NCBI GenBank assembly: GCA_944392835.1
Contig: CALXYB010000002.1
Span: 95,917 to 159,916 of the forward strand
Source of the DNA: an uncultured Alphaproteobacteria bacterium
GTDB taxonomy: Bacteria > Pseudomonadota > Alphaproteobacteria > RF32 > CAG-239
Reading direction: 5' to 3'
DNA: 64,000 nt
In this document: positions 1 to 64,000 of the stretch, in pieces
Position numbering within the stretch: the first letter of the stretch is position 1
Layout: the number at the start of each line of letters is the position of its first letter
Notes under the pieces: generated by a model
Database searches by the model: none
The model's input: the letters and a program-made list of their open reading frames with translations, nothing else
Told to the model about the DNA's origin: nothing
Translations under genes and position numbers: made by a program

Positions 1-747
1 ATTCGGACAGATATGGGTCTTAAAATCCGCGAATGTTTTATCGCCAAGCCCGGTTATAAAATTATCTCTTCCGACTATTCGCAGGTTGAATTGCGGTTGA
101 TGGCCGTGGTGGCTGATGTTAAAGCCCTCAAAGATGCTTTTAATCATGGTATTGATATTCATACGGCAACGGCGGCAAAAGTCTTTAATGTTCCGGCTGA
201 GCAAGTTGATCATAATTTGCGCCGCCATGCCAAAACCATCAATTTCGGCGTGATTTACGGTATTTCGCAATATGGTCTGGCCAAACAACTCGGAATCTCT
301 GCCGGTGAGGCCAAAAACTATATAGACAACTATTTTCGCCAGATGCCCGAAATTAAAACTTATATGGAAAAGACTATTGATTTTGCGCATAAGAACGGTT
401 TTGTTCTGACCCCCTACGGGCGAAAATGTTTTGTTTACGGAATTAATGACAGCAACAAGCGTCTTGCGGCAAATGCCGAAAGAGCCGCAATTAACGCTCC
501 CTTGCAAGGCGGCGCGGCTGATATTATCAAAATAGCCATGAACCAATGTTTGTGGCGGTTGCAAAAGGGCGGATTCAAAACCAAAATGCTTTTGCAAGTG
601 CATGACGAGTTGGTTTTTGAAGCTCCCGATGATGAAGTTGAGACCGTCAAAACTTTGATAAAAGAAACAATGGAGAATGTGGTTAAATTTGACATTCCCT
701 TTATTGCCGAAACAGGTGTCGGGCAAAATTGGGCGGAAGCGCACTAG
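1..747 (+). CDS. polA: DNA polymerase I, C-terminal polymerase domain (5' end outside window)
   Basis: ORF 13..747 stays in frame back to base 1. The protein carries pol I palm/fingers motifs (RRHAKTINFGVIYG, QVHDELVFE). Confidence 0.9.
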   Translation: MRTDMGLKIRECFIAKPGYKIISSDYSQVELRLMAVVADVKALKDAFNHGIDIHTATAAKVFNVPAEQVDHNLRRHAKTINFGVIYGISQYGLAKQLGISAGEAKNYIDNYFRQMPEIKTYMEKTIDFAHKNGFVLTPYGRKCFVYGINDSNKRLAANAERAAINAPLQGGAADIIKIAMNQCLWRLQKGGFKTKMLLQVHDELVFEAPDDEVETVKTLIKETMENVVKFDIPFIAETGVGQNWAEAH

Positions 748-1817
748 CCTTGTTGTTGGTCTTTCTTAGACTTTAATTGTCCGCAGGCGGCTAAAATATC
801 TTGTCCGCGCGGGGTTCTTATCGGTGCGGCATAGCCCGCATGATTTAAGACTTTGGCAAAAGCATGAATCCGGTTGTTGGAACTTGGTTCAAAACCGCAA
901 CCCGGCCAAGGATTGAAAGCTATCAGATTAAACTTAGCATTGATTTGATATTTTTTCATCAAATTTATCAGTTGATTGGCATTCTCTATGGAATCGTTAA
1001 CACCGTTTAACATCAGATATTCAAAAGTTATGTAACGGCTGCCATCCTTGCTTTGGTAGTCCTGACAAGCCTTCATTACTTCGGCTAAAGGATATTTTTT
1101 GTTTATCGGCATTATTTGTGAGCGAATCTCATCGGTGGGCGCATGCAGGCTGATGGCTAAGCGAACACCCGTTGCCTCGGCAACCTCCACAATCTTTGGC
1201 GCAATTCCCGAAGTGGAAAGCGTTATGCGGCGGCGTGAAACAGCGATACCCTCGCCATCGGTTATGATATTCATGGCTTTGACAACATTTTCTACATTTT
1301 GCAGAGGTTCGCCCATACCCATAACCACAATGTTGGACAGCATTCGGTTCTCATCCGTTTTGGTCGGCCATTCATCATAAACATCACGCGCAACCATAAA
1401 CTGCCCGACTATCTCTCCGGCGGTTAGGTTTCTGGTTAATTTCTGGCTTCCCGTATGACAAAAGCGGCATCCCATCGCACAACCGACTTGAGTGGAAATG
1501 CAAACCGCACCGCGGTCTTCTTCCGGAATATAGACCATCTCAACTCTTTGTCCGTCCGCAAACTCCAGCAACCATTTATGAGTCTTGTCTACCGAGATTT
1601 GTTCGGTAACAATTTTTGGTCTTGTAATCGTGAAGTTTTCAGCCAATTTGGCACGCAAGTCTTTTGAAAAACTGGTCATTTTTTCAAAATCACTTACGCC
1701 ATGGTAATATAGCCACTGCCAAAGTTGTTTGGCGCGAAAAGATTTTTCGCCAAGCTTGGAGATTTGCTCGGCAATCTCTTCTTTGCTTAAACCTAAGAGT
1801 TCTGTTTTATCCGTCAT
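744..1817 (-). CDS. rlmN: 23S rRNA m2A2503 / tRNA methyltransferase RlmN (radical SAM)
   Basis: 357 aa with a CxxxCxxC radical-SAM cluster (CAMGCRFCHTG) and full-length RlmN-like sequence. Confidence 0.9.
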   Translation of the reverse strand: MTDKTELLGLSKEEIAEQISKLGEKSFRAKQLWQWLYYHGVSDFEKMTSFSKDLRAKLAENFTITRPKIVTEQISVDKTHKWLLEFADGQRVEMVYIPEEDRGAVCISTQVGCAMGCRFCHTGSQKLTRNLTAGEIVGQFMVARDVYDEWPTKTDENRMLSNIVVMGMGEPLQNVENVVKAMNIITDGEGIAVSRRRITLSTSGIAPKIVEVAEATGVRLAISLHAPTDEIRSQIMPINKKYPLAEVMKACQDYQSKDGSRYITFEYLMLNGVNDSIENANQLINLMKKYQINAKFNLIAFNPWPGCGFEPSSNNRIHAFAKVLNHAGYAAPIRTPRGQDILAACGQLKSKKDQQQG

Positions 1818-2335
1818 TATTTCTTACCGCATTTAGCACTGATGGCCTTGTAAGCATTGCTGAAACCAGCCAAAGAATAAGTGTCTTTGGTGTCGGTTCC
1901 GCGTGCGGAAGTTCCGTTGACAATCATACGCTCGCCACGCTTCATCCCGTCAACCAATTCTCTGTCTACACGGTCGCTTACTGCCCAAGCCTTGTCGCCG
2001 CTTGTGAAGAGCTTTTTATATGTCTTGGTGCCGATTTTGACAACAACAGGAGAATCCGGCTTGAAGGTATAGCCGGCTACAAAATTGACGACATCAAAGC
2101 TTTTTTCTGCCGGACGATGGGTTACGACGGCATAAATATCACCGCGTTTGGTATATTTGCCTTCATCTTTCTTCGGCGTGGAGGCCATATAGCAAACAAT
2201 ACCGTTGGAATCCTTGTGATAATAGGCAACCCAATCATCATATTCGCCAATAAGCTTTGGACCTGAAGCAGCTGCATTTGCGCCGCCTGCAACAAGCAAA
2301 CTAAAAAGAGAAACAGATAAAAACTTTTTTAACAT
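1817..2335 (-). CDS. Invasion-associated locus B (IalB)-family periplasmic protein
   Basis: Internal Met start gives about 172 aa with a signal peptide (MLKKFLSVSLFSLLVAGGANA) and an IalB-like body. The longer tool ORF (1817..2761) extends upstream as non-coding read-through. Confidence 0.7.
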   Translation of the reverse strand: MLKKFLSVSLFSLLVAGGANAAASGPKLIGEYDDWVAYYHKDSNGIVCYMASTPKKDEGKYTKRGDIYAVVTHRPAEKSFDVVNFVAGYTFKPDSPVVVKIGTKTYKKLFTSGDKAWAVSDRVDRELVDGMKRGERMIVNGTSARGTDTKDTYSLAGFSNAYKAISAKCGKK

Positions 2336-2440
2336 ACTCTTGTACCCACAATTTATGATTATTTGCCAATTATTATATTTGAAAAATATATAAAAACTGT
2401 TAACAATAAGGCAGATTTTAAAATATCGGGAAAAAACAAA

Positions 2441-3682
2441 ATGATTAGAGATAATTATCTGGATATGAGCAAAATTATTCAGGACAAAAAGGTTCTGAAG
2501 TTGTTTCGCGTGGTGGAAAGCCACGGCGGCGCGCTTCGTTTCGTTGGTGGTGCCGTGCGTGATGCTTTGGCCGGCCTTAAAGGTTTTGATTTGGACTTGG
2601 CAACCGACCTTTCTCCCGATGAGTTGGTTGAGGCTTGTTCCGAAAATGGTTTGCGCACCGTGCCTATCGGCATTAAGTTCGGTACGGTCGGTGTTATTAT
2701 CAATGACAAGGTTTTGGAAGTTACGTCTTTGCGCCGCGATGTTAAAACCGACGGTCGCCACGCCGAAGTTGAATTTACGACCGACTGGGAAGCTGATGCG
2801 GCTCGCCGCGACCTAACAATCAACGCTGTTTATGCCGATGAAAAAGGCAATGTTTTTGATTACTATAACGGTATTGAGGACTTGGAAAAAGGTATTGTTC
2901 GTTTTATCGGTAATCCCAACCATCGCATTAAAGAAGATTATTTGCGAATCTTGCGTTTCTTCCGTTTTTATTCTCTCTTTGGCAAAGGCGAAATGGATGA
3001 AAAAGCTCTTAAAGCCTGTGTGGAGAATCGTGAAGGATTAAAAAACCTATCCATTGAACGAATCCGTGATGAATTTTCTAAAATCTTGTTGACCCCAAAT
3101 GTGAGCAAAACGCTCAAGATTATGTTTGATAATGAGATTTTGGGTTTTCTTCTCCCAACCTCTCAGAATTTTGAGCAGCTTGATTTTTTGATTAAGTTGG
3201 TTGATGATGAAAATATCCCTCATGCGGCAATGCGGCGGTTGTTCGTTTTATATCAACCTGACGAAGAATTGGCCGAGAGCTTGGCAACTCGCTTGCACCT
3301 GACCAAAAAGCAACGTGAATCTTTCGTCCGTTGGGCGGTGATTTCTCTTCCCGACAATGCTTTTGATGACGACAAGAATATCATGCGGTTGATTTATAAA
3401 TATGGTAAAGAATTTTGCCGCGACAAAATGTTGTTGCAATCTGCTTTAGAGATGAAAAATGTTGTTAATCTTCACCAAAAACTACAACAGATTGAAGATG
3501 CCATTGTTCCTATCTTTCCGCTGCGTGGCAAAGATATTATCAGTGCAGGTATCAATAATAACCGGAAAATCGGTTCGGTTTTAGATGAGTTGGAAAGACT
3601 TTGGATTGAAAGTGATTTTCAGCTTACCAGAGAAGAGTTATTGAGCAGAATCGGCGAGATTTATCAGGAAGCAACCGCTTAA
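2441..3682 (+). CDS. tRNA nucleotidyltransferase (CCA-adding enzyme) / poly(A) polymerase family
   Basis: PolyA_pol head domain motifs (GGAVRD, DLDLAT). The tool start at 2363 is a TTG in the AT-rich promoter region; ATG 2441 (MIRDNYLD) is the more likely start. Confidence 0.85.
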   Translation: MIRDNYLDMSKIIQDKKVLKLFRVVESHGGALRFVGGAVRDALAGLKGFDLDLATDLSPDELVEACSENGLRTVPIGIKFGTVGVIINDKVLEVTSLRRDVKTDGRHAEVEFTTDWEADAARRDLTINAVYADEKGNVFDYYNGIEDLEKGIVRFIGNPNHRIKEDYLRILRFFRFYSLFGKGEMDEKALKACVENREGLKNLSIERIRDEFSKILLTPNVSKTLKIMFDNEILGFLLPTSQNFEQLDFLIKLVDDENIPHAAMRRLFVLYQPDEELAESLATRLHLTKKQRESFVRWAVISLPDNAFDDDKNIMRLIYKYGKEFCRDKMLLQSALEMKNVVNLHQKLQQIEDAIVPIFPLRGKDIISAGINNNRKIGSVLDELERLWIESDFQLTREELLSRIGEIYQEATA

Positions 3683-3686
3683 AATT

Positions 3687-3716
3687 AAGGCAACCATAAA
3701 AGGTTGCCTTTTTTTA
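3687..3716 (+). terminator. Rho-independent terminator between the convergent CCA gene and recR
   Basis: Stem aaggcaacc/ggttgcctt closes a 5-nt loop and is followed by T7. An A-run on the other side would serve recR. Confidence 0.65.
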
Positions 3717-4307
3717 TAACAATTTTCGTGAATTTAGCGCGAGTTGGAGCGTGCCTTCGTCCATATAATCCAGCTCCGCACCCATCGGGATTCCTTGTGC
3801 CAAGGTTGTTACTTTAACATCCATATCTTTTAAGCGCGAAACGAGATAATGCGAGGTGATTTGCCCGTCTACCGTTGCAGGCAGAGCCAAAATCACCTCT
3901 TTAATGTCATCTTTTTTGATACGGCAAAGCAAAGATTCTATATTCAAATCCTCCGGCGCAATACCGTCTAAGGCTGATAAAACACCGCCTAAGACATGAT
4001 ATTTGCCCTTGAAAAAAGAAACTCTTTCCATCGCCCATAAATCAGCAACATCTTGCACGACACAAAGCAGATTATTCTCTCTCTTTTCTGAGGCGCAAAT
4101 GGAGCAAGGCGAAACCGTGTCATAATTGCCGCAGATTTCGCAAGTTTTGACATTGGCCGCAACTTCTTGCAAAGCCTCTATCAGCGGTAAAAACAAAGTC
4201 TCACGCTTTTTTAAGAGCTGCAAAACAATACGCCTTGAAGAGCGTGTTCCCAGCGAGGGTAGCTTGGAAATAATCTTGGCGAGTTTTTCTATTTCTTTTC
4301 CAGACAC
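3714..4307 (-). CDS. recR: Recombination protein RecR
   Basis: 197 aa with a C4 zinc finger (CEICGNYDTVSPCSIC) and Toprim domain. Confidence 0.92.
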   Translation of the reverse strand: MSGKEIEKLAKIISKLPSLGTRSSRRIVLQLLKKRETLFLPLIEALQEVAANVKTCEICGNYDTVSPCSICASEKRENNLLCVVQDVADLWAMERVSFFKGKYHVLGGVLSALDGIAPEDLNIESLLCRIKKDDIKEVILALPATVDGQITSHYLVSRLKDMDVKVTTLAQGIPMGAELDYMDEGTLQLALNSRKLL

Positions 4308-4319
4308 GTTTTTTCTCTG

Positions 4320-4640
4320 CTAAAAAGGTAACTTTAAGCCGCCGAGATTTAACCCGCCGGTTACATCTTTCATACCTTCGGCCATAGAAGCGTCTACTTT
4401 GCCGTGTGCATCATTATAAGCAGCAACAATCATATCTTCCAAAATGCTTGTATCTTCTTCATCAAGCAAGGACTTGTCTATCTCAATCTTTTTCATTTCA
4501 AATTTGCCGTTTAAGGTGATTTTTACCATTCCGCCGCCGGAGGTTCCCGTGAGTTCTTGTTCGGCAAGTTTGGCTTGTGCTTCTTCCATTTTTTTCTGCA
4601 TCATTTGGGCTTGTTTCATCAATCCCTGAATATTCATCAT
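4320..4640 (-). CDS. ybaB: Nucleoid-associated protein YbaB/EbfC
   Basis: 106 aa YbaB-family sequence in the canonical position between dnaX and recR. Confidence 0.9.
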   Translation of the reverse strand: MMNIQGLMKQAQMMQKKMEEAQAKLAEQELTGTSGGGMVKITLNGKFEMKKIEIDKSLLDEEDTSILEDMIVAAYNDAHGKVDASMAEGMKDVTGGLNLGGLKLPF

Positions 4641-4642
4641 AA

Positions 4643-6382
4643 CTAATTTTCCTCTTCAAAAAACAGTTCGCTGTCGGCTTCCCCGTCCGCCATTTCTTCC
4701 AAATCCACCCTACGGGTCAGGGTTTCTATCTTCGCTCCTTTGAACTCCGCCATAATCGCCTTGACCAAAGGATATTCCATAATGCTGCGCTTTTCTTCTT
4801 CCGATTTGGCGCGCTCTTTGTCGGCAATGGTTTCTCCCAAGTGGCCGCGTAAAATGTCTATCTTCCATTCCTTACCCGTGGCTTCGGCTAAAATCTTGTG
4901 CAGATTCATAATAAAATCCGGATGGATTTTATCCGAAATTGTCATCTTCATAAAGCCGTCCGAAAATTCATGGATTGTTACATCATTTTTGATGGCATAA
5001 GATACCAGCATTTTGCGGTTTGCTTCCAAATAAGCAACCAAATCTTCTGCAGATTTGAAGATACCGCTATTGGTTTTCTCCTGCGTAGGCTCTTCTTTTA
5101 TGACGGGATTTACAGCCATCGGTTCAGGTGCTTTTTGCGGCGCACCGGCCGCTGCCTCAAAAGGGCGAGAATTGCCTAGGCTAGAGTTTTTTTTTACGTC
5201 ATTTAACAATTCATAAGGCGTGGGCAAGTTTGCGGAATAAGCCACACGAATCAGAATCATTTCCAAAGCATCAATCTGAACCGGAGCAACCTGAAGTTCG
5301 CCCAAACCTTTTATCATCATCTGCCAAATTTTGGATAAAACGGCAATGGAAACAACCGGAGACATTTTGTTGCAAAAATCGCGCTCATTCTCGGTTAAAC
5401 TGATGTCATTAACCGAAGAGGGTATAATCCGCGCTTTGGCTAACATATGCGTGATGTTGATTAAATCCTGCAACAAAGTTGTCGGGTTTGCGCCGTTTTT
5501 GTATTGTTCCTGAAGATTGGTTATAACCTTATCAACCTTACCTGTTGCCAAATTTTCAAACAGCTCAAAAACCTGATTGCGGTCAGCCAAGCCTATCATA
5601 TTTTTGACAATGTCGGTGCGAACTTTGCCGCCGCCTAAAGAGATGGATTGGTCTAGTAAAGATTCACCATCACGCGCCGAGCCATCTGCCGCTTTGGCGA
5701 TGATGTGCAAAGCCTCTTCATCATAAGAAATTTTTTCATTGTCCAGAATCTTTTTGAAAAGTCCGGTTAAATCCTCAATGCTGATTCTTTGCAAATCAAA
5801 CCTTTGGCAACGGGATAATATGGTTACCGGAACTTTGCGAATCTCGGTTGTGGCAAAGATGAATTTGACATGAGAAGGTGGCTCTTCCAAAGTTTTGAGC
5901 AACGCGTTGAACGCACTTTTGGAAAGCATGTGGACTTCGTCTATGATATAGATTTTGTAACGCGCATTGGTTGGCTTGTAGCGTACACCGTCCAAAATCT
6001 CGCGGATATCGTCAACACCGGTATGCGAAGCGGCATCCAGCTCCATAACATCAATATGGCGGCCTTCGGTGATGGCTTTGCAATTTTCACAAACGCCGCA
6101 AGGATGAACCGTCGGTCCGCTTTTACCATCTAAGCCTATGCAGTTTAAGGCTTTGGCTATAATTCTGGCCGTGGTGGTTTTACCTACACCACGAATGCCC
6201 GTTAAGATATAGGCATGATGTAGACGATTGTTTTTGATGGCGTTGGTCAGGGTTTGCACCAAAGCATCCTGCCCGACAAGGTCATCAAAATTTTGCGGGC
6301 GATATTTGCGCGCAAGGACGACATATTGGTCATTATTGCCGGTTTCGGTGTTTGTGTTTTCTTCAGACATTGCAATCTTCAT
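4643..6382 (-). CDS. dnaX: DNA polymerase III subunits gamma/tau
   Basis: AAA+ Walker A (GIRGVGKTTTARI) and clamp-loader motifs. The ATG directly abuts ffs, so the true start may be the MSEEN Met 12 nt downstream. Confidence 0.9.
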   Translation of the reverse strand: MKIAMSEENTNTETGNNDQYVVLARKYRPQNFDDLVGQDALVQTLTNAIKNNRLHHAYILTGIRGVGKTTTARIIAKALNCIGLDGKSGPTVHPCGVCENCKAITEGRHIDVMELDAASHTGVDDIREILDGVRYKPTNARYKIYIIDEVHMLSKSAFNALLKTLEEPPSHVKFIFATTEIRKVPVTILSRCQRFDLQRISIEDLTGLFKKILDNEKISYDEEALHIIAKAADGSARDGESLLDQSISLGGGKVRTDIVKNMIGLADRNQVFELFENLATGKVDKVITNLQEQYKNGANPTTLLQDLINITHMLAKARIIPSSVNDISLTENERDFCNKMSPVVSIAVLSKIWQMMIKGLGELQVAPVQIDALEMILIRVAYSANLPTPYELLNDVKKNSSLGNSRPFEAAAGAPQKAPEPMAVNPVIKEEPTQEKTNSGIFKSAEDLVAYLEANRKMLVSYAIKNDVTIHEFSDGFMKMTISDKIHPDFIMNLHKILAEATGKEWKIDILRGHLGETIADKERAKSEEEKRSIMEYPLVKAIMAEFKGAKIETLTRRVDLEEMADGEADSELFFEEEN

Positions 6383-6388
6383 AAAAAA

Positions 6389-6484
6389 GAGGTGGAGAGC
6401 GCGCGACCTTAATCGATTCCGTTACGGTTGCTTCCTTCCGGACCTGACCGGGTTGGCGGAGAATTAACCCGCCGCCCTCCGTTA
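6389..6484 (-). ncRNA. ffs: Signal recognition particle 4.5S RNA (ffs)
   Basis: The minus strand reads GGTCAGGTCCGGAAGGAAGCAACCG, matching the conserved SRP RNA domain IV (CAGGUCCGGAAGGAAGCAGC). The ends can pair (GGAGGGCGG ... CGCGCUCUCC) and a T6 run follows. ffs-dnaX-ybaB-recR synteny supports the call. Confidence 0.8.
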
Positions 6485-6556
6485 AAAAACTTCTTTTAAT
6501 ATCGTTGTTTTTTGCCCTTTTTTCAAGGAAAAAATAAACAATTTAACAGGTTGAGC

Positions 6557-8032
6557 TTAGTTTGGAACTCTGATGTTGAGTTTGGCCAAAGCATCTCTCG
6601 TAATCTCTTGTTCTTGCTCAAACGAAATATAGGCTTCCGGCTGGTTTTCGGGGCTTAAGGGATGTCCGTAAATCAATGTTTGCGCCGTGGTTCTGTCCTT
6701 GCCGAAAATCAGAGGGGCACGATATAAAGAATCTATCTCCAAAGGCTTGGAAGAATCGGCCATAACAGATGTTTCAAACCGCTTGGGTGCTGCGTCTACA
6801 ACGACATCTCCCGTGCTTCTGACCTCAACAATGTCCAAACTATGTTCGTTGCGACCATCCATATATAAACGGAAAACGCCATTAATACCGATGTATCCAT
6901 CCGGGTCGGTAATCGCTTCGGTCAGGTTGTCTTTGTCTTGTTTGGATAAAGCAGAGGCTAAAGCAACACCGTCATAAGCAAAGGAGTAAAGCGTGTTCGG
7001 GCGCTCGCCGAAATAATCATTATATTTGTTGGAAAAATATGCGCTATGAGATCTGGACATTGCCGGATACCAACTGCCAAACAAGGTGGTTTCTTTGTTT
7101 AAGCTTGTATTTTCCCAAATGGATGTGCCTAAAAATTTTACTTTCGGCGAAAAGACATCATAGTAGCCAAACATAGAGGCTGCTGATTTTAAGCGCGGAC
7201 CGTATTCCGGAATAATAACGGCGTCAAAATCAACATCGCCCAATGTGTCTAACGGTTCCAAGCGTTTCAGAACTTTGGCCGCATTAGCATCCCCATTAGC
7301 AGATTTTGCTGCCATACTGGTGCGAATTTTTTGCAAACGTGCAACTCGCGCCGGATAATCGGTCATCTTTTTTAAGACATCAGAAAAATCGGTGGTATCC
7401 GGCGGATAAAAGCCTATGCGAACAACCTGAACATTGTTCCTTTGCGCGAACTTAACCGCAGCTTTAGCAACAGCTACGCCGGTTGAGTTATCCGGCACAA
7501 GCAAAGCAAATTTGGAGCGCCCCTTAGCTACGGCAAAAGACATTACACGACCGATTTGCTCATCAATCAACAAACCTAAAGTATAAATATTGCTTTGCAA
7601 AACATCTGTGTTGGTTGAAAAGGCGATTACGGGAACACCTTTATCTATCGCCTGATTGGAGATGGCCTTAACTTCTGAGCTCATCAAAGGTCCCAAAATC
7701 AAATCGGATTGTTGATTCAGTGCGTTTTCTATGGCAACGCGCGCACCTTCCGGTGTGCTCTTGGTGTCATAATACTGCAAAATGAGATTGGGGTTGCGAA
7801 CATCATCTAAGGCTATCATGGTAGCATTTTTTAGTCCCTGTCCTTGTTTGGCCGCGCTACCGCTTAAAGGTAAAAGCACCCCTACTCTGAAATTGCTTCG
7901 TCCACCCAAGTTTACTTCGCTATAATCCGTTGACATATCATCATAACCGCCCTGTGTGGCAACATCTGCCGAGCGACAGCCGGCCAAGATTGCAAAAAGG
8001 ACAAAGACAAAATATTTTTTTAGCACTTGCAT
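6557..8032 (-). CDS. Penicillin-binding protein activator LpoA/LppC-family lipoprotein (periplasmic-binding-protein fold)
   Basis: Lipobox LAGC with a PBP type-1 domain. It sits divergent to rsmI with yraN downstream, the same rsmI/lpoA/yraN arrangement as E. coli. Confidence 0.75.
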   Translation of the reverse strand: MQVLKKYFVFVLFAILAGCRSADVATQGGYDDMSTDYSEVNLGGRSNFRVGVLLPLSGSAAKQGQGLKNATMIALDDVRNPNLILQYYDTKSTPEGARVAIENALNQQSDLILGPLMSSEVKAISNQAIDKGVPVIAFSTNTDVLQSNIYTLGLLIDEQIGRVMSFAVAKGRSKFALLVPDNSTGVAVAKAAVKFAQRNNVQVVRIGFYPPDTTDFSDVLKKMTDYPARVARLQKIRTSMAAKSANGDANAAKVLKRLEPLDTLGDVDFDAVIIPEYGPRLKSAASMFGYYDVFSPKVKFLGTSIWENTSLNKETTLFGSWYPAMSRSHSAYFSNKYNDYFGERPNTLYSFAYDGVALASALSKQDKDNLTEAITDPDGYIGINGVFRLYMDGRNEHSLDIVEVRSTGDVVVDAAPKRFETSVMADSSKPLEIDSLYRAPLIFGKDRTTAQTLIYGHPLSPENQPEAYISFEQEQEITRDALAKLNIRVPN

Positions 8033-8130
8033 TTTACCTTAAAATAGAAAACAATCCGAAAATATAATGTATTATGAAACAATACTTAATCAGATTTAGA
8101 ATAAAATTCTCTTAATGTAAAGATAAAGAT

Positions 8131-8967
8131 ATGCAGAACGGATTATACATTGTGGCTACACCTATCGGAAATCTGGGAGATATTTCGCCCAGAGCCGTTG
8201 AAACGCTTAAAGAAGCTGACGTTATTGCTTGCGAAGATACTCGTATTACCAAAAAGCTTTTTGCTCTTCTTAATATCAACACGGCTAACAAGAAATTTGT
8301 TGTTTACCAAAACTATAACGAAGAAGATGAAGCGCAAAATATTTTGGATTTGGTAATCAATGAAAACAAAAGCATTGCTCTGGTCAGCGATGCGGGTTCA
8401 CCTCTGATTTCGGACCCCGGGTATAAGCTCATTCATAAGGCGCGCGAACAAGGTGTTTTTGTCAGCGTTTTGCCGGGTTGTTGCGCGCTTATTTGCGCTT
8501 TGCAGCTTTCCGGTCTGCCAACAAACCGTTTTCTCTTTGCCGGGTTTATTCCGAACAAAGACAAAGCTCGTTTTGATATATTAAGTGAATTTAAGGAAAC
8601 AAAAGCTACGATTGTTTTTTACGAAACGGCACAGCGTATTCTCAAAACCCTTGAAGCGGCCAAAGAAGTTTTTGGAGAAAGAGAAATGGCTGTTGCCCGC
8701 GAAATCAGCAAAGTTTATGAAGAATGCATCAACGGCACGGCGGCCGAACTTATTGAACATTTTAGCGCTAAAGAACCTAAAGGTGAAATGGTTCTAATGA
8801 TTGCTCCGGCTTCCGAAAAAGATTTTTCCGGCCTTGATGTTGAGGGAATCTTAAAGCAAAAACTTGCTGAAATGCCGCTTAAGTCTGCCGTTAAGGAAAT
8901 AGTTGCCTCTTACGGACTAAATAAAAACGAAATTTATGAGCTGGCTTTGAAACTTAAAAATGAATAA
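8131..8967 (+). CDS. rsmI: 16S rRNA (cytidine1402-2'-O)-methyltransferase RsmI
   Basis: Tetrapyrrole-methylase fold with the N-terminal motif LYIVATPIGNLGDIS. Confidence 0.9.
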   Translation: MQNGLYIVATPIGNLGDISPRAVETLKEADVIACEDTRITKKLFALLNINTANKKFVVYQNYNEEDEAQNILDLVINENKSIALVSDAGSPLISDPGYKLIHKAREQGVFVSVLPGCCALICALQLSGLPTNRFLFAGFIPNKDKARFDILSEFKETKATIVFYETAQRILKTLEAAKEVFGEREMAVAREISKVYEECINGTAAELIEHFSAKEPKGEMVLMIAPASEKDFSGLDVEGILKQKLAEMPLKSAVKEIVASYGLNKNEIYELALKLKNE

Positions 8968-9310
8968 TTATCACTCCGGACATTGGGCAGAATTTTTGGC
9001 GCGAAGCTTGTTTCGGCTGAAAGGTTATCGCATTGTTGCTGCAAACTATATTACCGGCAAGGGAACACATGCCGGAGAGGTGGATTTTGTCGCAAGAAAA
9101 GGCAAAATTTTGGTCTTTGTTGAGGTTAAAAAGCGCTCAACACTTGAAAATGCTGCTTATGCCCTGTCTGAAAAACAAAAACTTAGAATCCGCAACGGCG
9201 CGGAAGCCTTTTTGAAAAAGCACCCACAATATAGCTCTTATGATATCCGGTTTGATGCGGTTTTGGTGAAGCTTCCCTTCTCTCTTTTGCACCTGAAAAA
9301 CGCTTTTTAG
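8960..9310 (+). CDS. YraN/UPF0102 family endonuclease-like protein
   Basis: 116 aa UPF0102 protein translationally coupled to rsmI. Confidence 0.8.
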   Translation: MNNYHSGHWAEFLARSLFRLKGYRIVAANYITGKGTHAGEVDFVARKGKILVFVEVKKRSTLENAAYALSEKQKLRIRNGAEAFLKKHPQYSSYDIRFDAVLVKLPFSLLHLKNAF

Positions 9311-9311
9311 C

Positions 9312-10067
9312 TTATTCTACCGTATTTTCAATTAGTCTATCCAGATTGTTGCGCTCATAGTTATTGTAGCCCTCAAAATCTTCCTTGATTTGCTGAACTT
9401 TTTTCTTGCTTTCGCGGGCTTTTTCAATCTGCGGCTGAGCTAATTTTTCAAACAAAGCATCTACGTCATTTTTGTCTTTGTTTGTTTCTTTCTTATCCTT
9501 GGCTTCAGCTTTTTTCTCTTCTTTATCTTCATCTTCATCTGAGGTTAGGCCTACTTCAGATGTTTTTTCTTTGATGGTATCTAATGTATCTTTGGGTATC
9601 AGTTTTTCTATCGGCTCAGCAAAATTGCCTGCTATTTGGAAATATTTTGACTTCTTAAGCAACTCCGGCTGTGATTTGACAGGCATCATCCAACTGATGA
9701 GAATATACATCAAAACAACTAACAAAAAGGCTCTGACAATGCCGAAAAACAAGCCTAACATTCTGTCTAAGCCACTCAATTTGCTGGTGCGGATTTTGCC
9801 AACAACGCCGGCCGTGGCATAAATCCAGATAATCATAAAAATTATGATTATCAGCGATGCCGTTACAACACCAGACATCCAGCCGCTTTCAATATATTTC
9901 ATCATAAACGGGTTTAATACGGGCAAAAGATAAATAACCGATACGCCGGCCATGACCCAGCCAACAATTGATAAAACTTCTTTAACCAAACCTCTCCCCA
10001 AAGCAATAAGAGCTGAGATGGCAACAATAATTAAGATAGCAATATCCAGATTATTTAACTCTTGCAT
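9312..10067 (-). CDS. cvpA: CvpA (colicin V production) family membrane protein with long charged C-terminal tail
   Basis: Four TM helices typical of CvpA, plus an extra E/K-rich extension of about 90 aa. Confidence 0.75.
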   Translation of the reverse strand: MQELNNLDIAILIIVAISALIALGRGLVKEVLSIVGWVMAGVSVIYLLPVLNPFMMKYIESGWMSGVVTASLIIIIFMIIWIYATAGVVGKIRTSKLSGLDRMLGLFFGIVRAFLLVVLMYILISWMMPVKSQPELLKKSKYFQIAGNFAEPIEKLIPKDTLDTIKEKTSEVGLTSDEDEDKEEKKAEAKDKKETNKDKNDVDALFEKLAQPQIEKARESKKKVQQIKEDFEGYNNYERNNLDRLIENTVE

Positions 10068-10078
10068 TTGTTAATCCT

Positions 10079-11452
10079 TTAATTAAACCAATTTATAAGA
10101 CGTTGAACATTGCCGATTTCGTGAATCTGCATTTCGTGGTTGTTGAGTTTTTTGTCTTTCTTGTAGGTTGCCGGCATAATGGCATTAGCAAAGCCCAGTT
10201 TATGTGCTTCTTTCAGGCGCGAATTGGGCTGGCTCACAGCTCTAATTTCGCCCGAAAGCCCGATTTCACCGAAGATTACAGTATCTGAGGGTAATGGCTT
10301 GTTCGTCATTGATGATATGACAGCCATAGCAACCGCCAAATCAGCCGCCGGCTCAGAAATTTTTAAACCGCCGGCAATATTCAAATAAATGTCCTGAGAG
10401 CTTAAGTTCATTCCGCAACGGGCTTCCAGAACAGCCAAAACCATTGCCAAACGGTTGGAATCCCAGCCAACGACAGCGCGCTTGGGGCTGGCATAGCTCG
10501 TTGGGCTTACCAAAGCTTGAATCTCTACCAAAACCGGTCTGGAACCTTCTATTCCGGCAAAAACGCAAGAGCCAGATATATTGCCTTGTCTTTCCGCCAA
10601 AAACAAAGCTGATGGGTTTTCAACCTCTACCAGACCTTTGTCCTGCATTTCAAAAACGCCGATTTCATCCGTTGCACCGTAGCGGTTTTTTACCGCGCGC
10701 AAAATACGGAAATGGTGCCCTCTCTCGCCCTCAAAATACAAGACCGTATCTACCATATGTTCTAAAACGCGCGGACCTGCTATAGCTCCCTGTTTGGTAA
10801 CATGACCAACCAGAAAGAGCACAAAGCCTTTTTTCTTGGCCAGCTTAATAAGCTCATAAGCGCAAGCACGAACTTGAGCCACACTGCCCGGAGTTGATTC
10901 AACTTCTTCCAGATACATGGTTTGAATTGAGTCTATGATGACAACGGCGGCATCTGACTTATTCAGTGTTTCAATTATGTCTTTGACATCCGTTGTTGAA
11001 GCCAGCTTGACCGGAGATTGTTCCAAGCCTAATCTTTTGGCACGAATCCGCACTTGGTCTATGGCCTCTTCTCCTGAAATATAATAACATTCGGGATGTG
11101 TCGGCGCATTGGCTATACTGGCACAAACTTGCAACAATAAAGTGGATTTGCCGATACCCGGATCACCGCCGACCAAAATGGCTGAGCCCGGAACTAAGCC
11201 GCCGCCTGAAACGCGGTCTAATTCTTTTATTCCCGTGGGAATCCGGCTCAAGGCGGTTTCTTCGCCGCTTAGGGCAACAAATTCAAGCAACTTCCCCTTC
11301 TTTTTGGCCGGAAGATTGGAAAAACCATCACCGCCGACTTTTTCTTCAACAATGGTGTTCCATTCGCCGCAAGCATCACACTTGCCCTGCCATTTGGGAT
11401 ACATACTGCCGCAATTTTGGCAGACAAATTCGCTTCCGCCTTTCTTGGCCAT
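10079..11452 (-). CDS. radA: DNA repair protein RadA/Sms
   Basis: N-terminal C4 zinc finger, RecA-like Walker A (GDPGIGKST), KNRFG motif and Lon-like C-terminus. Confidence 0.93.
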   Translation of the reverse strand: MAKKGGSEFVCQNCGSMYPKWQGKCDACGEWNTIVEEKVGGDGFSNLPAKKKGKLLEFVALSGEETALSRIPTGIKELDRVSGGGLVPGSAILVGGDPGIGKSTLLLQVCASIANAPTHPECYYISGEEAIDQVRIRAKRLGLEQSPVKLASTTDVKDIIETLNKSDAAVVIIDSIQTMYLEEVESTPGSVAQVRACAYELIKLAKKKGFVLFLVGHVTKQGAIAGPRVLEHMVDTVLYFEGERGHHFRILRAVKNRYGATDEIGVFEMQDKGLVEVENPSALFLAERQGNISGSCVFAGIEGSRPVLVEIQALVSPTSYASPKRAVVGWDSNRLAMVLAVLEARCGMNLSSQDIYLNIAGGLKISEPAADLAVAMAVISSMTNKPLPSDTVIFGEIGLSGEIRAVSQPNSRLKEAHKLGFANAIMPATYKKDKKLNNHEMQIHEIGNVQRLINWFN

Positions 11453-11453
11453 T

Positions 11454-12218
11454 TTAGACCTCCACTTTTATCGGACCTTGAGAACAACCGTTGATAAACT
11501 GGCAAACATACGGATTATCGGTCTTTTCCATCTCTTTGACCGTGCCGCACCAGATGATTTTGCCTTTGTAGAGCATCGCTATTCTGTCAGCAATTTTGCG
11601 AGCCGAAGCCATATCATGCGTAATGGTCAAAGCCGTTGCCCCCAAGCCGCGGGCTGATTCAATAATCAGGTCATTGATGACATCGGCCATAATCGGATCC
11701 AGACCTGTTGTCGGCTCATCAAAAAAGATTATTTCCGGCTTGGTAGCTATCGCTCTTGCCAAGCTAACGCGTTTTTGCATACCACCCGAAAGTTCGCTCG
11801 GCGACAAGTCTGCGACATCAGGTGCCAAACCAACTTGGCGCAAAACCCGAATAGCCTCGTTCTTGGCGTCTTTGCGGTTCCATTTCTGGTTTTCAATCAA
11901 GCCGAAGGCCACATTTTCCCAAACGCTTAAGCTATCAAACAAGGCTCCGCCCTGAAACAACATTCCCATTTTGGCATGCATGGCATCGCGGATATCATCT
12001 TCTGCATTATTGATTTCTATCCCGTCAACCTTGATGGAGCCGCTATCGGGATTTAGCAAGCCCTGAATACATTTAATCAAAACGGATTTTCCCGTTCCGG
12101 AGCCACCGATAACAACCAGAGATTCACCTTTTTTTATCTCTAAATCAACACCGTCCAAAACAACTTTTTTTCCAAAAGCTTTGTGCAGATTTTTGACTTG
12201 TATTTTATATTCACTCAT
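11454..12218 (-). CDS. ABC transporter ATP-binding protein, MlaF/Ttg2A family
   Basis: Walker A (GGSGTGKS) and the LSGGMQKR signature. Probable start is MSEYK; the longer tool ORF overlaps the permease gene. Confidence 0.85.
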   Translation of the reverse strand: MSEYKIQVKNLHKAFGKKVVLDGVDLEIKKGESLVVIGGSGTGKSVLIKCIQGLLNPDSGSIKVDGIEINNAEDDIRDAMHAKMGMLFQGGALFDSLSVWENVAFGLIENQKWNRKDAKNEAIRVLRQVGLAPDVADLSPSELSGGMQKRVSLARAIATKPEIIFFDEPTTGLDPIMADVINDLIIESARGLGATALTITHDMASARKIADRIAMLYKGKIIWCGTVKEMEKTDNPYVCQFINGCSQGPIKVEV

Positions 12219-12237
12219 AGATTTTCTCCGCTTAAGC

Positions 12238-13029
12238 TTATTTTGAAAACAGAAGTTCGGTGATGACATAGTTGAAAATCAGAATCAAAATTGATGCCGA
12301 AACAACCGCGTTTGTCGTTGCCTCACCAACGCCTTGTGCGCCGCCGCGTGATTTGTAACCATTGTAGCAGCCCATAATGGCAATGATGAAACCAAAGACG
12401 CAGGCTTTGACAACACCGGTGATGATATCCAAACTCTCCAAACCGTTGATGGTGGAGTTGATGTAGTTGGCAGGGTTGAAGCCCAACTTGTAAACCGCAA
12501 CAATAAAGCCGCCAAAGATACCAATGACATCACCAATCAAAACCAACAAAGGCAATACAAAGATGCTGGCTAAGACGCGCGGCGCAACCAGATATTTGAA
12601 TGGGTTGGTTGAAAGGGTTACCAAAGCATCAATTTGCTCCGTTACACGCATCGTACCAATCTCGGCAGCCATTGCCGCACCGATACGCCCTGCTACCATT
12701 AAGCCGGAAAAAACCGGCGCAAGCTCTCGCGTTACGGAAATCAGAACAACGGAAGCAACAGCACTTTCTGCACCATAGCTGGAGAAACCAGAATAGGTCT
12801 GCAAAGCAATTACCATACCGGCAAAAATCGTGGTCAGAGCCACAACCGGCAAAGAATAAAAGCCGATGTCTATCATCTGCTTACCAAGCAATTTGATATA
12901 AAACGGCGGGGTTACGCTATGATATACGGATTTGGCGATAAAAATTGAAAGCTCACCCAAACCGGCGATAAAACGAACCAAGGGTTTGCCAAGCTTTCGG
13001 AAAAAGTTTTCAATATAATTTCCTGCCAT
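12238..13029 (-). CDS. ABC transporter permease, MlaE/Ttg2B family
   Basis: 263 aa polytopic permease of MlaE length and topology, directly upstream of the ATPase gene. Confidence 0.8.
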   Translation of the reverse strand: MAGNYIENFFRKLGKPLVRFIAGLGELSIFIAKSVYHSVTPPFYIKLLGKQMIDIGFYSLPVVALTTIFAGMVIALQTYSGFSSYGAESAVASVVLISVTRELAPVFSGLMVAGRIGAAMAAEIGTMRVTEQIDALVTLSTNPFKYLVAPRVLASIFVLPLLVLIGDVIGIFGGFIVAVYKLGFNPANYINSTINGLESLDIITGVVKACVFGFIIAIMGCYNGYKSRGGAQGVGEATTNAVVSASILILIFNYVITELLFSK

Positions 13030-13092
13030 GGATTTTTTCTTTCGTTTAATTAAAGTCTTTAATTGGCGCTTATTTTAGGCTAAGAGGCCTAA

Positions 13093-13515
13093 TTAATCAA
13101 GCAAACTATCCATTTTTATAACAATCTTCTCGGAAGCAGAAGCTTCAAATGCATTGAGCTTGATTGCGGGAAGCTTAATGCCTTCTATCTCAACAAAGCT
13201 TTCTTGAGGCAAGCGCTCTATCTCTTTTGAATTTGTTGTCAACTCAACCCATAAAGCCGCCTTGCCTTCTTGGTCAAAAGGCACTTTCTGAATGCCTATA
13301 CCCCTCACCTCCAGCAGCCCTTTTATATTTTCGGGAGCAGATAGTTTTAAGATGCCGTCTTTTGCCTCAACATCTGTTCTGTCGTCGGCAATCAGCCTTG
13401 CACCATAGCGCATTATCAGCCTTAAAGCTAAATCTGACTTGCCGCTCCCGGACTTTCCGGTCAGCAAAACAGCCTTGCCTTTGTAGTTGAGCGAAGTGGC
13501 ATAAATATTTTGCAT
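13093..13515 (-). CDS. hprK: HPr kinase/phosphorylase C-terminal-domain-only protein (alphaproteobacterial HprK)
   Basis: 140 aa with P-loop GKSGSGKSDLAL and the LEVRGIG motif. Confidence 0.85.
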   Translation of the reverse strand: MQNIYATSLNYKGKAVLLTGKSGSGKSDLALRLIMRYGARLIADDRTDVEAKDGILKLSAPENIKGLLEVRGIGIQKVPFDQEGKAALWVELTTNSKEIERLPQESFVEIEGIKLPAIKLNAFEASASEKIVIKMDSLLD

Positions 13516-13516
13516 T

Positions 13517-13981
13517 TTATAGGCCCAAATCTTGCAATCTCGCCATTTTTTCGGCAGAGGTTGAGCTTATGCTTATCTCTCTTCCTTCCGGATGAGCTGA
13601 TATCTGGATGGAAAAACAATTTTTGGGTAGATAGCCGCCCATTTTTTCAGGCCATTCAACCAAACATACGCCCTCATAAAGCGCTTCTTCCATTCCCAGC
13701 TCAAAAATCTCATCCGGAGATTTTAGGCGATATAAGTCAAAGTGGTATATCTCAAAATTCGGAGCATCATAACTCTGGACCAAAGTAAAGGTCGGGCTGG
13801 GTACTTCTTCCGCTTTGGTTAGGCTTTGAATAAAACCTCTGGCAAAAACGCTTTTTCCCATACCCAAAGTGCCATAAAGTGCAAAGGTATCTCCGGCTTT
13901 AACCCTTTGCGCCAAAAGGGCAGCAAATTTGGCTGTTTCTTCTTCATTGCGGCAAATGCGTGTGATTTTTTCCATAAGCAC
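13517..13981 (-). CDS. tsaE: tRNA threonylcarbamoyladenosine biosynthesis protein TsaE
   Basis: P-loop GTLGMGKS in a roughly 150 aa YjeE-family protein. Confidence 0.88.
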   Translation of the reverse strand: MLMEKITRICRNEEETAKFAALLAQRVKAGDTFALYGTLGMGKSVFARGFIQSLTKAEEVPSPTFTLVQSYDAPNFEIYHFDLYRLKSPDEIFELGMEEALYEGVCLVEWPEKMGGYLPKNCFSIQISAHPEGREISISSTSAEKMARLQDLGL

Positions 13982-13983
13982 TC

Positions 13984-14973
13984 CTAGAGGTCAAGAATGC
14001 CTTTCCGCTTTGTTTTGGGTTTTATGACCTTGATTTTGGGTTTTTTACCCTGCATCTCGCGCCAATCCCAAGGCATATAAAAGCGACCTTGCCACAAGCC
14101 CCTTTTGTTGGCTTGCGCCTGACGCTCATAAGGAACATAAATATCCGTATATTTACGGTAAGCAACTGCCCAACCTGCGTTTACCAAAGCGGCTCCTAAG
14201 TCATACTGTCCCAAAGCACATGTTCCAACCATATTGCCTTTGGAATCTTGTTGCATGACACGACACTCAAGCTCATTGGACGTAATCCAATTTTTGAGCC
14301 ACATTGCAGCTTCTCTGCCACAATTATACGAGCGTCCTTGATTGTCGGCGCAGGTTTGATTGGCTTCCGGCGCGTCTATGCCATAGAGCTTGAAATATCT
14401 TCCCTGAAGCTCCAACGTATCGGCATTGATTACGCGCGCCGAGCTATAAATTGCAGGAAAATTGTTGGGGTTAAAAGCAGGGGCTGCTTGTTGTTGCTGT
14501 CCGCCGCCAAAAGAACTCATAAACTGTTGGAAAGCATTTTGTTTTTGCGGTGCTTGCGCTTGTGGCTCCGGTCTTGCCTGAGAACCAATCTCCGATGAAA
14601 AGTTTTCATCTAAAGAAGGTGTGTAAGTTTCTTCCATCATTATTACACTACCATTTTGCGGTGCTTGCTGGGCGTTGCCTTGCATACCTAAAAAACTGCG
14701 CAGAGATTGTCCAACGCCGCCAATGCCGTTATTAAAACCGCCAATAGCATAAACAATAAAAGCTAATATGGAGCCCACAACCAGAAAAGACGGCAAACAT
14801 CCCATTGCGCGCCAAGCCATTTTTCCGAAAATATAAAGCACGACCAAGCCGATTATCAGTCCGATAAAGCCGCTGCCTTGCAGTAACAAGCTACTGCTTT
14901 GTGTTCCGCTACCGCCAATAAATATCAAAATTAAGGCTCCGAGACCCAAAAGCGCTTTTTTCAGAAAAACCAT
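13984..14973 (-). CDS. Membrane-anchored thermonuclease (SNase)-like protein with Q/P-rich linker
   Basis: Three N-terminal TM helices, a low-complexity Q/P/A linker, an SNase-like C-terminal domain (TLELQGRYFKLYGIDAPE ... GLWQG) and a basic tail. Confidence 0.65.
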   Translation of the reverse strand: MVFLKKALLGLGALILIFIGGSGTQSSSLLLQGSGFIGLIIGLVVLYIFGKMAWRAMGCLPSFLVVGSILAFIVYAIGGFNNGIGGVGQSLRSFLGMQGNAQQAPQNGSVIMMEETYTPSLDENFSSEIGSQARPEPQAQAPQKQNAFQQFMSSFGGGQQQQAAPAFNPNNFPAIYSSARVINADTLELQGRYFKLYGIDAPEANQTCADNQGRSYNCGREAAMWLKNWITSNELECRVMQQDSKGNMVGTCALGQYDLGAALVNAGWAVAYRKYTDIYVPYERQAQANKRGLWQGRFYMPWDWREMQGKKPKIKVIKPKTKRKGILDL

Positions 14974-15094
14974 GACGTATCTTTCCTCTTGTTGTTTTGT
15001 TTTATTAGAACACAGGATTTTAAAATTTCCAAGATTTTTTTGTCGTGCTCTTTTTCTGAGATTTTATCCATAAGCCCTTAACAAGGAGTAAAGA

Positions 15095-15124
15095 TAAAAA
15101 AAGAAACTCCCTTTTGGGAGCTTC
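15095..15124 (-). terminator. Rho-independent terminator downstream of parB
   Basis: Stem gaaactccc/gggagcttc with T-runs on both strands. Confidence 0.55.
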
Positions 15125-15132
15125 TTTTTGAC

Positions 15133-16158
15133 TTAATCAATTATCTTCATCGTAAATTTTTCATTTGTCGGTGCAGGAGCTTCGCTTTGCGGGGTCGGTA
15201 TCATACCGGTTTTGCGTTTTTGCTCCAAGATATCAATAATCATATCAAGTTCTGCTGCTGAGGCATATTGCAAAACAACCTTACCCCCGCCTTGTTTGCT
15301 TGGCGAAATTTTGATACGGAGACCAAGATTTTTATTCAAATCTTTTTCTATCTCCACAATATCTTCATCTTTTGCCTTTTTGGGTTCTTTGGGCTCGGGA
15401 TTTTTTTGCTTGGCAACGAGCTCCTCAACCTGACGGACATTTAAATCTTTTGCAATTATCTGTTTTGCCAAGGCTTCTGCATTTTCCAGACCAACCAAGG
15501 CTCTGGCATGTCCGGCAGATAATTTACCCTCACGCACCATTACTTTTACCGAATCGGGCAGGGATAATAAGCGCAAAGTATTGGCAACATGACTGCGTGA
15601 TTTTCCGACAATTTGTGCCAAAGCTTCCTGCGTGTGCGAAAACTCATCTATCAAACGCTGAAAGCCCTCGGCTTCTTCTATGGCAGATAAATTCTCGCGC
15701 AAGAGGTTTTCAACCAAAGCGACTTCCAAGACCTCTTTGTCGTCCATCTCTTTGACAATCACGGGAACAGACTTTAGTCCGGCAAGTTTGGAGGCACGCC
15801 AACGACGCTCTCCGGCAATAATCTCATATTTATCACCTTTGCGACGAACCAGCAAAGGCTGCAAAACGCCTTTTTCCTTGATTGATTCAACCAAAGCATT
15901 AAGCGCTTCTTCATCAAAATCCTTGCGCGGTTGAAAAGGGCTCGGATAAAGAGAATCTATGGCAACAGTATCATCAGCTGGTTGAACGGTTTGGGTCGGT
16001 GTATCATTTAAGGCCTCATCCAGATTAAATTCGCTATCACCTAACAAAGCTCCCAAGCCACGGCCCAAACTCTTTCTTTTGCCGTTGTGTGATGTTTCTT
16101 CGTGTTTGGGAGTATCGCTCAAAATATCTAAATCATCCAAATTTGAATTTTCTAACAT
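15133..16158 (-). CDS. parB: Chromosome partitioning protein ParB
   Basis: ParB box GERRWRA, an HTH and a C-terminal dimerisation domain. Confidence 0.93.
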   Translation of the reverse strand: MLENSNLDDLDILSDTPKHEETSHNGKRKSLGRGLGALLGDSEFNLDEALNDTPTQTVQPADDTVAIDSLYPSPFQPRKDFDEEALNALVESIKEKGVLQPLLVRRKGDKYEIIAGERRWRASKLAGLKSVPVIVKEMDDKEVLEVALVENLLRENLSAIEEAEGFQRLIDEFSHTQEALAQIVGKSRSHVANTLRLLSLPDSVKVMVREGKLSAGHARALVGLENAEALAKQIIAKDLNVRQVEELVAKQKNPEPKEPKKAKDEDIVEIEKDLNKNLGLRIKISPSKQGGGKVVLQYASAAELDMIIDILEQKRKTGMIPTPQSEAPAPTNEKFTMKIID

Positions 16159-16931
16159 GCCAATAATTCCTTCTCTCTTTTCAAAACTTCGCCGGTTAGG
16201 CTAATATAGGCTTGTGAGCCCGGACATCTGAAATCATAAATCAAAACAGGTTTGCCGTGAGAGGGAGCCTCAGAAACACGCACATTTCTCGGAATGACGG
16301 TTTGGTATACTTTTTTGCCAAAGAAATTTCTGACATCGTCTTCAACCATTTGAGACAAATTGTTACGCTTGTCATACATAGTCAAGACTACACCTTGAAG
16401 CTCTAACTTTGGATTGAAAGCACGTTTAATTTGATTGATGTTGCGAATCAAATCCGTAATACCCTCAAGAGCCAAAAATTCGCATTGCAATGGTACAATG
16501 ACAGCATCTGCGGCAACCAGAGCATTGATGGTTACCAAGCTTAAAGACGGCGGACAATCTATCAAAACATAGTCATAGTTTATGACATCTTTGCCTAAAG
16601 CATTGCGCAAGGCAAATTCTCTGTGTTCTACATCAACCAATTCAACCTCGGCACCGGCAAGGTCCGCGGAAGAGGGCACCAGAGAGAAGTTTGGAATCTC
16701 TGTCCAAACAACGGCTTCGTTAATTCTTTTTTCGCCAAGAAGAACCTCATAAGATGATGCCATTCTGCCGGTTTTGTTGATACCCATTGAAGTTGTGGCA
16801 TTGCCCTGAGGGTCAAGATCAATTACCAAAACTTTTTTTCCGGCAGCAGCCATTGCGGTTGCCACATTAACCGTGGTGGTGGTTTTGCCAACACCGCCTT
16901 TACGATTCGCTATAGCAATAATTCTTGGCAT
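16152..16931 (-). CDS. parA: Chromosome partitioning ATPase ParA
   Basis: Deviant Walker A (KGGVGKTT). Confidence 0.93.
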   Translation of the reverse strand: MPRIIAIANRKGGVGKTTTTVNVATAMAAAGKKVLVIDLDPQGNATTSMGINKTGRMASSYEVLLGEKRINEAVVWTEIPNFSLVPSSADLAGAEVELVDVEHREFALRNALGKDVINYDYVLIDCPPSLSLVTINALVAADAVIVPLQCEFLALEGITDLIRNINQIKRAFNPKLELQGVVLTMYDKRNNLSQMVEDDVRNFFGKKVYQTVIPRNVRVSEAPSHGKPVLIYDFRCPGSQAYISLTGEVLKREKELLAC

Positions 16932-17560
16932 TATTTAACTCCTTTAAGTTTTTTGATTTCGGTTATCAATAAAATTGCGCCTTCATCGCTTTGTTTGCTC
17001 GGCACAGCTTCATAAGTAAAAGTCCAGCTCTTTTGAGCCTCTGCAATTTCTTCTTTGTATTTTTTTCCTTTGGGGAAAATACAAAGCGTTTTTTTTGATG
17101 AAAACTTTGATGCATAAAAAAGCAAATCTTTAAGTGAGCACATTGCTCTTGAGGTTATGACATCAACAGACGGGATTTTGATGTTTTCAATGCGGTCATT
17201 GATGATTTTTACATTGTTTATTCCGGTAAGATTCTTCACCTCATTTAAATACAGTGTTTTCTTAGCAATGCTTTCCACTAAAAAGAAATTTAAATACGGT
17301 GTTTTTTCTGCTGCCATTATTGCCAGCACCATTCCCGGAAAACCAGCCCCAGAGCCGAAATCAACGACATTTCTGGCAGTATCCGGAATATATTTAAACA
17401 GCTGAGCAGAGTCTAAAAAATGTCTGTTCCAAGCATCCTCTAAAGACGCATTGCTGACCAGATTAAACTTTTTTTGCCACTCATGAAGAGAGGCCTCGTA
17501 AGTTTTCAAACGCTCAAATGTTTCACGTGAAACATTGTATGTGTCCATAAATTTTTTCAT
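16931..17560 (-). CDS. rsmG: 16S rRNA m7G527 methyltransferase RsmG (GidB)
   Basis: SAM motif DFGSGAGFPG. It sits in the gidA-gidB-parA-parB cluster. Confidence 0.9.
   Translation of the reverse strand: MKKFMDTYNVSRETFERLKTYEASLHEWQKKFNLVSNASLEDAWNRHFLDSAQLFKYIPDTARNVVDFGSGAGFPGMVLAIMAAEKTPYLNFFLVESIAKKTLYLNEVKNLTGINNVKIINDRIENIKIPSVDVITSRAMCSLKDLLFYASKFSSKKTLCIFPKGKKYKEEIAEAQKSWTFTYEAVPSKQSDEGAILLITEIKKLKGVK
17519..17534. other. parS centromere site (perfect TGTTTCACGTGAAACA palindrome) inside rsmG
   Basis: Exact 16-bp match to the universal chromosomal parS consensus. Confidence 0.85.
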
Positions 17561-17618
17561 AAAATATTTATATATTTTTTCAATTTAATTTAAAACCCCA
17601 TTTATGAAGTTATAAACA

Positions 17619-17662
17619 CAAAAAAAGTCTTTATTTTAAAAAGAATCTTAAAACAAAGACTT
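17619..17662 (-). terminator. Putative rho-independent terminator after the PHP gene
   Basis: Stem aagtcttt/aaagactt followed on the minus strand by T7; the loop is rather long. Confidence 0.45.
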
Positions 17663-17709
17663 AGACAGCGTTATTTGACTCAAAATCTGAAGATTATTTT
17701 ATACAAAAA

Positions 17710-18528
17710 TTACTTCTGAAGCTTCCAGCGATTCGTGTAGTTTAATTCGGTCAGAAGATTCTCAGCTTCAGCGAAGTATCTTCCGAGCAAATCAACAGAG
17801 TGGGCATCATCGTTAATAACAATCGGAACATCTCTTTTGGCCAGCTCTTTCAGCATCCATGTATGCGGATGTTGCTCTCCGGCTTTGGTCCAGCCACTCG
17901 TATTTAACTCAAAGGGGTGTTTGGTCTTATCTAATGCTTCTATGACCATCCATTTATATTCATCCCATTCCGGCTCCAAACCTAACCCGAAAATTTTGAT
18001 AACATCTAAATGCGCGATGAAATCAAAATAACCGCTTTTTATAGATTCTATGACATTCAGCCAATAGTTCTTTATGCCGTCCTTCAAGGTTTCATCATCT
18101 ACTTGAATATTTGACCATTTCATGTGGTAAATATTCTGAACCCAGCTGGCATCATGATTCATTAAGTTATGAGTTGAGCCTATAAGATAATCTACATTGA
18201 GGCGATTCTTCAGTTTTTCAAAATCGCGGCGCCAATCTGCTGATTTGTAATAATCAACCTCAAAACCGACATAAACTTTTATTTTATGCCTTGCTGCGGC
18301 TTCTCTTATCTTATCGGCGGTCTTTAAATACACCGTTTCGGCCTTGGCAAAGTCGTCAAAATTCTGAGATGACCAGCAATATGACCCGGGCTTGCAAATT
18401 AGGTGATTGGATATGCCTAATTCCGTAAATCCGATTGATTCGGCTTTATCCATCATTTCATCAGGAGAATTATGCCCATCGTAGATGCCAAAATTATTTG
18501 TATGCGTGTGATAAGAAAAAGTTTGCAT
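17710..18528 (-). CDS. PHP-domain phosphoesterase (histidinol-phosphatase/YcdX-like)
   Basis: N-terminal H-x-H metal motif (YHTHTNN) and further His/Asp clusters (STHN, IAHLD, DDAHS) typical of PHP. Confidence 0.7.
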   Translation of the reverse strand: MQTFSYHTHTNNFGIYDGHNSPDEMMDKAESIGFTELGISNHLICKPGSYCWSSQNFDDFAKAETVYLKTADKIREAAARHKIKVYVGFEVDYYKSADWRRDFEKLKNRLNVDYLIGSTHNLMNHDASWVQNIYHMKWSNIQVDDETLKDGIKNYWLNVIESIKSGYFDFIAHLDVIKIFGLGLEPEWDEYKWMVIEALDKTKHPFELNTSGWTKAGEQHPHTWMLKELAKRDVPIVINDDAHSVDLLGRYFAEAENLLTELNYTNRWKLQK

Positions 18529-19157
18529 TATTTTAACCCCAAAATTTCATATACATCTTTATGGCACAAATCATCTAATTCTGCTTTCAACCCCATTCCC
18601 GTATTGATTAGTTTTTGAACAAGATCTTGGGGTAATTTATATCTTTGGCCTATGGCTTGAGCTCTTTTTTCAAAGGGTATCATTGACAGACCTTCAAATA
18701 GCCTATCTGTGAACTGAACAATACGATCGTAAACATCGTATTCCCAATTTTTCAATATTTCCCGAGCCTCAAGAATATCTGCTTTGGGGTAAGAAGGATA
18801 ATCGTCTACATCAATATTTTTTCCAGGAAAAGTATGACTTAAACAAGTGCGGGCAGGGCGCTCCCAGCCCATTGACATGAGCTCCTGATAACCAACAAGT
18901 CCGTGAAAATGACCTATTTTCTTCTCATTATATTTTTTCCCATAATCATGCAAAAGACCGCAAATATATGCCGTCTCAGGATTTACCTCTTTTATGTTTG
19001 CAGCAATGGCGCGGGAAGCAAAAGCAATGCCTTGTGTGTGAAAAATATATTCATCCATATAAACGAAATTATCATTTTCTTGTCTATATCTTAATCCATC
19101 CCACCACAGGCGCATCGCCTCACGCATATCAGGACATTTTAGAGAAAGTATTAGCAT
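18528..19157 (-). CDS. HD-domain phosphohydrolase (YqeK-like), paralog 1
   Basis: HD superfamily motifs H..x(n)..HD (IFHTQG ... GLLHDYGK). Confidence 0.7.
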   Translation of the reverse strand: MLILSLKCPDMREAMRLWWDGLRYRQENDNFVYMDEYIFHTQGIAFASRAIAANIKEVNPETAYICGLLHDYGKKYNEKKIGHFHGLVGYQELMSMGWERPARTCLSHTFPGKNIDVDDYPSYPKADILEAREILKNWEYDVYDRIVQFTDRLFEGLSMIPFEKRAQAIGQRYKLPQDLVQKLINTGMGLKAELDDLCHKDVYEILGLK

Positions 19158-19160
19158 AGG

Positions 19161-19778
19161 CTAGTTTACTCCCAATAAGCGATAAATATCGCAACCGCAA
19201 CGCCTATCAAAATAGTTTTTTAATCTTAAAGCCTGGCGATAGCGTTTTTTGATGAGTATTGTAGGGAGTCTATATTTGTCCTTTACATAAGCCATACGTT
19301 CTTTAATCGTACCAAAGCTCATACCGGTTACAAGCAAATCACAAAGCTGAATCAATCGGTCATAGTCGTTATATTCAATTGAGGATAGGATTTTTTTTGT
19401 CTTACGCATTTCTGGATAAGTGTACTCAGTATACTTAAAATCTTTATCAGGAAAAGTGTGGGTTAAACAAACTCTGGCAACTTCATCAAAGCCTAATTTG
19501 TTCATCTCCTTATAGCCGGTCAGGCCATGAAAATATTGTTTGCTATCGGCATCGCATATCATCTTACCATAATCATGCAACAAACCAAATATATAAGCCT
19601 TCTGAACATCCAGATATTGTAATCTTGAGGCAATCATCTCCGCGCAACAAGCAACCAAACAGCAATGGCTCCGATAAGATTTTTCAAAATAAAAAGCAAA
19701 ACGCGGTTGTTCTTCACGCATTTTGACCAAACCATCGTCAAATAAGTCAAGTGCTTGCTTTATGCTCGGACAAGTCAT
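19161..19778 (-). CDS. HD-domain phosphohydrolase (YqeK-like), paralog 2
   Basis: Colinear with paralog 1 (GLLHDYGK, HGLTGY, CLTHTFP). The 4-nt gap to mnmG indicates a tandem duplication in the same operon. Confidence 0.7.
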   Translation of the reverse strand: MTCPSIKQALDLFDDGLVKMREEQPRFAFYFEKSYRSHCCLVACCAEMIASRLQYLDVQKAYIFGLLHDYGKMICDADSKQYFHGLTGYKEMNKLGFDEVARVCLTHTFPDKDFKYTEYTYPEMRKTKKILSSIEYNDYDRLIQLCDLLVTGMSFGTIKERMAYVKDKYRLPTILIKKRYRQALRLKNYFDRRCGCDIYRLLGVN

Positions 19779-19781
19779 TTC

Positions 19782-21638
19782 TCACCTCTTTACATAACCC
19801 AAAACTGCTGTTATGGCCGCCGGCGTTACCCCAGGGATTCGCGAAGCTTCGCCAATGGTTGCCGGACGAACCTTGCTTAGCTTAGCAACCATCTCTCGCG
19901 ATAAGCCGCCTATTTTTGAATAATCTATATCATCTCTCAATTTCAGTTTTTCATCTTTTTTGAAAACTTCAATGTCCGCCATTTGGCGTTTGATATATCC
20001 GGCATAGCGTGCATCAATCTCTATCTGCTCATAAACATCGGCCGGAATATCTGACAGCTCGGGAAAGATTTGACCAATTGTTTCACGTGAAACACCGTCA
20101 TAAGACATTACATTAAAGGCTGTTCTGTGTGTGCCGTCTTTTTTGGTATGAATCCCGAATTTTTCAAGCTCGTTCGGCGTGATTGTCAGGCTTTCGCTTA
20201 TGCTGCGATAATGGCGAATTTTATCTCTTTTGGCTTTAAATACAGTGTATCTATGCTCGCCGACACAGCCGATTTCGTAGCCTTGCTCCGTCAAACGCGC
20301 ATCTGCATTATCCGCACGCAAGAATAACCGATATTCTGAACGAGATGTAAACATACGATAGGGCTCATCAACGCCTTTGGTAATTAAATCATCAACCATT
20401 ACGCCAATATAGGCGTTGCTACGGTCAATGAAAAATTCACGACCTTTGCCTTCAGCTTTTAAGGCCGCATTTACACCTGCTAATAACCCCTGTGCTGCAG
20501 CTTCTTCATAGCCGGTTGTGCCGTTAATCTGACCTGCCAAAAAGAGGTTTGGAGCCTTTTTGACCTCAAGCGTATGACTGAGCTCTTGCGGATCAACATA
20601 GTCATATTCAATAGCATAAGCAAAACGCAAAATTTCAACATTCTCCAAACCCTTCATTGTATGAATGAAGGCATCCTGAACATCTGCCGGAAGTGAGGTT
20701 GAAATACCGTTCGGATAAACAACATCCGTATTCAAACCTTCAGGCTCCAGAAAAATCTGGTGGCTGGTGCGGTCGGCAAATTTGACCAGCTTATCTTCAA
20801 TGCTTGGGCAATATCTCGGACCAACGCCGGTAATCAAACCAGAGAACAATGCGCATTTGGAAAAGTTATCTCTGATTATTTTATGCGTTTCCTCATTGGT
20901 TTGTGTGATGTGGCATTCTATTTGCGGATTGGTAATCTTTTCCGTTAAATAAGAAAAAGGCTCGGAATTTTCATCGCCGCTTTGGGTTTCCAAAATATCC
21001 CAATTTATGGTTTTGCCATTCAGGCGGGCAGGGGTTCCTGTCTTCAAACGGCCAACTTTGAGCCCCAAAGACTTTAAATACGGTGTTATACCGACACAAG
21101 CTGCATCTCCAACACGACCTCCCGGCGTGGCAACATGCCCCGTGAACATAATGCCGTTCAAAAAAGTGCCGGTTGTTAAAACAACTGCTCCGGCTTCGTA
21201 GGCTGTTCCATCTGCCAAGGTTACGCCGACAACGCTATTGTCTTTTATCAGCAAACCTTCTACCGCCGCTTCAATCAGGGTTAAATTTTTCTGCTCTTGC
21301 AAAGCCTCTAACATATATTTACGATAAAGTTCTCTATCTGCTTGCGCGCGAGGGCCTCTTACTGCCGGTCCTTTGGAGGCGTTTAACATACGAAATTGTA
21401 TGCCCGCCTTATCAATGACTTTACCCATTAAGCCATCAAGCGCGTCAATTTCTCTGACTAAATGTCCTTTGCCTAAACCACCGATTGCCGGATTGCAAGA
21501 CATCTCGCCAATGCGGTCAATGCGATGTGTGATTAACGCGGTTTTTGCACCTATTCTGGCTGCTGCCGCGCAAGCCTCACAACCGGCATGTCCGCCGCCG
21601 ACAACAATGACATCAAATTTATTATCTTTATCGCTCAT
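19782..21638 (-). CDS. mnmG: tRNA uridine-5-carboxymethylaminomethyl synthesis enzyme MnmG (GidA)
   Basis: FAD-binding motif [13 protein letters not shown] in a 618 aa GidA. Confidence 0.95.
20079..20094. other. parS centromere site (perfect TGTTTCACGTGAAACA) inside mnmG
   Basis: Exact 16-bp consensus palindrome. Confidence 0.85.
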
Positions 21639-21705
21639 TTATTTTGCCTTTTTTATTTTGCTGTATTCTATCATGTAAATCTTATTAACCAGTTAATATG
21701 TCAAC

Positions 21706-21741
21706 AGCAAATAAAGACCCGAACAAAATGTTCAGGTCTTT
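21706..21741 (-). terminator. Putative terminator downstream of mnmE
   Basis: 12-bp stem with one mismatch (aaagacccgaac / gttcaggtcttt) flanked by T-rich sequence. Confidence 0.4.
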
Positions 21742-21755
21742 ATTCTTATTTTTTA

Positions 21756-23102
21756 TTATTTTCCGATACAGAAACTACCGAAAATCTTATTTAATATATC
21801 ATCAACTTCTATGCGGCCGGTAATCTTACTCAAGCCTCTTGCAGCAAGCCGTATATCCTCTGCTGAAAGCTCTATCTCTTTATCAAAAGAAAAACGCTCC
21901 AGATTATCCAAAGTTTCGGCTAAAGCCTCACGATAACGTTGGCGCGTGATAAGCAAATTAGAATTTGCTGTAAATCTTTCTTTGATTTGCTGATATATAA
22001 CTTCCATTAAGTCGGCAATACCTTGTTTGTGTTTTGCAGAGATAACAACACAACTTTGTTTTTTGAGATTTGAACATTGTTCAAAAGTTAAATTATCAGA
22101 TTTGTTCGCAACATATATCGCTTTGTTTTTAAAAGAATTTTTAATATTGTCAAAGATTTGAACAGAGTCTTTTGAAGCATCAAATAAACAAAGAACCAAA
22201 TCAGCATCAGCGATTTTGCGGAAAGCAATTTCTATACCTTGTTTCTCAATTTCTTCTTCTACTTCTCTAATGCCTGCCGTATCCGTAAACATTACGGGAT
22301 AACCTTTAATATCCAAATGAACATCTACAGCGTCTCGTGTGGTTCCGGCAATGGATGATACGATTGCTGCTTCACGATTGACAACAGTGTTCAACAAACT
22401 TGATTTGCCGGCATTCGGCGGACCAACAATAACAACACGAAAACCCTCACGTAATCTTTCGCCGATTGAATCAGTGTTCAAGTGCTTAGAAATGGCTGTT
22501 TTAAGTTTAAATACATCGTTCAAAAGTTTATCAACCAACTCTTGCGGAATGTCCTCATCCGGAAAATCTATATAAGCCTCAAGATAAGCCATTATCTTAA
22601 TCAGCTCTTCTCTCCAGCCGTCATACAGATTTTTTAAACCGCCTTCCATTTGGCGCATGGCATATTTTTGTTGTTCAGATGTTTCAGAATCAATCAGGTC
22701 TGCTAAACCTTCGGCTTCTGTTAAATCCATTTTGCCGTTGTGAAAAGCACGTCTGGAAAATTCGCCGGGCTCAGCCATACGAAAGTCCGGAATTTTGCTT
22801 AGGTTCTCTAGAACTGAAGCAATTACCGCCTTAGAGCCGTGAGTCTGAAATTCTACAATATCTTCTCCCGTAAAAGAATGGGGAGCCTTAAAATAAAGCA
22901 GCAAACATTTATCCAATGTTTCACGGGAAACAATGTCTTTGATATCCGTAAAATATGCATAACGCGGTTTTAGGCTCTTTTCTTTCAAGTTTGTCAGCTT
23001 GGCAACGGCTTCTTTTGCTTTTGCTCCAGAAACACGAATAACAGCCACACCAGATTTGCCATAAACCGTTGACAGGGCATAAATTGTTTGATTATCCATC
23101 AT
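21756..23102 (-). CDS. mnmE: tRNA modification GTPase MnmE (TrmE)
   Basis: G-domain motifs (GPPNAGKSSL, DTAG, NKSD) and the C-terminal CxGK motif. Confidence 0.95.
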   Translation of the reverse strand: MMDNQTIYALSTVYGKSGVAVIRVSGAKAKEAVAKLTNLKEKSLKPRYAYFTDIKDIVSRETLDKCLLLYFKAPHSFTGEDIVEFQTHGSKAVIASVLENLSKIPDFRMAEPGEFSRRAFHNGKMDLTEAEGLADLIDSETSEQQKYAMRQMEGGLKNLYDGWREELIKIMAYLEAYIDFPDEDIPQELVDKLLNDVFKLKTAISKHLNTDSIGERLREGFRVVIVGPPNAGKSSLLNTVVNREAAIVSSIAGTTRDAVDVHLDIKGYPVMFTDTAGIREVEEEIEKQGIEIAFRKIADADLVLCLFDASKDSVQIFDNIKNSFKNKAIYVANKSDNLTFEQCSNLKKQSCVVISAKHKQGIADLMEVIYQQIKERFTANSNLLITRQRYREALAETLDNLERFSFDKEIELSAEDIRLAARGLSKITGRIEVDDILNKIFGSFCIGK

Positions 23103-23288
23103 AACTCCTTTAAAAATCTGCGCTTAGTATTATACCAAAGCTCGTTTTTGGCAAGATTTAAAATAAGGCCGTTTTTTTGACTCAGGAGCGGTTTTTTACT
23201 CCGTCTTAATAAATGTATTATAATATGTCCTAAAATCTTCTGTACGAGGCTTAAAAAGACTCATCAATTTTAAACCAAAAGGTGTAAA

Positions 23289-23969
23289 ATGAACAAAATT
23301 AAACCAGAACTTATTATATGGGATTATGACGGCGTTTTGGCCGATAGCGAAAAATTATGGATTAAGATTTGGCAAAATATGCTTAATGAAAATTTTGACC
23401 TCGGATGGGATTTTGAAACCGCTGATAAATTTTTGGGCGGATTGGCCGTTAAAACAAAAATTAAAAATTTGCAAAAACTCGGCATAACTATTGATGATGA
23501 TTTTTTGCGCGAACTTAAAAGACGCGAAACCTATGATATTGAGCATAACCTGAAAGCAACCCCCGGCGTGGAAGAGATTTTGCAACAAACAAAAATTCCT
23601 TATTGTCTGGCAACCGGCGGATTCTTAGCCAAAACAGAGGCTAAACTCAAGGCAATGAACTTCAAAAAATACTTTCAGGATGACCATATTTTTACGGCAG
23701 AGCAGGTGGAGCACGGCAAACCAGAGCCTGACCTCTTTCTCTTTTCTGCCAAGCAAATGAATGCTTTGCCGCAAAACACCATTGTTATTGAAGACTCTTT
23801 GCCCGGTTTGCAAGCAGCTCAAGCTGCTGGTATGTTACCGGTGGCTTTTGTCGGAAGCGAAATGAACTGCACGCCCGAATATCAGCAAAAAGTACGTGAG
23901 CTTGGTGTTGAGCATATCTTTTTGACAATGAAAGAACTTTCTGATTTTTTAAAAAATATTGACAAATAG
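23289..23969 (+). CDS. HAD-superfamily hydrolase (beta-phosphoglucomutase/phosphatase subfamily IA)
   Basis: Motif I DYDGVL at the N-terminus, followed by a cap domain. Confidence 0.75.
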   Translation: MNKIKPELIIWDYDGVLADSEKLWIKIWQNMLNENFDLGWDFETADKFLGGLAVKTKIKNLQKLGITIDDDFLRELKRRETYDIEHNLKATPGVEEILQQTKIPYCLATGGFLAKTEAKLKAMNFKKYFQDDHIFTAEQVEHGKPEPDLFLFSAKQMNALPQNTIVIEDSLPGLQAAQAAGMLPVAFVGSEMNCTPEYQQKVRELGVEHIFLTMKELSDFLKNIDK

Positions 23970-24018
23970 CCAAAAATATTCATAATCTCTCATAAGAATT
24001 ATATTAATTAATTATATT

Positions 24019-24786
24019 ATGAGTAGAAGATTTTTTAGCGACCAGTCAAAATCAGATTTTGGCTACGCAGTGAAAATTGTTTTGGTGCTTGGCATTTTAA
24101 TCGGCACATTGGTTTACACCTTGAATGTCAGTAAAGAATTTCTCTTGTTTGGAATACTGACGTTTGTTGTATCTTTCATTGTGAACTTTTTTACAGATCG
24201 TTCGCGACTGAAAACAAGATGCCATTTCGGAAATGCTTTTTTCCTGGCTGTCGGCATTATGGCGATAATGACTTTGTTGCCAATCTATTTTTGGATCAAA
24301 GTGGGTATTGCCGTAATTTTTGGTGTTTTAGTAAATATCTATTGGGTTTTTATTGGTTCTCTTCTGTTTATTAGAAATACAGAAGAAATAACCATAGATA
24401 TTAATAATATTATGGCAACTAATGTCGTTTTTATTGTGATTTTCTTCGTATGCATTTTTTTCAGATTTCTGGATAATATGGCTGACAAAAAAGAGTTGGC
24501 ACGGGAAGAAAAACAGAATGCAGACATTGAAAAAGCTGAGCCTAATGGGGTTTATACTGTTTTTAAAGACGGAGAAACAACTTTTATTGTTAAAAAAGTT
24601 ATCCCTATCGTTGCAAGCGGCTATACCAAAGTTGTTTTGATTAGTGAGGATAATATGTTCTTCACAATCAACAGAAATATTGAGGAAGCCATATTGACCG
24701 AACCCGGACATATTGTTTGGGTGGAGGTTGATGAAGGTGGTTACTGCCTTGATTTTGACAACCAAAATATTGTCGTTATAAAATAA
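24019..24786 (+). CDS. Hypothetical membrane protein (4-5 TM) with soluble C-terminal domain; markedly AT-rich
   Basis: Hydrophobic helices followed by a charged linker and a beta-rich C-terminal domain of about 100 aa. I could not assign a family. Confidence 0.55.
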   Translation: MSRRFFSDQSKSDFGYAVKIVLVLGILIGTLVYTLNVSKEFLLFGILTFVVSFIVNFFTDRSRLKTRCHFGNAFFLAVGIMAIMTLLPIYFWIKVGIAVIFGVLVNIYWVFIGSLLFIRNTEEITIDINNIMATNVVFIVIFFVCIFFRFLDNMADKKELAREEKQNADIEKAEPNGVYTVFKDGETTFIVKKVIPIVASGYTKVVLISEDNMFFTINRNIEEAILTEPGHIVWVEVDEGGYCLDFDNQNIVVIK

Positions 24787-24806
24787 AATTATTAACTAAA
24801 AAAAAC

Positions 24807-24845
24807 AAGCGCCGGATTTTTTATAATTCGGCGCTTGGCTTTTTA
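24807..24845. terminator. Bidirectional rho-independent terminator
   Basis: Stem aagcgccg/cggcgctt with T-runs on both sides, between two convergent genes. Confidence 0.6.
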
Positions 24846-25727
24846 AAAACTTAAAACAGAATCTGAGGCTGTGTCTAAAATCGCTTCTTTGCCCAAAGGT
24901 AAGGTCATTTGCGGCAAGGTATGTCCCGTATCAAAACCTGCAATAACCGGAATATGACGCAAAGCCTCAAAAGCTTGTAATTTTTGCTTTACGGCTGCCA
25001 CATCAACAAGGCTGTTTTGCATAAACCTACCGATGATTAAGCCTCTGATATTTTTTGCAAAATCGTAATTAAACAAAGCCCACAGGTTACGCATAAACAT
25101 ATTAAAAGTTTCTGTACCGCATAAGTCATCTTCTTCGGCAATGATTATCATATCATCAAAAACCGGATAATATTTTGTTCCGGCAAGCATTATTTGGCTG
25201 CATAGATTGCCTCCGACAAGACGACCTTTGGCTTTTCCTTCATTGATGATTGTTAGCCCAGAATTGGCAAAGGTTTGCGTTTTGGAAATATGCGTATCCA
25301 TATAAGCCTTTGCCGGATAGTAATTTGCTCCTTTTTGCTCTAATGCTATAGAGATAAAATTTTTTATTCCATAATCCTCTACATCACCGTTTAAGGCTTT
25401 GAGATTCGGCCCTAAATATTGAACTATGCCAGTTTGCGCTAACAAAGCATTCAGTAAAACCGTGATGTCCGAATAACCACACAAGGGCTTGGTTATTTTA
25501 GAAAAATCAAGCTTTGGTAAAAGCTCTACGGAGTTAAAACCGCCGCGCGAGGCTATAATAACCTCCGCTTCGCTTGTTTGTGCCAGCATAAAGTCTTCTA
25601 ATTTACTTTTTGAAGTAAAAAACTCTACACTAATATCATTATCTGCCAAGCGTTTGACGGCGGTTTCTGTCTCTTGCTCCGATTTTAAGGGCAGAGAAGG
25701 GGAAATTACTCCGATTTTGTGTTGCAT
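24843..25727 (-). CDS. ldcA: LD-carboxypeptidase (muramoyltetrapeptide carboxypeptidase, peptidase S66)
   Basis: 294 aa, colinear with the LdcA family (peptidase S66). Confidence 0.75.
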   Translation of the reverse strand: MQHKIGVISPSLPLKSEQETETAVKRLADNDISVEFFTSKSKLEDFMLAQTSEAEVIIASRGGFNSVELLPKLDFSKITKPLCGYSDITVLLNALLAQTGIVQYLGPNLKALNGDVEDYGIKNFISIALEQKGANYYPAKAYMDTHISKTQTFANSGLTIINEGKAKGRLVGGNLCSQIMLAGTKYYPVFDDMIIIAEEDDLCGTETFNMFMRNLWALFNYDFAKNIRGLIIGRFMQNSLVDVAAVKQKLQAFEALRHIPVIAGFDTGHTLPQMTLPLGKEAILDTASDSVLSF

Positions 25728-25729
25728 TA

Positions 25730-27565
25730 TCAGAATCCTGCGGCTGTTTGTATTTTATTTGACATATAAGCACGTTGTACTTGTCTGCTTACAACATTTT
25801 CATCATTGCGGATGATGTTGGCAAGTCTTTTATAAAAAATGCTTCCGGGTGCTAAAATGCGGTCAAAATTGCCATTATCTGCAAAACGCAACAAGTTGCC
25901 TTTTACTCTTTCCTTCTGAGCGGTCTTTTCTTCTTCAGACATCGGTTGCCCCGTCATAAAAGAGTAAAAACGATGTACGGCCGCAGCTTCCAAAGCATCT
26001 CTTGAGGAGATTGAGGCAACATCATTGAGCAAATTATCGTCTATCTTGACACTGCCGTTTACCAAGTCACGATAGCCCAAAACATCACCGTTTTCCTTAA
26101 CACCCCAGATTTGAGCTTGCGCCGTGCGGTAATCAAAGCTTTCTATAACTTTGCGGCGTGCATTGATGTCTTCCTGATTGAACTCTTTATGTTTGCTTGC
26201 TTCATCAAAAACTTTTCCTAAGCCCTCTTTAATACGGCGAGCATAAACAATTTGCGAGCTTCCGCCCTCAATCTTTGCACCTGTTTCCAACAAAACAACA
26301 GCTAACATAAAGGAAACTTTGGGCATAGCCTCGCCGCTTCTTAAAGCCTCGGCAATTTGTTTTCTATCCATATTTTCCGTATATTCGTCACCAAGCATTT
26401 TGGCAAAAGCCGGCATCTTGTTAGAACCCATCGGCACCATATGATCCAGAAGATGATTATATTCATTGTCCGACTTGGTAGTGTGAATCTTCTTCATCTC
26501 GGTTTCAAAAACCGCTCTTGTTTGCGGATTGTCAAAAATCTGTGATGTCAGAGACTGAGGATTCTCCAAAATATCGGCCATAAAAGCAAAAATCGGCTTC
26601 TCTGCTTCTACACTTACCTGAATGACGGAGCTGTCTTTTAATAAGTCATTGGCTTGCATGGCATGAATTGAAGCCAGCTGCAAAGCTCCGAGCTCTGTTT
26701 CCGGTGTGCCTTTTTCCTGATTGTAAGCTCTTTGTTTTTCCAACAATTTCATAACTTTTTTCAGCATTCTGACATCATTTTGAAACTGTTGTTCAACTTG
26801 TGTTGAAAACTCGGTTAAAACATCTTTATGCAACAAAGAAAGTTCTTTTACCGTGTTCATGGATAAATCCTTAAACTCCATACCTTGCGGCATAAATTCT
26901 TTGTTGATTAAGTGATGCCAACGGGCTTTCAAAGATTTTGCAGCCAGAGATTTTTTCTCAAACATATCTTTTTTCATCTCTTTTTCATGCGCTTTTAAGG
27001 CTGCAATTTTTTCCGGCGTATCATATCCGGGAAGTGTCATAGCAATAACTTTCGGATAAATTTTGCTGTACAAATAAAGCGGCGGACCGTAAACAAAGGG
27101 GTCGCAAATCTCGGGGCCGGTCTGGTTATCGGTATTTACGCGGCCAGACATCAGAGATAAATTGAACTTTTCGCCAAAATGATGTGCTCTTGCGGCTTGG
27201 TTAACAAACTTGTAGCAAGAGTGAAACATATTATAGTCATTTTCTTCAACCGTTGCCTCCGCACCACGTTTGTCTCTTTGGCGCATGGGGCCGAGGTGGT
27301 CGGAAAAGTCAAAACGAAAATCTTTTTTCAGCTGTTCATAAAGCTCTTTTGACAATAATTTTCTATTTTCTTCTTCCACTACTGCTGCGTAAGTATCATT
27401 GACGCGTTTTAAAATCTTATACATAAAGCTTTCGGCATAAGGAAAAAGTTTCGGATTATAAGGGTTTTTACTTCCGTCGCTATAAGTTTCTCCTAAAGAA
27501 GCTTCTGTATCAAGGTATGAAAATTCGGGTTTTTTGGCAAGTACGGCCTGACTATATTTACTCAT
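25730..27565 (-). CDS. Large hypothetical protein (611 aa), no recognisable domain
   Basis: Long clean ORF separated from LdcA by 2 nt. The sequence is charged and has no signal peptide or TM helix. Confidence 0.6.
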   Translation of the reverse strand: MSKYSQAVLAKKPEFSYLDTEASLGETYSDGSKNPYNPKLFPYAESFMYKILKRVNDTYAAVVEEENRKLLSKELYEQLKKDFRFDFSDHLGPMRQRDKRGAEATVEENDYNMFHSCYKFVNQAARAHHFGEKFNLSLMSGRVNTDNQTGPEICDPFVYGPPLYLYSKIYPKVIAMTLPGYDTPEKIAALKAHEKEMKKDMFEKKSLAAKSLKARWHHLINKEFMPQGMEFKDLSMNTVKELSLLHKDVLTEFSTQVEQQFQNDVRMLKKVMKLLEKQRAYNQEKGTPETELGALQLASIHAMQANDLLKDSSVIQVSVEAEKPIFAFMADILENPQSLTSQIFDNPQTRAVFETEMKKIHTTKSDNEYNHLLDHMVPMGSNKMPAFAKMLGDEYTENMDRKQIAEALRSGEAMPKVSFMLAVVLLETGAKIEGGSSQIVYARRIKEGLGKVFDEASKHKEFNQEDINARRKVIESFDYRTAQAQIWGVKENGDVLGYRDLVNGSVKIDDNLLNDVASISSRDALEAAAVHRFYSFMTGQPMSEEEKTAQKERVKGNLLRFADNGNFDRILAPGSIFYKRLANIIRNDENVVSRQVQRAYMSNKIQTAAGF

Positions 27566-27622
27566 TTTGGTTTTCTCTTTCTCGTTTTGTTGTTTTCTGT
27601 TCTTTTGTAATTTTTGCTTTAT

Positions 27623-27656
27623 CCTCTGATTATCAAATTACCCAAATAATCAGAGG
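27623..27656. promoter_or_regulatory. Perfect 11-bp inverted repeat (cctctgattat-N12-ataatcagagg) in the 5' region of the 611-aa gene
   Basis: Read directly from the sequence, 58-90 bp upstream of the start codon. Confidence 0.4.
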
Positions 27657-28004
27657 CTCATAAGCTCCAAAACCGAAAGAGTTGCTGTATTATTCTTTAT
27701 TTTCATTTTCTGCTATATCTTTACATTAAAAAAATTAACCATCAAAAAACAAAGCTTGTTGATTTTTCATCCTCCAAGCACCCAAGCCTTGCCAAAAAGT
27801 AAAAGTGCTTAGAGGTTCATAATCAACAACAACAAAATGCTGATTAGCAGAATTTTTGCAGAAATAAGGGCGAAAGCTTCCGGTAAAAATTCGGAAGTTT
27901 TGAAAATAGAATATGTTTTGCCAAAAAATGACATCTTTCGCCTTTGTTTTTGTTAAACCGCGTTAATTATATGGACAGAAAATATTTTATGTCAACTTAT
28001 TTTA

Positions 28005-28034
28005 TAAAAAAAAATCCCTCTTTTGTGAGGGATT
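28005..28034 (-). terminator. Rho-independent terminator of rho
   Basis: Stem aatccctc/gagggatt followed on the minus strand by T8, directly 3' of rho. Confidence 0.7.
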
Positions 28035-28044
28035 TTTTATTTTT

Positions 28045-29298
28045 TTAAGAATTCATGGTATTGAAAAAGTCTTCGTTGTCTTTGGATTGTCTGAGCTTAT
28101 CCAACAAAAATTCCATACCATCGGTCATACCCATTTGCATCAAGACACGACGCAATACCCACATTTTGGAAAGTGTGGCTTTGTCTACCAACAACTCTTC
28201 CTTACGAGTGCCTGAACGCGTAATATCTATGGTCGGGAAGAGACGCTTATCGGTTAACTTTCTATCCAAAATGATTTCGGAGTTACCTGTTCCTTTGAAC
28301 TCCTCAAAAATAACCTCATCCATACGAGAACCCGTATCAATCAAAGCTGTGGCAATGATTGTTAAAGAACCTCCTTCCTCTACATTACGTGCAGCACCGA
28401 GCAGACGTTTCGGTCTTTGCAGAGCATTGGCGTCAACACCTCCGGTTAAAACTTTACCGGATGAAGGAATAACCGTATTATATGCACGGCCCAAACGTGT
28501 GATGGAGTCAAGCAAGATGACAACATCTTTTTTGGTTTCTACCAAACGCTTGGCTTTTTCAATAACCATTTCGGCAACCTGAACATGGCGCGCAGCCGGC
28601 TCATCAAAGGTGGAAGAAATAACCTCACCTTTAACTGAACGGCTCATATCCGTTACTTCTTCCGGACGTTCATCAATCAATAAAACCATTAAATAAACTT
28701 CAGGGTGGTTGGTGGCTATGGCATGTGCAATGTTTTGCAACATTACGGTTTTACCTGTTCTCGGAGGAGCAACAATCAGACCGCGTTGACCTTTGCCTTG
28801 CGGGGCAATCAGGTCAATAATGCGCGTGGTATAGTCTTTTTCGCCGCAGATGATATCAAAGTCTAGTTTTTTGATCGGATAAAGCGGGGTTAGGTTATCA
28901 AAATTTACACGAAGTTTTGATTTTTCGGGATCTTCAAAGTTAATGGTGTTAATCTTGGTTAGAGCAAAATAACGTTCATTATCTTTTGGACCACGGATTT
29001 CACCTTCAACCGTATCTCCGGTGCGCAGACCAAATTTTTTAACTTGAGCCGGTGATACATAAATATCATCAGGGCTGGCCAAATAATTGGATTCAGCAGA
29101 ACGCAAAAAACCAAAGCCATCTTGCAAAACTTCTATCGTTCCTTCGCCATAAATGGTTTGATCATCAGATGCCACTTTTTTCATAATGGCAAAAATTAAA
29201 TCCTGAACACGCATAGATGATGCGTCTTCTATTCCTAATTCCTCCGCTTGAGTTAATAACTCCTTGGGAGATTTTTGCTTTAAATCTTTTAAATGCAT
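28045..29298 (-). CDS. rho: Transcription termination factor Rho
   Basis: N-terminal RNA-binding domain and a RecA-like ATPase domain with Walker A GKT; 417 aa. Confidence 0.96.
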
Positions 29299-29824
29299 TG
29301 TAACCTTGATATATTATTGGGTGTGAAAGTAATTAAGAAAAGGGAAATATCCCTCTGTATAGTATTATTAGAATTACTGTATGTCTGTTTTATATTATTT
29401 AAATGAATGAAAGTCAATTAAATGTTGTTTGATTTTTATACACAGTCAAAAAGCCCCATATAAATATTTTTAAAATTTTAGTTGTTATTTGTATATCCCT
29501 GCTGTTTATGTGTATAAGTTTTTATTAACAGAGATATCCAAAAGTTAAAAGAATGTTAATAAGATTGTTAACGGAATTTAAGAATTATTAACGAATCGTT
29601 AACTTTGTTTTTCTTGATTCTGTAAACTTTAAATTGAGTATTTTGTTGATAAGTTTTTTTATCAACCCTTGTGCGAAAAAATATACCCCTGTGCGTAAAG
29701 TTGTATATTGGATTTTACATTGTGGTGATTAGTTTGTATAAATATGCAAGAGAGCTTAGTTATGCACAGTTTTGGGCTTGTTTGTGTATAAGTGAGTCAG
29801 GGTTTTGATTTTAAGGAATTTTTT
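29299..29824. other. Candidate chromosomal replication origin (oriC): AT-rich 0.5 kb region with DnaA-box-like and CtrA-box motifs
   Basis: Three exact copies of TTATACACA/TGTGTATAA (29436-29444, 29509-29517, 29783-29791) plus a 1-mismatch copy (29733-29741). A perfect CtrA box lies at 29588-29603. The region sits between rho and coaE-dnaQ. Confidence 0.55.
29588..29603. promoter_or_regulatory. CtrA-box consensus TTAA-N7-TTAAC
   Basis: ttaacgaatcgttaac, with extra overlapping TTAA half-sites upstream. Confidence 0.5.
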
Positions 29825-30406
29825 ATGAAATTAGCAGCTATCACAGGTTCTATCGGTTGCGGAAAAACGACTTTGGCTTCTATGGTCAGACGTTTGGGAT
29901 ATTGTGTTTATGACGTGGATGGCTGGGTTCGCCGTCTCTATTTTAAAAAAGATTTTATTAAAGTTATTGAACAGCATTTTCCGCAAGTGGTTGAAAACGG
30001 AAAGGTTAATAAAAGAGCTTTGCGGAATATTGTGTTTAATGATAATGCGCGTCTTAAGGAATTGGAAGGACTTATTCATCCTTTTTTGCGGCGCTATCTT
30101 AAAAGAGTTATTCATAAACACGCACAAAGCAATGATTTGTTTTTCTTAGATGTTGCTTTGTTGTTTGAAATGAGATGGGATATTTATTGCGATTGCATTA
30201 TTGTTGCCGATGTGGATTATGAAACGCAGAAAAAACGCGTGATGGAGCGTGATAAGATTTCGGCTGAAGATTTTGAAAAGATTAACAACGTACAGTTAAG
30301 CAACAAGGCTAAAGTTTTGTTGGCTGATGTGGTGGTGGATACGGGAAGGCCGCAAAATTTGGTTTTTGCCGATATGGTTAGTATTGTTGATGGATTGGAA
30401 TGCTAA
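29825..30406 (+). CDS. coaE: Dephospho-CoA kinase
   Basis: N-terminal P-loop AITGSIGCGKTT. ATG 29825 is preferred over the tool start at 29792. Confidence 0.9.
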   Translation: MKLAAITGSIGCGKTTLASMVRRLGYCVYDVDGWVRRLYFKKDFIKVIEQHFPQVVENGKVNKRALRNIVFNDNARLKELEGLIHPFLRRYLKRVIHKHAQSNDLFFLDVALLFEMRWDIYCDCIIVADVDYETQKKRVMERDKISAEDFEKINNVQLSNKAKVLLADVVVDTGRPQNLVFADMVSIVDGLEC

Positions 30407-31098
30407 AAATGGTTAGAGAGATTGTTTTTGATACGGAAACAACAGGTTTTAATGCCGAAGAAGGTGAAAGATTGGTTGAAATCGGCGCTGTTGAACTTAT
30501 TAACCATATGCCGACAGGCAAAACTTATCATCAATATATCAACCCTGAAAAAGAAGTTCCAGAAGAAGCTTATAAAGTTCATGGTCTATCTTATGATTTT
30601 TTGAAGGATTTTCCGACTTTTGATAAGGTGGCTGATGAGTGGCTGGAGTTTATCGGAGAAGACAGTATTCTGGTTGCGCATAATGCACAATTTGATATTA
30701 ACTTTGTGAACTATGAACTTAAACAGCTCGGAAAACCAACTCTTTCTTGGGATAGAGTAGTTGATACCCTGGAAATTGCGCGTAATATGTTTCCGGGTGC
30801 CAGAAATAATTTGGATGCTTTGTGTAAGCGTTTCGGGGTTGATAACAGTAGTCGTACAAACCACGGCGCATTGCTTGATGCCGAGTTATTAGCAAAAGTT
30901 TATTTGGAGCTTTTGGGTGGTGAAGAACCGACAATGGGCTTGGAAAGCAAGCAGGAAACTAAGAAAACAGCAACTTTTGAAAGTCATGAGAACAAAACTT
31001 ATCGCGAGCCGCGTTCTTTTCCGCCGACAGAAGAGGAGCTGGAAGCACACAAAACTTTTTTGGAAAAAAAGCTTAAAGATGCCGTTTGGTTGTCTTAA
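30400..31098 (+). CDS. dnaQ: DNA polymerase III epsilon subunit (3'-5' exonuclease)
   Basis: Exo I motif FDTETTG and Exo III motif HGALLDAELLAKVY. Confidence 0.92.
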   Translation: MLKMVREIVFDTETTGFNAEEGERLVEIGAVELINHMPTGKTYHQYINPEKEVPEEAYKVHGLSYDFLKDFPTFDKVADEWLEFIGEDSILVAHNAQFDINFVNYELKQLGKPTLSWDRVVDTLEIARNMFPGARNNLDALCKRFGVDNSSRTNHGALLDAELLAKVYLELLGGEEPTMGLESKQETKKTATFESHENKTYREPRSFPPTEEELEAHKTFLEKKLKDAVWLS

Positions 31099-31187
31099 TA
31101 CTTATTTGCTTCTAAAATAAAAAGCTAAGGAAACTATAAGAATTTCCAATATGATGAAGCATATGGTGCTTGCATTTAATTCCATAA

Positions 31188-31955
31188 CTATACCTTATGC
31201 GGGAGTTTGGCATAAATAAAATCACTCAGGCAGTTGGGCAAAATAGACATTAACCAGGTTGCCAAGCGCATCGGCCATGGGAAAGCTATTAAGCCGACAT
31301 TATTTTCCACTCTGTCCGCAATGATTTTTGCCGCATTTTCTGCTGACATAAAGAAAGGCATCGGGCAAGTGTTTTTGTCGGTTATGCATGATTTTACAAA
31401 ACCCGGGCAGACGACATTAACCTGAATGTTGTATGGTTTGAGGTCTGAACGCAAAGCCTCCCCATAAGCTTTGACGCAAGCTTTGCTGGCGCTGTATGAC
31501 GGGCAAGAAGGCAAGCCGTGATAACCGGCAATGGAAGACATTATGACCAGAGTTTTGTTTTTGTCTTTGCGGTTTTTATATATCTCCATAGCGGGTATGA
31601 TTGTGTTTAATACGCCAAAAACATTGGTGTTGAAAGTATTGTAAATATTTTCGGGGATTTCTTGCAAGGTGGCTACGCCGGCATTGGCATAAACAAGGTT
31701 TAAAGGCGCAATGTCTTCGCATTCTTGTATCCAATTTTTAGTTGCTTCTTTATCCGTTACATCTAAAATTTTGGCATAAACCTTCACATTATATCTTTCG
31801 CAAGCTTTTTGTACGGCTTCTAGGCGTTTGGGGTTGCGACCGGAGATGAATAAGTTTGCTGCCTTTTCTGTTATGGCATAATGTCTGGCAAGAGCTTCTC
31901 CAATGCCTGAAGATGCGCCGGTGATGAGAATATTTTGTTTCTTTTTGGTCGTCAT
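31188..31955 (-). CDS. Short-chain dehydrogenase/reductase (SDR) family oxidoreductase
   Basis: TGASSGIG Rossmann motif and a YxxxK catalytic pair (YSASK). Confidence 0.85.
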   Translation of the reverse strand: MTTKKKQNILITGASSGIGEALARHYAITEKAANLFISGRNPKRLEAVQKACERYNVKVYAKILDVTDKEATKNWIQECEDIAPLNLVYANAGVATLQEIPENIYNTFNTNVFGVLNTIIPAMEIYKNRKDKNKTLVIMSSIAGYHGLPSCPSYSASKACVKAYGEALRSDLKPYNIQVNVVCPGFVKSCITDKNTCPMPFFMSAENAAKIIADRVENNVGLIAFPWPMRLATWLMSILPNCLSDFIYAKLPHKV

Positions 31956-32035
31956 TTTGTCCCCGAATGGTAAATTATTATTAAGTATTTATATATATAT
32001 ACTAAAGTTAAATTTAGGTAAAAAGGAGAGAGTTC

Positions 32036-32941
32036 GTGTCTGTTTCAAGTATGACCGGTTTTGCCAGAGAAAACGGAACAACGATTTTTGATGATAATAA
32101 GCGTTGTTCATGGTTTTTTGAGCTCAAAAGCGTGAACGGAAAATCTTTGGATGTTAAGACTAAGTTGCCTTCTTATGTGGATGGCTTGTCTATGTTCGTT
32201 AAAAATGAAGCGGCAAATTATTTTGCCAGAGGAAGTTTGAGTGTTTATTTGGAAGTTGATTTTGATAAAAATAACGAGATTGTATTTAATGAAGAATTGT
32301 TAAAACAACTTGTTGAAAAAGCTATCAAAATCTATGAAGAAAACAGTGATAAACTCTCTAAACCTTCGGTTAGCGAGATGCTTGCACTTAAAGGTGTTGC
32401 CGAAGTTGCCGATAATGTATTAAACGAAGATGAAACAGCTTTGTTAATCAATGATTTGCAAAAGGGTTTTCAGAAGGCTTGTGATGCCTTATTGTTGGCG
32501 CGCCAAGCCGAAGGTGAAAAAATATGTTTGGCTTTAAAAGATATTTTGAATAAAATTTCCGTGAATGTGAGCAAAATTGAACAAAAGTCCGAGACTTTGC
32601 CTCAGATGTTGAAAGAAAGGTTGATGGTGCAGATTAAGGAATTGTTGGGCTCGGAAGTTCAGGTTTCGGAAGACAGATTGGCGCAAGAAGTTTGTTTGTA
32701 TGTGGCCAGGGCTGATATCAGAGAAGAGATTGACCGCCTGAAAGCACATATTCAAACAGCTTTCAAATTGTTGGATTCCGGAGAGGCTGTCGGCAGAAGA
32801 TTAGACTTTTTGTGTCAGGAACTCAACAGAGAAGCAAACACAATTTGTTCAAAGTCTTGCGATATTGAGATAACTAATTTGGGTATGGAACTGAAAACAC
32901 TAATTGAGCAGTTTCGCGAACAAGTGCAAAATATGGAGTAA
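32036..32941 (+). CDS. yicC: YicC-family stress-induced protein
   Basis: N-terminal MTGFAR motif. Length and synteny immediately upstream of gmk match the E. coli yicC arrangement. Confidence 0.85.
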   Translation: MSVSSMTGFARENGTTIFDDNKRCSWFFELKSVNGKSLDVKTKLPSYVDGLSMFVKNEAANYFARGSLSVYLEVDFDKNNEIVFNEELLKQLVEKAIKIYEENSDKLSKPSVSEMLALKGVAEVADNVLNEDETALLINDLQKGFQKACDALLLARQAEGEKICLALKDILNKISVNVSKIEQKSETLPQMLKERLMVQIKELLGSEVQVSEDRLAQEVCLYVARADIREEIDRLKAHIQTAFKLLDSGEAVGRRLDFLCQELNREANTICSKSCDIEITNLGMELKTLIEQFREQVQNME

Positions 32942-32947
32942 AAATCA

Positions 32948-33610
32948 ATGGATGAGATTATTAACAGACTGAAAAAAGTTCGCCGCGGTGCAATGTTTAT
33001 TATTGAAGCCCCTTCAGGAACAGGCAAAAGCGCCGTTGTTAAAGAGATTTTGAAAAGAGACAGCAATATCAAATTTTCGGTTTCGGTTACAACACGTAAG
33101 CCGCGTGAAAATGAGGTTGACGGTGTGGATTATTACTTTGTTACCAATGAACAATATGATGAATTTTTGGCTCAAGATGCTTTTTATGAACATGTGGAAT
33201 CGCAATATGGCGACCGTTATGGAACGCTTCGTTCAGAAGTGGACAGCTTTATTAATATCGGCCAAGATGTTATTTTTGATATGGATTGGGCCGGAGCAAG
33301 ACAAATGCGTAAAAAAGCCGGTTCTGATGTTGTTTCCATTTATTTATTACCCCCGTCTATTAAGGAATTGCGTCGTCGTTTGGAAAGCCGAGGAACAGAT
33401 ACTCCTGAGGTTATCAATAAAAGAATGAATATTATTATGGATAAAATCAGTCATTGGGATGAGTTTGATTATGTGATTGTTAATGTTAATTTGGAAGAAA
33501 CGATTACAAAAGTACAAAAGATTATTTCCGGTGAAAGAATGAAACGTGTTCGTCAGGTTGGTTTGACAGATTTTGTTCATGAGCTGATTAAGGAAGCTGA
33601 AAATGGTTGA
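32948..33610 (+). CDS. gmk: Guanylate kinase
   Basis: P-loop PSGTGKS and TTRKPR motif. Confidence 0.93.
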   Translation: MDEIINRLKKVRRGAMFIIEAPSGTGKSAVVKEILKRDSNIKFSVSVTTRKPRENEVDGVDYYFVTNEQYDEFLAQDAFYEHVESQYGDRYGTLRSEVDSFINIGQDVIFDMDWAGARQMRKKAGSDVVSIYLLPPSIKELRRRLESRGTDTPEVINKRMNIIMDKISHWDEFDYVIVNVNLEETITKVQKIISGERMKRVRQVGLTDFVHELIKEAENG

Positions 33611-34103
33611 GGTCTTTTTTGATCGCAGAGGAAAAGAAAAGTTTGCCGATGATGTTATCCCCGTTGAGCAAAAAGGCTTTTTTGCTGTTTTGCTCAAGGA
33701 TAACAAAGTGTTGGTTACTTATCCGCCTCAAGTGAATGTGCCTGAGTTTCCGGGCGGGGCTGTCAGCCGAAAAGAAGATTTCAGAAGCTGTTTGTTTCGG
33801 AAACTTTTTGAGGAAACCGGTATTGAGTTTATGCTTGATAACGGTATCAGACAATATGAGCAAGATGTTAACTATTTCGCGGAAGATGCCAGACCTTTCG
33901 GGGAGTTTTGCCGTTATAATATGACTTTTATTGTTTATGATGCTTCTTCTTTTGGGTTTGATACCAAAAAGAAAGAGTGGAAAACACCCGAAAACGGAAG
34001 AGCTGCTTGGGTTGATATTAAAGAGATTTTCAAAGGAAAAATTAAGATAAATTATGCGCATTGGCTGGCTTTTCAGCAGCTTTTTGCTGAAGAATGCAAA
34101 TAG
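33603..34103 (+). CDS. NUDIX hydrolase
   Basis: Nudix box GGAVSRKEDFRSCLFRKLFEETGIEF. Confidence 0.75.
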   Translation: MVEVFFDRRGKEKFADDVIPVEQKGFFAVLLKDNKVLVTYPPQVNVPEFPGGAVSRKEDFRSCLFRKLFEETGIEFMLDNGIRQYEQDVNYFAEDARPFGEFCRYNMTFIVYDASSFGFDTKKKEWKTPENGRAAWVDIKEIFKGKIKINYAHWLAFQQLFAEECK

Positions 34104-34673
34104 TTAGTTGGAAAGGGTTGTCAAGCTGTTGCGTTGTTCGCGGGTCATGGCTTTGTAGACTTGAGCCGCATTGTTGTTTGCGCCGGGAACTTTTAGCGAA
34201 GAAGCTTTTTGATATAAATAGAAGGCTTTTACCAGGTCTTGTTTGATGCCAATGCCGCGAGCATTCATCCAGGCATAGATTTCTACAGCATCGGCTTCAT
34301 TGTTATTGACATGTTTTTGTAATTCTTCCAGGTCAACAGGCGTTATTTGATTGTTTTTGATGGCTTTTAACGTATTTTGCCATTTTTCCTGAGCGGCTTT
34401 GAGCTCTGCTTCTCTTTTGGCTCTTTGGCTCTCCAAACTTACGGCTTTGATGTCTAAGGGCTTGGTTTCTTCCGGTGGGGTGATTTTTTTTGAGCTTTCT
34501 TCATCTAAAACAAAATCGGGAGCATAGCGGTTTTTGACAAACATAGGTAAATATCCGCTATTGTCCGAACGAACCAAATCGCGGTAAATTTCATCTAAGC
34601 TGGTAGCTTGCACAGGCAAGGCATAAAACAGCGATGCAAAAATAACAAAGAACAGTGTTTTTTTTGTTTTCAT
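34104..34673 (-). CDS. Secreted Sel1/TPR-like repeat protein
   Basis: Signal peptide, a coiled-coil segment and one Sel1-like repeat (AWMNARGIGIKQDLVKAFYLYQKAS). Confidence 0.55.
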   Translation of the reverse strand: MKTKKTLFFVIFASLFYALPVQATSLDEIYRDLVRSDNSGYLPMFVKNRYAPDFVLDEESSKKITPPEETKPLDIKAVSLESQRAKREAELKAAQEKWQNTLKAIKNNQITPVDLEELQKHVNNNEADAVEIYAWMNARGIGIKQDLVKAFYLYQKASSLKVPGANNNAAQVYKAMTREQRNSLTTLSN

Positions 34674-34772
34674 TTCTTTATTTTTAATAAATTATCATTA
34701 TGCTTATACTACTTAAGACCCGCTCTTATGAAAAGGATATTTTAGGGTTTATGAACAAATTAGAGGCGCAAA

Positions 34773-35702
34773 ATGCAAAAGATTTATAATTCAGTTACCG
34801 AAATGGTCGGAAGAACACCTTTACTCAGACTTCATCGTTTGGAAAAACATTTTAAAATTAAGGCTCATCTTTTAGCTAAATGTGAGTTTTATAATCCGGT
34901 ATTTTCCATTAAAGACAGAGTTGCTTTGAAGATGATAGAAAAAGCCGAAGAAACGCAAAAGATTGGTGAAGATACGGTCTTTGTGGAGGCAACCTCAGGT
35001 AATACGGGTATCGGTTTGGCTGCGATTTGTGCCGCAAAGGGATATAAACTGGTGATTATTATGCCGGAAAATATGTCTAAGGAAAGGATTTCGCTTATTA
35101 AACTTTTTGGGGCAGAAGTTATTTTGACACCGGCTGAAGAAGGGATGACCGGCTCTATCAACAAAGCAGATATTTTGGCAGAGAAAAATAAAAATGTTAT
35201 TTTGCTGAGGCAATTTGATAACGAGGCAAACCCAGATGCGCATAAGTTTGGCACAAGTCTTGAGATTCTGGAAGATACGGGCGGCGAAGTTGATTGTTTG
35301 GTCAGTGCAATCGGAACAGCCGGAACAATCAACGGAATTGCTTCTGCTTTGCGAACAAATAATCCTGACTTATATGTGGTTGGTGTTGAGCCGGCGGCTA
35401 GTCCGGTTTTGAATGGGGGAAAGGCCGGTCCGCACAAAATTTATGGTATCGGGGCCGGTTTTGTGCCAAAGTTTTATGATGAAAAACTGGTTAATGAAGT
35501 GTTGGATATTAAAGATGCGGAAGCCGTGGATATGGCTAAGATGGTTGCCAAAACTGATGGCTTGGCGGTCGGAATTTCGGCCGGAGCGGCTTTGGCAGCG
35601 GCGGTTAAGGTTGCGGAGCGCGAGGAAATGAAAGGCAAAAATATTGTGGTTATTTTGCCGGATGCAACCGAAAGATATTTGTCTACGGGGCTGTTTGATT
35701 AA
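34773..35702 (+). CDS. cysK: Cysteine synthase A (O-acetylserine sulfhydrylase)
   Basis: PLP-lysine motif SIKDR and TSGNTG, followed by a glycine-rich loop. Confidence 0.92.
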   Translation: MQKIYNSVTEMVGRTPLLRLHRLEKHFKIKAHLLAKCEFYNPVFSIKDRVALKMIEKAEETQKIGEDTVFVEATSGNTGIGLAAICAAKGYKLVIIMPENMSKERISLIKLFGAEVILTPAEEGMTGSINKADILAEKNKNVILLRQFDNEANPDAHKFGTSLEILEDTGGEVDCLVSAIGTAGTINGIASALRTNNPDLYVVGVEPAASPVLNGGKAGPHKIYGIGAGFVPKFYDEKLVNEVLDIKDAEAVDMAKMVAKTDGLAVGISAGAALAAAVKVAEREEMKGKNIVVILPDATERYLSTGLFD

Positions 35703-35721
35703 AGTTTGAGGATTGTTTTTG

Positions 35722-36654
35722 ATGATTTTTAATAAAATTGTGATTGTCGGAATTGGTCTTATCGGCTCTTCTTTGGCACGCGTGATTATGAAAAACAAAC
35801 TTGCCGAAAAACTTTGGGCTTATGATAATAACCCAAATTATTTGGCAGAAGCAAAAGAGCTCGGTATTGTGGATGAGGTTTCCTCTGGCCTTGCAACTGC
35901 TGTTAAAGAGGCTGATTTGGTGGTTTATGCTACACCTGTAGGTGCTTATGGCGAGATTACGCGGCAAATTGCGCCTTATTTGAAAAAAGGTGCGATTATT
36001 ACGGATGTCGGTTCTATTAAGAAATATGCCATTGACGAGATTGAAAAAAATCTGCCGGAAGGCGCTGATATTATCGTTGTTCCGGGGCATCCGGTCGCAG
36101 GTACGGAAAAATCCGGTCCGGCAAATGGTTTTGATACTTTGTTTGAAGGGCGTTGGTATATTGTTACGCCATGCAAACATTCAACTCAAGAGGCTATAGA
36201 TAAGGTTTCGGCTCTGTGGGCTGCGGCTAAGATGAAGGTTGATTCCATGTCGCCGGAACATCATGATAAGGTTATGGCGGCGGTTTCTCATCTGCCTCAC
36301 TTGATTGCCTTTTCTATTGTGGGGACGGTTTCTGATTTGGAAGGTTATGAAAAACAGGAAATTATTAAATATTCAGCTTCCGGTTTTCGTGATTTTACAC
36401 GAATTGCAGGCTCTGACCCAACAATGTGGCGCGATGTGTTTTTAAATAATAAAGATACCATTCTTGAGCTTATTCAGCGTTTTGTTGAAGACCTGATTGC
36501 TTTGGAGCGAAATATTCGCTGGGGTGAGGGAGACAAGCTGTTTGAGCTGTTTTCCAGAACACAAAAAATCCGTAAAGAAGTTATTGAGGCAAAACAAGAA
36601 CAGCCCGAGCACGAAAAACGCTTGTTGGCAGAAATTAACAGGCTTGAAAAATAA
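35722..36654 (+). CDS. tyrC: Prephenate/cyclohexadienyl dehydrogenase
   Basis: Rossmann motif VGIGLIGSS in a TyrA-family body. The tool start at 35713 is TTG; ATG 35722 is more likely. Confidence 0.88.
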   Translation: MIFNKIVIVGIGLIGSSLARVIMKNKLAEKLWAYDNNPNYLAEAKELGIVDEVSSGLATAVKEADLVVYATPVGAYGEITRQIAPYLKKGAIITDVGSIKKYAIDEIEKNLPEGADIIVVPGHPVAGTEKSGPANGFDTLFEGRWYIVTPCKHSTQEAIDKVSALWAAAKMKVDSMSPEHHDKVMAAVSHLPHLIAFSIVGTVSDLEGYEKQEIIKYSASGFRDFTRIAGSDPTMWRDVFLNNKDTILELIQRFVEDLIALERNIRWGEGDKLFELFSRTQKIRKEVIEAKQEQPEHEKRLLAEINRLEK

Positions 36655-36703
36655 GAATATATTTTATATTCTGACGGCAAAATTGACTACAGAAGTATAG
36701 CAG

Positions 36704-37810
36704 ATGAAACCTAATTCTATTCTTGGCAAATATTTAACAAAACAGATTATCGTTAACTTTTTGGCAGTGTTGCTCATGGTTATGGGTATTGTGCTGATGT
36801 TTGAGGTTATTGAGCTGTTGCGCCGTACTTCTGATAGGCCGGATGTTGATGCTTGGTTTATTATGCAGATGGCAATCACAAAACTTCCCAGAACACTTGA
36901 AATGGTTTTTCCTTTTGTGATGATGATTGCGGCGATGATTTCGTTTTGGCGGCTGAGCAAAAGCAACGAATTTGTTATTATTCGGGCGGCCGGTGTTTCT
37001 ATTTGGGGATTTTTGGCTCCGGTTTTGTTTGCGGTTTTTGTGGTCGGAGTTTTGAATATTACGGTTGTTAATCCGATTTCGGCAAAAATGTATGAAGCTT
37101 ATGAGACCTTGAATTATCGTTTTAAAACTAAAAATCCTGAAGCTGTATTGTTTTCTGATAAAGGTTTGTGGATTAGGGAAGCTATTGATAATGAAAAGTT
37201 TTTGGTCTTGCAGGCGAAATCTTTGCGCCAGGAGGGCAAAAACCTTTTATTGCGTGAAATTGATATTTTGGAAATGGATAGAGATTCACAGATTTTGCGC
37301 CGCGTTCAGGCTTTTGCAGCCATTTTGGAAAATGATGAATTTGAGCTTAAGGATGTGAAGGTCTTTGAGGCCGGAAAACCGACGCTTAATCTGAATAATG
37401 TGTCTTATAAAACAACTTTGACCGTGGATAGAATCAAGGAAAACTTTATTGACCCTGAAGCTATATCTTTTTGGAATTTGCCGGCAACGATTAAGTTTTA
37501 TGAAATGTCCGGTTTCTCGGCTTTGCGGCATCATATGCGTTTTTTGACGTTGTTGGCTTCTCCTTTTATGCTTTGCGCCATGGTTTTGGTGGCAGCTGTT
37601 TTTGCTTTGCGCCCCAACAACAGACGCGGCGGTGTGATGTTTTTGATTGTGGGTGGTATTGCAACGGGTTTTATTGTTTATTTTATGTCGCAAGTTATTT
37701 ATGCTTTCGGTATTAACGGGTATATTCCTGAGTTTTTTGCCGCTTGGACACCGGCTTTGATTGCGATGCTTATCAGTGTTTCCATTTTGCTCCATTTGGA
37801 AGATGGCTAA
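36704..37810 (+). CDS. LPS export ABC permease LptF/LptG family (YjgP/YjgQ)
   Basis: 368 aa with 3+3 TM helices around a periplasmic beta-jellyroll insert. Confidence 0.85.
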   Translation: MKPNSILGKYLTKQIIVNFLAVLLMVMGIVLMFEVIELLRRTSDRPDVDAWFIMQMAITKLPRTLEMVFPFVMMIAAMISFWRLSKSNEFVIIRAAGVSIWGFLAPVLFAVFVVGVLNITVVNPISAKMYEAYETLNYRFKTKNPEAVLFSDKGLWIREAIDNEKFLVLQAKSLRQEGKNLLLREIDILEMDRDSQILRRVQAFAAILENDEFELKDVKVFEAGKPTLNLNNVSYKTTLTVDRIKENFIDPEAISFWNLPATIKFYEMSGFSALRHHMRFLTLLASPFMLCAMVLVAAVFALRPNNRRGGVMFLIVGGIATGFIVYFMSQVIYAFGINGYIPEFFAAWTPALIAMLISVSILLHLEDG

Positions 37811-38443
37811 ATGTCTTGGCGCGAAAAAATCGCAGATATAGATATTTATGTGAGCTCGTTGTTTTATGACAACGGGCATTTTGTGTTTGATGAAAATATT
37901 TTGGGCAACCTTATCAGAAAAGGTATTCCGGAACTAATTGTTTTTTCTGCGGTATTGATTTTTTTTGCATGGCTTTGGGGAAAGAGGAAGCATAAGGTTT
38001 TTGCCGGAATTGATGATAAGGTTATGCTCTTGACCTCGGGGACAATGTTCTTGGGGCCGATTTTGATTGTAAACGGGATTTTTAAGTCTTTTTGGGGAAG
38101 AGCCAGACCGCAAGATATTTTACAATTTGGCGGTGATAAGCTTTTTAGTTTGCCGTTGGAAATTTCTGACCAATGTGTCTGGGATTGTTCTTTTATGTCT
38201 GGGCATACGGCGGTTGCTTTTTGGCTTGTTGCGCTGGCGTTGTTGGCTCCGAAAAAGTATAAACCATTGACTATAGGGGCGGCGCTTGCATTTGGTTGTC
38301 TTACCGCGGTGTTTAGAATCGGGCAAGGCGCGCATTTTTTGACCGATGTTTTGTTTTCGGCGGTCTTAATGCTTGTTTTGATATGGTTTGTTTATCGTCG
38401 CTTGTTTTTATTTGATGCAAACATCCGGCGCACGAAGATATAG
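37811..38443 (+). CDS. PAP2-family phosphatase (lipid A / undecaprenyl-PP phosphatase-like)
   Basis: PAP2 motifs KxxxxxxRP (KSFWGRARP), SGH (MSGHTA) and RxxxxxHxxxD (RIGQGAHFLTD). The ATG immediately follows the lptF/G stop. Confidence 0.8.
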   Translation: MSWREKIADIDIYVSSLFYDNGHFVFDENILGNLIRKGIPELIVFSAVLIFFAWLWGKRKHKVFAGIDDKVMLLTSGTMFLGPILIVNGIFKSFWGRARPQDILQFGGDKLFSLPLEISDQCVWDCSFMSGHTAVAFWLVALALLAPKKYKPLTIGAALAFGCLTAVFRIGQGAHFLTDVLFSAVLMLVLIWFVYRRLFLFDANIRRTKI

Positions 38444-39064
38444 CGGTTTGGGAAAGTCAAAAATCTTGTTTTGATATTTGTGTATTCCGCAAGCGGCCAA
38501 GTCTTCTATCGGCGGACAGTTGAGCATTTTGATAACATGGAGGCTTAAACCACTCGGTTTGTTTAAAAATCTCTCCACACCGTCGCCAACCAAAGTGATT
38601 TTTGGGCCACGCAATTGGTTGATTATTTCTTCATAAGTGCCGGCAGAAGGTTCGGTGATTTTTTTCTTTTTATCATCAAAAAGCTGGTAATAAAAATCTT
38701 CACGCTTGGTTTCAATGATAACGGCGTTAATCGTGGCAACTTCATCCGGCTGGAGACCGTGAACATAAGCCTCAAAAGCTGAAACGCCAATGACTTTTGT
38801 GTTTGGACAAGCTAAGCCGAAAGCTCTGGCTGCAGAAATTGATGAACGAACACCGGTAAAAGAACCCGGACCGGTGCAAACAACTGCTAAGTCTAAATCT
38901 TTGAATTGGAGATTTTCGGATTCCAACGTATTGCGGATTTCGGGAATGAGAACTTCTGCTTGTCCGAAGTCCATTTCCTCTTGAAAGGAGTCAACCGTGC
39001 GACCGTCTTTGCTTAACAGGATAGAAACGCCGTTGGCGGTGGTATCAAAAGCCAAAGTATACAT
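38408..39064 (-). CDS. tsaB: tRNA threonylcarbamoyladenosine biosynthesis protein TsaB
   Basis: N-terminal LAFDTT motif. The ATG is 9 nt inside the tool's GTG start. Confidence 0.85.
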   Translation of the reverse strand: MYTLAFDTTANGVSILLSKDGRTVDSFQEEMDFGQAEVLIPEIRNTLESENLQFKDLDLAVVCTGPGSFTGVRSSISAARAFGLACPNTKVIGVSAFEAYVHGLQPDEVATINAVIIETKREDFYYQLFDDKKKKITEPSAGTYEEIINQLRGPKITLVGDGVERFLNKPSGLSLHVIKMLNCPPIEDLAACGIHKYQNKIFDFPKPLYLRAPDVCIK

Positions 39065-39161
39065 TTTATTCACTTGCCTTACATTTTTGAGTTTTACTAA
39101 TTGTTTTTATATTATAGATTATAGAAACAGACAATAATTTTAATAAAAAATCAGAAAATTT

Positions 39162-40841
39162 ATGAGTTTTGAGCTGTTACAAGATATGTTTTATGCCGCG
39201 CCGGAGCTTTGGTATGCTTTGGCTGCGATGTTTGTTTTGCTGCTTGGGCTATGGCTATTTAATGTGATTAAGGTTTTGAAGCTTAAGCAGAGAAATTATT
39301 TTTTGAACAGAGACAGAGAACGTTATGCCGAAACTCTTTATGCCTCCAAAGACGGTTATTTTGCCTTTATTTACCCTGATGAAAAGGTCAATGATCCAAG
39401 AAAAACTATTAGAGAACGTTGCTCGCGGCGTTTGGCGGTTATATTAAATCTGGAAAAAGGTACAAACTCCTCTTTTGAAGATGTTTTAAGAACTTTTTAT
39501 AAAGATGATGCCAAGAAGTTGGTTAAATATGTTAGCTTGTTGATGGATGACGGGGTTTCTTTTGAAGAAGAGTTTGTTCTGAAATCCAGCGGAAAACATA
39601 TTAAACTGGCCGGCTCCAGAATTAATGGTTTGGACGGCAATATCTATTGCGACATGATTTGGTTTAGAGATGTTAGTTTTGAATCCGGTCGGATTGAGTT
39701 GTTGGAAAAAGAAAAAAATACGGCTCAGGAAAAGGTTTTGTTGCTGCGCGATTTGATTGATAATATTCCTTATCCGGTTTGGCTTAGAAACGAGGATTTG
39801 AAACCTGTTTTGGTTAATAAGAAATATGTTGATTTTGTGCCGGATTCCTCACAAGAAGAAATTTTGGAGGCTGGAATTGAAATTCCGTCAGCGGGCGGAG
39901 AAAGCGTTTTGAGGAATTTGGCCTTGAAAGCACATGGTACCAACAAAGTAAAGAAAGAAACGGTGTCTGTTGTTAAAGATGGTAAAAGGCACTCTTTTGA
40001 GGCGATAGAAACCCCATTTCATGCCGGACAAAGTTTGGATAAGATTTGTACGGCCGGTGCCTTAATTGAGGTTACGGAACTTGATGATCTGAAGCGAAAT
40101 CTTAAACTGCACCAAAATGCGCATTTGGAGATTTTGGGCGCTTTGGGAACAGCTTTTGCTGTGTTTGATGATAAGTTTAAGCTTTCTTTTTATAACAAGG
40201 CATTTGCTAATTTTTGGAAGTTGGAAGATGTTTGGCTGGAGAGCTCTCCGACCTATGCGATGTTTTTGGATGTTATCAGAGAAAAAAGAATGTTGCCGGA
40301 AGTTCCGGATTTTCGCTTGTATAAAAATGATGAGCAAAAGGAGTTTTCTTCAATCATTGAGCCTAAAGAAGATATGTTGCATTTGCCGGATGGACGAACT
40401 TTTCGGCGTGTGCGCGCGCCACATCCCATGGGTGGTTTGGTGTTTGCCTTTGAAGATGTAACCGACCGCTTGGCGACAAGGAGAGCCTATAATTCTTTGC
40501 TTTCGGTACAAAAAGAAATTTTGGATAATTTGTTTGATCCGGTTTTGATTTTTGGGGCCAACGGGCGCTTAGTTTTTTATAATAAAGCTTATTTGAGTTT
40601 GTGGAAGGTTGATGAGGTTCTTTTGCAAAGTGAGCCCGGAATTGATGAGATTATTGAGGCTCAGGCAAAGTTTTTTGCTAATGTGGACGATTGGGCCGGA
40701 CTTAAAAAAGACATTATTAAACATTTGACCAGTTTGACGACTAAGAGTTTTAGTCTAAAACGCAGTGATGGCGCTTCCATAGAGGTTTTGACGGCGGTTT
40801 TGTCTGATGGATCTATTATGATTACATATAAGCAGATATAG
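39162..40841 (+). CDS. Membrane-anchored protein with three tandem PAS-like repeats and no output domain
   Basis: One N-terminal TM helix and three repeats sharing the pattern ...P..(F/L)...G...FYNKA(F/Y)...WKl. No HisKA or HATPase domain follows. Confidence 0.65.
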   Translation: MSFELLQDMFYAAPELWYALAAMFVLLLGLWLFNVIKVLKLKQRNYFLNRDRERYAETLYASKDGYFAFIYPDEKVNDPRKTIRERCSRRLAVILNLEKGTNSSFEDVLRTFYKDDAKKLVKYVSLLMDDGVSFEEEFVLKSSGKHIKLAGSRINGLDGNIYCDMIWFRDVSFESGRIELLEKEKNTAQEKVLLLRDLIDNIPYPVWLRNEDLKPVLVNKKYVDFVPDSSQEEILEAGIEIPSAGGESVLRNLALKAHGTNKVKKETVSVVKDGKRHSFEAIETPFHAGQSLDKICTAGALIEVTELDDLKRNLKLHQNAHLEILGALGTAFAVFDDKFKLSFYNKAFANFWKLEDVWLESSPTYAMFLDVIREKRMLPEVPDFRLYKNDEQKEFSSIIEPKEDMLHLPDGRTFRRVRAPHPMGGLVFAFEDVTDRLATRRAYNSLLSVQKEILDNLFDPVLIFGANGRLVFYNKAYLSLWKVDEVLLQSEPGIDEIIEAQAKFFANVDDWAGLKKDIIKHLTSLTTKSFSLKRSDGASIEVLTAVLSDGSIMITYKQI

Positions 40842-40937
40842 TTTTTTGTGTTAATATTTGACAAAATTATGTAAATATGGCATTTTATTAAGTGTAATAA
40901 GAGGAAGCCAGTAGGGCTTATTGTGGTGGAGTTTTGA

Positions 40938-41792
40938 ATGAAAGAAGACGTTTCAAATCCGAACATTGAGTGGAAAAAGAATAATTCCGAACCAAGTGAG
41001 AGGCTTACTCTCAGAATTAATCATAAAGAAGCTGCCGTTTATTCGGCGGCAAAGAAAAATGTCCTTAAAGCTCCGCGTGTTTCAGCGGCGGAAAATTTGC
41101 CCAAAGGTTTGAAAAAGATTCGTAAAAAGGTCAGAACTATTGATGTTTCTTCCGAGTATGATGACGATGAGGAAGAGGAGTTTCAGTATGTTCCGGACAG
41201 CCTGGAGCAGCTTAATCAGGCTAACTCTTTGATGAATGCACTGAACGAAGAGGAAAAAAAGCTTCTGCACCATCAGGAAGAACTGCAAAATATGAATATG
41301 CAGCGGATGGCCGGAAAAATGGAGGCTTTGGCAACAGCTGCGCATATGGCAAAGCAAGCCGGATTAAGCGGTTTTGAGCAAAAGGCAATTGTGAAAAATC
41401 AGCAGTCAAATGAGCCTTTGGAAAATATTGCAAAGCAAGCTGTCGGAGATATGTTGAGCCAAAAAGAAAAAACGGCGACTAAAAAAATTCCGGAAGGCAA
41501 GGTTATTCAGACCTTACGCGGCGTTAAAAGAGTTAAAGATGCCGGAGGGACCAAGGCTTTGGAAGGACTTTCTTTGGATGCTTTGATAAAAGCCGGTGAA
41601 AAGAACCTTTCCGATGAGGATTTGGCTAAGATTGCCGCTAAAGAAAATAATGAGCTTGCTAAAAAGATTCTGAAAAAATCCGGGCAAGATGTTAAGAAAA
41701 AACGTAAAAAAGAGATGCCGGATAAAATAAAGTCTAACAAAAAGGGCTTGGTCAGACGTAATTTATCTTTAAATAATTTGCACGACCGTTAG
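40938..41792 (+). CDS. Hypothetical K/E-rich low-complexity protein
   Basis: 284 aa ORF with an acidic stretch DDDEEEEF and a basic tail. No family assigned. Confidence 0.5.
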   Translation: MKEDVSNPNIEWKKNNSEPSERLTLRINHKEAAVYSAAKKNVLKAPRVSAAENLPKGLKKIRKKVRTIDVSSEYDDDEEEEFQYVPDSLEQLNQANSLMNALNEEEKKLLHHQEELQNMNMQRMAGKMEALATAAHMAKQAGLSGFEQKAIVKNQQSNEPLENIAKQAVGDMLSQKEKTATKKIPEGKVIQTLRGVKRVKDAGGTKALEGLSLDALIKAGEKNLSDEDLAKIAAKENNELAKKILKKSGQDVKKKRKKEMPDKIKSNKKGLVRRNLSLNNLHDR

Positions 41793-41794
41793 TC

Positions 41795-43081
41795 TTAGCT
41801 ATGTCCTGAGGGATATTTTTTGGTTAAATATGCCAATAGGATTAGTCCGGGGATGACCATTAAAGCTGTTATGAAGAAGAAGATATCCCAGCTGACGTGG
41901 TCTGCCAAAAATCCGCTGGTGGCGGCAAAAACATCTCGGGCAAAACTCATCAAAGAAGAAAGCAAAGCATATTGTGTGGCTGTGTAAGCAATGTTGCACA
42001 AAGAGGACAGATATGCCACCAAAGCGGTAGCTCCCATTCCGGCTGAAATATTGTCCAAAGAGATGGTTACGGTGAGCAAATATATGTTATGACCGGCATA
42101 AGATTGAGCAACAAACATTAAGTTGGTTATGCCTTGTAAAACACCAAACCAGAACAGAGACTTCATTATGCCGAAGCGATTGATTATTAGGCCGCCGGCA
42201 ATGCCGCCGAGAATCGTGGCTATCATCCCATAAAGTTTGCTGACATAAGCAATCTCTACTTTGCTGAATCCCATGTCATCATAAAAAGGATATGCCATGG
42301 GGCCCATATAGGCATCACTCATACGATAGAAAAAGATAAACAGTAAAATAACAGCCCAATCCGGTTTGCGCATAAAGTCTTTGAAGGGGTCATAAACGGC
42401 TGTCAGCAGAAATTTTTTGATGCGTTTGCGGAGAGAGCCTGAGTATGAAACTTGAGTTTTTTTTGAATCTTGTGCCGGCTCTTTGGAACAGAGAATCGCA
42501 ATCATACCGATAAGGGCACCCAGAGACATAATGACATAAACATTGTTCCAGCTCATAACGGAAGCCATCCATATTGCTCCCGCACCTGAGAAGATGAGGC
42601 CGAAACGATAACCCAAAACAAAAATGGCCACACCGGCACCTTGCTCTTTGCTTGAAAAACTTTCAATGCGGTAGGCATCAAGTACGATGTCTTGTGAAGC
42701 AGAAGCAATAGTTACCAAAACAGCAAAAAAAGCCATGGTTAAAGGGCTTGCAGAGGGGTTAACCGTTGACATACATAAAATGGATAACATTAGAATAATC
42801 TGCGTGAACAAAGCCCAACCACGGCGGCGGCCAAGGCGGCAGAATAGGGGCAAACGTATGCGGTCAATCAGCGGAGACCAAGCCCATTTGAAGCTATATG
42901 GTGTTTTGACCAAAGAAAAAAGCCCGATGGCGGCATAAGAGATTCCGGCATCTTTGAGCCATAAATTTAGCGTGCCGAAAACCAGAAGCAATGGAAAACC
43001 GCTGGAGAATCCGAGCGCAATCATGGTAAGCATTCGCTTATCCATATAAATTCTTGCCGCTGTCAGCCATTTTTTTAGCAT
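41795..43081 (-). CDS. ampG: MFS muropeptide permease AmpG
   Basis: 12-TM MFS protein with AmpG-family N-terminus (KRMLTMIALGFSSGFPLLLV). Confidence 0.85.
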   Translation of the reverse strand: MLKKWLTAARIYMDKRMLTMIALGFSSGFPLLLVFGTLNLWLKDAGISYAAIGLFSLVKTPYSFKWAWSPLIDRIRLPLFCRLGRRRGWALFTQIILMLSILCMSTVNPSASPLTMAFFAVLVTIASASQDIVLDAYRIESFSSKEQGAGVAIFVLGYRFGLIFSGAGAIWMASVMSWNNVYVIMSLGALIGMIAILCSKEPAQDSKKTQVSYSGSLRKRIKKFLLTAVYDPFKDFMRKPDWAVILLFIFFYRMSDAYMGPMAYPFYDDMGFSKVEIAYVSKLYGMIATILGGIAGGLIINRFGIMKSLFWFGVLQGITNLMFVAQSYAGHNIYLLTVTISLDNISAGMGATALVAYLSSLCNIAYTATQYALLSSLMSFARDVFAATSGFLADHVSWDIFFFITALMVIPGLILLAYLTKKYPSGHS

Positions 43082-43225
43082 TGGTATCTCTCTCTTTCTT
43101 TGAGTTTGAGCTTAGGCGAAATAGGTTAAATTTTATATAATATGCACATTGCTTTTTTAGCAAAAACAGAGAGCTGTAAAAAAGTTTTAGATATTAACCA
43201 AATTTTTATTTACTTGCCTTAAATC

Positions 43226-43271
43226 CACAATATATTGTTGTTTGAAATTGCTTAAAGCACTATATCTTGTA
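43226..43271. promoter_or_regulatory. Tandem NrdR-box-like palindromes upstream of nrdA
   Basis: ccACAATATATTGTtg (43226-43241) and agCACTATATCTTGTa (43256-43271), centres 30 bp apart. Confidence 0.5.
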
Positions 43272-43288
43272 ATTTGAAAGGTCGGATA

Positions 43289-45571
43289 ATGTTGGAAAAA
43301 CAGGTAGTTAAGCGTGATGGTAAAACAGAAAAGTTTGATTTAGGCAAACTTAGAAAAGTTATGGAAAGGGCAACAAAAGGTTTTGACCTTGATTTGAAAC
43401 CTTTAGAAGAAAAGATGGCAGATTTTGTGAAAGACCAAACCCAAACCTCCGAAATTGCCAAATATCTAACAATGAGTGCCTTGAGTTTGACAACGGTTAA
43501 CGATCCTGATTGGAAAAATGCAGCCGGACGTTTGAAACTTTTTGAGCTTTATAAACAAATGTCTGAAACACGTCAAACAGGCAAAGATTATGATAAACTT
43601 TATGATTATCCGAAGTTTTTGAAATTTGCCGAAGAAAGCGGCATTTATTCAAAAAGAATCAGCGAAGTTTATTCAGAGGAAGAAATTAAGCTTGCGACCG
43701 GTTTTATAGAGCCAAAGTTTGATTTGGTTTATGATTATGCCGGGATTAACTTGCTGATTAAGCGTTATTTATGCGAATATGGCGATAGAATCGTTGAGCT
43801 GCCGCAAGATATGTTTTTATCCATTGCGTTGTTGATTGAGCAAAATGCGGATAAGGATGTGCGTCTTGGTCTGGTTAAGGATACTTATGAAAAACTTGCC
43901 AACAGAAAAATATCTTTGGCAACACCGCTGTTGATGAATTTGCGTCGTCCGAATGGTAATCTGAGCTCTTGCTTTATTACGGTTATGGATGACAACAGAG
44001 ATTCCATTTTTTATGTGATTGACCAGATTTCGGCGATTTCAAAATTCGGCGGCGGGGTTGGTTGCAACTTGTCCAGAGTGCGTTGCAAAGGTGCCAGAAT
44101 TAGGGGAATCAAAAACTCCTCCGGCGGCGTTATCCCGTGGATAAGAATTATTAACGACACGGCGGTTGCGGTTAACCAACAAGGCAAGCGCAAAGGCGCG
44201 GTTACCGTGTCCTTGGATATGTGGCATTTGGATATTGAGGACTTTTTGGAGTTGCGCACGGAAAACGGCGACCAGAGAATGAAAGCCTATGATATTTTCC
44301 CGCAAGTGGTTATTCCTGATTTGTTTATGAAAAAAGTTGAAAACAACGAAAAATGGTTGTTGGTTGATCCTTCCGAGGTGCGTCGGGTTTATGGTAAGGA
44401 AATTGCCGATTTGTGGGGCGAGGAGTTTGATAAGCTTTATAATCAGCTTTATTTAGACGCGCAGTTCGGAAAGCTTGAAATGTTTAAGTTCGTTTCGGCC
44501 AAAGAACTGTTGAAAAGAGTGATGAAGTCTCAGGTGGAAACAGGTATGCCTTATATTGCTTTCAAGGATACCTTAAACAGAATGAATCCGAACAAGCATG
44601 ACGGCGTCATTGTTGGAACAAACCTTTGCACGGAATCGCATAGCAATGTTCGTCCGACACAGTTTGAAAAGAAACGTTTGGATGGCGAAAATATTGTTTC
44701 CGTGGCACATGGCGGTTTGGTTCATGTTTGTAATCTGGTTTCAATTAACTTGGCGAATGTGGACAGCGATGAAGAGCTTGAGAGTATCTGCGATACCTCG
44801 GTCAGAATTTTGGATAATGCTATAGATTTTACGGAAGTTCCGATTTTGGAAGGTTCTTTGCATAATAAGCGCTATCGTACTATCGGGGTTGGTGCGATGG
44901 GTTTGGCAGACCATTTGGCAAAGCGGAATATTCCGTATAATGCTTCAGCTGATTATGTTGATGATTTGTTTGAGAAGTTTGCGCTTTATAATATCAAAGC
45001 CAGCATTGCTTTGGCAAAAGAAAAGGGAACTTTCGGCGCTTATGAAGGCTCTGATTGGTCAAAAGGCTTGATTTTGGGGCGCAGACAGTTGATGTATGCT
45101 AACTCTAAATATGCTAAACAATGGAATCAGGTCTTTGCGGATTTGGCAAAATACGGAATCAGAAATTCGCAGATTACGGCGATTGCACCGAATACCAGCT
45201 CCTCACTTATTCAGGGTTGTACAGCCTCGGTTTTGCCGATTTACAGCAAGTTTTTTGTGGAGAATCACAGCAAAGGAAGCGTGCCGAATTGTCCACCTTT
45301 TATTAAGGATAAGTTCTGGTTTTATCAGGAAAACCGCAATCTGAGCCAACAGTTGGTGGTTGAGGTGATGTCGCGGATTAATAAGTGGATTGATACGGGT
45401 ATCTCTATTGAGCTGATGTATAATCTGAACCGAAATATTAAAGCACGCGATATTTATGACACAATTATGGATGCTTGGAAAAAAGGTATTAAGACCTTGT
45501 ATTATACGCGAACCATTCAGAAAGACGGTTCTTCCGCCGAAAAAGAAGAATGCATCAGTTGTGCCGGTTAG
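43289..45571 (+). CDS. nrdA: Ribonucleoside-diphosphate reductase class Ia alpha subunit
   Basis: N-terminal ATP-cone (VVKRDGKTEKFDLGKL), catalytic core (NLCTE) and C-terminal CxxC tail. Start taken at ATG 43289. Confidence 0.93.
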   Translation: MLEKQVVKRDGKTEKFDLGKLRKVMERATKGFDLDLKPLEEKMADFVKDQTQTSEIAKYLTMSALSLTTVNDPDWKNAAGRLKLFELYKQMSETRQTGKDYDKLYDYPKFLKFAEESGIYSKRISEVYSEEEIKLATGFIEPKFDLVYDYAGINLLIKRYLCEYGDRIVELPQDMFLSIALLIEQNADKDVRLGLVKDTYEKLANRKISLATPLLMNLRRPNGNLSSCFITVMDDNRDSIFYVIDQISAISKFGGGVGCNLSRVRCKGARIRGIKNSSGGVIPWIRIINDTAVAVNQQGKRKGAVTVSLDMWHLDIEDFLELRTENGDQRMKAYDIFPQVVIPDLFMKKVENNEKWLLVDPSEVRRVYGKEIADLWGEEFDKLYNQLYLDAQFGKLEMFKFVSAKELLKRVMKSQVETGMPYIAFKDTLNRMNPNKHDGVIVGTNLCTESHSNVRPTQFEKKRLDGENIVSVAHGGLVHVCNLVSINLANVDSDEELESICDTSVRILDNAIDFTEVPILEGSLHNKRYRTIGVGAMGLADHLAKRNIPYNASADYVDDLFEKFALYNIKASIALAKEKGTFGAYEGSDWSKGLILGRRQLMYANSKYAKQWNQVFADLAKYGIRNSQITAIAPNTSSSLIQGCTASVLPIYSKFFVENHSKGSVPNCPPFIKDKFWFYQENRNLSQQLVVEVMSRINKWIDTGISIELMYNLNRNIKARDIYDTIMDAWKKGIKTLYYTRTIQKDGSSAEKEECISCAG

Positions 45572-45590
45572 GTTTAAAAAGGAGTGAAAA

Positions 45591-46625
45591 ATGCAACGCA
45601 AAAGATTGTTTAATGTTGAAGGTGACGACAGCCTGATTAATCGTAAGATGATTAAAGGTAATGTTACAAACTTGTTTAATCTTAACAATGTTAAGTATCA
45701 ATGGGCGAACAAGCTTTATCGTTTGATGATGGAAAACTTTTGGATTCCTGAAAAAGTTTCGCTTTTTGATGACAAAAGAGCCTATGATGAGTTAACTCCG
45801 GCAGAGCAAAATGCTTATGATGGTATTTTGTCTTTCTTGGTCTTTTTGGATTCAATCCAGACCAATAATTTGCCAAACATCAGTGATTATATTACGGCTC
45901 CGGAAGTTAATCTGATTTTGGCAATTCAGACCTATCAGGAAGCAGTGCATTCGCAAAGCTATGCTTATATTATTGAAAGTATTATTCCGGCTGAAAAACG
46001 TGCCTATATCTATGATAGGTGGCGTGATGATAAGATTTTGTTGGAGCGGAATAAGTATATTGCCGAAATTTATCAGGACTTTGTTGATGAGCGAAATGAT
46101 AAAAATTTTGCTCGTGTGCTGATTGCTAACTATTTGTTGGAAGGCGTTTATTTTTATAACGGGTTCAACTTCTTCTACAACTTGTCTTCACGTTCCTTAA
46201 TGGTTGGTACGGCAGATGAGATTAAATATATTAACCGTGACGAGCTGACGCATTGTGTGATTTTTGCAAATATCATTAAAGAAATCAGGGCAGAAAACTC
46301 TACCTTCTTTTCGGAAGATGAGATTTACGAGATGTTTGCTAAGGCGGTTGAACAAGAGATTAACTGGAGCAACCATATTATCGGGGATCAGGTTTTGGGT
46401 ATTACACCGGAAACCATTGAAAAATATACCAAATTTATTGCCAACAAACGTCTGAAAGATATTGGTATGAAACCGATGTATGAAGGATTTGACGAGAATC
46501 CTTATGCGCATCTGGAAAAAATCTCTGATACCAACGGCGAAGGAAATGTTAAAGGCAACTTCTTTGAGGCCAACGTATCCTCTTACAACCAAAGTACTGC
46601 CGTTGAGGGTTGGGACGAAATATAA
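45591..46625 (+). CDS. nrdB: Ribonucleoside-diphosphate reductase beta subunit
   Basis: Di-iron ligands (EAVHSQSY, ELTH) and tyrosyl-radical region; 344 aa. Confidence 0.92.
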   Translation: MQRKRLFNVEGDDSLINRKMIKGNVTNLFNLNNVKYQWANKLYRLMMENFWIPEKVSLFDDKRAYDELTPAEQNAYDGILSFLVFLDSIQTNNLPNISDYITAPEVNLILAIQTYQEAVHSQSYAYIIESIIPAEKRAYIYDRWRDDKILLERNKYIAEIYQDFVDERNDKNFARVLIANYLLEGVYFYNGFNFFYNLSSRSLMVGTADEIKYINRDELTHCVIFANIIKEIRAENSTFFSEDEIYEMFAKAVEQEINWSNHIIGDQVLGITPETIEKYTKFIANKRLKDIGMKPMYEGFDENPYAHLEKISDTNGEGNVKGNFFEANVSSYNQSTAVEGWDEI

Positions 46626-46654
46626 AAAACTCGTATAATGGGTAACTAATGCAG
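46623..46654. repeat. 32-bp repeat element copy 1 (aaaaaactcgtataatgggtaactaatgcaga)
   Basis: Near-identical copy (2 substitutions in 32 bp, both R/R transitions) at 58307-58338; both begin at the stop codon of a plus-strand gene. Confidence 0.6.
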
Positions 46655-46680
46655 ATTTCGCGAGTTGAAAAAATGCTCAC

Positions 46681-46708
46681 CACATAAAATAAAACCCCGC
46701 TTGCGGCG
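46681..46708. terminator. Rho-independent terminator (bidirectional) between nrdB and secB
   Basis: Stem ccccgc/gcgggg followed by T5. Confidence 0.65.
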
Positions 46709-46717
46709 GGGTTTTTC

Positions 46718-47185
46718 TTAATGTTGGTTTTTGCGATTGTTGTACATGGTTACAAAGTCAATCGGGTTTATCATAAACGGCGGAAGACCTCCCTCAACCA
46801 AACAATTGGTTACAACATTGCGTGCGAAGGGGAAGATAAGCCGCGGAATTTCAATCATCAATACCGGTTCAAGATGTTCGGCAGGAACATTTAAGGCAAC
46901 AACCGCCGCATAGGTTAATTCCAAGATAAAGAGTTTTTGTTGGTTGACATCGCCGTTCATGCTGATTTTAAGTTCAACATTGTAAAAATTTTCTTCCAAA
47001 GCACGATATGCAACCTCAACATTAATCTGAACATCAGGTGCAGATGTGATTTCCTTAAAAATTTCCGGCGCATGAGGAATTTCTAAAGATAAGTCTTTAA
47101 TATATTGCGTATTAATCATTATGGCCGGTTGATTGTTTTGTTGAGCAGTTTGCTCGTTAGCTGTGTTTTTGGGTTCTTTACTCAT
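46718..47185 (-). CDS. secB: Protein-export chaperone SecB
   Basis: 155 aa SecB fold sequence (FxIEKIYxKD-like N-terminus). Confidence 0.9.
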   Translation of the reverse strand: MSKEPKNTANEQTAQQNNQPAIMINTQYIKDLSLEIPHAPEIFKEITSAPDVQINVEVAYRALEENFYNVELKISMNGDVNQQKLFILELTYAAVVALNVPAEHLEPVLMIEIPRLIFPFARNVVTNCLVEGGLPPFMINPIDFVTMYNNRKNQH

Positions 47186-47331
47186 ATAATTTTCTCCTCA
47201 AACAGGGCGTTATTGTTAATTTTAGCAATACTATAAATAATATCAGTCGTCAAATATTTATAGTTGATAATAAACGCCAATTTAGCTATATATTAATAAG
47301 AAGATAGATTTAGATTTTTGATGAGGAAAAA

Positions 47332-48000
47332 ATGGCTGCGTATTTGGATATTATCATTTTGTTGGTTGTGGTGGTGTTGATTTTCAGTAAGCTTAAAAGT
47401 TTGCTTGGAACAAGGCCTGATAATTTTGAACAACACAAAATGTCTGACGAAAGCGCGGCCAAGATTTTTGATATCATTGTTAAAGAGGCTGAAAAAAAGG
47501 CTGCCGAAGAAGCGAATCAGGCTAAGGCTGAGGAAGTTAAGATTCCTGATGAAGAGCTGAGCGAAGTTGATAAAGTGTTGATGCAAATGCCCGGTTTTAA
47601 TCGTGAGAAGTTTTTGAGCGGTGCCGAAAAAGCTTTTGAGATTATTATTGTGGCTTTCAGCAAAGGAGATGTTGAAACACTTGAGATGTTGGTTAACAAA
47701 ACTTTGTTGAAGAAGTTTCAAGAGATTATTGAAAAGCGCAAAGCTGACGGTATTACTTCCGAGACGGATTTTATCGGCTTTGATGATGTTGAAATTGTTG
47801 ATGCAAAAATCACCAAAAACGGTGTTGCCAAAATTACCGTTAAGTTTGTCAGTGAGCAGGTTAATATTTTGAAAGATAAAAACGGCGAAGTTATTGAAGG
47901 TGATGAGAACTTTATTCAGAATATTACTGATAACTGGACCTTTGAAAGAGCTATCAGCTCTACCAACCCCAACTGGATGTTAATTTCTACGAAAAAATAA
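47332..48000 (+). CDS. Tim44-like domain protein
   Basis: N-terminal TM helix with a C-terminal Tim44/NTF2-like domain ending in W..S. Confidence 0.8.
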   Translation: MAAYLDIIILLVVVVLIFSKLKSLLGTRPDNFEQHKMSDESAAKIFDIIVKEAEKKAAEEANQAKAEEVKIPDEELSEVDKVLMQMPGFNREKFLSGAEKAFEIIIVAFSKGDVETLEMLVNKTLLKKFQEIIEKRKADGITSETDFIGFDDVEIVDAKITKNGVAKITVKFVSEQVNILKDKNGEVIEGDENFIQNITDNWTFERAISSTNPNWMLISTKK

Positions 48001-49199
48001 TGAAACGCGTTATTTTTACTTTTGCTCTTTCTCTGTTGCTTTTTGCTTGCGGCAAGGAAGAAGAAAAAACCAAAGAATCGGTTATAGAAAAAACCGAAGA
48101 AGTTGTCGTTGTGCCTGAAGTTGAGGTCTTGCCGACAACTTTTGGTGCTTTGGCAAATTGGAAAAATGATGATATGAGCCAAGCTATCCGCGCTTTTGCA
48201 GATTCTTGTGCTAAGATAAGCGGGGAGAAGGGCGAATATCTTTCTAACGCGATGGTCAAAATTAAAACCGCGAATTATCAGGCGATTTGTAGGGATTTTG
48301 CGGCGCGAGGGATTTTATCTGCAGATGATTTCAGAGCATTTTTGGAAAAGAATTTTATTCCTGCTTTAGTGGTCGGAAATGGCTCTGAAATCGGAAAATT
48401 CACATCATATTATGAATCCTCTCTCAATGCGTCTTATCACAAAAGCGATAAATATAAATATCCGATTTATGGTCGCCCGAATGATTTGATAGAGTTTAAT
48501 GTAAAAGATTTTGATGAAACGCAGCCCTCCAAAAGATATGTCGGACGGGTTAAGGGACAAAAGCTGGTGCCTTATTATACCCGCGCCGAAATTGAGGCCG
48601 GTGCCGGAGATGCGCCGGTGTTGCTTTGGGGAGATGATCCGGTTGATATTTATGTGATGCAGATTCAGGGTTCGGCGGTGGCTGATTTGGATGATGGTCG
48701 CAAGGTGCGTGTGGGTTATGCGGACAACAATGGGCATGCTTTTAAGGGAATCGGCAGCATATTGTTGAGTAAAGGCTTGATTAAGCCTGGCGAAGCCTCT
48801 ATGGGTAAAATCAAAAAATGGTTGAAGAAAAACGGTCAGTTGGCTTTGGATAATATGGCCGAGAACAAACGCTATGTTTTTCATCGCCTGGTGGATGCCG
48901 AAGGGCCGATTGGGGCGCAGGGTGTGCCATTGCGCGCCGGAAGGTCTTTGGCTGTTGACAGAAAATATATTCCGCTCGGGGCACTTTTGTGGTTGGAAAC
49001 AACCGGACCGGATAAGGAAAAAATTGAAAAACTGGTGGTGGCGCAAGATATCGGCGGCGCAATAAAAGGTGCGGTTAGAGGTGATTATTTTTGGGGTTCC
49101 GGCAAAGATGATGTTTTAGATTATGCCGGTCGGATGAACTCGGAAGGTCGTTATTTTATTTTGTTGCCCAAACAAACGGGAGTTGTGGCTGATGACTGA
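48000..49199 (+). CDS. mltA: Membrane-bound lytic murein transglycosylase A
   Basis: Lipobox LFACG, followed by MltA and 3D domains. Confidence 0.88.
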   Translation: MKRVIFTFALSLLLFACGKEEEKTKESVIEKTEEVVVVPEVEVLPTTFGALANWKNDDMSQAIRAFADSCAKISGEKGEYLSNAMVKIKTANYQAICRDFAARGILSADDFRAFLEKNFIPALVVGNGSEIGKFTSYYESSLNASYHKSDKYKYPIYGRPNDLIEFNVKDFDETQPSKRYVGRVKGQKLVPYYTRAEIEAGAGDAPVLLWGDDPVDIYVMQIQGSAVADLDDGRKVRVGYADNNGHAFKGIGSILLSKGLIKPGEASMGKIKKWLKKNGQLALDNMAENKRYVFHRLVDAEGPIGAQGVPLRAGRSLAVDRKYIPLGALLWLETTGPDKEKIEKLVVAQDIGGAIKGAVRGDYFWGSGKDDVLDYAGRMNSEGRYFILLPKQTGVVADD

Positions 49200-49749
49200 G
49201 CATAAACGGATAAGCAAGGCAGATATGCTGATTTATAAGGCTTTGAACAAAGCTATTGAGAATGATAAGCTGCGGATTTATTTGGATTATGGCAAGATAA
49301 ATCGTCCGGGGTCGCCGGTTTATGACCCTTGGGAGAGTTTGTTGCCGATTTTGATTCCGGTTTTGCTCGGATTATTGCTGATTTTTTCGGTCGGCGTGTT
49401 GTTCGGTTTGCTGTTTATTGTGGCGATGATTTCGGTTTACAGCGTTTATTTTAAGAAAAAGATTTATCGGCGGCTGATTGAACGCACCAAGCGTTATATC
49501 ACAACCGGATATGAGCATTGTGATACTTTGTGGAATTTTGGCGGTTTGGTTTTTGTTAATGCCGAAAACAAAAAGCTTGGTTGTGTTTCGCCGGAAGGGG
49601 ATTGGAAAGATTTTGTGGTTTTGAATTTTTCAGAGTTTATGACCGAACATAAAGAAGAACCCAAAGAAGAAAAAGAAGAGAAGAAAGAAGAAGCTCCTGA
49701 TGAAAATGCAAAAGCTAAAACAAGGTCAAGAACCAACCCCAGAAGATAA
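49192..49749 (+). CDS. Hypothetical membrane protein with KE-rich tail
   Basis: Two TM helices then a charged tail. Start assumed at MTEHK, overlapping the mltA stop. Confidence 0.5.
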   Translation: MTEHKRISKADMLIYKALNKAIENDKLRIYLDYGKINRPGSPVYDPWESLLPILIPVLLGLLLIFSVGVLFGLLFIVAMISVYSVYFKKKIYRRLIERTKRYITTGYEHCDTLWNFGGLVFVNAENKKLGCVSPEGDWKDFVVLNFSEFMTEHKEEPKEEKEEKKEEAPDENAKAKTRSRTNPRR

Positions 49750-50254
49750 GGATTTTTGGGCAGAAATCGCCGGAGAGGTGCAACGTCTTGATCAACCGCC
49801 AGAGCCGCCGCTTAAAAGTGTGGTTATTAAAGAAGTTGAGCCAACAATTCGGATGAATGAGGTTTACCACGGTAATGATTTAGGCGAGCTGCGTGAGGGA
49901 AGTTTGGCGGATATTGACGGGGCTACCGCCAGAAGATTCAAACGCGGTGATTTTGCTGTTGAGGCAACGCTTGATTTGCACGGTTATACGGAAGAGCGTG
50001 CTTATAATGCCGTGTCTGATTTTATTAAAAAAGCCTATTTGGCGCAAAAGCGTTGTGTATTGATTATTACCGGCAAAGGCTTGGCGCATGATGAAGAAAG
50101 AGATATTTTGGCTTTCAAAGGTTTGTTGAAAGAAAAAGTGCCGCAATGGCTGAATGGTCGCGAATTGCGGCCGTTGATTTTGGCTTTTCGGCATCCGGAT
50201 GTTAAGCTCGGCGGTAGCGGTTCTTTGTATATTTTGTTGCGCCGTAAGAGATAG
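49700..50254 (+). CDS. Smr-domain protein
   Basis: C-terminal Smr domain (LDLHGYTEERA ... ITGKG). Confidence 0.8.
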   Translation: MKMQKLKQGQEPTPEDKDFWAEIAGEVQRLDQPPEPPLKSVVIKEVEPTIRMNEVYHGNDLGELREGSLADIDGATARRFKRGDFAVEATLDLHGYTEERAYNAVSDFIKKAYLAQKRCVLIITGKGLAHDEERDILAFKGLLKEKVPQWLNGRELRPLILAFRHPDVKLGGSGSLYILLRRKR

Positions 50255-50255
50255 A

Positions 50256-50891
50256 CTAAAGTTTTTTATCCGCAGAGTGGCAATAAGCGACAATCGGGCA
50301 TTCGGCACAATTTGGTTTTTGAGCTTTGCAGATGTATCTGCCAAACAAAACTAGCCAGTGATTGGCGTTTTTGACACAGTTTGCGGGCAGAACTTTCAGT
50401 AAGTCCTTTTCTACCTCCAGCGGTGTTTTGCCGTGAGAGAAGTCCAGACGATGGGAAATGCGCATAACATGCGTATCTACAGCCAGAGTCGGTTCATTAA
50501 ACCAAACATTTAAGACAACATTGGCGGTTTTGCGTCCGACACCGGCCAAACTTTCCAAGGCTTCGCGATTGTGCGGAACTTCTCCGTTGTATTTCTCTAC
50601 CAAGTCTTGGCTCAAGGCCATAATGCTTTTGGCTTTGTTATTAAACAAGCCGATGGTTTTAATATATTCTTTGAGTTTGTCTATGCCGAGGTTGAGCATT
50701 TTTTGCGGTGTGTCGGCAACTTCAAACAGCGTCTTAGTGGCTTTGTTGACACCTTTGTCCGTAGACTGAGCAGACAAGACAACCGCCACCAGCAAAGTAT
50801 AGGCATTTTTATAATCCAGTTCGCAACGCGGGTTGGGGTCGCGCTGGTTGAAGATTTCCATAATCTCAAGAATCTCTTTGGCATTACGCAT
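50256..50891 (-). CDS. nth: Endonuclease III
   Basis: HhH-GPD motif and a C-terminal 4Fe-4S cluster (CxxxxxxCxxCxxxxxC). Start ATG 50889-50891 (MRNAKEI) overlaps the tsaD stop by 1 nt. Confidence 0.92.
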   Translation of the reverse strand: MRNAKEILEIMEIFNQRDPNPRCELDYKNAYTLLVAVVLSAQSTDKGVNKATKTLFEVADTPQKMLNLGIDKLKEYIKTIGLFNNKAKSIMALSQDLVEKYNGEVPHNREALESLAGVGRKTANVVLNVWFNEPTLAVDTHVMRISHRLDFSHGKTPLEVEKDLLKVLPANCVKNANHWLVLFGRYICKAQKPNCAECPIVAYCHSADKKL

Positions 50892-51967
50892 TAGGCTTTT
50901 ACTCCTCCGGCGCCTGCCGCTTTGGGGGCATTGCTGTCTAAGGGCCAACGCGGACGTGGTTTGAAGTCCAGGTCATTGGTGTAGCCTTTGGCAAAGCGCT
51001 CCAAGCCGGCCCAAGCTATCATTACGCCGTTGTCGGTGCAAAAACGAACCGGCGGGGCAGAAAATTCAAGACCATTTTTATCAGCGAGTTCTTTAAGTTT
51101 GCCACGCAGAAAGGTGTTTGCGGCAACACCGCCAGAAACAACCAAATCTTTGCCTTCGGGATAGTTTTGTTTGAAATAGGTGATGGCTTTGGCAAGCTTG
51201 CGTGTTAAACAATCCGTGGCGGCAACTTGAAAAGCGGCGCAGATATCTGCTGCTTCACGCTTGCGCATAATGGCGTGCTCAATATTACCGTCTTCCGAGT
51301 AAGATTCAATAATCTTACGCACGGCGGTTTTTAAGCCGGAGAAAGACAAGTTGCAATCGCCGGAACCAATCAGCGGGCGGGGCAAAACGAATCTGTCCGG
51401 ATTGCCTACCGCAGCCATCTTTTCTATCATTGGGCCGCCGGGGTAGCCTAAGCCCAACATTTTGGCAACCTTGTCAAAAGCCTCGCCGGCAGCGTCATCA
51501 ATGGTGGTTCCTAAGCGCTCATATTCGCCGACATCTTTAACAACGAGTATCTGGCAATGTCCGCCGGAAACCAAAAGCAACAGATAGGGATATTTTACGT
51601 CGCTGGTTAAGCGTGCGGCAAGGGCGTGGCCTTCCAGATGATTGACGGCAACAAAAGGTTTGTTTAGCGCCAGAGCCAAGGCTTTTCCAGCCATGACACC
51701 AACGACAACACCACCGATTAAGCCGGGGCCGGAAGAGGAGGCAATCGCATCAATGTCTTCTAACTTTATGCCGGCACGTTTGACGCAGAGTTCTATAATC
51801 TCGTCAATATGTTCCAAATGCGCGCGTGCGGCAATTTCCGGGACAACACCGCCAAAGGTTTTGTGTTCTTCTTGCGAAAGTAGGCTTTCACCCAGAATCT
51901 CACGCTTGTCATTAACAATGGCGGCGGCTGTTTCATCACAACTGCTTTCTATTCCTAAAACTATCAT
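50891..51967 (-). CDS. tsaD: tRNA N6-adenosine threonylcarbamoyltransferase TsaD
   Basis: Starts MIVLGIESSCDETAAAIV and carries the HxxxH metal motif. The 5' part of the 627-aa tool ORF is a non-coding in-frame extension. Confidence 0.93.
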   Translation of the reverse strand: MIVLGIESSCDETAAAIVNDKREILGESLLSQEEHKTFGGVVPEIAARAHLEHIDEIIELCVKRAGIKLEDIDAIASSSGPGLIGGVVVGVMAGKALALALNKPFVAVNHLEGHALAARLTSDVKYPYLLLLVSGGHCQILVVKDVGEYERLGTTIDDAAGEAFDKVAKMLGLGYPGGPMIEKMAAVGNPDRFVLPRPLIGSGDCNLSFSGLKTAVRKIIESYSEDGNIEHAIMRKREAADICAAFQVAATDCLTRKLAKAITYFKQNYPEGKDLVVSGGVAANTFLRGKLKELADKNGLEFSAPPVRFCTDNGVMIAWAGLERFAKGYTNDLDFKPRPRWPLDSNAPKAAGAGGVKA

Positions 51968-52078
51968 CTGAAAATCCCAAATTTTGTTGCAGTTTTTGTA
52001 AAATCTTAATACATTATAGGCATAGTAATAAACTATATTTGGAAAATTGCCAAGAATTATCAGCAAAGGGGTTGAGAA

Positions 52079-53110
52079 ATGGTCAAAACCGAAGAGCTTG
52101 CAGAGAAAAAACAGCCGGAGGAAAAAGAGCTTCCGAAAGCAAAAATTTCTAAATTTAAGTTGTTTTTTTGGATGATTGTGGTTTTGGCTGTGGTTGGGGT
52201 TTCGCTTTGTCCGCAAACGCTGCTTCGGGTTTATGATTATGCCATTGAGCGTTTGGGTAAAAATGAACCGCAAGGTCCAACGCCGTTGGAGGTTTTGCAA
52301 CAGGAAGTTAATGCTTTGCAAAAGCAACTGGCGCAAATGCAATATCGTTTGGAAAACCAAGGACCGACAACAGCAACTGTGATGATTGATGATGCGGATT
52401 TGGCGATGATGAAAGAGCGTTTGGCAGTTATTGAAAAACAGAATCTGAACGTGATTAACTCTAAGGCAGACGTGGCTTTGGTTTTGGGTCTTTTGACCAG
52501 ACTGGATAAGGCGGAAGCACAAATCGGCAAGCTTACCAAAATCTCGGATGACGGTGCTTTGATTTTGAGTGCGACCATGATGGTCAAGGATACTGCCGAA
52601 AAAGGCGAGCCTTTTGCTTATGAAGCCGAAGTTTTGGATATCTTGGCCAAAGGGGATGCGCAAATCAGCGCTTCCGTGGCAGAGATTGTGAAATATGCGC
52701 CGCAGGGGATTAAGTCTAAGACGGCTTTGATTGCCGAATTTGATGCTCTTTATGAAGAGGCGGTTGCTCAGCAAAAAGCAGAATTTACAAAAACATGGAA
52801 AGACAGACTAAACAGCAAGCTCAACGAAATTATTAAGGTTAAGAAAACCAAAAAAGACGCACCTGAGTTTGAAGAAGATAAGTTGCTTGAAAAAGCCAAG
52901 GGCTTGGTTGATGAAGGAAAATTTGAAAAAGCTATGGCTTTGTTAACAGAAGTTGAGCAAAAAGATGCCAAAACAGCCGCATTGTTGAATGGTTGGTTGG
53001 CTGAAGCTCAGGCAAGATTGGAGTTTGATAAGGCTGTGAGCCAAATTTCGGCTCACTCATTGGCGCTGATGAAAGTGAACTATATTAAAGGAGAAACCGA
53101 TTATGACTAG
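52079..53110 (+). CDS. COG4223 / HemX-like (mitofilin-like) inner-membrane protein
   Basis: One TM helix and a coiled-coil periplasmic region, in the conserved position between tsaD and the HemY-like gene. Confidence 0.65.
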   Translation: MVKTEELAEKKQPEEKELPKAKISKFKLFFWMIVVLAVVGVSLCPQTLLRVYDYAIERLGKNEPQGPTPLEVLQQEVNALQKQLAQMQYRLENQGPTTATVMIDDADLAMMKERLAVIEKQNLNVINSKADVALVLGLLTRLDKAEAQIGKLTKISDDGALILSATMMVKDTAEKGEPFAYEAEVLDILAKGDAQISASVAEIVKYAPQGIKSKTALIAEFDALYEEAVAQQKAEFTKTWKDRLNSKLNEIIKVKKTKKDAPEFEEDKLLEKAKGLVDEGKFEKAMALLTEVEQKDAKTAALLNGWLAEAQARLEFDKAVSQISAHSLALMKVNYIKGETDYD

Positions 53111-54533
53111 AAAAATATCATCTTTTATCTTTATCGGTCTGATTTTTACGCTGGCGGTGTGGATGTCAGACAAAAACAGCGTGATTACCGTTGATTGGCG
53201 CGGGTATGTTAATCGGTTTTCTATTCCCGAGGCCATGCTGTTGGTGTTGGTCTTTGTGGCGGTGGTTGATTTCTTGAACAGAATCTTGCGCAAGCTGGTT
53301 ATGGCTCAGGTGAAAGAAACGTACCGTTATAATCTCGGAAATATGGTAAACGAGGGTGAGGCAATTAATGTTTTGGCTGACAAAATCAGCGAAAAAATCG
53401 TTATTGACCGCCACGACTTTGATAATTCACTTTTGTTGGTTTTGCGCACGATGACAAGTATTACAGCCGGTGATATGAAGGAAGCTCGGATTAACTTGCG
53501 CGCTTTGAAAAAACTGATTGGCAATGACCCGATTATAGATCTCTTGAAGATGAAGATTTATAAGGGAGAAAAAGATTTTGACAAGATGGAAAAGCTGTCT
53601 GCCAAGATTATGAAGAATGATGATATTCGTCTGGTTGGTATGAAAGCTGCCGTTGAAGCTCAGATGCAGAAAAAAGAATTTGCCGAGGCTTTGGCTACGG
53701 CTAACAAAGCTTTTGAACTTCGTCAGGACTTGTATTGGGTTATTGAAAGTGCTTTTGAACTCCGTGCCAAAGCCGGAGATTGGGATGGCGCTTTGCAGGT
53801 TTTGGAATCGGGAAATAAGAAAAAAATTATTCCAAACACAAAATTTAAGCGCCTGAGAGCCATTGTATTATATGAGATGGCTTTGGAGGCACAGAAAAAA
53901 GGTGATGATGTTAACTTCTTCCGTTTGTGTTCTCAAGCAATTGAGTGTGATGAAACTTTGGTTCCTGCCGCTGTTGCAATGGCTAGATATTATAATGCCA
54001 ATGATAATCAGTATCGTAAGGCTGCGAAAGTTTTGTTGAATGCCTGGAATAAAAACCCGACAGCGGACGTTGCTTATGAATATTTAAAACTTTATCCGAA
54101 AGATGATATTACCGCAAAAATTCAGCGTGTTGAGACTTTGGCTCAGACAAATTCTTTGCGTCCGTCTTTGAATAATCTGTTGTTGGCTGAGCTGTCTACG
54201 GAGGCCGGACTTTGGGGTAAGGCTAAAGCTGAGATTGAGATGTTCTTGATCAATAATCCGGCGACCAAAAAGCTGGCTAAGATGATTGCTCAATATGAAA
54301 AGCTTAGCAATAATGATAAAAAAGAAGCGGCTAAATGGAAAAAGAAAGAAGCAACCTGTGCAGATGATGCAATGTGGGTTTGTGATGAGTGTGGTCATGC
54401 TACTGAAGAATGGCAGCCGATTTGTCCGAAATGCGGTTCCTTTGGTTTGAGCCATTGGCGCTTGTATGTTGAGAAACCTGAAAACGAGGCAATCGTTGAG
54501 GTTCAGGCATCAGATGATGATAACGACGAATAA
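53103..54533 (+). CDS. HemY_N-domain TPR membrane protein
   Basis: HemY_N-like N-terminus (two TM helices flanking WRGY), TPR repeats and a C-terminal C4 zinc ribbon. Confidence 0.75.
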   Translation: MTRKISSFIFIGLIFTLAVWMSDKNSVITVDWRGYVNRFSIPEAMLLVLVFVAVVDFLNRILRKLVMAQVKETYRYNLGNMVNEGEAINVLADKISEKIVIDRHDFDNSLLLVLRTMTSITAGDMKEARINLRALKKLIGNDPIIDLLKMKIYKGEKDFDKMEKLSAKIMKNDDIRLVGMKAAVEAQMQKKEFAEALATANKAFELRQDLYWVIESAFELRAKAGDWDGALQVLESGNKKKIIPNTKFKRLRAIVLYEMALEAQKKGDDVNFFRLCSQAIECDETLVPAAVAMARYYNANDNQYRKAAKVLLNAWNKNPTADVAYEYLKLYPKDDITAKIQRVETLAQTNSLRPSLNNLLLAELSTEAGLWGKAKAEIEMFLINNPATKKLAKMIAQYEKLSNNDKKEAAKWKKKEATCADDAMWVCDECGHATEEWQPICPKCGSFGLSHWRLYVEKPENEAIVEVQASDDDNDE

Positions 54534-54599
54534 TTAAAAATTTGGCGGCTGACAGTTTTCTGTCGGCCGTTATTTTAAATAAAATTAGCGGAGAGGGTT

Positions 54600-55997
54600 A
54601 TGGAAAACAATATGCTTAAAAAAGTTTGGTCAGAGAAGTTTAAACAAGTTCCCGAAACATTACAGCGAATCCGTGAAGTTAGGTCTGCGGCGACGGCTTT
54701 TAATACAAATATTGATGCCGTGTTGAAGATTAAGGGTAAGGACTTGGAAAAACTAGCTGCTAAGCAAAAGCTCTCTTTGCAGGACTTGGAGCGTATTGAA
54801 CATACAAAGTTACTAGCTCCGTCTGATGTGGTTAAGGGAATCTTTAAGTGCTTTAAGAACGGTATTGCCGAAGAGTGGTTGACCGAAGATAAGGCAATTT
54901 ATGATTGGATGGTGGAAAATCTGGGCTATGATCGTTTGCAAATGGGCGGGCAAGGCGGTATTGTTGCCAATGTTTTGGCTGTGGTCGGTGTGCAGAAGGT
55001 GGTGGCGCATACAAACTCTTTGCCTAAGCTTCAGGCAGAGCAGTTTTTGCCATTAAAAAATTTGGTTTCTTTTGATGAAAAAGGTGCAGAAAAACCTGCT
55101 TCAGAAATTGACAGAGCCAAAGATATTCCACTCATCCACTGGATTATTGAATTTGATAAGGGTGATGAGGTTGTTTTGGATGGGCAGAAATTTGTTTGCC
55201 CGAAGTCTAATCGCTTTATTGCAACTTATGACCCATTGAACCTTAAACTGGTGGTGGATGAGAATTTTGTTAAGGCTTTGGCAAAAGACAAGGCTGAATA
55301 TATTGTGCTTTCGGGTTTCCATGCCTTAACCGAGCAAAATAACGGTGTTAAGCTGCAGGATGATATTTTGCCGGTTATTAAAAGCTGGAAGGAGCAGGGA
55401 AGCTTAATCCATTTGGAAATTGCATCTACGCAAGATATTGCCGTACGCAAGGCTTTGTTACAAAAAATTGCACCGATTGTTGATTCTATAGGCATCAATG
55501 AGCGTGAGGCGATGGATATTCTGGAAGTTATCGGTGAAGAAGATTTGGCCAAAGAATGCAACGCCAACCCGAACTCAGTGAATATGTTTAAGGCGTTGTT
55601 TAAGATTAAGAAACATATGGAAGCCCCCAGAATCCAGCTGCATATGTTTGGGTTATATATGACTTTGCAAGATGAGGGTTTTAAGATTTCGCCGGAAGCA
55701 AATTTGCGCGGGATGATGTTGGCGGCTACAGTTGCAGCCGGAAAAGCCGGTACGGGAAACATTAATAAAGCTGAGAACTTGTTATGGGCGCAAGGGCAGG
55801 AGGTTTCGGATATCGGGTTAAACGAACTGGCAAAGTTGGCTGATTATGTTAAAAGATCTGATTTACTTGAAACAGGTTTTGCTGCTTATGAAGGTTTTGA
55901 GCTGATTGCTTTGCCGACAATTATTGTTGAGAAGCCTCTGACCTTGGTTGGTATGGGCGACACAATCTCGTCGCTTTCGTTATTGGCTGCCAGATAG
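54600..55997 (+). CDS. ADP-dependent glucokinase/phosphofructokinase family (ribokinase superfamily) sugar kinase-like protein
   Basis: NxNxD motif (AFNTNIDAV), large-domain motif (QMGGQGGIVANVL) and the C-terminal catalytic GxGDxxS motif (VGMGDTISS). Confidence 0.7.
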   Translation: MENNMLKKVWSEKFKQVPETLQRIREVRSAATAFNTNIDAVLKIKGKDLEKLAAKQKLSLQDLERIEHTKLLAPSDVVKGIFKCFKNGIAEEWLTEDKAIYDWMVENLGYDRLQMGGQGGIVANVLAVVGVQKVVAHTNSLPKLQAEQFLPLKNLVSFDEKGAEKPASEIDRAKDIPLIHWIIEFDKGDEVVLDGQKFVCPKSNRFIATYDPLNLKLVVDENFVKALAKDKAEYIVLSGFHALTEQNNGVKLQDDILPVIKSWKEQGSLIHLEIASTQDIAVRKALLQKIAPIVDSIGINEREAMDILEVIGEEDLAKECNANPNSVNMFKALFKIKKHMEAPRIQLHMFGLYMTLQDEGFKISPEANLRGMMLAATVAAGKAGTGNINKAENLLWAQGQEVSDIGLNELAKLADYVKRSDLLETGFAAYEGFELIALPTIIVEKPLTLVGMGDTISSLSLLAAR

Positions 55998-56005
55998 TCG
56001 GTGTT

Positions 56006-56638
56006 ATGTTAAGCAGACTTTCGGAACTAAATGATAGATATATCCAAAACAATGGTTTTGGGTGTGGTGATGAGGCTTTTGTTTTTACGGATAGAAGCTC
56101 AAAGCTTGTTTTGTCGGCACCGCATGCAGTTAAAACATATCTTAACGGCAAAGTGAAATCCGCAGATTTATTTACGGGGGCGTTGGTGGATTTTGTCGGC
56201 GAAAAATGCCAAATCTCAACCCTTATTCGCACATCATATCAGGATAAAGAATATTTAGCCGATGAATTTATTAAGGTGCAGAATATCGGAGAAAAGTTCT
56301 TTTTAGATATTCACGGAATGGTGGACCATGAGGATTTTGAGTTAGCTGTCGGCACGGGATTATTGGAAGCTGACGCATATCAAAAAGCCGTTAATGCCGT
56401 TGGCATTATCGGGGAGAAATATGGACTGCGTAAGGTTCTTAATCATCCCCATTATTCCGGAATTGCCGGAATGAAGGCCTTGACCGCGCGTATGCAGATG
56501 TTTACGGGAAAACCATTGGCTTTGCAGTTGGAAATCGGACGAGAATACAGAGACTTTCAGGAGTTTCCGAAAAAGGTTATAGAAAAAACAGTCCCTTTTT
56601 TGCAAGAGTTGGTTTTGAATCTGGAAAAGCAGCTTTGA
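56006..56638 (+). CDS. Hypothetical protein, possibly N-formylglutamate amidohydrolase (FGase)-like zinc hydrolase
   Basis: FGase-like motifs SAPHAV, ADLFTGALVD and LDIHGM. It starts 9 nt after the kinase stop. Confidence 0.45.
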   Translation: MLSRLSELNDRYIQNNGFGCGDEAFVFTDRSSKLVLSAPHAVKTYLNGKVKSADLFTGALVDFVGEKCQISTLIRTSYQDKEYLADEFIKVQNIGEKFFLDIHGMVDHEDFELAVGTGLLEADAYQKAVNAVGIIGEKYGLRKVLNHPHYSGIAGMKALTARMQMFTGKPLALQLEIGREYRDFQEFPKKVIEKTVPFLQELVLNLEKQL

Positions 56639-56641
56639 GGC

Positions 56642-57181
56642 TTAGTTTTTATCTTTCAGAAAAGTGTTAATTGCATCAATAACCCTTTGAACGGTATTGT
56701 CTACTTGCTCTTCTTTAGTCTCAACAATGATGTCTGCTTCGGAATAGTAGGGATATTCTTCTTTAATGTATTTTTCCAGCTTGTTTTTTAAGTGTTCGTC
56801 ATTGCCTTTGAGAAAAGGACGATGTTTGCGACCTGCCGTGCGGTGATAAAGAACATCAATATCTGCCTTAAGCCAGATGGTGATGGCGTGTTCTTTGGCC
56901 AGAGCTCTGGTTTGTTCAGCCACAAAAGAACCGCCGCCTGACGCCAGAACGCAAGGCGCGCCTTGCAACAGACGTTTCATAACGCGTTGTTCGCCGGCGC
57001 GATATTCTTCCGCACCAAAACACTTCAAAACATCAATCAAAGAAAGACCGGCGGCTTTCTCAATCTCTTGGTCTCCGTCAACAAAGGGAAGGTCTAATTT
57101 TTTTGCCAGTCTTTTACCCACGCTGGTTTTGCCACTTCCCATTAAGCCGACCAGCAGGATTATTTTATCAAATTGTTGCAT
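56642..57181 (-). CDS. aroK: Shikimate kinase
   Basis: P-loop GLMGSGKTSVG. ATG 57179-57181 is preferred over the tool's TTG start. Confidence 0.9.
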   Translation of the reverse strand: MQQFDKIILLVGLMGSGKTSVGKRLAKKLDLPFVDGDQEIEKAAGLSLIDVLKCFGAEEYRAGEQRVMKRLLQGAPCVLASGGGSFVAEQTRALAKEHAITIWLKADIDVLYHRTAGRKHRPFLKGNDEHLKNKLEKYIKEEYPYYSEADIIVETKEEQVDNTVQRVIDAINTFLKDKN

Positions 57182-57266
57182 TTTTTTTAATTTTTCTTTC
57201 AATCTCTTTTGATAAATAATATAGTGAATCGCATATTTATCAATAATTTTTATAAGGTTATAAGAT

Positions 57267-57410
57267 ATGAGACAGAAAAAATCAAACGCAATATTTTATA
57301 TTTTGGGTGTTGTTATTTTGGCGGGATTGTTCTTTGTGCTTTCTCGTGATGTGAGTGTTAAGACCGAAGTTGTTGAACAGCCTTTGGAAAATACGTTTTT
57401 GAATAAGTAG
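57267..57410 (+). CDS. Possible small membrane protein (47 aa) upstream of xerD
   Basis: ATG, one TM helix (AIFYILGVVILAGLFFVL) and a stop 5 nt before the xerD ATG. It is below the ORF-track length cutoff. Confidence 0.3.
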   Translation: MRQKKSNAIFYILGVVILAGLFFVLSRDVSVKTEVVEQPLENTFLNK

Positions 57411-57415
57411 GCTCA

Positions 57416-58321
57416 ATGCAGAATTTCGGAATAGATGAGTTCTTGGAGATGATGGCGGCCGAAAAAGGGGCTGCTCAAAATACGCTTGAGGCTTATCGCC
57501 GAGATGTTCAGCAGTTTATAGATTTTGTTGCCGCAAAGGATGTTTCTGATTTTACGCGGACGGATGTTTCAGCTTTTGTGCAAGACTTGGGCGAACGTAA
57601 GTTTTCGCCTAAAACCGTAGCAAGAAAGCTCTCGGCCGTGCGTGAATATTTTAAGTTTTTGTATTCGGAGAAAGAGATTAAAGATAATCCGGCGGCGAAT
57701 GTTTTATCTCCTAAAAAAGAAAAGTCTTTGCCAAAGTTTTTGACCGAAGAAGAAATCAGGCAGCTGATTGAGGCGGCAAAAGCGCATCCGGACTTTCGGC
57801 ACAAAAGAACCGCGGTTATGTTGGAGCTGATGTATGCCTGCGGTTTGCGCGTGTCCGAGCTTGTCAGCCTGCCTGAGAATTGTATAAATTATGATAAAAA
57901 ACAGATTATGCTCAAAGGTAAAGGCAGCAAAGAGCGAATCGTTCCCGTGGCTGTGGCTGCGTTGAATGCTGTTTCCGAGTATATGACTTATCGGGATTAT
58001 TTTTTGAAAGCAGGCCGAAAATCTGTTTGGTTGTTTCCTTCCAAAATATCTTCTTCCGGACATATTACGCGAGATGCTTTTTTTAAAAATATTAAAGATG
58101 CGGCGATAGAAGCCGGTTTGCCTCGCGAAAGAGTTACGCCGCACGTTTTGCGCCACTCTTTTGCCACCCATCTGCTCAATCATGATGTGGATTTGCGCTC
58201 CGTGCAAAAAATGCTCGGGCATGAAGATATCGGCACAACCGAAATATACACCCATATCATCTCCGAAGCGTTGATTAGGAAGGTGCAGAGTAAACACCCT
58301 CTGGCTAAAAAACTCGTGTAA
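57416..58321 (+). CDS. xerD: Site-specific tyrosine recombinase XerD
   Basis: Catalytic R...K...HxxR...Y residues (ARGLR, HVLRHSFAT, EIYTH). It sits divergent to aroK. Confidence 0.9.
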   Translation: MQNFGIDEFLEMMAAEKGAAQNTLEAYRRDVQQFIDFVAAKDVSDFTRTDVSAFVQDLGERKFSPKTVARKLSAVREYFKFLYSEKEIKDNPAANVLSPKKEKSLPKFLTEEEIRQLIEAAKAHPDFRHKRTAVMLELMYACGLRVSELVSLPENCINYDKKQIMLKGKGSKERIVPVAVAALNAVSEYMTYRDYFLKAGRKSVWLFPSKISSSGHITRDAFFKNIKDAAIEAGLPRERVTPHVLRHSFATHLLNHDVDLRSVQKMLGHEDIGTTEIYTHIISEALIRKVQSKHPLAKKLV

Positions 58322-58338
58322 TGGGTAACTAATACAGA
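58307..58338. repeat. 32-bp repeat element copy 2 (aaaaaactcgtgtaatgggtaactaatacaga)
   Basis: 30/32 identical to 46623-46654. The first 15 nt reach into the end of xerD and cover its stop codon, so it follows the stop as copy 1 does at nrdB. Confidence 0.6.
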
Positions 58339-58418
58339 AACTGCGGGGTAAAATTTTTAGTCATGTACTTCTGTGTACACTCAAAAAATTTTTCCCTTGT
58401 TTCTTATTATTTACCTCA

Positions 58419-58526
58419 TTCTCCGAGTTTTTACAAAAAGTGGTCATCTAGTACAGAAATTTCAGGTCAAAAGTGTCCTCACGACCTTTATTCTCCGAGT
58501 TTTTACAAAACTCGTGTAATGCTTAT
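58419..58526. repeat. Direct repeats ttctccgagtttttacaaaa (x2, 72 bp apart) plus a third partial copy of the ctcgtgtaatg motif
   Basis: Exact 20-mers at 58419-58438 and 58491-58510; acaaaactcgtgtaatg lies at 58505-58521. Confidence 0.6.
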
Positions 58527-58544
58527 TTAGGTTATGTAAGAAAA

Positions 58545-58588
58545 TTTAAAAAAAATTACGGGAGGGTGCGGTTAAGCAACTCCTCCCG
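58545..58588 (-). terminator. Rho-independent terminator after the 290-aa hypothetical gene
   Basis: Stem cgggagg/cctcccg followed on the minus strand by T12. Confidence 0.65.
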
Positions 58589-58605
58589 AGGTTTGACATC
58601 ATAAT

Positions 58606-59478
58606 TCATTTCAAGCTCTCTGCATATTTTTTGCAGAAAAGCTCCAGCAAGTCCCGAACGGTGCTTTCGTCGGTGATTTCTTCCGAAAGCGTTTGGAAAA
58701 CTTGGACATTAAGTTCATCCTCTGTCCAGGCAACTGCCAAATCCCATTCCTGAGCACCGAACCCAACTGGGTGCAGCTCCTTAACTTTGTGAGCTAAGAA
58801 AGCTTCGTTGAAGTCTTTACCTACAGTCTGCGCATAGATGACAGCAGCTTTGGTCTTGAAGCGTTCTACCAGTTGTTCTTTGGTTGGCGGAAGAGCTTTT
58901 AAAACCCGAGCTCGGATATCCGAGATTTTTTCGTTGCCGGCACTGAAGTACTCAGCAATGTCATTAAAGGTTGCTTCTTGGTCCAAGTAAGCCAGCGGCT
59001 GGGTGTCTGCGGAGCTTAACGGACGGCCAGTTAAGTATTCCAGAGCTTCAACCAAATCAATCAGTAAAGTTCTTGGTATTGCCGGACTGTCAACCTTGCG
59101 TGCTAAATCACGCATGGAGCAACCGGACTTATCTATGAAGAATTTCTTGACTTCGTAGGCATCCTTAAATGCAAGGATACTATTCTCTTCGCCGGCATAG
59201 AATTTAACTATGCTTTCAAAGGTTAAATTCTTCTGAAAATAAGTCAAAGCCAATCGGTTGAATTTCTGATTGGTTTTTAAGGCAACAACCTTGACGGCAT
59301 TGCAAAAGTTTATAGCTCTGAAAAAAGCCGGGGCTTTCATCAGAACTTCACCAGCCTGTGAAGGGTCTTGAGCGTTAAACACAACGATGCCTTCGCTGTT
59401 TGCGTACATCGGTTTCAATTTCGGTGATCTGCTTACTAACTCCTGAGCCAGTAAAGCAGAGATTTCAAATTTGTTCAT
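58606..59478 (-). CDS. Hypothetical protein (290 aa), no recognisable domain
   Basis: Clean ORF with its own terminator. No motif recognised. Confidence 0.55.
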   Translation of the reverse strand: MNKFEISALLAQELVSRSPKLKPMYANSEGIVVFNAQDPSQAGEVLMKAPAFFRAINFCNAVKVVALKTNQKFNRLALTYFQKNLTFESIVKFYAGEENSILAFKDAYEVKKFFIDKSGCSMRDLARKVDSPAIPRTLLIDLVEALEYLTGRPLSSADTQPLAYLDQEATFNDIAEYFSAGNEKISDIRARVLKALPPTKEQLVERFKTKAAVIYAQTVGKDFNEAFLAHKVKELHPVGFGAQEWDLAVAWTEDELNVQVFQTLSEEITDESTVRDLLELFCKKYAESLK

Positions 59479-59561
59479 AATATATATATATTTTTAAATG
59501 TTACGAAAGGAAAATAGCACTTTGAAATTTTAAAATCAAGTGTTTATTTGGCGAAATTGAC

Positions 59562-59588
59562 AAAAAAGAGAGCCGGTAAGGGCTCTCT
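59562..59588 (-). terminator. Rho-independent terminator after the 191-aa hypothetical gene
   Basis: Stem agagagcc/ggctctct with a 6-nt loop and T/A runs on both sides. Confidence 0.6.
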
Positions 59589-59609
59589 TTGAATTTTTTT
59601 GTTCAAAGA

Positions 59610-60185
59610 CTATTCATCCGAGTAAAATTCTATCAAATCTTTGATAGTTTTTTTGAGGATGAAGTCTTCATTCGGTGCTTTTCCGAATCGTTCTTCGCAC
59701 CAGCGTAGTACAGTTCGGTAGAAGTTATAGTCTTGGAAGTCTGCCGGAAGCATCATGTTAATTTTGGTGCTTTCGTCCAAATCCTTAACTTCTTTGTTTA
59801 GACAATCGGCTAAAAATTGTTTTACTTGAGTAGCGGTTGTCTTTGGTTTCATCAATTCTGCCCGAATTAATGCTGAGGTTTTGGGGTCAGCGCAAAAAAA
59901 TTCGGCAAATTTTATGGCCGGTAAATCCTTTTCTTGTAAACGGCGCTCTACATAATCCCATTCGGCCTTGTTGTTGAGGGCAAATGAGCGGCATCTTGCG
60001 CGAGAGCGCATGAGGTCAACTATTTCCTTAAAATAAGGGAAAGATACGTTTCCTCCGTTCAAGGAAATCATCAAGCCTTCTACTTGCTGTTTGGTGAAGG
60101 CGGTCTTATGACGGATAATGTTAATTGCATCTCTCCGTCTTAATGTCGTTGTTGCCATAATATTAAGTTTTAAATTAGACATCAT
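59610..60185 (-). CDS. Hypothetical protein (191 aa), no recognisable domain
   Basis: Clean ORF with its own terminator. No motif recognised. Confidence 0.5.
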   Translation of the reverse strand: MMSNLKLNIMATTTLRRRDAINIIRHKTAFTKQQVEGLMISLNGGNVSFPYFKEIVDLMRSRARCRSFALNNKAEWDYVERRLQEKDLPAIKFAEFFCADPKTSALIRAELMKPKTTATQVKQFLADCLNKEVKDLDESTKINMMLPADFQDYNFYRTVLRWCEERFGKAPNEDFILKKTIKDLIEFYSDE

Positions 60186-60254
60186 AATTTGATTTTTGGA
60201 TTTTTCTTATATATCAGCTTTCTTTTAAAATCAACAAAAATCGACAAAAACACT

Positions 60255-61124
60255 TTAGAGGTGGCGAGCAAGCGCTAAATATTGCTCCGGTGTTAGTTCT
60301 TCCGCGCGCATTGTAAGAGAAATATCTATGCCCTGACAAATTTGTTCAATATTGGGAATTGATTTCAAACTTTGGCGAATCATTTTGCGCCGCTGACCGA
60401 AAGCTAAGGTTGTTAAATGTTCAATATTGGAGATGTCTTTTTCTGAAAGTCCGGAATGCAAAGGTGTAAATAATAACACAGATGACCAAATTTTGGGTGC
60501 GGGAACAAAACATTCCGGATTTAGGTCAAATAGCTTTTCTACTTTGCAAAGCAGCTGAGATAACACCGAAATGCGTCCGTAGTCCTTGGTCTTGGTTTTG
60601 GCCATGATACGTTCGGCGACTTCTTTTTGAAACATCAGGGTTAAGCTGGAAAATTTTTCAATATCTTTGAGCCAGTTTATGAGAAGCGGAACGGAAATAT
60701 TGTAGGGCAAATTGCTGACAATGTGCCGTGGCGCGTCAGTCATATTTGCCAGATTTTGCTTAAGAGCATCTCCGTTAATAATATCTAATCTTTCTCCGAC
60801 TTTGTCTTTGATGTCTTGCATAATCGCAATGCAACGCTCATCCATTTCTATGACCGTTAATTTTTCCGGTTCAGCACTTAAAATGGCTCGGGTTAAACCT
60901 CCTGGTCCGGGGCCGATTTCAAAGACATTAGCGCCATTGTAGTTGGCTAGATTTTGTCCGGCAAGTGATAGACGAATGATTTTGTCAGTAATGTTTTGGT
61001 CCAGCAAAAAATTTTGCCCGAGAGCTTTCTTGGCCATTAAGCCATGGGCCTCAACCGTGGTGCGAAGCGCGGGCAACATTTTTATTTTATCGGCTAAACC
61101 AACCATCTTACATCCTGACTTCAA
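60255..61124 (-). CDS. rsmA: 16S rRNA (adenine1518/1519-N6)-dimethyltransferase RsmA/KsgA
   Basis: SAM motif VFEIGPGPGGLT and NLPYNIS. Confidence 0.92.
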   Translation of the reverse strand: MKSGCKMVGLADKIKMLPALRTTVEAHGLMAKKALGQNFLLDQNITDKIIRLSLAGQNLANYNGANVFEIGPGPGGLTRAILSAEPEKLTVIEMDERCIAIMQDIKDKVGERLDIINGDALKQNLANMTDAPRHIVSNLPYNISVPLLINWLKDIEKFSSLTLMFQKEVAERIMAKTKTKDYGRISVLSQLLCKVEKLFDLNPECFVPAPKIWSSVLLFTPLHSGLSEKDISNIEHLTTLAFGQRRKMIRQSLKSIPNIEQICQGIDISLTMRAEELTPEQYLALARHL

Positions 61125-62199
61125 TGATAGCTTCTTGGCGGAGTTCTTGCAGATGTTTGGCCGCTATCTCTTCCATGCGGTTTTCTTCCAAAAACTTTTT
61201 AATATTTTCAGCTGTTGGGGTTTCGGCTTTGTCCTTTTTGGGGTCAAAGATTTTTTCAAGTTTTAAGATATAGTAATCCTGACCGACTTTGATGGGGTCT
61301 GAAACTTCTCCGACTTTTAGTTTTCCTAAAGCGTTTTTGAGCGGCGTTATCAGGCGCTCTTTGTTAATCCAGCCTAAATTTCCGCCTTTTGAAGAACTCG
61401 GAGCTTCAGAAAACTGCATGGCATAAAGCTCAAAGCGTGGGTCTTGTCTGAGATTGGAGACCAAAACGTCTAAGTTTTTAGCATTTTTATTTTTTATCAA
61501 AATTTCTGAGACCATATATTTTGGTGTGCTCAAATCCTTATCTGCTTCTTTTTGAGCTGTTTCTATTTCTTTTTGTGTCAGTTCACCCTGAGCCATTGAT
61601 AATTTGCGAATAACTCGTATCCAGGCTAAATCAGATTTCATCTGAGCTAAAAAGACATCATAGCTTACACCGCTTTCTTTTAAGATTTGTTTGAGCTTGC
61701 CTGTAGGAATCTTGTTGTTGGTTTCAAAAAATTTGACAGATTGATCTAGATCTTTCTCGGTGATGACAATGCCATTTTTTTCGGCATCTTGTAGTTTGAG
61801 TTTTTCATCAATAGCTGCTTGCAAGGTTCTTTGAACAATCATATTTTGGGTTTGTTCATTAACCGGAATACGCGTATTCATTATAAAGGCGTTGATACGG
61901 TTTTGTAAGTCTTCGGTGGTTATGATTTCACCATTGACAACAGCGACAATTCTGACAGCGCCGGAAAAGATTTTTTTTGGTTCGGGACGTGCAGGAGCTT
62001 CTTGTTTAGGGGCTATCTCCGGTTCTTTTTGTTTCATGACAGACGGTTGCTTTGGTGTGTCCGGCTCATTTTCATTCTGAAACATTACGGAGTTTCCTGC
62101 CGGTTTGTTGTTTTGGCCGATAGAAGAAAGATCTAAAGCTACAGCGGAAAATGCTGAAATTGTGCCAAGCAGAAAAGCCGTCGCAAAAATTTTTTTCAT
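61108..62199 (-). CDS. surA: Periplasmic chaperone / PPIase SurA
   Basis: Signal peptide, SurA N-domain and one parvulin domain (GGNLGWI). Confidence 0.85.
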   Translation of the reverse strand: MKKIFATAFLLGTISAFSAVALDLSSIGQNNKPAGNSVMFQNENEPDTPKQPSVMKQKEPEIAPKQEAPARPEPKKIFSGAVRIVAVVNGEIITTEDLQNRINAFIMNTRIPVNEQTQNMIVQRTLQAAIDEKLKLQDAEKNGIVITEKDLDQSVKFFETNNKIPTGKLKQILKESGVSYDVFLAQMKSDLAWIRVIRKLSMAQGELTQKEIETAQKEADKDLSTPKYMVSEILIKNKNAKNLDVLVSNLRQDPRFELYAMQFSEAPSSSKGGNLGWINKERLITPLKNALGKLKVGEVSDPIKVGQDYYILKLEKIFDPKKDKAETPTAENIKKFLEENRMEEIAAKHLQELRQEAIIEVRM

Positions 62200-62217
62200 T
62201 AACTTTCTCCTTTATTG

Positions 62218-64000
62218 TTATTTTGAACCAAATCCGCCCAAGGTTTTAAGGAAGAAGGAGACTGTAAATTCGTAATTTCCTTCATATTCCGGATCATTAG
62301 AATGGTAACGATGTATATCTGTAATGAGTTTTAAACATTCATCTTCATAAACGATTTCTCCACCGTGCTCAATAGAGCGTCCTTTGTAAGCAAGATCTTG
62401 TCTGTTATAAATAGTTAAGCTCCAGTCTTTTGTGAGTTTGGCGGTAAGAGAGGTGTAAAGCTCTTTCCTTTCTCTGGAATCATAGAAGGTATCTGCTGAG
62501 TTGTTTTTTTGCAGATGTATATAAGAGACATAACCTCTTAACATTTGTGGGCCGAAAGTAGCTCCTAGTTCGCTATAATTAAGTTCAAGGTCTTTTCTAT
62601 CTAAGCTAAAACGATAAGTTAAGTCTAGGTAGCTTGCTGGTGCGGCATAAATGCGGCCGACATAGTCCGTAAAGTTGCTGTCTTCATCAATACCTTGCGT
62701 AAAGCTTTCGTCTTTGTTGAATTTGTAACTTTGCGCAATGAAAGCAGAGGTTCGTCCCCAGACATTTCCGTAAGAACTCCAATTGATACCATAACTGATG
62801 CGACTACCTGTATCATTGCGGTCATAGCCCGGATAGCGGTCCAGATTTAGAATGTTGGCATCAGAGAGTTCAATATCCTGGCTGTCTTCGTTGGGAATTT
62901 TGTCGGCTTTATTGCCTCCGTTTGGTGCGGCAACAGCAACGACAACCGGTTCTAGAATTTGTCTTGTGTTTTCTGTTGCTCTGACAAAAGGTAAACGCCA
63001 TTCTAAGCCAACCTGAGGAAAAACACGCCCGACACTGCCAGAGAAATTTTCGTTTTCGTCATTTGTATAGTCGTCAATATAGTATAAATCGGACTTGACG
63101 CTGGCAACTAATCTGTATTTTTCGCCATAAGGGCTGGTATACGGCAGAACCCAAGAATTTATTATAGATGCACGTTGCGTGCTGACATCATCCTCACGAT
63201 AAACTGATGCAAAATCTAGGTTTGTTTTGGTGTAGGCACCATAAGGTCCGACATCGCTGATGTTTTCGTAAGAAATTAATGGTGCAACAAAGGGTTTGTT
63301 TAGGCTACGGCGGTTAAATTCGTTTTTGTTATATTCGCGCAAATTATAGCTGACTAGTTTGTAATAATAAGCTTCAACGGATGCATAGTTTCTGTTGTCA
63401 AAGCCTTGCATGCGCAACCGAGATGTAAGCCAAGTGTCGTCTTTGTCGGGCAAAGATAAGTCTTTTAGGTATAAGCTGTCTGAGGCATAATTGATATCAG
63501 CGTCGGCAAGCCAGAAATCATTTATTTCATAACGAGCTTTCATAAATAAGTTACCGCGATTTTTGTCTTTGTCTTCATCTTTTAGAATGGAGCCTTGAGC
63601 CTCAATGTTTCCATTGTAAAAGTATTTTCTATATTGGGCATCTAAGACAACGCCTTTATCGGAGCTAAATATAGGGGAAAGCAATAAATCCTCATTGTCT
63701 GAAATGTTCCAAAAATAACGAGGTTGTAAAAAGCCACCTAAATATGAGGAGCTTCCGAAACTGGGCATTATAAAACCTGAGCGGCGTTTTACGTTTGGGT
63801 CTGGGTGTGATAAAAATGGTGTATAAAAGACAGGGATGCCTTTTACTTCCAAAAAGGCATCATTGTAGTAAACGTTTTGGCTTTCGGCATCATGTTTTAC
63901 TTTACGGGCTTTTATTTGCCACAAAGGTTCTTTGGTTCGGCACACATCACAGGGGGAGTAAACAACTTTCTCCATTACTTTATTGTCATTGGCAAGTTTG
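62218..64000 (-). CDS. lptD: LPS-assembly protein LptD (OstA), C-terminal beta-barrel portion; N-terminus beyond window
   Basis: OstA_C-like barrel sequence. The ORF stays open to the window edge. lptD-surA-rsmA synteny supports the call. Confidence 0.85.
   Translation of the reverse strand, partial: KLANDNKVMEKVVYSPCDVCRTKEPLWQIKARKVKHDAESQNVYYNDAFLEVKGIPVFYTPFLSHPDPNVKRRSGFIMPSFGSSSYLGGFLQPRYFWNISDNEDLLLSPIFSSDKGVVLDAQYRKYFYNGNIEAQGSILKDEDKDKNRGNLFMKARYEINDFWLADADINYASDSLYLKDLSLPDKDDTWLTSRLRMQGFDNRNYASVEAYYYKLVSYNLREYNKNEFNRRSLNKPFVAPLISYENISDVGPYGAYTKTNLDFASVYREDDVSTQRASIINSWVLPYTSPYGEKYRLVASVKSDLYYIDDYTNDENENFSGSVGRVFPQVGLEWRLPFVRATENTRQILEPVVVAVAAPNGGNKADKIPNEDSQDIELSDANILNLDRYPGYDRNDTGSRISYGINWSSYGNVWGRTSAFIAQSYKFNKDESFTQGIDEDSNFTDYVGRIYAAPASYLDLTYRFSLDRKDLELNYSELGATFGPQMLRGYVSYIHLQKNNSADTFYDSRERKELYTSLTAKLTKDWSLTIYNRQDLAYKGRSIEHGGEIVYEDECLKLITDIHRYHSNDPEYEGNYEFTVSFFLKTLGGFGSK

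Follow-up and report, generated by a model that had tools for sequence, protein, structure and literature searches.

Genes for HD-type phosphohydrolases and a PHP-type phosphoesterase in the mnmG–rsmG junction of uncultured gut Alphaproteobacteria

Among described HD-domain hydrolases, one close point of comparison for the proteins discussed here is YqeK, the symmetrical Ap4A hydrolase of Firmicutes (structures 8jja and 8wmy, model TIGR00488), a small stand-alone protein whose gene lies in a conserved nadD-yqeK-rsfS neighbourhood. PgpH (4s1b) and HD-GYP proteins (4mcw, 9rc0), which are HDIG-type cyclic-dinucleotide phosphodiesterases, and the catalytically unclear HDOD domains (3hc1) also have the HDIG motif and ligands of the two-metal type. 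Other HD enzymes, for example the 5'-deoxynucleotidase YfbR and the NTP pyrophosphohydrolase YpgQ, are grouped with MutT-type NUDIX proteins as 'house-cleaning' hydrolases. Among PHP-fold proteins, the closest characterised structures are the HisJ/HisK enzymes of Thermus thermophilus (2yxo), Listeria (3dcp, 6nlr) and Lactococcus lactis (4gyf). The mnmG and rsmG genes (gidA and gidB) form a textbook junction, and a literature search found no paper that joins mnmG, rsmG and 'HD domain'.

The DNA analysed here, called the window, is a 64-kb stretch from an uncultured alphaproteobacterium; the corresponding loci of relatives were viewed at ±10 kb. As an earlier note on this DNA had reported, three open reading frames separate mnmG from rsmG and encode a pair of paralogous HD hydrolases together with one PHP phosphoesterase. 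All three lie on the minus strand. The features of the region are:

19782-21638, minus strand: mnmG (gidA), matching Pfam GIDA (E 2.4e-169) and both C-terminal MnmG domains; first gene of the proposed transcription unit
19161-19778, minus strand: HD1, 205 amino acids, HDIG-type HD phosphohydrolase, paralogue group A
18528-19157, minus strand: HD2, 209 amino acids, paralogue of HD1, group B
17710-18528, minus strand: PHP gene, 272 amino acids, HisJ-family PHP phosphoesterase, paralogue group A
16931-17560, minus strand: rsmG (gidB), Pfam GidB E 3e-44; first gene past the cassette, with parA and parB behind it
17620-17662, minus strand: AU-rich 17-bp hairpin followed by UUUUU, RNA fold z = -3.5; plausible intrinsic terminator
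21709-21745, minus strand: 17-bp hairpin directly 3' of mnmE, RNA fold z = -5.9; terminator-like
17609-17619, minus strand: conserved block GTGTTTATAAC, about 50 nt 5' of rsmG

The genes are tightly packed. HD1 starts 3 nt behind the mnmG stop codon (TGA-GAA-ATG) with AGAGG upstream, HD2 starts 3 nt behind HD1 (TAG-CCT-ATG), and the stop of HD2 overlaps the start of the PHP gene by 1 nt (TAATG), which confirms the packing described earlier and corrects the spacings of 4, 3 and 1 nt given for it. Shine-Dalgarno-like purine-rich motifs of the GGAG/AGAGG type precede the starts of the cassette genes. Hairpins were found only before mnmG and after the PHP gene. The upstream one lies in a minus-strand fold (21639-21760, MFE -29.3 kcal/mol) whose stability was reached by 0 of 200 shuffled sequences, and it likely bounds the mnmG transcription unit on its 5' side. 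The downstream one is a plausible intrinsic terminator closing that unit. The terminator that the earlier note placed after the PHP gene corresponds to this hairpin and its U-tract; it folds well, but the consensus terminator scan missed it because it contains fewer than three G-C pairs. Hairpins thus flank the block mnmG-HD-HD-PHP on both sides, and the packing behind mnmG together with the hairpin after PHP is compatible with a single transcription unit, co-transcription being deduced here from sequence. A sigma-70 consensus scan for internal promoters returned 20 sites as compared to 24.8 in shuffled controls and is thus uninformative.

The gap between the PHP gene and rsmG measures 149 nt in the window, and a gap of ca. 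115-250 nt before rsmG is kept in most relatives. The hairpin in this spacer has an identical copy in locus L001 and similarly stable counterparts in L021, L022 and L032, and is weak in many other relatives; RNAalifold found no consensus pairs across the spacers, so the terminator structure is not conserved throughout the clade. A conserved RNA element in the spacer was also considered and dropped, since neither RNAalifold nor an Rfam search gave a match and the conservation consists of sequence blocks only. Across 16 loci with rsmG proteins only 52-87% identical to that of the window, the block at 17609-17619 keeps an invariant core TGTT-ATAA and, two positions downstream of it, an invariant T, which makes it a candidate for a promoter or other regulatory element of rsmG-parA-parB.

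HD1 and HD2 share 35% identity (E 2e-44) and both score above the Pfam HD cut-off of 22 bits (PF01966; 32.7 bits, E 1e-7 for HD1 and 30.5 bits, E 5e-7 for HD2). Pfam HDOD (PF08668) is also exceeded, at about 30 bits against a cut-off of 22.9, but this match is partial and covers only profile positions ca. 88-163 of 196, the part shared with HD domains. With the HDIG model TIGR00277 (cut-off 27.6 bits) HD1 scores 34.2 bits and HD2, at 25.6 bits, falls just below. Both proteins carry the motif LLHDYGK, and the ligand positions H38, H68-D69, H84, H107 and D140/D147 are conserved in 73-75 of 75 copies; this H...HD...H...H...D pattern predicts a two-metal site. The AF2 model of HD1 has a pLDDT of 94.

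The same ligand pattern is found in YqeK, which is also of similar size (ca. 190-215 amino acids) and has the nearly identical core motif GLLHDYAKK, as compared to GLLHDYGK in the HD proteins. The YqeK likeness proposed in the earlier note is real but weak: the significant profile match to 8jja (E 4e-6) is confined to the N-terminal motif region, HD1 reaches 14.8 bits with TIGR00488 (cut-off 70.15 bits) and HD2 gives no match. The C-terminal half of the HD proteins (YDRLIQLCD, R161, K187 and others) is family-specific and unlike YqeK. Their gene neighbours are also different: mnmG, a second HD gene, the PHP gene and rsmG take the place of the nadD neighbourhood, and nadD was not seen among the annotated neighbours of the cassette. 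PgpH, HD-GYP and HDOD proteins are merely 10-17% identical to HD1 and HD2, which possess no transmembrane, receiver or sensor domain and no GYP motif, and hence do not qualify as HD-GYP c-di-GMP phosphodiesterases. YfbR and YpgQ have a simpler H...HD...D ligand set and give lower structural scores. No close characterised homologue was found, any solved structure being at most 23% identical. HD1 and HD2 belong to an uncharacterised HDIG-type subfamily, which comprises 269 clusters (50% identity, E<=1e-30). Its genes are common in gut Firmicutes, spirochaetes and Chloroflexi, where they stand alone.

The PHP protein matches Pfam PHP (PF02811) with 63.5 bits against a threshold of 26.4 (E 4e-17), and the nine ligands of the trinuclear site (H7, H9, D17, H42, E90, H120, H173, D241, H243), all shared with HisJ/HisK, are invariant in 39 of 39 copies. 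Its AF2 model (pLDDT 96) has the same fold as these enzymes (TM 0.68-0.74) at similar length. An authentic histidinol-phosphate phosphatase that happens to be encoded in one operon with HD housekeeping enzymes to which it is unrelated would account for several of these observations: 2yxo is the top match in both sequence (E 1e-12) and structure (TM 0.74), followed by 3dcp and 4gyf, the broad model TIGR01856 (hisJ_fam) is passed, if marginally, with 92.1 bits against 90.2, and a 51%-identical homologue is labelled 'hisJ family' in one source. We nevertheless consider this reading unlikely. The protein stays well below the cut-offs of the HisJ equivalog models (64.3 vs 133 bits for NF005996, 106.5 vs 202 bits for PRK07328), and solved HisJ enzymes are merely 15-24% identical. 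Furthermore, the gene is present in zero to four tandem copies at this locus and the PHP tree contains at least two paralogue groups, of ancient origin, which is hard to square with a single biosynthetic step; and every PHP homologue whose context was inspected sits in the mnmG-rsmG junction beside HD genes. The PHP protein is thus HisJ-like in fold with a complete trinuclear metal site, yet scores below the HisJ equivalog cut-offs.

Chance can be dismissed as the origin of this arrangement, which is seen again in about 40 related genomes. In these species-level gut MAGs of uncultured Alphaproteobacteria the junction holds one to three HD genes and zero to four PHP genes, sometimes with a NUDIX or murA-like gene, and the order mnmE-mnmG-[HD x1-3][PHP x0-4]-rsmG-parA-parB was found in at least 35 genome loci and additionally in L087-L089. 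The first cassette gene begins about -22 to +47 nt from the mnmG stop codon; exceptions are L008 and L023, where NUDIX and murA-like genes intervene after mnmG, the NUDIX gene first. PHP is missing from seven otherwise complete junctions, so the HD proteins can do without it and the enzymes need not form a strict two-step relay.

The HD tree resolves at least three paralogue groups; a neighbour-joining tree puts HD2 in group B, which holds most of the single-copy loci. HD and PHP trees group related loci alike (for example window/L001/L002, L004/L029 and L028/L030/L038), as expected under vertical descent. The paralogue groups of both families are ancient and were lost differentially. Low dN/dS ratios of about 0.03 (HD1 0.027, PHP 0.038) indicate strong purifying selection. 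Synonymous (dS) and nucleotide divergence of HD1, HD2 and PHP exceed those of the flanks, and HD2 is the fastest-evolving gene of the region, its nucleotide identity to L001 falling to 0.69 as compared to 0.84-0.92 in the flanks. Recombination or allelic replacement of the cassette was rejected as the cause: the dip in identity is smooth, centred on HD2 and without sharp borders, so that faster evolution is sufficient. The cassette is not a recent insertion; it is ancient, vertically inherited, clade-wide and variable in copy number. The earlier note had named a widespread housekeeping cluster as the outcome that would speak against its reading, and within this clade of gut Alphaproteobacteria the trio is largely such a widespread, conserved cluster.

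Outside the clade the HD family keeps other company. At 46 HD loci from Firmicutes, spirochaetes and Chloroflexi, mnmG, mnmE and rsmG were never present within 10 kb, and a PHP gene was never near. When the neighbours at these 46 non-alphaproteobacterial loci were clustered and three annotated contexts added, NUDIX genes, found sporadically, were the only neighbour to recur, so that the idea of a conserved partner gene outside the clade was rejected. The NUDIX association recurs in several forms. NUDIX domains are fused to the HD family in five proteins (P0096, P0296, P0326, P0331, P0367), NUDIX genes lie near HD genes in L036 and L049 and within the mnmG-rsmG junction in L008 and L023, and the second HD locus of the L008 genome (L025) adjoins tuf and NUDIX. 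Further fusions join HD-family domains to an NT5C 5'-nucleotidase, to DHH-DHHA2 and to an AAA_33 kinase-like domain. The recurrent NUDIX and NT5C partners resemble the setting of house-cleaning hydrolases, and several paralogues in variable copy number are typical of pool-sanitising enzymes. The nucleotide theme is not exclusive, as fusions with GNAT acetyltransferases (5 of 20), with a peptidase, with a lipase and with a SUKH domain also occur.

We regard it as about an even chance that the trio is the local form of a lineage-specific extension of the mnmG unit, a constitutively co-expressed nucleotide phosphohydrolase cassette. Its products have intact active sites and would be cytoplasmic, metal-dependent phosphohydrolases. 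The HD proteins may act on a nucleotide, or on a substrate derived from one, by hydrolysing a phosphodiester or phosphoanhydride bond; a dinucleoside polyphosphate, a (d)NTP, an NDP-X or a linear or cyclic dinucleotide are candidates. PHP might then strip the leftover phosphomonoester. The nucleotide nature of the substrate and this order of action are, like the operon itself, what we infer. Transcription and translational coupling behind mnmG would provide constitutive, growth-linked expression, and the tie to MnmG would consist of position and co-expression with no shared chemistry. If the cassette is indeed of this kind, it flags a sizeable uncharacterised HD phosphohydrolase subfamily which in an uncultured gut alphaproteobacterial lineage has expanded to two or three tandem copies, with the NUDIX partnership as a concrete lead to the substrate (NDP-X, Np_nN or (d)NTP). 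The finding also shows that, within a single lineage, housekeeping genes can settle stably in the gidA-gidB junction, which offers a useful synteny marker for the clade. Nothing suggests a new kind of system, nor is a long-standing question opened at present.

A direct role of the HD and PHP proteins in the MnmE/MnmG tRNA U34 pathway, or in other tRNA or rRNA processing in the clade, appears improbable. Conceivable steps are the removal of phosphate from a side-chain donor or intermediate and the trimming of RNA ends, and the two folds do include RNase Y, YhaM, the HD domain of CCA-adding enzyme and the PHP-fold RNase P protein component 3, but these RNA-processing enzymes are weak or distant matches only. 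Position also speaks for such a role: the first cassette gene abuts the mnmG stop in nearly all of the ca. 38 junctions examined (L008 and L023 excepted), even at HD protein identities as low as 34-45%. However, these genomes all come from a single clade whose synteny is frozen, and the association with mnmG thus counts as one evolutionary observation. The HD loci of other phyla, the L008 genome's second HD copy beside tuf and a copy number atypical of a fixed modification pathway likewise speak against a role in tRNA modification. Of the earlier proposal of an mnmG-HD-HD-PHP operon that couples tRNA modification to the hydrolases, the layout agrees with the operon, but the functional coupling is not supported, as it comes down to that one event. 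A more specific partnership with MnmE/MnmG, in which the proteins would process a phosphorylated donor or intermediate for a non-canonical xm5U34 or remove a nucleotide by-product, would explain why the first cassette gene stays against the mnmG stop despite HD divergence to about 35% identity; we consider it decidedly improbable.

An anti-phage defence, toxin or mobile accessory module using the junction as an integration hotspot, as also suggested earlier, is very improbable: junction content differs between species, G+C is slightly lower in the cassette (0.36-0.39 vs ca. 0.43 in mnmG), divergence peaks in HD2 and one distant HD-family member is fused to the SUKH immunity-type domain, but the site is always occupied by the same few families under purifying selection, with concordant HD and PHP trees, without integrase, transposase or repeat boundary and, in several relatives, with a probable housekeeping murA alongside. 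A PADLOC-DB 2.0 scan of HD1, HD2, PHP and the relatives' NUDIX and murA-like proteins gave only insignificant motif-level matches of the HD proteins (Cas3 HD, HEC-01B; E ca. 2e-3 to 9e-3) and none for PHP, NUDIX and murA-like proteins, and the defence or toxin idea was rejected.

The MurA-like gene (472-483 amino acids, below murA cut-offs) lies in the junction of L008, L013, L018, L019, L023, L087 and L088. Homologues with 43-47% identity in distant Alphaproteobacteria adjoin obg and in one case Mur ligases, and it is therefore probably the divergent housekeeping murA of the lineage. An enolpyruvyl-nucleotide pathway built from MurA-like, NUDIX, HD and PHP proteins, as with NikO, was dropped for this reason. 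In L033, one HD copy appears to be decaying.

The HD and PHP genes form a compact cassette between mnmG and rsmG, the surrounding features of the window being as follows.

Features around the mnmG-rsmG junction
21756-23102, minus strand: mnmE
21709-21745: hairpin 3' of mnmE, 17 bp, z -5.9
19782-21638, minus strand: mnmG (Pfam GIDA)
19161-19778, minus strand: HD1, 205 aa (Pfam HD)
18528-19157, minus strand: HD2, 209 aa (Pfam HD)
17710-18528, minus strand: PHP, 272 aa (Pfam PHP)
17620-17662: AU-rich hairpin with U-tract 3' of PHP, 17 bp, z -3.5
16931-17560, minus strand: rsmG (Pfam GidB)
16152-16931, minus strand: parA
15133-16158, minus strand: parB
13984-14973, minus strand: SNase-domain protein, 329 aa

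The Pfam assignments and the 35% identity of HD1 to HD2 (E 2e-44) bear out the gene identities proposed in the earlier note, two HD paralogues and a PHP protein, and their position at the junction stands as well, but the spacings of 4, 3 and 1 nt given there need correction. Read directly from the sequence, the junctions are TGA-GAA-ATG for mnmG/HD1 (3 nt), TAG-CCT-ATG for HD1/HD2 (3 nt) and TAATG for HD2/PHP (1-nt overlap); purine-rich sequence lies on the 5' side of all three. The terminator that had been placed after PHP corresponds to the hairpin at 17620-17662, whose G-C pairs were too few for a consensus terminator scan to pick it up. With these tight junctions and hairpins after both mnmE and PHP, the suggested mnmG-HD-HD-PHP operon is a reasonable interpretation of the sequence. 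The cumulative GC skew has its minimum near 28-29 kb and gene orientation switches at about 23100-29800; the replication origin therefore probably lies a few kb upstream of mnmE, which would make the cassette origin-proximal and place it on the leading strand. The window also carries a bacterial small SRP RNA (Rfam RF00169, 60 bits; 6388-6483, minus strand) and, over its whole 64 kb, no tRNA genes.

More than 566 HD relatives came out of a pattern scan that took one genome from each species, and the best 80 of their loci were compared with the window's proteins by tblastn. Among these 80, HD genes are located between mnmG and rsmG in 35 MAGs from the guts of humans, mice, ruminants and other hosts, within the conserved string mnmE-mnmG-...-rsmG-parA-parB-SNase; their records bear the label uncultured Alphaproteobacteria, Azospirillaceae or 'Azospirillum sp.'. 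The closest relative, L001, shows 91-99% protein identity.

Gene content of the junction in the window and related loci (L numbers)
HD-HD-PHP: window, L001, L002, L089
HD-HD: L003
single HD: L012
HD-PHP: L007, L014
HD-PHP-PHP: L009, L010, L017, L042
HD x3-PHP: L004, L029
PHP-HD x3: L006
NUDIX-murA-like-HD-PHP-HD-HD-PHP: L023
HD-murA-like-PHP x4: L087

Except in L008 and L023, where NUDIX and murA-like genes come between, the distance from the mnmG stop to the start of the first cassette gene is about -22 to +47 nt; the gap 5' of rsmG is about 115-250 nt in most relatives. The SNase-domain gene is directly 3' of parB across the whole clade (39-88% identity), and the encoded protein has a hydrophobic region at its N terminus and, behind a Gln/Pro-rich linker, a staphylococcal-nuclease domain at its C terminus.

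In neighbour-joining trees the HD paralogues fall into at least three ancient groups, with HD1 in group A and HD2, like most single-copy loci, in group B; the PHP proteins form two groups. Related loci cluster alike from one tree to another, which indicates that the paralogues derive from old duplications with later differential loss, not from repeated acquisition. The second HD copy of L033 (10465-11075), broken up into two ORFs (89 and 116 aa), probably represents a frameshifted pseudogene and an instance of continuing loss of cassette members. The insertion into the junction proposed in the earlier note, taken as a recent event, is contradicted by this clade-wide, old arrangement, shared by the 35 MAGs, and by trees that argue for a vertical history. 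No sharp recombination borders were seen across 17710-19778 in the divergence profile of the window against L001.

The HD ligands H38, H68-D69, H84, H107 and D140/D147 are kept in 73-75 of 75 copies and the nine PHP metal ligands in 39 of 39; relative to L001, HD1 has a dN/dS of 0.027 and PHP one of 0.038. From their sequences, the cassette genes are predicted to encode functional enzymes. HD2 evolves fastest, its nucleotide identity to L001 falling smoothly to 0.69 as against 0.84-0.92 in the flanks. The dS values relative to L001 are about 1.7 in HD1 and PHP, saturated in HD2, and 0.35-0.99 in mnmE, mnmG, rsmG, parA and parB.

That PHP is a true HisJ is suggested by its modelled HisJ/HisK-like fold (pLDDT 96; TM 0.74 to 2yxo, 0.70 to 3dcp/6nlr, 0.68 to 4gyf) and by a narrow pass of the broad hisJ_fam model (92.1 bits, cut-off 90.2). 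The protein fails the HisJ equivalog (64 bits, cut-off 133) and PRK07328 (106 bits, cut-off 202). Moreover, all PHP homologues with inspected context lie within the mnmG-rsmG junction beside HD genes, in 0-4 copies, a pattern that argues against a single dedicated step of histidine biosynthesis. We consider a true HisJ unlikely.

HD1 and HD2 score above the Pfam HD cut-off and HD1 also passes the HDIG model, but none of the family models for characterised families claims them. The YqeK resemblance noticed earlier is confined to the H...HD motif region, where the best PDB sequence matches are found (HDOD 3hc1, 2e-7; YqeK 8jja, 4e-6), and the YqeK model itself is failed (14.8 bits against a cut-off of 70). 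Among 1.84 billion representatives searched by profile there are 2352 HD clusters at E 1e-3, 843 at 1e-10 and 269 at 1e-30. The HD and PHP proteins represent new subfamilies, as yet uncharacterised, within well-known superfamilies; no paper combining 'mnmG', 'rsmG' and 'HD domain' appeared in the literature searched.

Beyond the alphaproteobacterial clade the HD gene occurs as a single copy, chiefly in Lachnospiraceae, Oscillospiraceae, Treponema and Chloroflexi, and the loci inspected there have no conserved neighbour. The sole recurrent partner of the family is NUDIX: it is fused to HD in at least five proteins (P0096, P0296, P0326, P0331 and P0367), close to HD in L036 and L049, and within the mnmG-rsmG junction in L008 and L023. 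L025 (9338-10627), a second HD locus of the L008 genome and unlinked to it, reads tuf-NUDIX-HD, with a 3-nt gap between NUDIX and HD and the pair directly 3' of tuf. Further fusion partners are NT5C nucleotidase, DHH-DHHA2, AAA_33, GNAT (five), a tyrosine-phosphatase family, peptidase S51, GDSL, DUF429, SUKH and a second HD (HD-HD). The NUDIX partnership and these fusions point to a putative role in small-molecule phosphohydrolysis, most likely of nucleotides.

The explanation we favour, with about an even chance of being correct, is that the cassette encodes vertically inherited, copy-number-variable, active metal-dependent phosphohydrolases, probably for nucleotides or their derivatives. They would be expressed from the 3' end of the mnmG transcript, HD cleaving a diester or anhydride and PHP a monoester, and the link to mnmG would be co-expression, not chemistry. 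A direct part in MnmEG function or RNA processing, which the position behind mnmG might suggest, appears improbable; in the inspected loci outside the alphaproteobacterial clade, mnmG, mnmE, rsmG or PHP never occur near the HD gene.

A divergent MurA-like enolpyruvyl transferase (472-483 aa) is encoded inside the junction in L008 (7835-9286), L013 (10677-12101), L023 (6510-7937), L087 (1893-3320), L088 (3579-4997), L018 and L019; no copy was found in the 64-kb window. The gene scores 255-289 bits, below the NCBIfam murA cut-offs, and is labelled 'hypothetical protein' by NCBI. In other uncultured Alphaproteobacteria, homologues with 43-47% identity to it adjoin obg and, in a single case, Mur ligases, for which reason the enolpyruvyl-nucleotide pathway that the gene had initially suggested was rejected. 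Most simply, the gene would be the lineage's own divergent murA, and it may represent a distinct MurA lineage overlooked by annotation pipelines. Its presence means that housekeeping genes gather in the junction and therefore argues against a defence island. Although variable gene content could bring to mind the defence or toxin module once considered, the PADLOC scan was empty and mobility genes are absent from the cassette region, and a defence or mobile module is very improbable.

An alignment of the PHP-rsmG spacer (17561-17680, minus strand) with 15 related loci shows strongly conserved blocks, approximately GATTCAA..ACGGTGTTTAA, TTGTTTTAAGAGTCT, GTGTTTATAAC, GTTTTAAAT and TATATAAATA, in species that share only 50-70% protein identity. 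The GTGTTTATAAC block, at 17609-17619, has a core that is invariant in the 16 sequences (window plus 15 loci). Neither a consensus RNA structure nor an Rfam match was found for the spacer, which is probably a promoter or regulatory region of rsmG-parA-parB. Another small site of variation in this operon region is the mnmE-mnmG gap (window compared with L002-L005 and L088): it measures 117 nt in the window (21639-21755) and L001. In most relatives its length is about 570-740 nt, and in L088 (182-631) it holds an unannotated ORF of 149 aa.

Follow-up and report, generated by a model that had tools for sequence, protein, structure and literature searches.

What separates mnmE from rho in this gut alphaproteobacterial MAG (Candidatus Scatocola relatives), and do the intervening genes share one history? 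In Asticcacaulis (L091) rho and mnmE are directly adjacent, as the first-pass annotation had assumed for the ancestral arrangement, while in the window, i.e. the whole 64,000-nucleotide stretch of DNA analysed here, four genes intervene. Open reading frames and Pfam/NCBIfam matches bear out the annotated calls of these four genes, and both flanking genes score above their NCBIfam equivalog cut-offs. The block proposed at the time (23289-27565) encloses the four genes, but omits a 480-bp leader region (27566-28044) that belongs to the cassette described below. The locus comprises:

21756-23102, minus strand: mnmE, flank, anchor of the conserved divergent HAD-mnmE pair (NCBIfam NF003661, 570.7 bits, cut-off 380)
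23289-23969, plus strand: HAD-IA phosphatase-like hydrolase (Pfam HAD_2, 2.3e-24, and Hydrolase; TIGR01509, 61.4 bits, cut-off 29.4)
24019-24786, plus strand: MEM-A, membrane protein of 255 aa with 4-5 TM segments and a C-terminal soluble beta-rich domain of ~90 aa
24806-24837, no strand: bidirectional terminator hairpin common to MEM-A and the S66 gene (13-bp stem, then T-run), distal cassette boundary
24843-25727, minus strand: MccF-like S66 serine peptidase, second cassette gene (Pfam Peptidase_S66 and S66C)
25730-27565, minus strand: ORF611, 611 aa, first cassette gene, predicted member of a BshC-like / class I aaRS-fold superfamily
28009-28038, no strand: rho terminator (12-bp stem, then T-run), proximal cassette boundary
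28045-29298, minus strand: rho, flank (NCBIfam TIGR00767, 683 bits)

Compositionally, the four genes do not form an island; the interval between mnmE and rho is made up of three layers. The best explanation, which we favour with moderate confidence, is that this locus carries a leader-attenuated cassette of an amide ligase and a hydrolase. The first layer is the HAD gene, long resident and vertically inherited in this family of gut alphaproteobacteria: it is syntenic with mnmE, and transcribed divergently from it, in all relatives whose mnmE is at least 61 % identical, occupies the same position in L012-L036, L042 and L045, and has a dN/dS of 0.03-0.09. The second layer consists of one or two fast-evolving tandem paralogs past HAD, of which MEM-A has been kept and MEM-B lost here. 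MEM-A, with TM segments at residues 17-35, 41-59, 95-113 and 130-148, has no match in Pfam or NCBIfam, and is distantly similar to MEM-B (hhalign probability 82 %, E 1e-5), whose gene (733 bp) is present in L013, L045, L014 and L010 and absent from the window. Members of the MEM family lie downstream of HAD in several genera; MEM-A is 76-88 % identical between relatives in which neighbouring genes are 94-99 % identical, and its dN/dS is 0.16-0.30. No tie of HAD or MEM-A to the ORF611+S66 cassette was found.

This self-contained cassette is the third layer and fills a variable slot between the HAD/MEM genes and rho. It extends over 24845-28036 on the minus strand in the order promoter, leader ORF, RNA element, second leader unit, ORF611 and S66 gene, the last starting 2 bp past the ORF611 stop. 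Exactly the ORF611+S66 cassette is missing in a relative with 98-99 % mnmE identity, and the L012 sequence skips from window position 24844 to 28037, the rho terminator having gone along with the cassette. The pairing is not obligatory, because the S66 partner is absent in L007, L009 and L099. ORF611 relatives occur on gut-metagenome or MAG contigs only, and those identified are kin of this alphaproteobacterial group. Of the joint acquisition once proposed for all four genes, the synteny comparison retains one part: ORF611, S66 and leader alone are gained or lost as a unit, whereas HAD is conserved and the MEM family spans several genera. A mobile character is likewise real only for the ORF611+S66 pair, which other genera carry in unrelated genomic settings (once amid resolvase, ParB/RepB and zeta-toxin genes).

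In sister genera, the same leader precedes other cassettes in the same slot, namely ATP-grasp with AstE (the partner being of the AstE/AspA type), the GS-like Amidoligase_2 with FGase, and GNAT with M20. ORF611+S66 is one swappable cassette under a conserved small-ORF/RNA leader. Gene neighbourhoods that combine an amidoligase with a peptidase or deacylase were reportedly described by Iyer, Abhiman, Burroughs & Aravind in 2009 (Mol Biosyst 5:1636), under a title that names three amide-forming folds: ATP-grasp, GS-like and GNAT. The alternative pairs in the slot have the same three folds, each with an amidohydrolase, and ORF611+S66 follows a like two-gene logic. In contrast to those neighbourhoods, ORF611 would add a fourth fold, HUP/class I aaRS-like, and the four pairs here share a single genomic slot and a single conserved leader. 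To our knowledge, a shared slot and leader for amidoligase-type pairs have not been described.

The leader is composed of the following elements:

27966-27995, minus strand: cassette promoter TTGACA-18-TATAAT, sigma-70 type, 12/12 consensus match
27809-27934, minus strand: leader small ORF, 41 codons, Leu/Ile-rich, MSFFGKTYSIFKTSEFLPEAFALISAKILLISILLLLIMNL
27739-27815, minus strand: conserved RNA element, helices P1 and P2, then U-run
27815-27805 with 27781-27771, minus strand: helix P2, containing the small-ORF stop codon
27791-27783 with 27758-27750, minus strand: helix P1, then U-run 27749-27739
27623-27706, minus strand: second, degenerate leader unit with an 18-codon mini-ORF MKIKNNTATLSVLELMSL at 27706-27650, its stop within the hairpin CCTCTGATTA/TAATCAGAGG

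The promoter TTGACA is kept in all aligned leaders. A small ORF of 34-42 codons precedes each ORF611 copy and the alternative cassettes alike, and Leu or Ile account for 8-13 of its last 20 residues in 14 of 15 cases. P1 and P2 cross and form a pseudoknot topology. Among 12 sequences, 94.6 % of the cells in the RNA element are paired, compared with 35-52 % in slid controls; 10 of the 20 base pairs have changed at both positions (1 of 500 shuffles was as good), the covariation score of 0.388 compares with 0.245 +/- 0.022 for shuffles (0 of 500 as high), and the MFE is -29.1 kcal/mol (z -4.0). In the alignment, the U-run is weak in the L014 and L007 leaders and absent from those of the ATP-grasp (L042, L025) and Amidoligase_2 (L016, L015) cassettes. 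No classic terminator/antiterminator competition is evident, because P1 and P2 do not overlap, and a third helix able to compete is not conserved. The second leader unit is matched by the CM R1 (27592-27689, 27.2 bits, E 0.018) and has equivalents in L010, L013, L014, L042 and L028; these tandem units are degenerate and shorter (16-18 codons).

Leader-peptide attenuators are known from the leu, ilv, pheA and his operons, and TnaC-type leaders sense a stop codon. The cassette leader shares with these attenuators a strong promoter, a short ORF that has a Shine-Dalgarno-like sequence and is rich in given amino acids (here Leu/Ile; in L035 Phe/Tyr), helices that take in the ORF end, a U-run hairpin before the structural genes, and tandem units. 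In contrast to these classic systems, its helices cross instead of forming 1:2, 2:3 and 3:4 alternatives, its RNA element has no match in Rfam, and the genes under it are not those of amino-acid biosynthesis, one leader serving interchangeable cassettes. Cassette expression may be set by ribosome-dependent attenuation, and we infer both the direction of the switch and its signal: ribosomes translating the leader ORF, the end of which (final codons and stop) lies inside P2, would decide whether the P1 hairpin and U-run end transcription, and the Leu/Ile-rich tail could render the switch sensitive to Leu/Ile-tRNA charging.

Alternatively, the small ORF might be a functional product and not a regulatory leader, either a tail-anchored mini-membrane protein or a scaffold/substrate peptide, whose C-terminus the ligase extends and the carboxypeptidase trims in a RiPP-/pearlin-like or peptide-tagging manner, as in amidoligase neighbourhoods. 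We consider this unlikely. It would agree with the association of the small ORF with four amide-forming enzyme families, each with a peptidase or deacylase, and with its conserved C-terminus (LIMNL/LIMSL) and TM-like tail; a genuine small membrane protein would also have a hydrophobic tail. However, the codons conserved at the C-terminus coincide exactly with the paired nucleotides of the covarying helix P2, and RNA constraints therefore explain their conservation. Substitutions in the N-terminal half lack codon-position bias, and the L035 tail is Phe/Tyr-rich with a different ending. The U-run hairpin that follows and the tandem degenerate units are typical of attenuators.

By sequence, the S66 protein resembles MccF-like enzymes much more closely than it does LdcA. 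It fails the LdcA equivalog model (82.6, cut-off 378); among solved structures it is nearest to that of the MccF-like BA_5613 protein (4e5s) and to 5usd (E 3e-40), and it matches MccF at 4e-20 and LdcA structures at 1e-15 to 1e-9. Its GYSDIT (Ser) and GHT (His) motifs align with the solved relatives, S66 domains and Ser/His motifs being common to MccF-like proteins (microcin C immunity; B. anthracis BA_5613, Listeria Lmo1638) and LdcA. MccF cuts the carboxamide bond that joins an aminoacyl or peptidyl group to a nucleotide (PMC9239234). Unlike in mcc clusters, the gene here lies without mcc context (no MccA/MccB), and unlike MccF and LdcA it is co-transcribed with a predicted aaRS-fold enzyme.

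These data also bear on the cell-wall or muropeptide module suggested in the first-pass annotation, which fits neither the HAD and membrane proteins nor the MccF-like character of S66. For ORF611+S66 the idea is supported indirectly, because remote homologs of ORF611 (~25 among 1.84 billion representatives) adjoin OSBS/NSAR-type racemases, or Ala racemase (Alr) and D-Ala-D-Ala dipeptidase (DdpX). Specifically, the pair might serve murein-peptide recycling or catabolism, S66 acting as LdcA, which takes the terminal D-Ala off the tetrapeptide, and ORF611 performing a non-orthologous later step, e.g. Mpl-like re-ligation or feeding a dipeptide epimerase (E. coli LdcA/Mpl/MpaA/YcjG, B. subtilis YkfABC). 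In the ykfABCD and ldcA-mpl-mpaA-ycjG systems, an S66 LD-carboxypeptidase and an enolase-superfamily dipeptide epimerase act in a single pathway with documented cases of non-orthologous displacement (PMC2954226), and genes of the ORF611 family adjoin S66, enolase-superfamily racemases, alanine racemase and a D-Ala-D-Ala dipeptidase. We nevertheless hold a murein role to be improbable: S66 is nearer to MccF-like proteins, the enolase-superfamily neighbours pass the OSBS/NSAR model but fail those for L-Ala-D/L-Glu epimerases, partners of the NlpC/P60, MpaA or Mpl kind were not seen, and the same leader and slot carry ATP-grasp, GS-like and GNAT cassettes without a known murein role.

ORF611 has no sequence match in Pfam, NCBIfam, PHROG or PDB, the BshC and aaRS models of Pfam and NCBIfam included, and Foldseek found nothing for its predicted model in PDB. 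This model is uncertain in the loops of highest conservation, with a pLDDT <50 at residues 90-113 and 141-177. It appears to represent a new, formerly unannotated superfamily, the predicted catalytic fold being that of BshC (putative cysteine ligase, bacillithiol; PDB 4WBD), MshC and class I aminoacyl-tRNA synthetases, with sequence identities of 6-9 % to their catalytic domains. In contrast to these enzymes, the family is taxonomically very narrow (39 clusters among 5.8 billion proteins, besides the remote members); it has no evident anticodon-binding domain as in class I aaRS, a general family-library scan found no BshA/BshB-like gene in the neighbourhoods read, and its partners are the MccF-like S66 peptidase, OSBS/NSAR-type racemases and Alr with DdpX. 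We predict a cytoplasmic amino-acid-activating amide ligase: ORF611 would activate an amino acid with ATP and couple it to an acceptor amine through an amide bond, the product probably being an aminoacyl-(D-)amino-acid or aminoacyl-X linkage. The MccF-like S66 protein would hydrolyse the same bond type, and the pair may therefore make and trim, or proof-read or detoxify, one small amide-linked compound.

That ORF611 is non-catalytic or not a ligase, e.g. a regulator or nucleotide-binding sensor that keeps the Rossmann-like HUP fold, seems to us quite unlikely. HIGH and KMSKS motifs in their canonical form are not evident: of a possible HIGH-like motif (H90-L-G) only one His is invariant, and no invariant Lys is available for a KMSKS-like motif. 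Ligase activity of BshC, too, has never been demonstrated in vitro (PMC4360819). On the other hand, ORF611 is strongly conserved, with long invariant motifs and a dN/dS of 0.04, genes of remote members consistently overlap enzyme genes, and ORF611 fills the slot position that ligases hold in the analogous cassettes. An amide ligase is the reading that we retain.

The composition of the block gives no sign of a foreign origin. Against the 62 window genes (GC 0.417 +/- 0.030, GC3 0.413 +/- 0.046), GC/GC3 is 0.394/0.396 in HAD, 0.392/0.359 in S66, 0.405/0.392 in ORF611 and 0.345/0.348 in the membrane-protein gene, the most GC-poor of the window. The last is AT-rich because of its hydrophobic amino acids, GC at codon positions 1/2 being 0.41/0.28, the window minimum. 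The first-pass annotation had called the whole block AT-rich; only this gene is, and the flanks have equal or lower GC or GC3 (mnmE 0.382/0.312; coaE GC 0.378). Ordered by synonymous-codon divergence, the four genes take ranks 33, 34, 51 and 61 of 62 (z -0.3 to 2.0; median of all genes 2.1), and no tRNA, integrase or flanking repeat was found at the block. A single AT-rich island from outside the lineage, forming a joint cell-wall accessory module, is very improbable and already largely refuted: the genes do interrupt an otherwise widespread rho-mnmE adjacency and include an S66 peptidase, but their GC3 and codon usage are typical, their histories differ, only ORF611+S66 varies in presence, and the 39 ORF611 clusters derive without exception from metagenome or MAG assemblies, the neighbourhoods read belonging to this gut alphaproteobacterial MAG group or to contigs without assigned lineage.

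The variable slot beside rho lies one gene from a probable replication origin:

29299-29824, no strand: probable replication origin (context), cumulative GC-skew minimum at ~28-29 kb, interval of 32 % GC

This putative origin contains five DnaA-box matches with one mismatch, at 29436-29791.

The interval between mnmE and rho is best read as two old resident genes joined by a swappable, leader-controlled cassette, which consists of the leader, ORF611 and the S66 gene. The four open reading frames that the first-pass annotation had placed here are all present exactly as it listed them, and the genes on either side are unambiguous:

Genes of the mnmE-rho interval and its flanks (window positions)
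19782-23102, minus strand: mnmG and mnmE, identified unambiguously by NCBIfam
23289-23969, plus strand: HAD-IA hydrolase
24019-24786, plus strand: MEM-A, a 255-aa membrane protein of no curated family
24843-25727, minus strand: S66 peptidase
25730-27565, minus strand: ORF611, a protein of 611 aa and of no curated family
28045-29298, minus strand: rho, identified unambiguously by NCBIfam

Family searches matched the HAD and S66 proteins but not MEM-A and ORF611, for which no usable annotation came from Pfam, NCBIfam, PHROGs, PADLOC or a profile search of PDB; a PADLOC match to PDC-S35 (E 0.009), located in the coiled-coil region, was treated as noise. The HAD protein carries the Pfam domains HAD_2 and Hydrolase, passes TIGR01509 (61.4 against a cut-off of 29.4) and has an N-terminal DxD nucleophile motif (residues 9-16, IIWDYDGV), while all specific models at the equivalog level stayed under their cut-offs.

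The block had also been described as AT-rich and, on that ground, as possibly acquired by horizontal transfer. Its composition does not bear this out, as per-gene GC, GC3 and codon usage are ordinary and rule out a compositional island. In the window (41 % GC overall) the 62 genes have a GC of 0.417 ± 0.030 and a GC3 of 0.413 ± 0.046, compared with a GC3 of 0.35-0.40 for the block genes; HAD, S66 and ORF611 are unremarkable, and mnmE itself (GC3 0.312) falls below every gene of the block. The only low GC value in the block is that of MEM-A (0.345), and its shortfall at codon positions 1 and 2 points to hydrophobic residues. In synonymous codon divergence the four genes rank 33, 34, 51 and 61 of 62. 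Mobile-element borders are likewise ruled out, with no tRNA gene in 15-35 kb, none within 10 kb, and no integrase, flanking repeat or other meaningful repeat at the block borders. The cassette is bordered by terminator hairpins, and the junction in the relative L012 has T-run microhomology only. As first stated, the island finding is ordinary and mostly wrong.

The mnmE neighbourhoods of 80 species-representative genomes, onto which the window proteins were mapped, show the interval to be built in layers. Contigs identical or near-identical to the window occur in human and animal gut metagenomes, and among named organisms the closest is Candidatus Scatocola faecigallinarum (L014; mnmE identity 86 %). 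The first layer is the HAD gene, which stands divergent from mnmE in every relative with an mnmE identity of at least 61 %; since rho directly adjoins HAD in five genomes (gaps of 42-55 bp), the basic arrangement of the family is rho, HAD, mnmE. The second layer comprises one or two membrane-protein genes downstream of HAD. MEM-B (244 aa), a remote paralog of MEM-A (hhalign probability 82 %, E 1e-5), is found in L013, L045, L014 and L010, and L030, L032 and L081 have distant homologs of it; it is missing from the window, where the difference is a clean 733 bp, and MEM-A is missing from L010. MEM-A has evolved 5-8 times faster than its neighbours (dN/dS 0.16-0.30 against 0.01-0.09). The third layer, ORF611 with S66, occupies this site only in the closest clade, i.e. 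the window, L013, L045, L014 and L010.

Patchy presence in close relatives is confined to the cassette and the MEM paralogs and does not extend to HAD. L012 (8257-8320), a species-level relative (mnmE 98-99 % identical) known from a single MAG assembly, is without exactly the stretch 24845-28036, which holds the S66 gene, ORF611, the 480-bp region upstream of it and the rho terminator; rho is there served by the terminator of MEM-A. The cassette is located elsewhere in L007, L009, L098 and L099, and ORF611 homologs at 54-70 % identity occupy unrelated neighbourhoods. What remains of the proposed horizontal acquisition is a mobile cassette beside a resident HAD and membrane gene, with no island signal, and the cassette appears to move within the lineage. 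L098 (1-12400) has kept an ORF611-S66 pair of 70 % identity whole, with its leader and a 4-bp gene overlap, and the neighbours of this pair (a serine recombinase/resolvase, two ParB/RepB genes, PLD, zeta-toxin and umuD/dinB-like genes) give the region the look of a mobile element, either integrated or plasmid-like.

Neighbouring genes differ widely in dS (against L002, 0.005 for S66 and 0.24 for HAD), a sign that homologous recombination has been frequent in this region. Compared with L014, the dS of the S66 gene is 0.69 and that of its neighbours 2.1-2.5; S66 is 84 % identical to that of L014 and 66 % to that of L010, compared with 83 % to both for ORF611. This pattern suggests that S66 was recently exchanged by recombination on its own.

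Other genera of the family have different gene pairs in the slot between rho and the HAD/MEM genes, encoded on the strand that carries ORF611 and S66 here:

Alternative occupants of the slot beside rho
L042, L025 and L035: 610-aa ATP-grasp protein and AstE/AspA-type deacylase
L015 and L016: 570-aa Amidoligase_2 protein and N-formylglutamate amidohydrolase
L028: GNAT and M20 peptidase

The larger, amide-forming enzyme precedes the amide-cleaving one, and in the GNAT-M20 pair the smaller gene comes first. Iyer et al. reportedly described such pairing of amide-forming and amide-cleaving genes for amidoligase neighbourhoods in 2009. The slot of L035 (1-3675) contains two tandem ATP-grasp cassettes. 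Two slot proteins have no family match: a coiled-coil-rich protein of 615 aa on the opposite strand in L028 (4898-6745), and a protein of 565 aa with N-terminal TM segments in L019 (7322-9019). On the other side of rho, the spacer to coaE (29299-29824, 32 % GC) carries five DnaA boxes with one mismatch each (three copies of TTATACACA, one of TTATCAACA and one of TTATGCACA) as well as several TTAAC/GTTAA motifs. The cumulative GC skew also reaches its minimum here, at about 28-29 kb, and the spacer is probably oriC. A single gene thus separates the slot from the likely origin of replication.

Upstream of ORF611, a stretch of 480 bp which the first-pass annotation had not included in the block contains three elements in order:

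Leader elements upstream of ORF611
27995-27966, minus strand: perfect promoter, TTGACA-18-TATAAT
27934-27809, minus strand: predicted small ORF of 41 codons
27815-27739, minus strand: conserved RNA segment

All three are kept 5' of every ORF611 copy, relocated copies included, and by its invariant core, CTTGGGTGCTTGGAGG, the same leader was found before the ATP-grasp, Amidoligase_2 and GNAT cassettes. The predicted small ORF has 34-42 codons and a purine-rich Shine-Dalgarno-like sequence in 15 leaders, in 14 of which Leu or Ile takes up 8-13 of the 20 C-terminal positions. In the leader before the second ATP-grasp cassette of L035 the tail is instead rich in Phe and Tyr (AALAFYFSYYFFIGF). No such small ORF was found upstream of the remote ORF611 homologs (L092, L094-L097). 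A real peptide substrate or a membrane protein as the product would agree with a recurrent tail of this kind; the N-terminal half shows no codon-position bias in its evolution and the ORF has no match in Pfam, and we regard such a product as unlikely.

A covariance model, R1, built from 12 leaders scores these at 76-120 bits and the untrained full-length leader of L045 at 119.5 bits. It finds one new instance, in L035 (42 bits), as well as degenerate second tandem units (27 bits at 27592-27689 of the window), and nothing further across the 64 kb; in Rfam 15 no covariance model matched 27566-28000 at E up to 1. Two helices are supported. P1 is a helix of 9 bp with 7 covarying pairs, after which most ORF611 leaders have a U-run; L014, L007 and the leaders of the ATP-grasp and amidoligase cassettes show a weak U-run or none. 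In P2 (11 bp) the last codons of the small ORF and its stop codon pair with GUGCUUGGAGG. The two helices have no nucleotides in common and cross each other in a pseudoknot topology. In 12 sequences 94.6 % of the cells of P1 and P2 are paired, against 35-52 % in slid controls; 10 of the 20 pairs show two-sided changes, a number reached by 1 of 500 shuffles, and the covariation score of 0.388 (shuffles 0.245 ± 0.022) was reached by none of 500. The leader of L028, not alignable by MAFFT, lies outside this count and its pairing was judged by eye. A third helix between the run of Leu codons and the 3' strand of P1, taken from the minimum-free-energy fold of the window, was 73 % paired, no better than shuffles, and was rejected.

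Because the stop codon lies within P2, the position of the ribosome must affect this helix, and the traits of the leader, as read from sequence, would be those of a ribosome-dependent attenuator. Classic attenuators have a competing antiterminator, whereas none is evident in this leader. As in leader-peptide attenuators, whose short ORF is enriched in the sensed amino acid, the ORF is rich in Leu/Ile here and in Phe/Tyr in L035. From the shared slot and the shared leader we take the four kinds of cassette to be functional alternatives that answer one signal, plausibly the charging of Leu/Ile-tRNA. The leader is in itself of interest as a candidate cis-regulatory element absent from Rfam, which combines a small ORF with two covarying, crossing helices.

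ORF611 shows strong conservation (dN/dS 0.04) and has extended motifs that are invariant. In a set of 5.8 billion proteins its family amounts to 39 clusters, every one of them from a metagenome or MAG assembly. Searching 1.84 billion representatives with a profile added about 25 remote homologs of 430-560 aa, which possess the motifs of ORF611 and lack its central coiled-coil insert. A profile of the mixed alignment A2 recovered only the ORF611 subfamily from the 5.8-billion-protein set, and a metagenome scan with six remote homolog sequences gave one locus. No Pfam domain was found in the scanned remote homologs except in one of them, P0064, whose fused C-terminus matches M15 weakly, and 20 members had no Pfam family in common at E up to 10. 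ORF611 matches no BshC sequence model in Pfam or NCBIfam, and Pfam scans of 10 and 20 remote members gave no match to the BshC family.

The predicted model of ORF611 has the architecture of BshC, in which a Rossmann core carrying CP insertions is joined by a coiled coil, and the catalytic Rossmann (HUP) fold of class I aminoacyl-tRNA synthetases (aaRS); in a Foldseek search of this model against PDB there was no match (E of 2 or more). The fold makes an MpaA/YkfC-like hydrolase unlikely. An invariant His, H90, stands after the first beta-strand in the motif (D/T)xH(L/I)(G/S). Among the fold matches, the enzymes of known activity, class I aaRS and MshC, carry out ATP-dependent amino-acid activation. 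BshC and MshC are assumed to join cysteine to an amino sugar by an amide bond, and the activity of BshC has never been reconstituted (PMC4360819). Among the neighbouring genes inspected for family annotation there is no bshA/bshB-like pair of glycosyltransferase and deacetylase. The chemistry of BshC could also be approached through a sister family that stands in other genomic contexts.

These contexts recur. In three independent remote members the next gene, with overlapping stop and start codons, belongs to the enolase superfamily, and these neighbours pass the OSBS/N-succinylamino-acid-racemase model TIGR01928; downstream of a fourth member lie an alanine racemase and a D-Ala-D-Ala dipeptidase, and a fifth, P0064, is fused to an M15-like domain. 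The latter (L097 4920-7673) is a 917-aa ORF in which a family copy lacking its N-terminus, another N-terminal piece of the family and, at the C-terminus, an M15 (D-Ala-D-Ala dipeptidase-like) part are apparently joined; it may reflect a rearrangement, or else an artefact of assembly or a frameshift. Before the remote BshC-like genes in L092 (5500-5986, the C-terminus of an 861-aa protein) and L095 (612-845, a 77-aa ORF) the products share the segments ISQALLAR/ISKSLLAR and DLKFMALD/DLRILASD, which may mark a further conserved partner in that subfamily.

The S66 protein has the domains PF02016 and PF17676, and its Ser (GYSDIT) and His (GHT) motifs align with those of solved S66 enzymes. Both domains and the catalytic Ser and His are shared with LdcA, but the protein fails the LdcA equivalog model NF008424 (82.6 bits, cut-off 378), and MccF-like proteins are clearly closer: its relatives in PDB are MccF-like proteins of Bacillus anthracis and Listeria (3e-40), followed by MccF (4e-20) and LdcA (1e-15 to 1e-9). 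The likeness to MccF is one of sequence proximity only, and among the genes read in the window and the loci nothing like mccA or mccB stood out. MccF cuts the carboxamide bond that joins an aminoacyl or peptidyl group to a nucleotide (PMC9239234). Taken with S66, the contexts of the superfamily point to a common theme of amide bonds with D-amino acids or aminoacyl groups. In the best-supported reading ORF611 would belong to a new BshC-like family and act as an amide ligase that activates amino acids, and the S66 enzyme, which is MccF-like, would hydrolyse the bond that ORF611 makes.

Other functions fit the pair less well. The cell-wall module proposed by the first-pass annotation gains from the racemase and dipeptidase neighbours of remote ORF611 homologs, but the S66 protein is MccF-like and the link is indirect; that ORF611 and S66 form a pair for the recycling of murein peptides seems improbable. 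A non-catalytic or non-ligase ORF611 would agree with the sequence-level comparison to HIGH and KMSKS, in which ORF611 has H90 but neither another His nor a motif with an invariant Lys; with its strong conservation, we consider this very unlikely.

There is also a slim chance that the slot beside rho is a port for cassettes which serve as inducible defences against aaRS inhibitors, with a leader that senses charging and an ORF611 that handles an aminoacyl-nucleotide. Stalled ribosomes would report the charging of Leu/Ile-tRNA (of Phe/Tyr-tRNA in L035) and turn on interchangeable two-enzyme modules, a sensor that would work because the antibiotic itself lowers tRNA charging, and ORF611 would be a new aaRS-fold enzyme binding or re-processing the aminoacyl-nucleotide. 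An MccF-like peptidase and a GNAT are two classic detoxifiers of Trojan-horse antibiotics that mimic aminoacyl-adenylates (PMC9239234); the GNAT in the slot of L028 may be likened to MccE as the S66 protein is to MccF, and it is these modules, with the aptness of a charging-sensitive leader, that suggest the idea.

The superfamily has a confident BshC/class I synthetase fold, yet no sequence match in Pfam, NCBIfam or PDB, and its genes are found repeatedly with those of racemases and of peptidases that act on D-amino-acid or aminoacyl-amide bonds. One leader stands before four unrelated amide-ligase/amidohydrolase pairs at one chromosomal position beside the probable origin, and their implied functional interchangeability, under one signal, is a directly testable claim on amidoligase and peptidase neighbourhoods. 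The hosts are uncultured yet common gut alphaproteobacteria. Elsewhere in the window, two tandem HD/HDOD paralogs, of 205 and 209 aa, lie together with a PHP-domain gene between mnmG and gidB (17710-19778); their copy number varies in the family, with one to three HD genes and a duplicated PHP gene in L025 and L029.

Follow-up and report, generated by a model that had tools for sequence, protein, structure and literature searches.

A candidate DnaA-dependent replication origin in the rho–coaE spacer of an uncultured gut alphaproteobacterium

The rho–coaE locus and its gene neighbourhood

The DNA studied here is a stretch of 64 kb from an uncultured gut alphaproteobacterium, which we refer to as the window in the following. 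Near its middle, rho and coaE-dnaQ lie back to back, separated by 526 bp of non-coding DNA with 26% G+C (29299-29824). The open reading frames of this spacer top out at 45 aa and an Rfam search of it was without match; the Rfam matches at the locus are all sub-threshold and fall on the rho terminator hairpin, none of them in the spacer. An earlier note on this DNA had described rho as directly facing coaE-dnaQ across an AT-rich spacer of about 0.5 kb, and the NCBIfam equivalog models confirm this arrangement. On the right, coaE is preceded by a ribosome-binding site, AAGGA, 7 nt upstream of its ATG. The genes and sites of the neighbourhood are as follows.

15133-23102, minus strand: origin-proximal cluster of parB, parA, rsmG, a PHP-domain gene, two HD-domain genes, mnmG and mnmE (assigned by Pfam)
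17519-17534: perfect parS site, TGTTTCACGTGAAACA, within rsmG/gidB
20079-20094: perfect parS site, TGTTTCACGTGAAACA, within mnmG/gidA
22917-22932: parS site with one mismatch, within mnmE/trmE
28045-29298, minus strand: rho (NCBIfam rho equivalog, E = 1e-205), the left boundary gene, reading away from the spacer
29299-29824: candidate oriC, by its motif content, the lack of an ORF above 45 aa and its conservation in 15 relatives
29825-30406, plus strand: coaE, dephospho-CoA kinase (TIGR00152, E = 4e-37), the right boundary gene
30400-31098, plus strand: dnaQ, DNA polymerase III epsilon subunit (TIGR01406, E = 5e-86)

The genes parAB, rsmG, mnmG and mnmE and the three parS sites are found 6-14 kb from the spacer. 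For parS, 0.01 sites would be expected in the window; the two perfect copies that had been reported near the spacer are indeed present, and the one-mismatch site at 22917 adds a third. All three are located in coding sequence (rsmG, mnmG and mnmE), none in an intergenic region. Between 17710 and 19778, the PHP-domain gene and the two tandem HD/HDOD-domain genes split the usual gidA-gidB pair.

The locus thus has the rho ... coaE-dnaQ neighbourhood, with parAB-gidAB-trmE nearby, of the alphaproteobacterial reference cluster (PMC2818188). The gene order parAB-gidBA-trmE-rho, which the earlier note gave as the classical one, holds here for the members, which are all close by, and not for their contiguity, as four unrelated genes separate mnmE/trmE from rho. 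Neither hemE nor COG1806 borders the spacer, whose boundaries are rho and coaE, and the ORFs of the window contain no URO-D/hemE, hemH, maf or shikimate-dehydrogenase domain. The suggested loss of hemE, RP001, maf and aroE can be upheld as an absence from the locus, which extends to hemH and COG1806; the shikimate pathway probably still exists, to judge from the aroK and tyrA genes that the window contains.

Some further features of the window are noted here in their own right. Downstream of rho, a symmetric A6-stem-T6 hairpin (28009-28038) is capable of terminating its transcription, and directly after this hairpin a perfect sigma-70 consensus promoter, TTGACA-18-TATAAT (27995-27966, minus strand), lies upstream of a 611-aa ORF. 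Together with an LD-carboxypeptidase, this ORF, which has no Pfam or NCBIfam match, is encoded in a 3.2-kb segment (24845-28036) that is missing in the near-identical locus L001 and present in L002-L005; the segment is thus an insertion, variable among strains, that lies directly left of rho. A small SRP RNA (RF00169, 60 bits; 6388-6483, minus strand) is the sole Rfam match of the window above the gathering threshold, no tRNA gene was found in the 64 kb, and a gene for a XerC/XerD-type tyrosine recombinase (57416-58321) is located about 28 kb to the right of the candidate origin.

Motifs of the spacer and their conservation

When TTATNCACA is taken as the criterion for a DnaA box, as has been done for alphaproteobacterial origins (PMC1914354), the spacer holds four strict boxes, as compared to zero in the remaining 63.5 kb, and seven relaxed ones (TTATN[CA]ACA). 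Three of the strict boxes are copies of TTATACACA, one forward and two reverse as previously stated, at 29436 (plus strand), 29509 (minus strand) and 29783 (minus strand); these are the only copies in the 64 kb, for which shuffles expect 0.44. The earlier note had overlooked the fourth strict box, TTATGCACA at 29760, as well as TTATCAACA at 29644. The additional one-mismatch copy that it did list, TTTGTATAA, is present at 29733-29741 and overlaps with the -10 element, itself conserved, of the putative coaE promoter. With one mismatch allowed, five of the 30 matches to TTATCCACA in the window fall in the spacer. The spacer accounts for 0.8% of the window, yet it contains all four TTATNCACA boxes and both occurrences of TTAA-N7-TTAA, and neither motif is found in any of the 13 intergenic regions elsewhere that measure 100 bp or more. 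Over the roughly 92 kb examined around the spacer, from about -48 kb to +44 kb, there is no second DnaA-box cluster, and dnaA was not found.

A search with CoaE yielded 16 alphaproteobacterial loci (L001-L016) and two unrelated matches. All 16 loci come from uncultured organisms, mostly from the gut, and include Candidatus Scatocola faecigallinarum, the nearest named relative, which NCBI places in the Rhodospirillales, and 'Proteobacteria bacterium CAG:495'; the CoaE of L001 is 100% identical. The adjacency of rho, a gap of 480-530 bp and coaE-dnaQ is retained in 15 relatives of this Ca. Scatocola / CAG:495 group, down to 55% CoaE identity. An alignment of the spacers reveals about nine conserved DnaA-box-like elements in the same columns, with invariant columns at the boxes and at TGTTAATAA. 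For the motif sums, we used 14 non-redundant spacers and derived the expectation from first-order Markov resampling: TTATNCACA was observed 35 times (0.74 expected), TTATN[CA]ACA 82 times (4-9 per spacer; 2.6 expected in total) and TTAA-N7-TTAA 32 times (3.0 expected). The flanks, 7-12 kb per locus, are almost devoid of all three motif types. The predicted elements of the spacer are, from left to right:

29389-29417, minus strand: putative rho promoter (-35 TTGACT 29417-29412, 17-nt spacer, -10 TATAAA 29394-29389)
29436-29444, plus strand: DnaA box 1, TTATACACA; TTAT..ACA columns invariant in 14 species
29458-29497: candidate DNA-unwinding element, the spacer's 40-mer of lowest stability, enclosed by boxes 1 and 2, which are inverted to each other
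29509-29517, minus strand: DnaA box 2, TTATACACA; several relatives have the consensus TTATCCACA
29522-29530, plus strand: DnaA box 3, relaxed, TTATTAACA; TTATACACA or TTATCCACA in relatives; inverted repeat I8
29534-29542, plus strand: DnaA box 4, degenerate, ATATCCAAA; TTATCCAAA in most relatives
29545-29559: CtrA-type site 1, TTAAAAGAATGTTAA; overlaps DnaA box 5 with its right half
29554-29562, minus strand: DnaA box 5, relaxed, TTATTAACA (TGTTAATAA on the plus strand), the spacer's best-conserved 9-mer
29588-29603: CtrA-type site 2, TTAACGAATCGTTAAC; palindromic over 15 bp, with GANTC at its centre (29593-29597)
29644-29652, minus strand: DnaA box 6, TTATCAACA; conserved in the spacer alignment
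29659-29667, plus strand: DnaA box 7, TTATCAACC, the inverted partner of box 6
29714-29742, plus strand: putative coaE-dnaQ promoter (-35 TTTACA 29714-29719, 17-nt spacer, -10 TATAAA 29737-29742)
29760-29768, plus strand: DnaA box 8, TTATGCACA; TTAT.CACA columns invariant
29783-29791, minus strand: DnaA box 9, TTATACACA; from the motif scan and the spacer alignment

These boxes are of the TTATNCACA or TTATNAACA type, unlike those of the Caulobacter origin Cori, which are G-boxes. In a nearest-neighbour scan, the candidate unwinding element reaches -37.5 kcal/mol, as compared to a window mean of -51.8, and ranks fourth among the least stable stretches of the 64 kb; its sequence is conserved among the relatives as GTTATTTGT.TAT. 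The triplets TTG-TTA-TTT-GTA within it (29483-29494) could presumably be read as a DnaA-trio element, a reading that we have considered and do not claim.

Two outward-facing promoters appear to flank the core of the spacer, an assignment based on conserved hexamers with 17-nt spacing. Both hexamers of the putative rho promoter are conserved blocks in the alignment, and the coaE promoter region shows the conserved blocks ATTTTA and TATAAATA. A consensus promoter scanner listed neither of the two, as both use TATAAA as their -10 element. In the putative 5' leader of rho, a hairpin (AGAGGGATATTTCCCTTT, 29339-29356, minus strand) is kept by close relatives and may be a leader or attenuator element.

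The sequence and position of the TTAA-N7-TTAA element at 29588-29603, described in the earlier note as a perfect CtrA box, stand; the name presupposes that CtrA exists in this lineage, for which reason we speak of CtrA-type sites. A second such element, at 29545, had been overlooked, and the two sites together constitute a 22-nt imperfect inverted repeat. Site 2 is identical in the six closest relatives, and farther ones carry other TTAA-N7-TTAA elements in the central segment. Across the clade, the TTAA halves are conserved and the N7 is variable, which is the pattern expected of a real protein-binding site, with positions shifted in distant species. With an approximate sequence of Caulobacter CtrA as the tblastn query, no response regulator was matched in the 324 kb searched. 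Furthermore, as some Rhodospirillales-type genomes are without ctrA (PMC2877005), its presence in this lineage is not to be presumed. Outside the candidate origin, TTAA-N7-TTAA occurs zero times in 63.5 kb, against about five expected from shuffles, and four times in about 150 kb of the relatives' flanks, a depletion that may stem from avoidance of spurious regulator sites, or from no more than coding constraints.

Other motifs known from origins are scarce. The spacer has no strict match to the IHF site WATCAANNNNTTR and two matches to the looser WATCAN5WTR, no Caulobacter W-box (TCCCCA), no GATC, and three GANTC, which are not clearly enriched. Over the whole window, 34 GATC sites are present where dinucleotide-preserving shuffles give 185 ± 12, an about fivefold shortage that suggests avoidance of a GATC-specific restriction system.

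Strand composition around the spacer

Raw GC skew changes from negative to positive near 28-29 kb, with a cumulative minimum at 28701, within rho. The minimum had been predicted for 29.3-29.8 kb, an interval that the raw curve misses and that the third codon positions recover: their GC skew has its best-fit change point between 29298 and 29825, exactly at the spacer, where it rises from 0.02 to 0.31 with a log-likelihood gain of 87.6. TA skew is without a step at this point (0.09 versus 0.10).

When fourfold-degenerate sites are analysed, the term r, which does not depend on gene strand, amounts to +0.28 right of the spacer, as compared to +0.04 left of it, and the coding-strand term is alike on both sides (-0.15 to -0.23). 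With r close to zero and a similar coding-strand term, gene orientation alone accounts for the negative raw skew of the left side; 79% of the genes left of the spacer are co-oriented with a leftward fork. On the right arm, the skew of third positions is independent of gene strand, being +0.32 in plus-strand and +0.30 in minus-strand genes. The antisymmetric skew that is expected of bidirectional forks on both flanks was thus not found.

To follow the composition outward, we looked up the proteins of the window in further contigs (L019, L103), and a metagenome scan for the S41 peptidase added left flank in relatives. The skew of the right arm continues to +44 kb (L103). On the left arm, values around zero were obtained as far as -38 kb in this organism (L019) and as far as about -48 kb in its relatives, and no second step is seen across these extended flanks, from about -48 kb to +44 kb. 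The one-sided step is common to all relatives examined (L001-L016, L027-L061).

Codon bias was rejected as the cause of the missing left skew, as the plus- and minus-strand genes on the left would need opposite coding-strand terms. A recent inversion was likewise rejected, since the pattern is common to 15 diverged species and a block inverted in one of them is already locally skewed. In this species (L008), the secB-Tim44-mltA block (7808-10706; window 46743-49682) is inverted and moved beside dnaQ, and has a local positive skew. Skew therefore depends on position in this clade, is at equilibrium and re-equilibrates fast, so that the zero skew on the left represents a steady state. The origin-polarity step itself means that, on balance, rightward forks arise at the spacer. 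Its one-sidedness is no argument against an origin, because SkewDB lists about 250 chromosomes with little or no skew on one replichore, the cause of which is unexplained (PMC8941118). As in these, one replichore is strongly skewed here and the other is not; by comparison, the asymmetry is here resolved at fourfold sites, apart from gene-strand effects, and as a clade-wide steady state, within a scope of ±45 kb.

The spacer as a probable origin and its known counterparts

We conclude that the spacer at 29299-29824 is very probably the DnaA-dependent chromosomal replication origin of this organism. Its DnaA-box cluster is unique within the 92 kb examined; its boxes, its AT-rich stretch and its CtrA-type sites are conserved in 15 related species; the locus has the synteny of the alphaproteobacterial origin cluster; and a sharp change point of composition with origin polarity lies exactly at the spacer. 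The proposal of the earlier note is supported on all these grounds. Counted against it are the missing skew of the left arm, the lack of dnaA in the span, and the lack of a strict IHF site and of a W-box. As it presents itself, this is an ordinary origin of known type, of which the conserved one-sided skew is the sole unusual feature.

Judging from the arrangement of the motifs, we infer that DnaA would bind and unwind the spacer. It would fill about nine boxes, four of them strong (TTATNCACA) and the others weaker (TTATNAACA or TTATCCAAA types), and would melt the conserved stretch of lowest stability at 29458-29497, enclosed by the inverted boxes 1 and 2, from which the replication forks would depart. 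A CtrA-like repressor, if the lineage has one, might occupy the central TTAA-N7-TTAA sites, compete with DnaA and block initiation; as these sites overlap or abut boxes 4-5, they would be the likely seat of such a repressor, in a Caulobacter-like manner. The putative outward-facing promoters of rho and coaE-dnaQ would bracket this core.

The composition of the flanks invites a modified account, in which the spacer shares initiation with a second site, or sets up its leftward fork only part-time, such that forks of both directions copy the left flank about equally often. This would yield a step from about zero to +0.28 rather than from -s to +s, and it agrees with a skew that is flat for more than 44 kb on each side and recurs in all relatives, and with the fast equilibration seen in the L008 inversion, which makes the zero on the left a steady state. 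It is nevertheless distinctly unlikely: there is no second DnaA-box cluster within -48 kb, 79% of the left genes are co-oriented with a leftward fork, a one-sided skew as in the about 250 chromosomes of SkewDB (PMC8941118) need not reflect fork direction, and bacteria as a rule have single bidirectional origins. Unequal forks in general, with the rightward one launched always and the leftward one in about half of the cycles, or with an alternative site beyond -48 kb, appear unlikely to us; if true, unequal forks or a second site would provide a mechanistic explanation for the one-sided chromosomes in SkewDB.

It is less likely still that the spacer is a divergent promoter region only, where DnaA and a TTAA-N7-TTAA-binding protein regulate rho and coaE-dnaQ, and that the origin lies elsewhere, for instance beside dnaA. 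DnaA is a known transcription factor, two conserved outward promoters lie within the spacer, box 1 adjoins the -35 element of rho and boxes 8-9 are found past the coaE promoter, on its downstream side, and the DNA examined amounts to about 92 kb of the genome. However, about nine boxes and a conserved stretch of the unwinding type exceed the needs of an operator, the compositional change point of origin polarity lies exactly at the spacer, parS sites and parAB are adjacent, and the locus is the ancestral position of the alphaproteobacterial origin. Finally, the composition step could be regarded as the scar of a rearrangement or as an assembly join, with a coincidental cluster of motifs, considering that the skew is not antisymmetric and that some strains differ by a 3.2-kb indel next to rho, on its left. 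This is scarcely credible and effectively refuted by the identical junction and step in 15 independently assembled species; moreover, skew re-equilibrates after inversion in this clade, and the motif excess is replicated across 14 spacers.

Read as an origin, the spacer has counterparts in several known systems. For Azospirillum sp. B510 and for Magnetospirillum sp. AMB-1, the origin has been predicted within the order rho-hyp-hemH-hemE|ori|hyp-maf-aroE-coaE-dnaQ (PMC2818188). Both genomes share with our locus the outer synteny, rho ... coaE-dnaQ, and the shift of GC skew (PMC2818188), but keep hyp-hemH-hemE and hyp-maf-aroE between rho and coaE. Here, all six of these inner genes are missing, and rho and coaE therefore bound the origin directly.

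According to the published account (PMC1914354), Cori of Caulobacter crescentus, located between hemE and CC0001/COG1806, is likewise intergenic, with DnaA boxes, an AT-rich stretch and CtrA sites that overlap DnaA sites, and shares an outward-facing promoter inside the origin and the same conserved gene neighbourhood; Cori has five CtrA sites, as compared to two perfect CtrA-type sites here. Unlike Cori, the candidate origin is not bounded by hemE and COG1806, and it has neither a strict IHF site nor a W-box. Ioannidis et al. (2007) predicted the origins of Rickettsia, Wolbachia, Ehrlichia and Anaplasma in silico from TTATNCACA boxes, TTAA-N7-TTAA, an intergenic length of 380-620 bp and an AT content exceeding the average of the genome, features that are also present here. 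These origins have a hemE boundary and a WATCAN5WTR IHF site, whereas our locus has no hemE and two loose IHF matches. In the Anaplasmataceae, too, boundary genes have been rearranged while the origin was retained (PMC1914354).

For a widespread group of uncultured gut alphaproteobacteria, these results provide a well-supported position of the origin, which helps to orient MAG assemblies and is usable in growth-rate estimates from metagenomic peak-to-trough coverage. They indicate that the ancestral alphaproteobacterial origin outlasts the loss of its classical marker, hemE, from the locus. The conserved TTAA-N7-TTAA sites raise the question of CtrA-type control of initiation in a Rhodospirillales-like lineage, and the one-sided skew, being conserved, makes a genomic anomaly that is documented yet unexplained accessible to study.

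Follow-up and report, generated by a model that had tools for sequence, protein, structure and literature searches.

Two adjacent genes in a window of 64,000 nucleotides (the whole stretch of DNA that was analysed) probably encode a glucokinase-type ADP-dependent hexokinase and an amidohydrolase, two enzymes that are made from one transcript in this organism without forming an obligate functional pair. The upstream gene and its diagnostic motifs lie at the following positions.

54600..55997, + strand: ADP-dependent sugar kinase (PF04587) with a glucokinase-type residue signature, 465 aa
54702..54716, + strand: NTNID, the sugar-binding NxNxD motif (N35, N37, D39; aa 35-39)
54945..54971, + strand: GGQGGIVAN loop with predicted sugar contacts G116, G117, and Q118 (aa 116-124)
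55134..55139, + strand: codons 179-180 (I-H), with H180 at the position of AncMsPFK N181
55950..55970, + strand: GMGDTIS (aa 451-457), the GxGD motif with the predicted catalytic base D454

Judged by its sequence, the 465-aa product is clearly a genuine member of the "archaeal-type" ADP-dependent sugar kinase family. The earlier note on this DNA had made this assignment and named PF04587 as the check; a Pfam profile search gave a strong match to that family (248.1 bits, E 1.8e-73; gathering cutoff 27), in which kinase residues 30-462 covered profile positions 3-429 of 430. The coordinates of the reading frame and the three hallmark motifs (NxNxD, the GGQ loop, and GxGD) were found exactly as that note had given them, and the catalytic Asp of the GxGD motif was retained on alignment. 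The best solved relatives of the kinase were ADP-PFK/GK enzymes, with E values from 1.7e-63 to 1e-35. D471 serves as the catalytic base of AncMsPFK (PMC7948494), and D454 is the equivalent Asp of the kinase, where G451-M-G-D454 aligned with the GIGD of 6c8z and 1l2l. Residues N35, N37, D39, G116, G117, Q118, and R205 (the equivalent of AncMsPFK R206) were also aligned and conserved, with N35, D39, R205, and D454 each invariant in 84 sequences. The phosphoryl donor would be ADP. In the proposed mechanism, the enzyme would convert glucose and ADP into glucose-6-phosphate and AMP, as a glucokinase-type hexokinase that depends on ADP; the sugar would be held by N35/D39, E92, G116-G117-Q118, H180, and H241, with D454 acting as the catalytic base, R205 touching the ADP beta-phosphate, and N300-x-x-E303 serving the Mg site.

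Residues that discriminate glucokinases (GK) from phosphofructokinases (PFK) in this family have been defined in AncMsPFK: conservation of K179, N181, and R212 is confined to PFK and bifunctional enzymes and that of E90 to GK and bifunctional enzymes, the N181 position is occupied by His in glucokinases, and alanine mutants of K179, N181, and R212 raise the KM for fructose-6-phosphate 200- to 1000-fold (PMC7948494). The kinase carries E92, L178, H180, D211, and H241 at the discriminating positions, the last of these where PFKs carry Q244. It thus has the GK combination of Glu at E90 and His at N181, with neither Lys nor Arg at K179 and R212, and departs from the PFK/bifunctional pattern by having Leu, His, and Asp in place of K179, N181, and R212. 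At these sites it agreed with the Pyrococcus horikoshii GK (CIH, AAD, SGLH) and disagreed with four PFK/bifunctional structures (PKxN, SRP or ARF, SGYQ), all of which have the K, N, and R residues. E92, H180, and D211 were invariant in the 84 sequences and L178 was found in 76 of them; the H241 position was Q or N in 13 of the 84. On this signature, the 465-aa protein looks like a glucokinase.

It is very unlikely that the kinase acts at the third glycolytic step, whether as an ADP-dependent phosphofructokinase or as a bifunctional PFK/GK. Such an enzyme would fit the finding that the top solved relative was AncMsPFK, the Methanosarcinales ancestral ADP-PFK (6c8z, 6xio; PMC7948494), which ranked above the glucokinases (E 1.7e-63), aligned with kinase residues 10-462 of 465, and whose catalytic Asp, R206, and E90 have retained equivalents in the kinase. 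It would also fit the score against the ADP-PFK model TIGR02045 (211 bits, below its cutoff of 408), which was about equal to the scores against the GK models. However, the kinase differs from AncMsPFK in lacking precisely the fructose-6-phosphate-binding residues, as well as in having His for Q244, and its global identity was about 32% to both the PFK ancestor and the P. horikoshii GK. The two NCBIfam GK equivalog models, which were trained on archaeal enzymes, were likewise missed at their cutoffs (NF010642, 224.5 against 387; NF010641, 213.6 against 554). With three models scoring about equally and all under cutoff, the equivalog scores were dropped as an arbiter between GK and PFK. Because of these sub-cutoff scores and the equal distance to GK and PFK, the assignment of glucose is drawn from a few specificity residues, and the glucokinase-type enzyme may instead act on an amino sugar or on a different unphosphorylated hexose.

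Comparison with the archaeal ADP-GKs of Pyrococcus and Thermococcus (1l2l, 1ua4, 1gc5) revealed that PF04587 membership, the NxNxD, NxxE, and GxGD motifs, and the GGQ loop are common to both, as are the specificity residues Glu, His, Asp, and His at the E90, N181, R212, and Q244 positions. The kinase differs from these enzymes in its low identity (about 32%), in falling under both NCBIfam GK cutoffs, in having a mesophilic bacterium as host, and in being a syntenic core gene of gut Alphaproteobacteria with sister copies in some Bacteroidales; within PF04587, it falls into a bacterial subfamily. The earlier description of the family as mainly archaeal and eukaryotic and rare in bacteria needs qualifying as regards rarity, as 1013 relatives (E<=1e-10) were found among 8000 protein-database candidates scored and 142 stretches of species-representative genomes encode a relative. 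Of 80 species loci, all from uncultured gut or rumen Alphaproteobacteria, about 76 kept the block nth (-), tsaD (-), 343-aa protein (+), hemY-like (+), kinase (+), with kinase identities of 51-99%. The gene is therefore a vertically inherited, syntenic core gene of this lineage. Recent horizontal acquisition in this genome was rejected in view of this lineage-wide synteny together with an unremarkable GC content (0.41-0.42 in 2-kb windows over the gene pair, inside the range seen in nearby windows).

Work on ADP-dependent sugar kinases has dealt almost wholly with archaea and mammals. Our literature search found no biochemical data on bacterial PF04587 members, the sources stating only that such members exist, and NCBI already names such proteins from metagenome-assembled genomes (MAGs) "ADP-dependent glucokinase/phosphofructokinase". 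The lineage-wide bacterial subfamily offers a defined system in which to test why mesophilic, anaerobic bacteria of the gut would use ADP over ATP at the first step of glycolysis, and MAG metabolic reconstructions that seek only ATP-dependent glucokinases may miss the ADP-dependent enzyme. Genomes of the order Rs-D84 have been described as lacking glucokinase (PMC12306168); this was given no weight here, as membership of the present host in that order was not established.

The kinase gene is flanked by the following signals.

54543..54572, + strand: terminator-like hairpin with a 13 bp stem including 7 G-C pairs, then a T-run (pattern scan)
54590..54597, + strand: Shine-Dalgarno-like GGAGAGGG, 2 nt before the kinase ATG (read from the sequence)
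55998..56005, + strand: intergenic spacer 'tcggtgtt', 8 nt, with only a weak GGTG ribosome-binding element

The hairpin sits between the hemY-like gene and the kinase gene, suggesting that the kinase opens a new transcription unit after this putative terminator. Because this strong terminator-like element separates the two genes, we did not assume that they form a single operon. On the downstream side, the kinase stop codon TAG ends at 55997 and the ATG of the next gene starts at 56006, so that the ATG begins 9 nt past the stop across an 8-nt spacer, in agreement with the distance reported earlier. In relatives, most lineages with the two genes linked had a junction of -1 to 20 nt. This tightness makes co-transcription likely wherever the genes are linked, and translation of the two genes may be coupled across the 8-nt spacer by reinitiation.

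The downstream gene encodes a protein of 210 aa (hereafter protein 2), with the following features.

56006..56638, + strand: predicted cytoplasmic metallo-amidohydrolase, 210 aa, of the FGase/poly-gamma-glutamate-hydrolase superfamily
56114..56131, + strand: SAPHAV (aa 37-42), with H40 as the putative first metal ligand; invariant in A1 and A2
56306..56320, + strand: DIHGM (aa 101-105), with H103 as the putative second metal ligand; D101 invariant
56531..56533, + strand: E176 in an LQLE motif, the putative catalytic general base

Protein 2 represents a small family without a curated model that lies between FGase and the poly-gamma-glutamate hydrolases, and this family would merit a model of its own. 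Single-sequence and profile searches of Pfam, NCBIfam, PHROGs, and PDB sequences returned nothing usable, and the superfamily emerged only from structure comparison and family-wide scans. The earlier label "FGase-like" stood at the level of superfamily and fold, as protein 2 has an FGase-type fold, but not at the level of the PF05013 profile, which did not match the window protein even at E<=10 (gathering threshold 28.9 bits) and matched 11 of 33 family members weakly (best E 2e-5). PF05908 did not match the window protein either, nor did any NCBIfam model at E<=0.01.

The reading frame of protein 2 and its SAPHAV, DLFTGAL (aa 54-60), and DIHGM motifs exist as previously noted. H40, D54, D101, and H103 were invariant in the 33-member family alignment, E176 was also present and invariant, and H103 aligned with the HG-motif His of 21dc, a PghP-type hydrolase. 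Given the fold similarity and published work on PghP (PMC6506827), H40 would be the equivalent of PghP His40, and E176 would correspond to Glu165 of PghP/PghL and Glu270 of carboxypeptidase A (PMC6506827). Since the Glu found five residues after this His in PghP is missing in protein 2 (Y45), the third metal ligand would be D54 or D101. Protein 2 would thus act as a cytoplasmic mono-metal amidohydrolase with the metal bound by H40, H103, and one of these two Asp residues and with E176 as the general base. Through the conserved K51, R75, and R182, protein 2 probably binds a substrate that is anionic and most likely carries a glutamate-type carboxylate.

These features set protein 2 apart from both neighboring families. 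Compared with FGase family members (PF05013; 2q7s; Atu2144, 2odf), it has no reportable Pfam score, is shorter (210 aa against 250-280 aa), is only 13-19% identical, and was not seen in a hut context. Compared with PghP/PghL(YndL) (PF05908, MEROPS M86; 3a9l, 5onj), it lacks the second ligand of the HxxxxE motif, with Tyr at H40+5, and has no evident secretion signal, whereas PghP/PghL act on an extracellular polymer. A role for protein 2 in histidine catabolism as a genuine N-formylglutamate amidohydrolase (HutG) is highly improbable: against this reading stand the failed PF05013 and NCBIfam matches of the window protein, the lack of adjoining hut genes in the loci examined, the equal closeness of the family to poly-gamma-glutamate hydrolases and FGase, and the fact that its relatives associate not with hut genes but with glutamate ligases (RimK, Mur-ligase family).

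We compared the occurrence of the two genes across loci. Protein 2 was present at 10 of the 80 kinase loci, always directly downstream and on the same strand, while the remaining 70 species keep the kinase at the same locus without it. Conversely, about 45 of 75 protein 2 loci (about two thirds) lacked the kinase. Two unlinked protein 2 loci that were sampled belong to the same lineage (RadA 80% and NrdA/B 72-83% identical to those of the window), and at one locus (L109) protein 2 occupied the same slot with the kinase absent. No conserved neighbors of unlinked protein 2 genes were found in the loci examined, where the genes nearby, identified from their sequences by eye, were ClpX-, DnaB-, AspS-, MurJ-, and Psd-like. 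In addition, a histidine-phosphatase-like gene was seen near protein 2 at three loci, two of them from closely related genomes. Protein 2 is therefore an optional, lineage-specific accessory gene, which only a minority of species keep behind the kinase, and tight adjacency in a single genome was insufficient for inferring a pathway.

The two-enzyme pathway suggested by the earlier note was thus poorly supported in view of the 10/80 pairing, although the kinase family on which it was built was upheld. We consider unlikely a real two-step pathway in which a sugar or nucleoside with an N-acyl group or a glutamyl conjugate is first phosphorylated by the kinase and then deacylated by the amidase, or the two steps follow the opposite order. 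This pathway would account for the invariable kinase-to-amidase order on one strand wherever the pair is linked, for the short junctions (-1 to 20 nt) found in several divergent lineages, and for P0214, a distant relative from an unrelated organism in which a PfkB ribokinase-like kinase is fused to a protein-2-like domain. PfkB belongs to the same superfamily as PF04587, and genes for a HAD phosphatase, a Mur-ligase-family enzyme, and a PurU-like protein share a tight operon with the P0214 fusion. However, each gene commonly occurs without the other, same-lineage loci included; the unlinked amidase genes lie among unrelated housekeeping genes; and the sugar-site residues of the kinase are of the glucose-specific type with or without the amidase (invariant in 84). 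From the 150 best representatives of the broader family, 20 fusion proteins were selected for scanning; a kinase was the partner in only one of them, the other partners being S-layer, SH3, fn3, and RimK domains.

Counting against the preferred reading, the PfkB fusion and the tight linkage retained in at least five divergent lineages suggest that protein 2 may nevertheless have some functional connection to a sugar kinase. It seems quite unlikely that this connection is an undescribed salvage route, in which a kinase of the ribokinase superfamily and an amidase of the protein 2 type would share one substrate, namely a sugar, nucleoside, or pterin-like metabolite with a glutamyl or acyl conjugate; if it were, the substrate of the ADP-dependent enzyme in amidase-carrying species would be something other than free glucose.

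The 465-aa kinase and the 210-aa protein downstream of it (hereafter protein 2) were both present as ORFs as claimed in an earlier note on this DNA, and all motifs quoted there were in place: NTNID (aa 35-39), GGQGGIVAN (116-124) and GMGDTIS (451-457) in the kinase, and SAPHAV, DLFTGAL and DIHGM in protein 2. The features of the locus are as follows.

Features of the gene pair (positions in the window)
50256-55997: conserved block of nth(-), tsaD(-), 343-aa protein(+), hemY-like TPR/zinc-ribbon protein(+) and kinase(+)
54543-54572: strong terminator-like hairpin, 5' of the kinase
54600-55997, + strand: kinase, 465 aa, TAG stop at 55995-55997
8-nt spacer, tcggtgtt: between the kinase stop and the ATG of protein 2
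56006-56638, + strand: protein 2, 210 aa

The kinase has its own ribosome-binding site, GGAGAGGG. In the window only a weak GGTG lies ahead of the protein 2 ATG, which makes reinitiation-type coupling from the kinase to protein 2 plausible, if unproven. A convergent aroK lies 3 nt past the protein 2 stop.

PF04587 matched the full length of the kinase (248 bits against a Pfam cutoff of 27; E 1.8e-73), and all 14 PDB sequence matches were ADP-dependent glucokinases (GKs), phosphofructokinases (PFKs) or bifunctional enzymes, led by the ancestral Methanosarcinales enzyme AncMsPFK (6c8z/6xio; E 1.7e-63) and followed by Pyrococcus and Thermococcus glucokinases. Asp-454 of the GxGD motif aligned with D471 of AncMsPFK, the catalytic base (PMC7948494), and was invariant, together with N35, D39, G116, Q118, R205, N300 and E303, in all 84 aligned kinase sequences (the window, 79 species-level genome loci and L001-L004). 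Since the PF04587 match was found and the catalytic aspartate is retained, the assignment to the ADP-dependent sugar kinase family, made in the earlier note, holds.

Next, we considered the substrate type. Conservation of K179, N181 and R212 (AncMsPFK numbering) is limited to PFK and bifunctional enzymes, and that of E90 to GK and bifunctional enzymes; Ala mutants of the first three show a 200- to 1000-fold higher KM for fructose-6-phosphate, and specific glucokinases have His at the N181 position (PMC7948494). These positions were mapped to the kinase via ungapped blocks of HMMER alignments, and four PFK/bifunctional structures were compared over the same segment (ancMT, M. jannaschii PFK/GK, P. 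horikoshii PFK and AncMsPFK).

Residues at the specificity positions
K179-x-N181: PFK/bifunctional, P-K-x-N; P. horikoshii GK (1l2l), C-I-H; window kinase, P-L178-I-H180
R212: PFK/bifunctional, S-R-P (P. horikoshii PFK, A-R-F); P. horikoshii GK, A-A-D; window kinase, Y-D211-P
Q244: PFK/bifunctional, SGYQ; P. horikoshii GK, SGLH; window kinase, SGF-H241
E90: PFK/bifunctional, variable; P. horikoshii GK, Glu; window kinase, E92

Like P. horikoshii GK, the window kinase has His at the N181 and Q244 positions and a non-Arg residue at R212, whereas AncMsPFK and the other PFK/bifunctional structures have K, N, R and Q in place of L178, H180, D211 and H241. Across the 84 sequences, E92, H180 and D211 were invariant, and L178 and H241 were found in 76 and 71, respectively. 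AncMsPFK and P. horikoshii GK were equally close, each at about 32% global identity. The NCBIfam equivalog models could not decide between GK and PFK because all scores were under the cutoffs (224.5 and 213.6 bits for two GK models, 211 bits for the PFK model). From the specificity residues, we conclude that the kinase is a glucokinase-type enzyme whose substrate would be an unphosphorylated hexose; we infer glucose as the most likely sugar.

A protein database search in which 8000 candidates were scored yielded 1013 relatives with E<=1e-10; the 120 matches listed were 62-100% identical to the kinase and included a few named entries ('MAG: ADP-dependent glucokinase/phosphofructokinase [Alphaproteobacteria bacterium]'). 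A genome scan identified 80 kinase loci in species-representative genomes, almost all from uncultured Alphaproteobacteria of gut, rumen or faecal origin (among the labels are Proteobacteria bacterium CAG:495, Candidatus Scatocola faecigallinarum and 'Acetobacter sp. 46_36'); one contig, CASFUZ010000002.1, was about 99% identical to the window. The block nth(-), tsaD(-), 343-aa protein(+), usually the hemY-like TPR protein(+), and kinase(+) recurred in about 76 of the 80 loci, often with aroK(-), xerD(+) and rsmA(-) 3' of the kinase. The kinase is thus a vertically inherited core gene of the lineage, and this lineage-wide synteny rules out a recent insertion. GC across the pair (0.41-0.42 in 2-kb windows) lay inside the range of surrounding windows.

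Four of the 80 loci (L078, L080, L084 and L085) were Bacteroidales/Marinilabiliales MAGs with kinases of about 52-54% identity, on contigs without the alphaproteobacterial synteny; another, labelled Bacteroidaceae (L076), shared the gene order of the alphaproteobacterial loci and probably reflects mis-binning. In a neighbour-joining tree from a modest alignment, the Bacteroidales copies were sister to all alphaproteobacterial ones, and both groups were about 31% identical to archaeal references, which fits an old bacterial subfamily common to both phyla. The kinase belongs to a well-known family, and public MAG records annotate it correctly at that level; for this uncharacterised bacterial member we add the glucokinase-type call and the lineage-wide core-gene status.

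Among the neighbouring genes, the 343-aa protein (52079-53110) is hydrophobic over an N-terminal stretch and has charged, helix-like sequence, with no match in Pfam or PHROG; its position beside the hemY-like gene is reminiscent of that of the alphaproteobacterial Mic60-like gene. Two ORFs between xerD and rsmA (58606-59478, -, 290 aa; 59610-60185, -, 191 aa) also had no Pfam or PHROG match; they were 67-100% identical in close relatives only and barely recognisable (24-35%) elsewhere in the lineage.

We then examined whether the pair forms a module. Of the 80 kinase loci, just 10 contained protein 2 when searched with an HMM of its family, in each case directly downstream on the same strand; the other 70 species kept the kinase and its synteny with protein 2 absent. 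Conversely, 75 loci were recovered from metagenomes with the protein 2 profile, of which about 24 were kinase-linked, many from one species group, and about 45 had no kinase in the sequence available (for 14 of these, the flanks extended 5-6 kb each way). Of the unlinked loci sampled, at least two belong to the window's own lineage, one with a RadA 80% identical to the window's (L102) and one with NrdA and NrdB 72% and 83% identical (L004). No recurrent partner of unlinked copies was found among the neighbours examined, all unrelated housekeeping genes. In L109 (30-1195), on a short metagenome contig, protein 2 starts 8 nt past a 343-aa-protein homolog; neither a hemY-like gene nor a kinase lies between them, and a CorC-type gene converges on protein 2. 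Here the kinase appears to be absent from the position it usually occupies.

In a neighbour-joining tree, again from a modest alignment, kinase-linked protein 2 copies were confined to one half, which also contained a small number of unlinked copies; the other half consisted of unlinked copies only. The pattern suggests that protein 2 was captured once downstream of the kinase and then passed on vertically, often being lost and occasionally moved elsewhere. In linked pairs, the genes were separated by -1, 7, 8, 11, 18 or 20 nt, rarely 65 or 129 nt; such short junctions make co-transcription likely. That the two proteins serve one functional pathway, as the earlier note suggested, seems unlikely. 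In favour of some functional link is P0214, a fusion protein of the broader family in which a PfkB ribokinase-like kinase and a protein-2-like domain are combined; this kinase fusion is a single case. Its gene is the second of an overlapping-gene operon, after that for a HAD phosphatase and before those for Mur-ligase-family and PurU-like proteins. The operon occurs at L162-L164 (e.g. L162 2041-6303), and its PurU-like protein is of the formyl-THF deformylase type.

Searched alone, protein 2 matched no Pfam model, even with the threshold relaxed to E<=10, and no entry in NCBIfam, PHROGs or PDB sequences. Its relatives provide sequence links to the FGase family: PF05013 weakly matched 11 of 33 family members, and the weakest homolog, P0041, carries PF05013, aligned to the family profile with 98.7% probability (hhalign) and has SAPHA, D-x-FTG, LDIHGM and LQLE...RD in common with it. 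The 40 close homologs (about 205-232 aa) have, among others, H40, D54, R75, D101, H103, N146, Y150, Q174, E176 and R182 invariant, and the AlphaFold2 model from the homolog alignment was very confident (pLDDT 96.6, pTM 0.92). In an exhaustive HMMER search, protein 2 proper comprised only about 18 full-length 50%-identity clusters, to E about 1e-58; beyond a gap, a broader set began at E about 1e-27, for a total of 823 clusters at E<=1e-3. Scanning 53 sequences (protein 2 and 52 broader-set members) detected PF05013 in 27 and PF05908 in five, with H40, T57, G58, D101, H103 and E176 still invariant.

The poly-gamma-glutamate hydrolases PghP and PghL bind zinc through His40/41, Glu45/46 and His103/102 and use Glu165 in catalysis (PMC6506827). 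In a profile alignment with a PghP-type hydrolase, H103 coincided with the His of the HG motif and E176 with the Glu of QLE. Unlike these enzymes, which have a Glu ligand at H+5, protein 2 has Y45 there, so its third metal ligand is probably D54 or D101. Its N-terminus is a predicted amphipathic helix without a hydrophobic signal sequence, from which we infer a cytoplasmic enzyme acting on a small anionic amide. Protein 2 belongs to a small family without a curated model inside a known superfamily, whose dominant theme is amide bonds involving glutamate; neither it nor the kinase is categorically new.

Several broader-family relatives carry S-layer, SH3 or fn3 domains, and in P0250 the protein-2-like domain has a RimK-type alpha-L-glutamate ligase as its fusion partner. 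The most divergent protein-2-like genes (28% identical; GC 0.52-0.58; L156-L161, e.g. L160 4806-9564) lie in overlapping-gene operons ordered Mur-ligase-family, protein-2-like, 527-aa protein with a weak CDC48_N-like signal, Mur-ligase-family; in P0208 the hydrolase is fused to this 527-aa type. These may represent an uncharacterised ligase/hydrolase system.

Elsewhere in the window, a 611-aa ORF (25730-27565, -) without a Pfam match at E<=1e-5 adjoins an LD-carboxypeptidase (Peptidase_S66) gene. A 526-bp AT-rich gap (29299-29824; GC about 0.32) between divergent rho(-) and coaE(+) is a candidate chromosomal replication origin; it coincides with the cumulative GC skew minimum, contains 5 of the window's 30 DnaA boxes (one mismatch) within 29436-29791, and has a parB-parA-rsmG...mnmG-mnmE cluster upstream.
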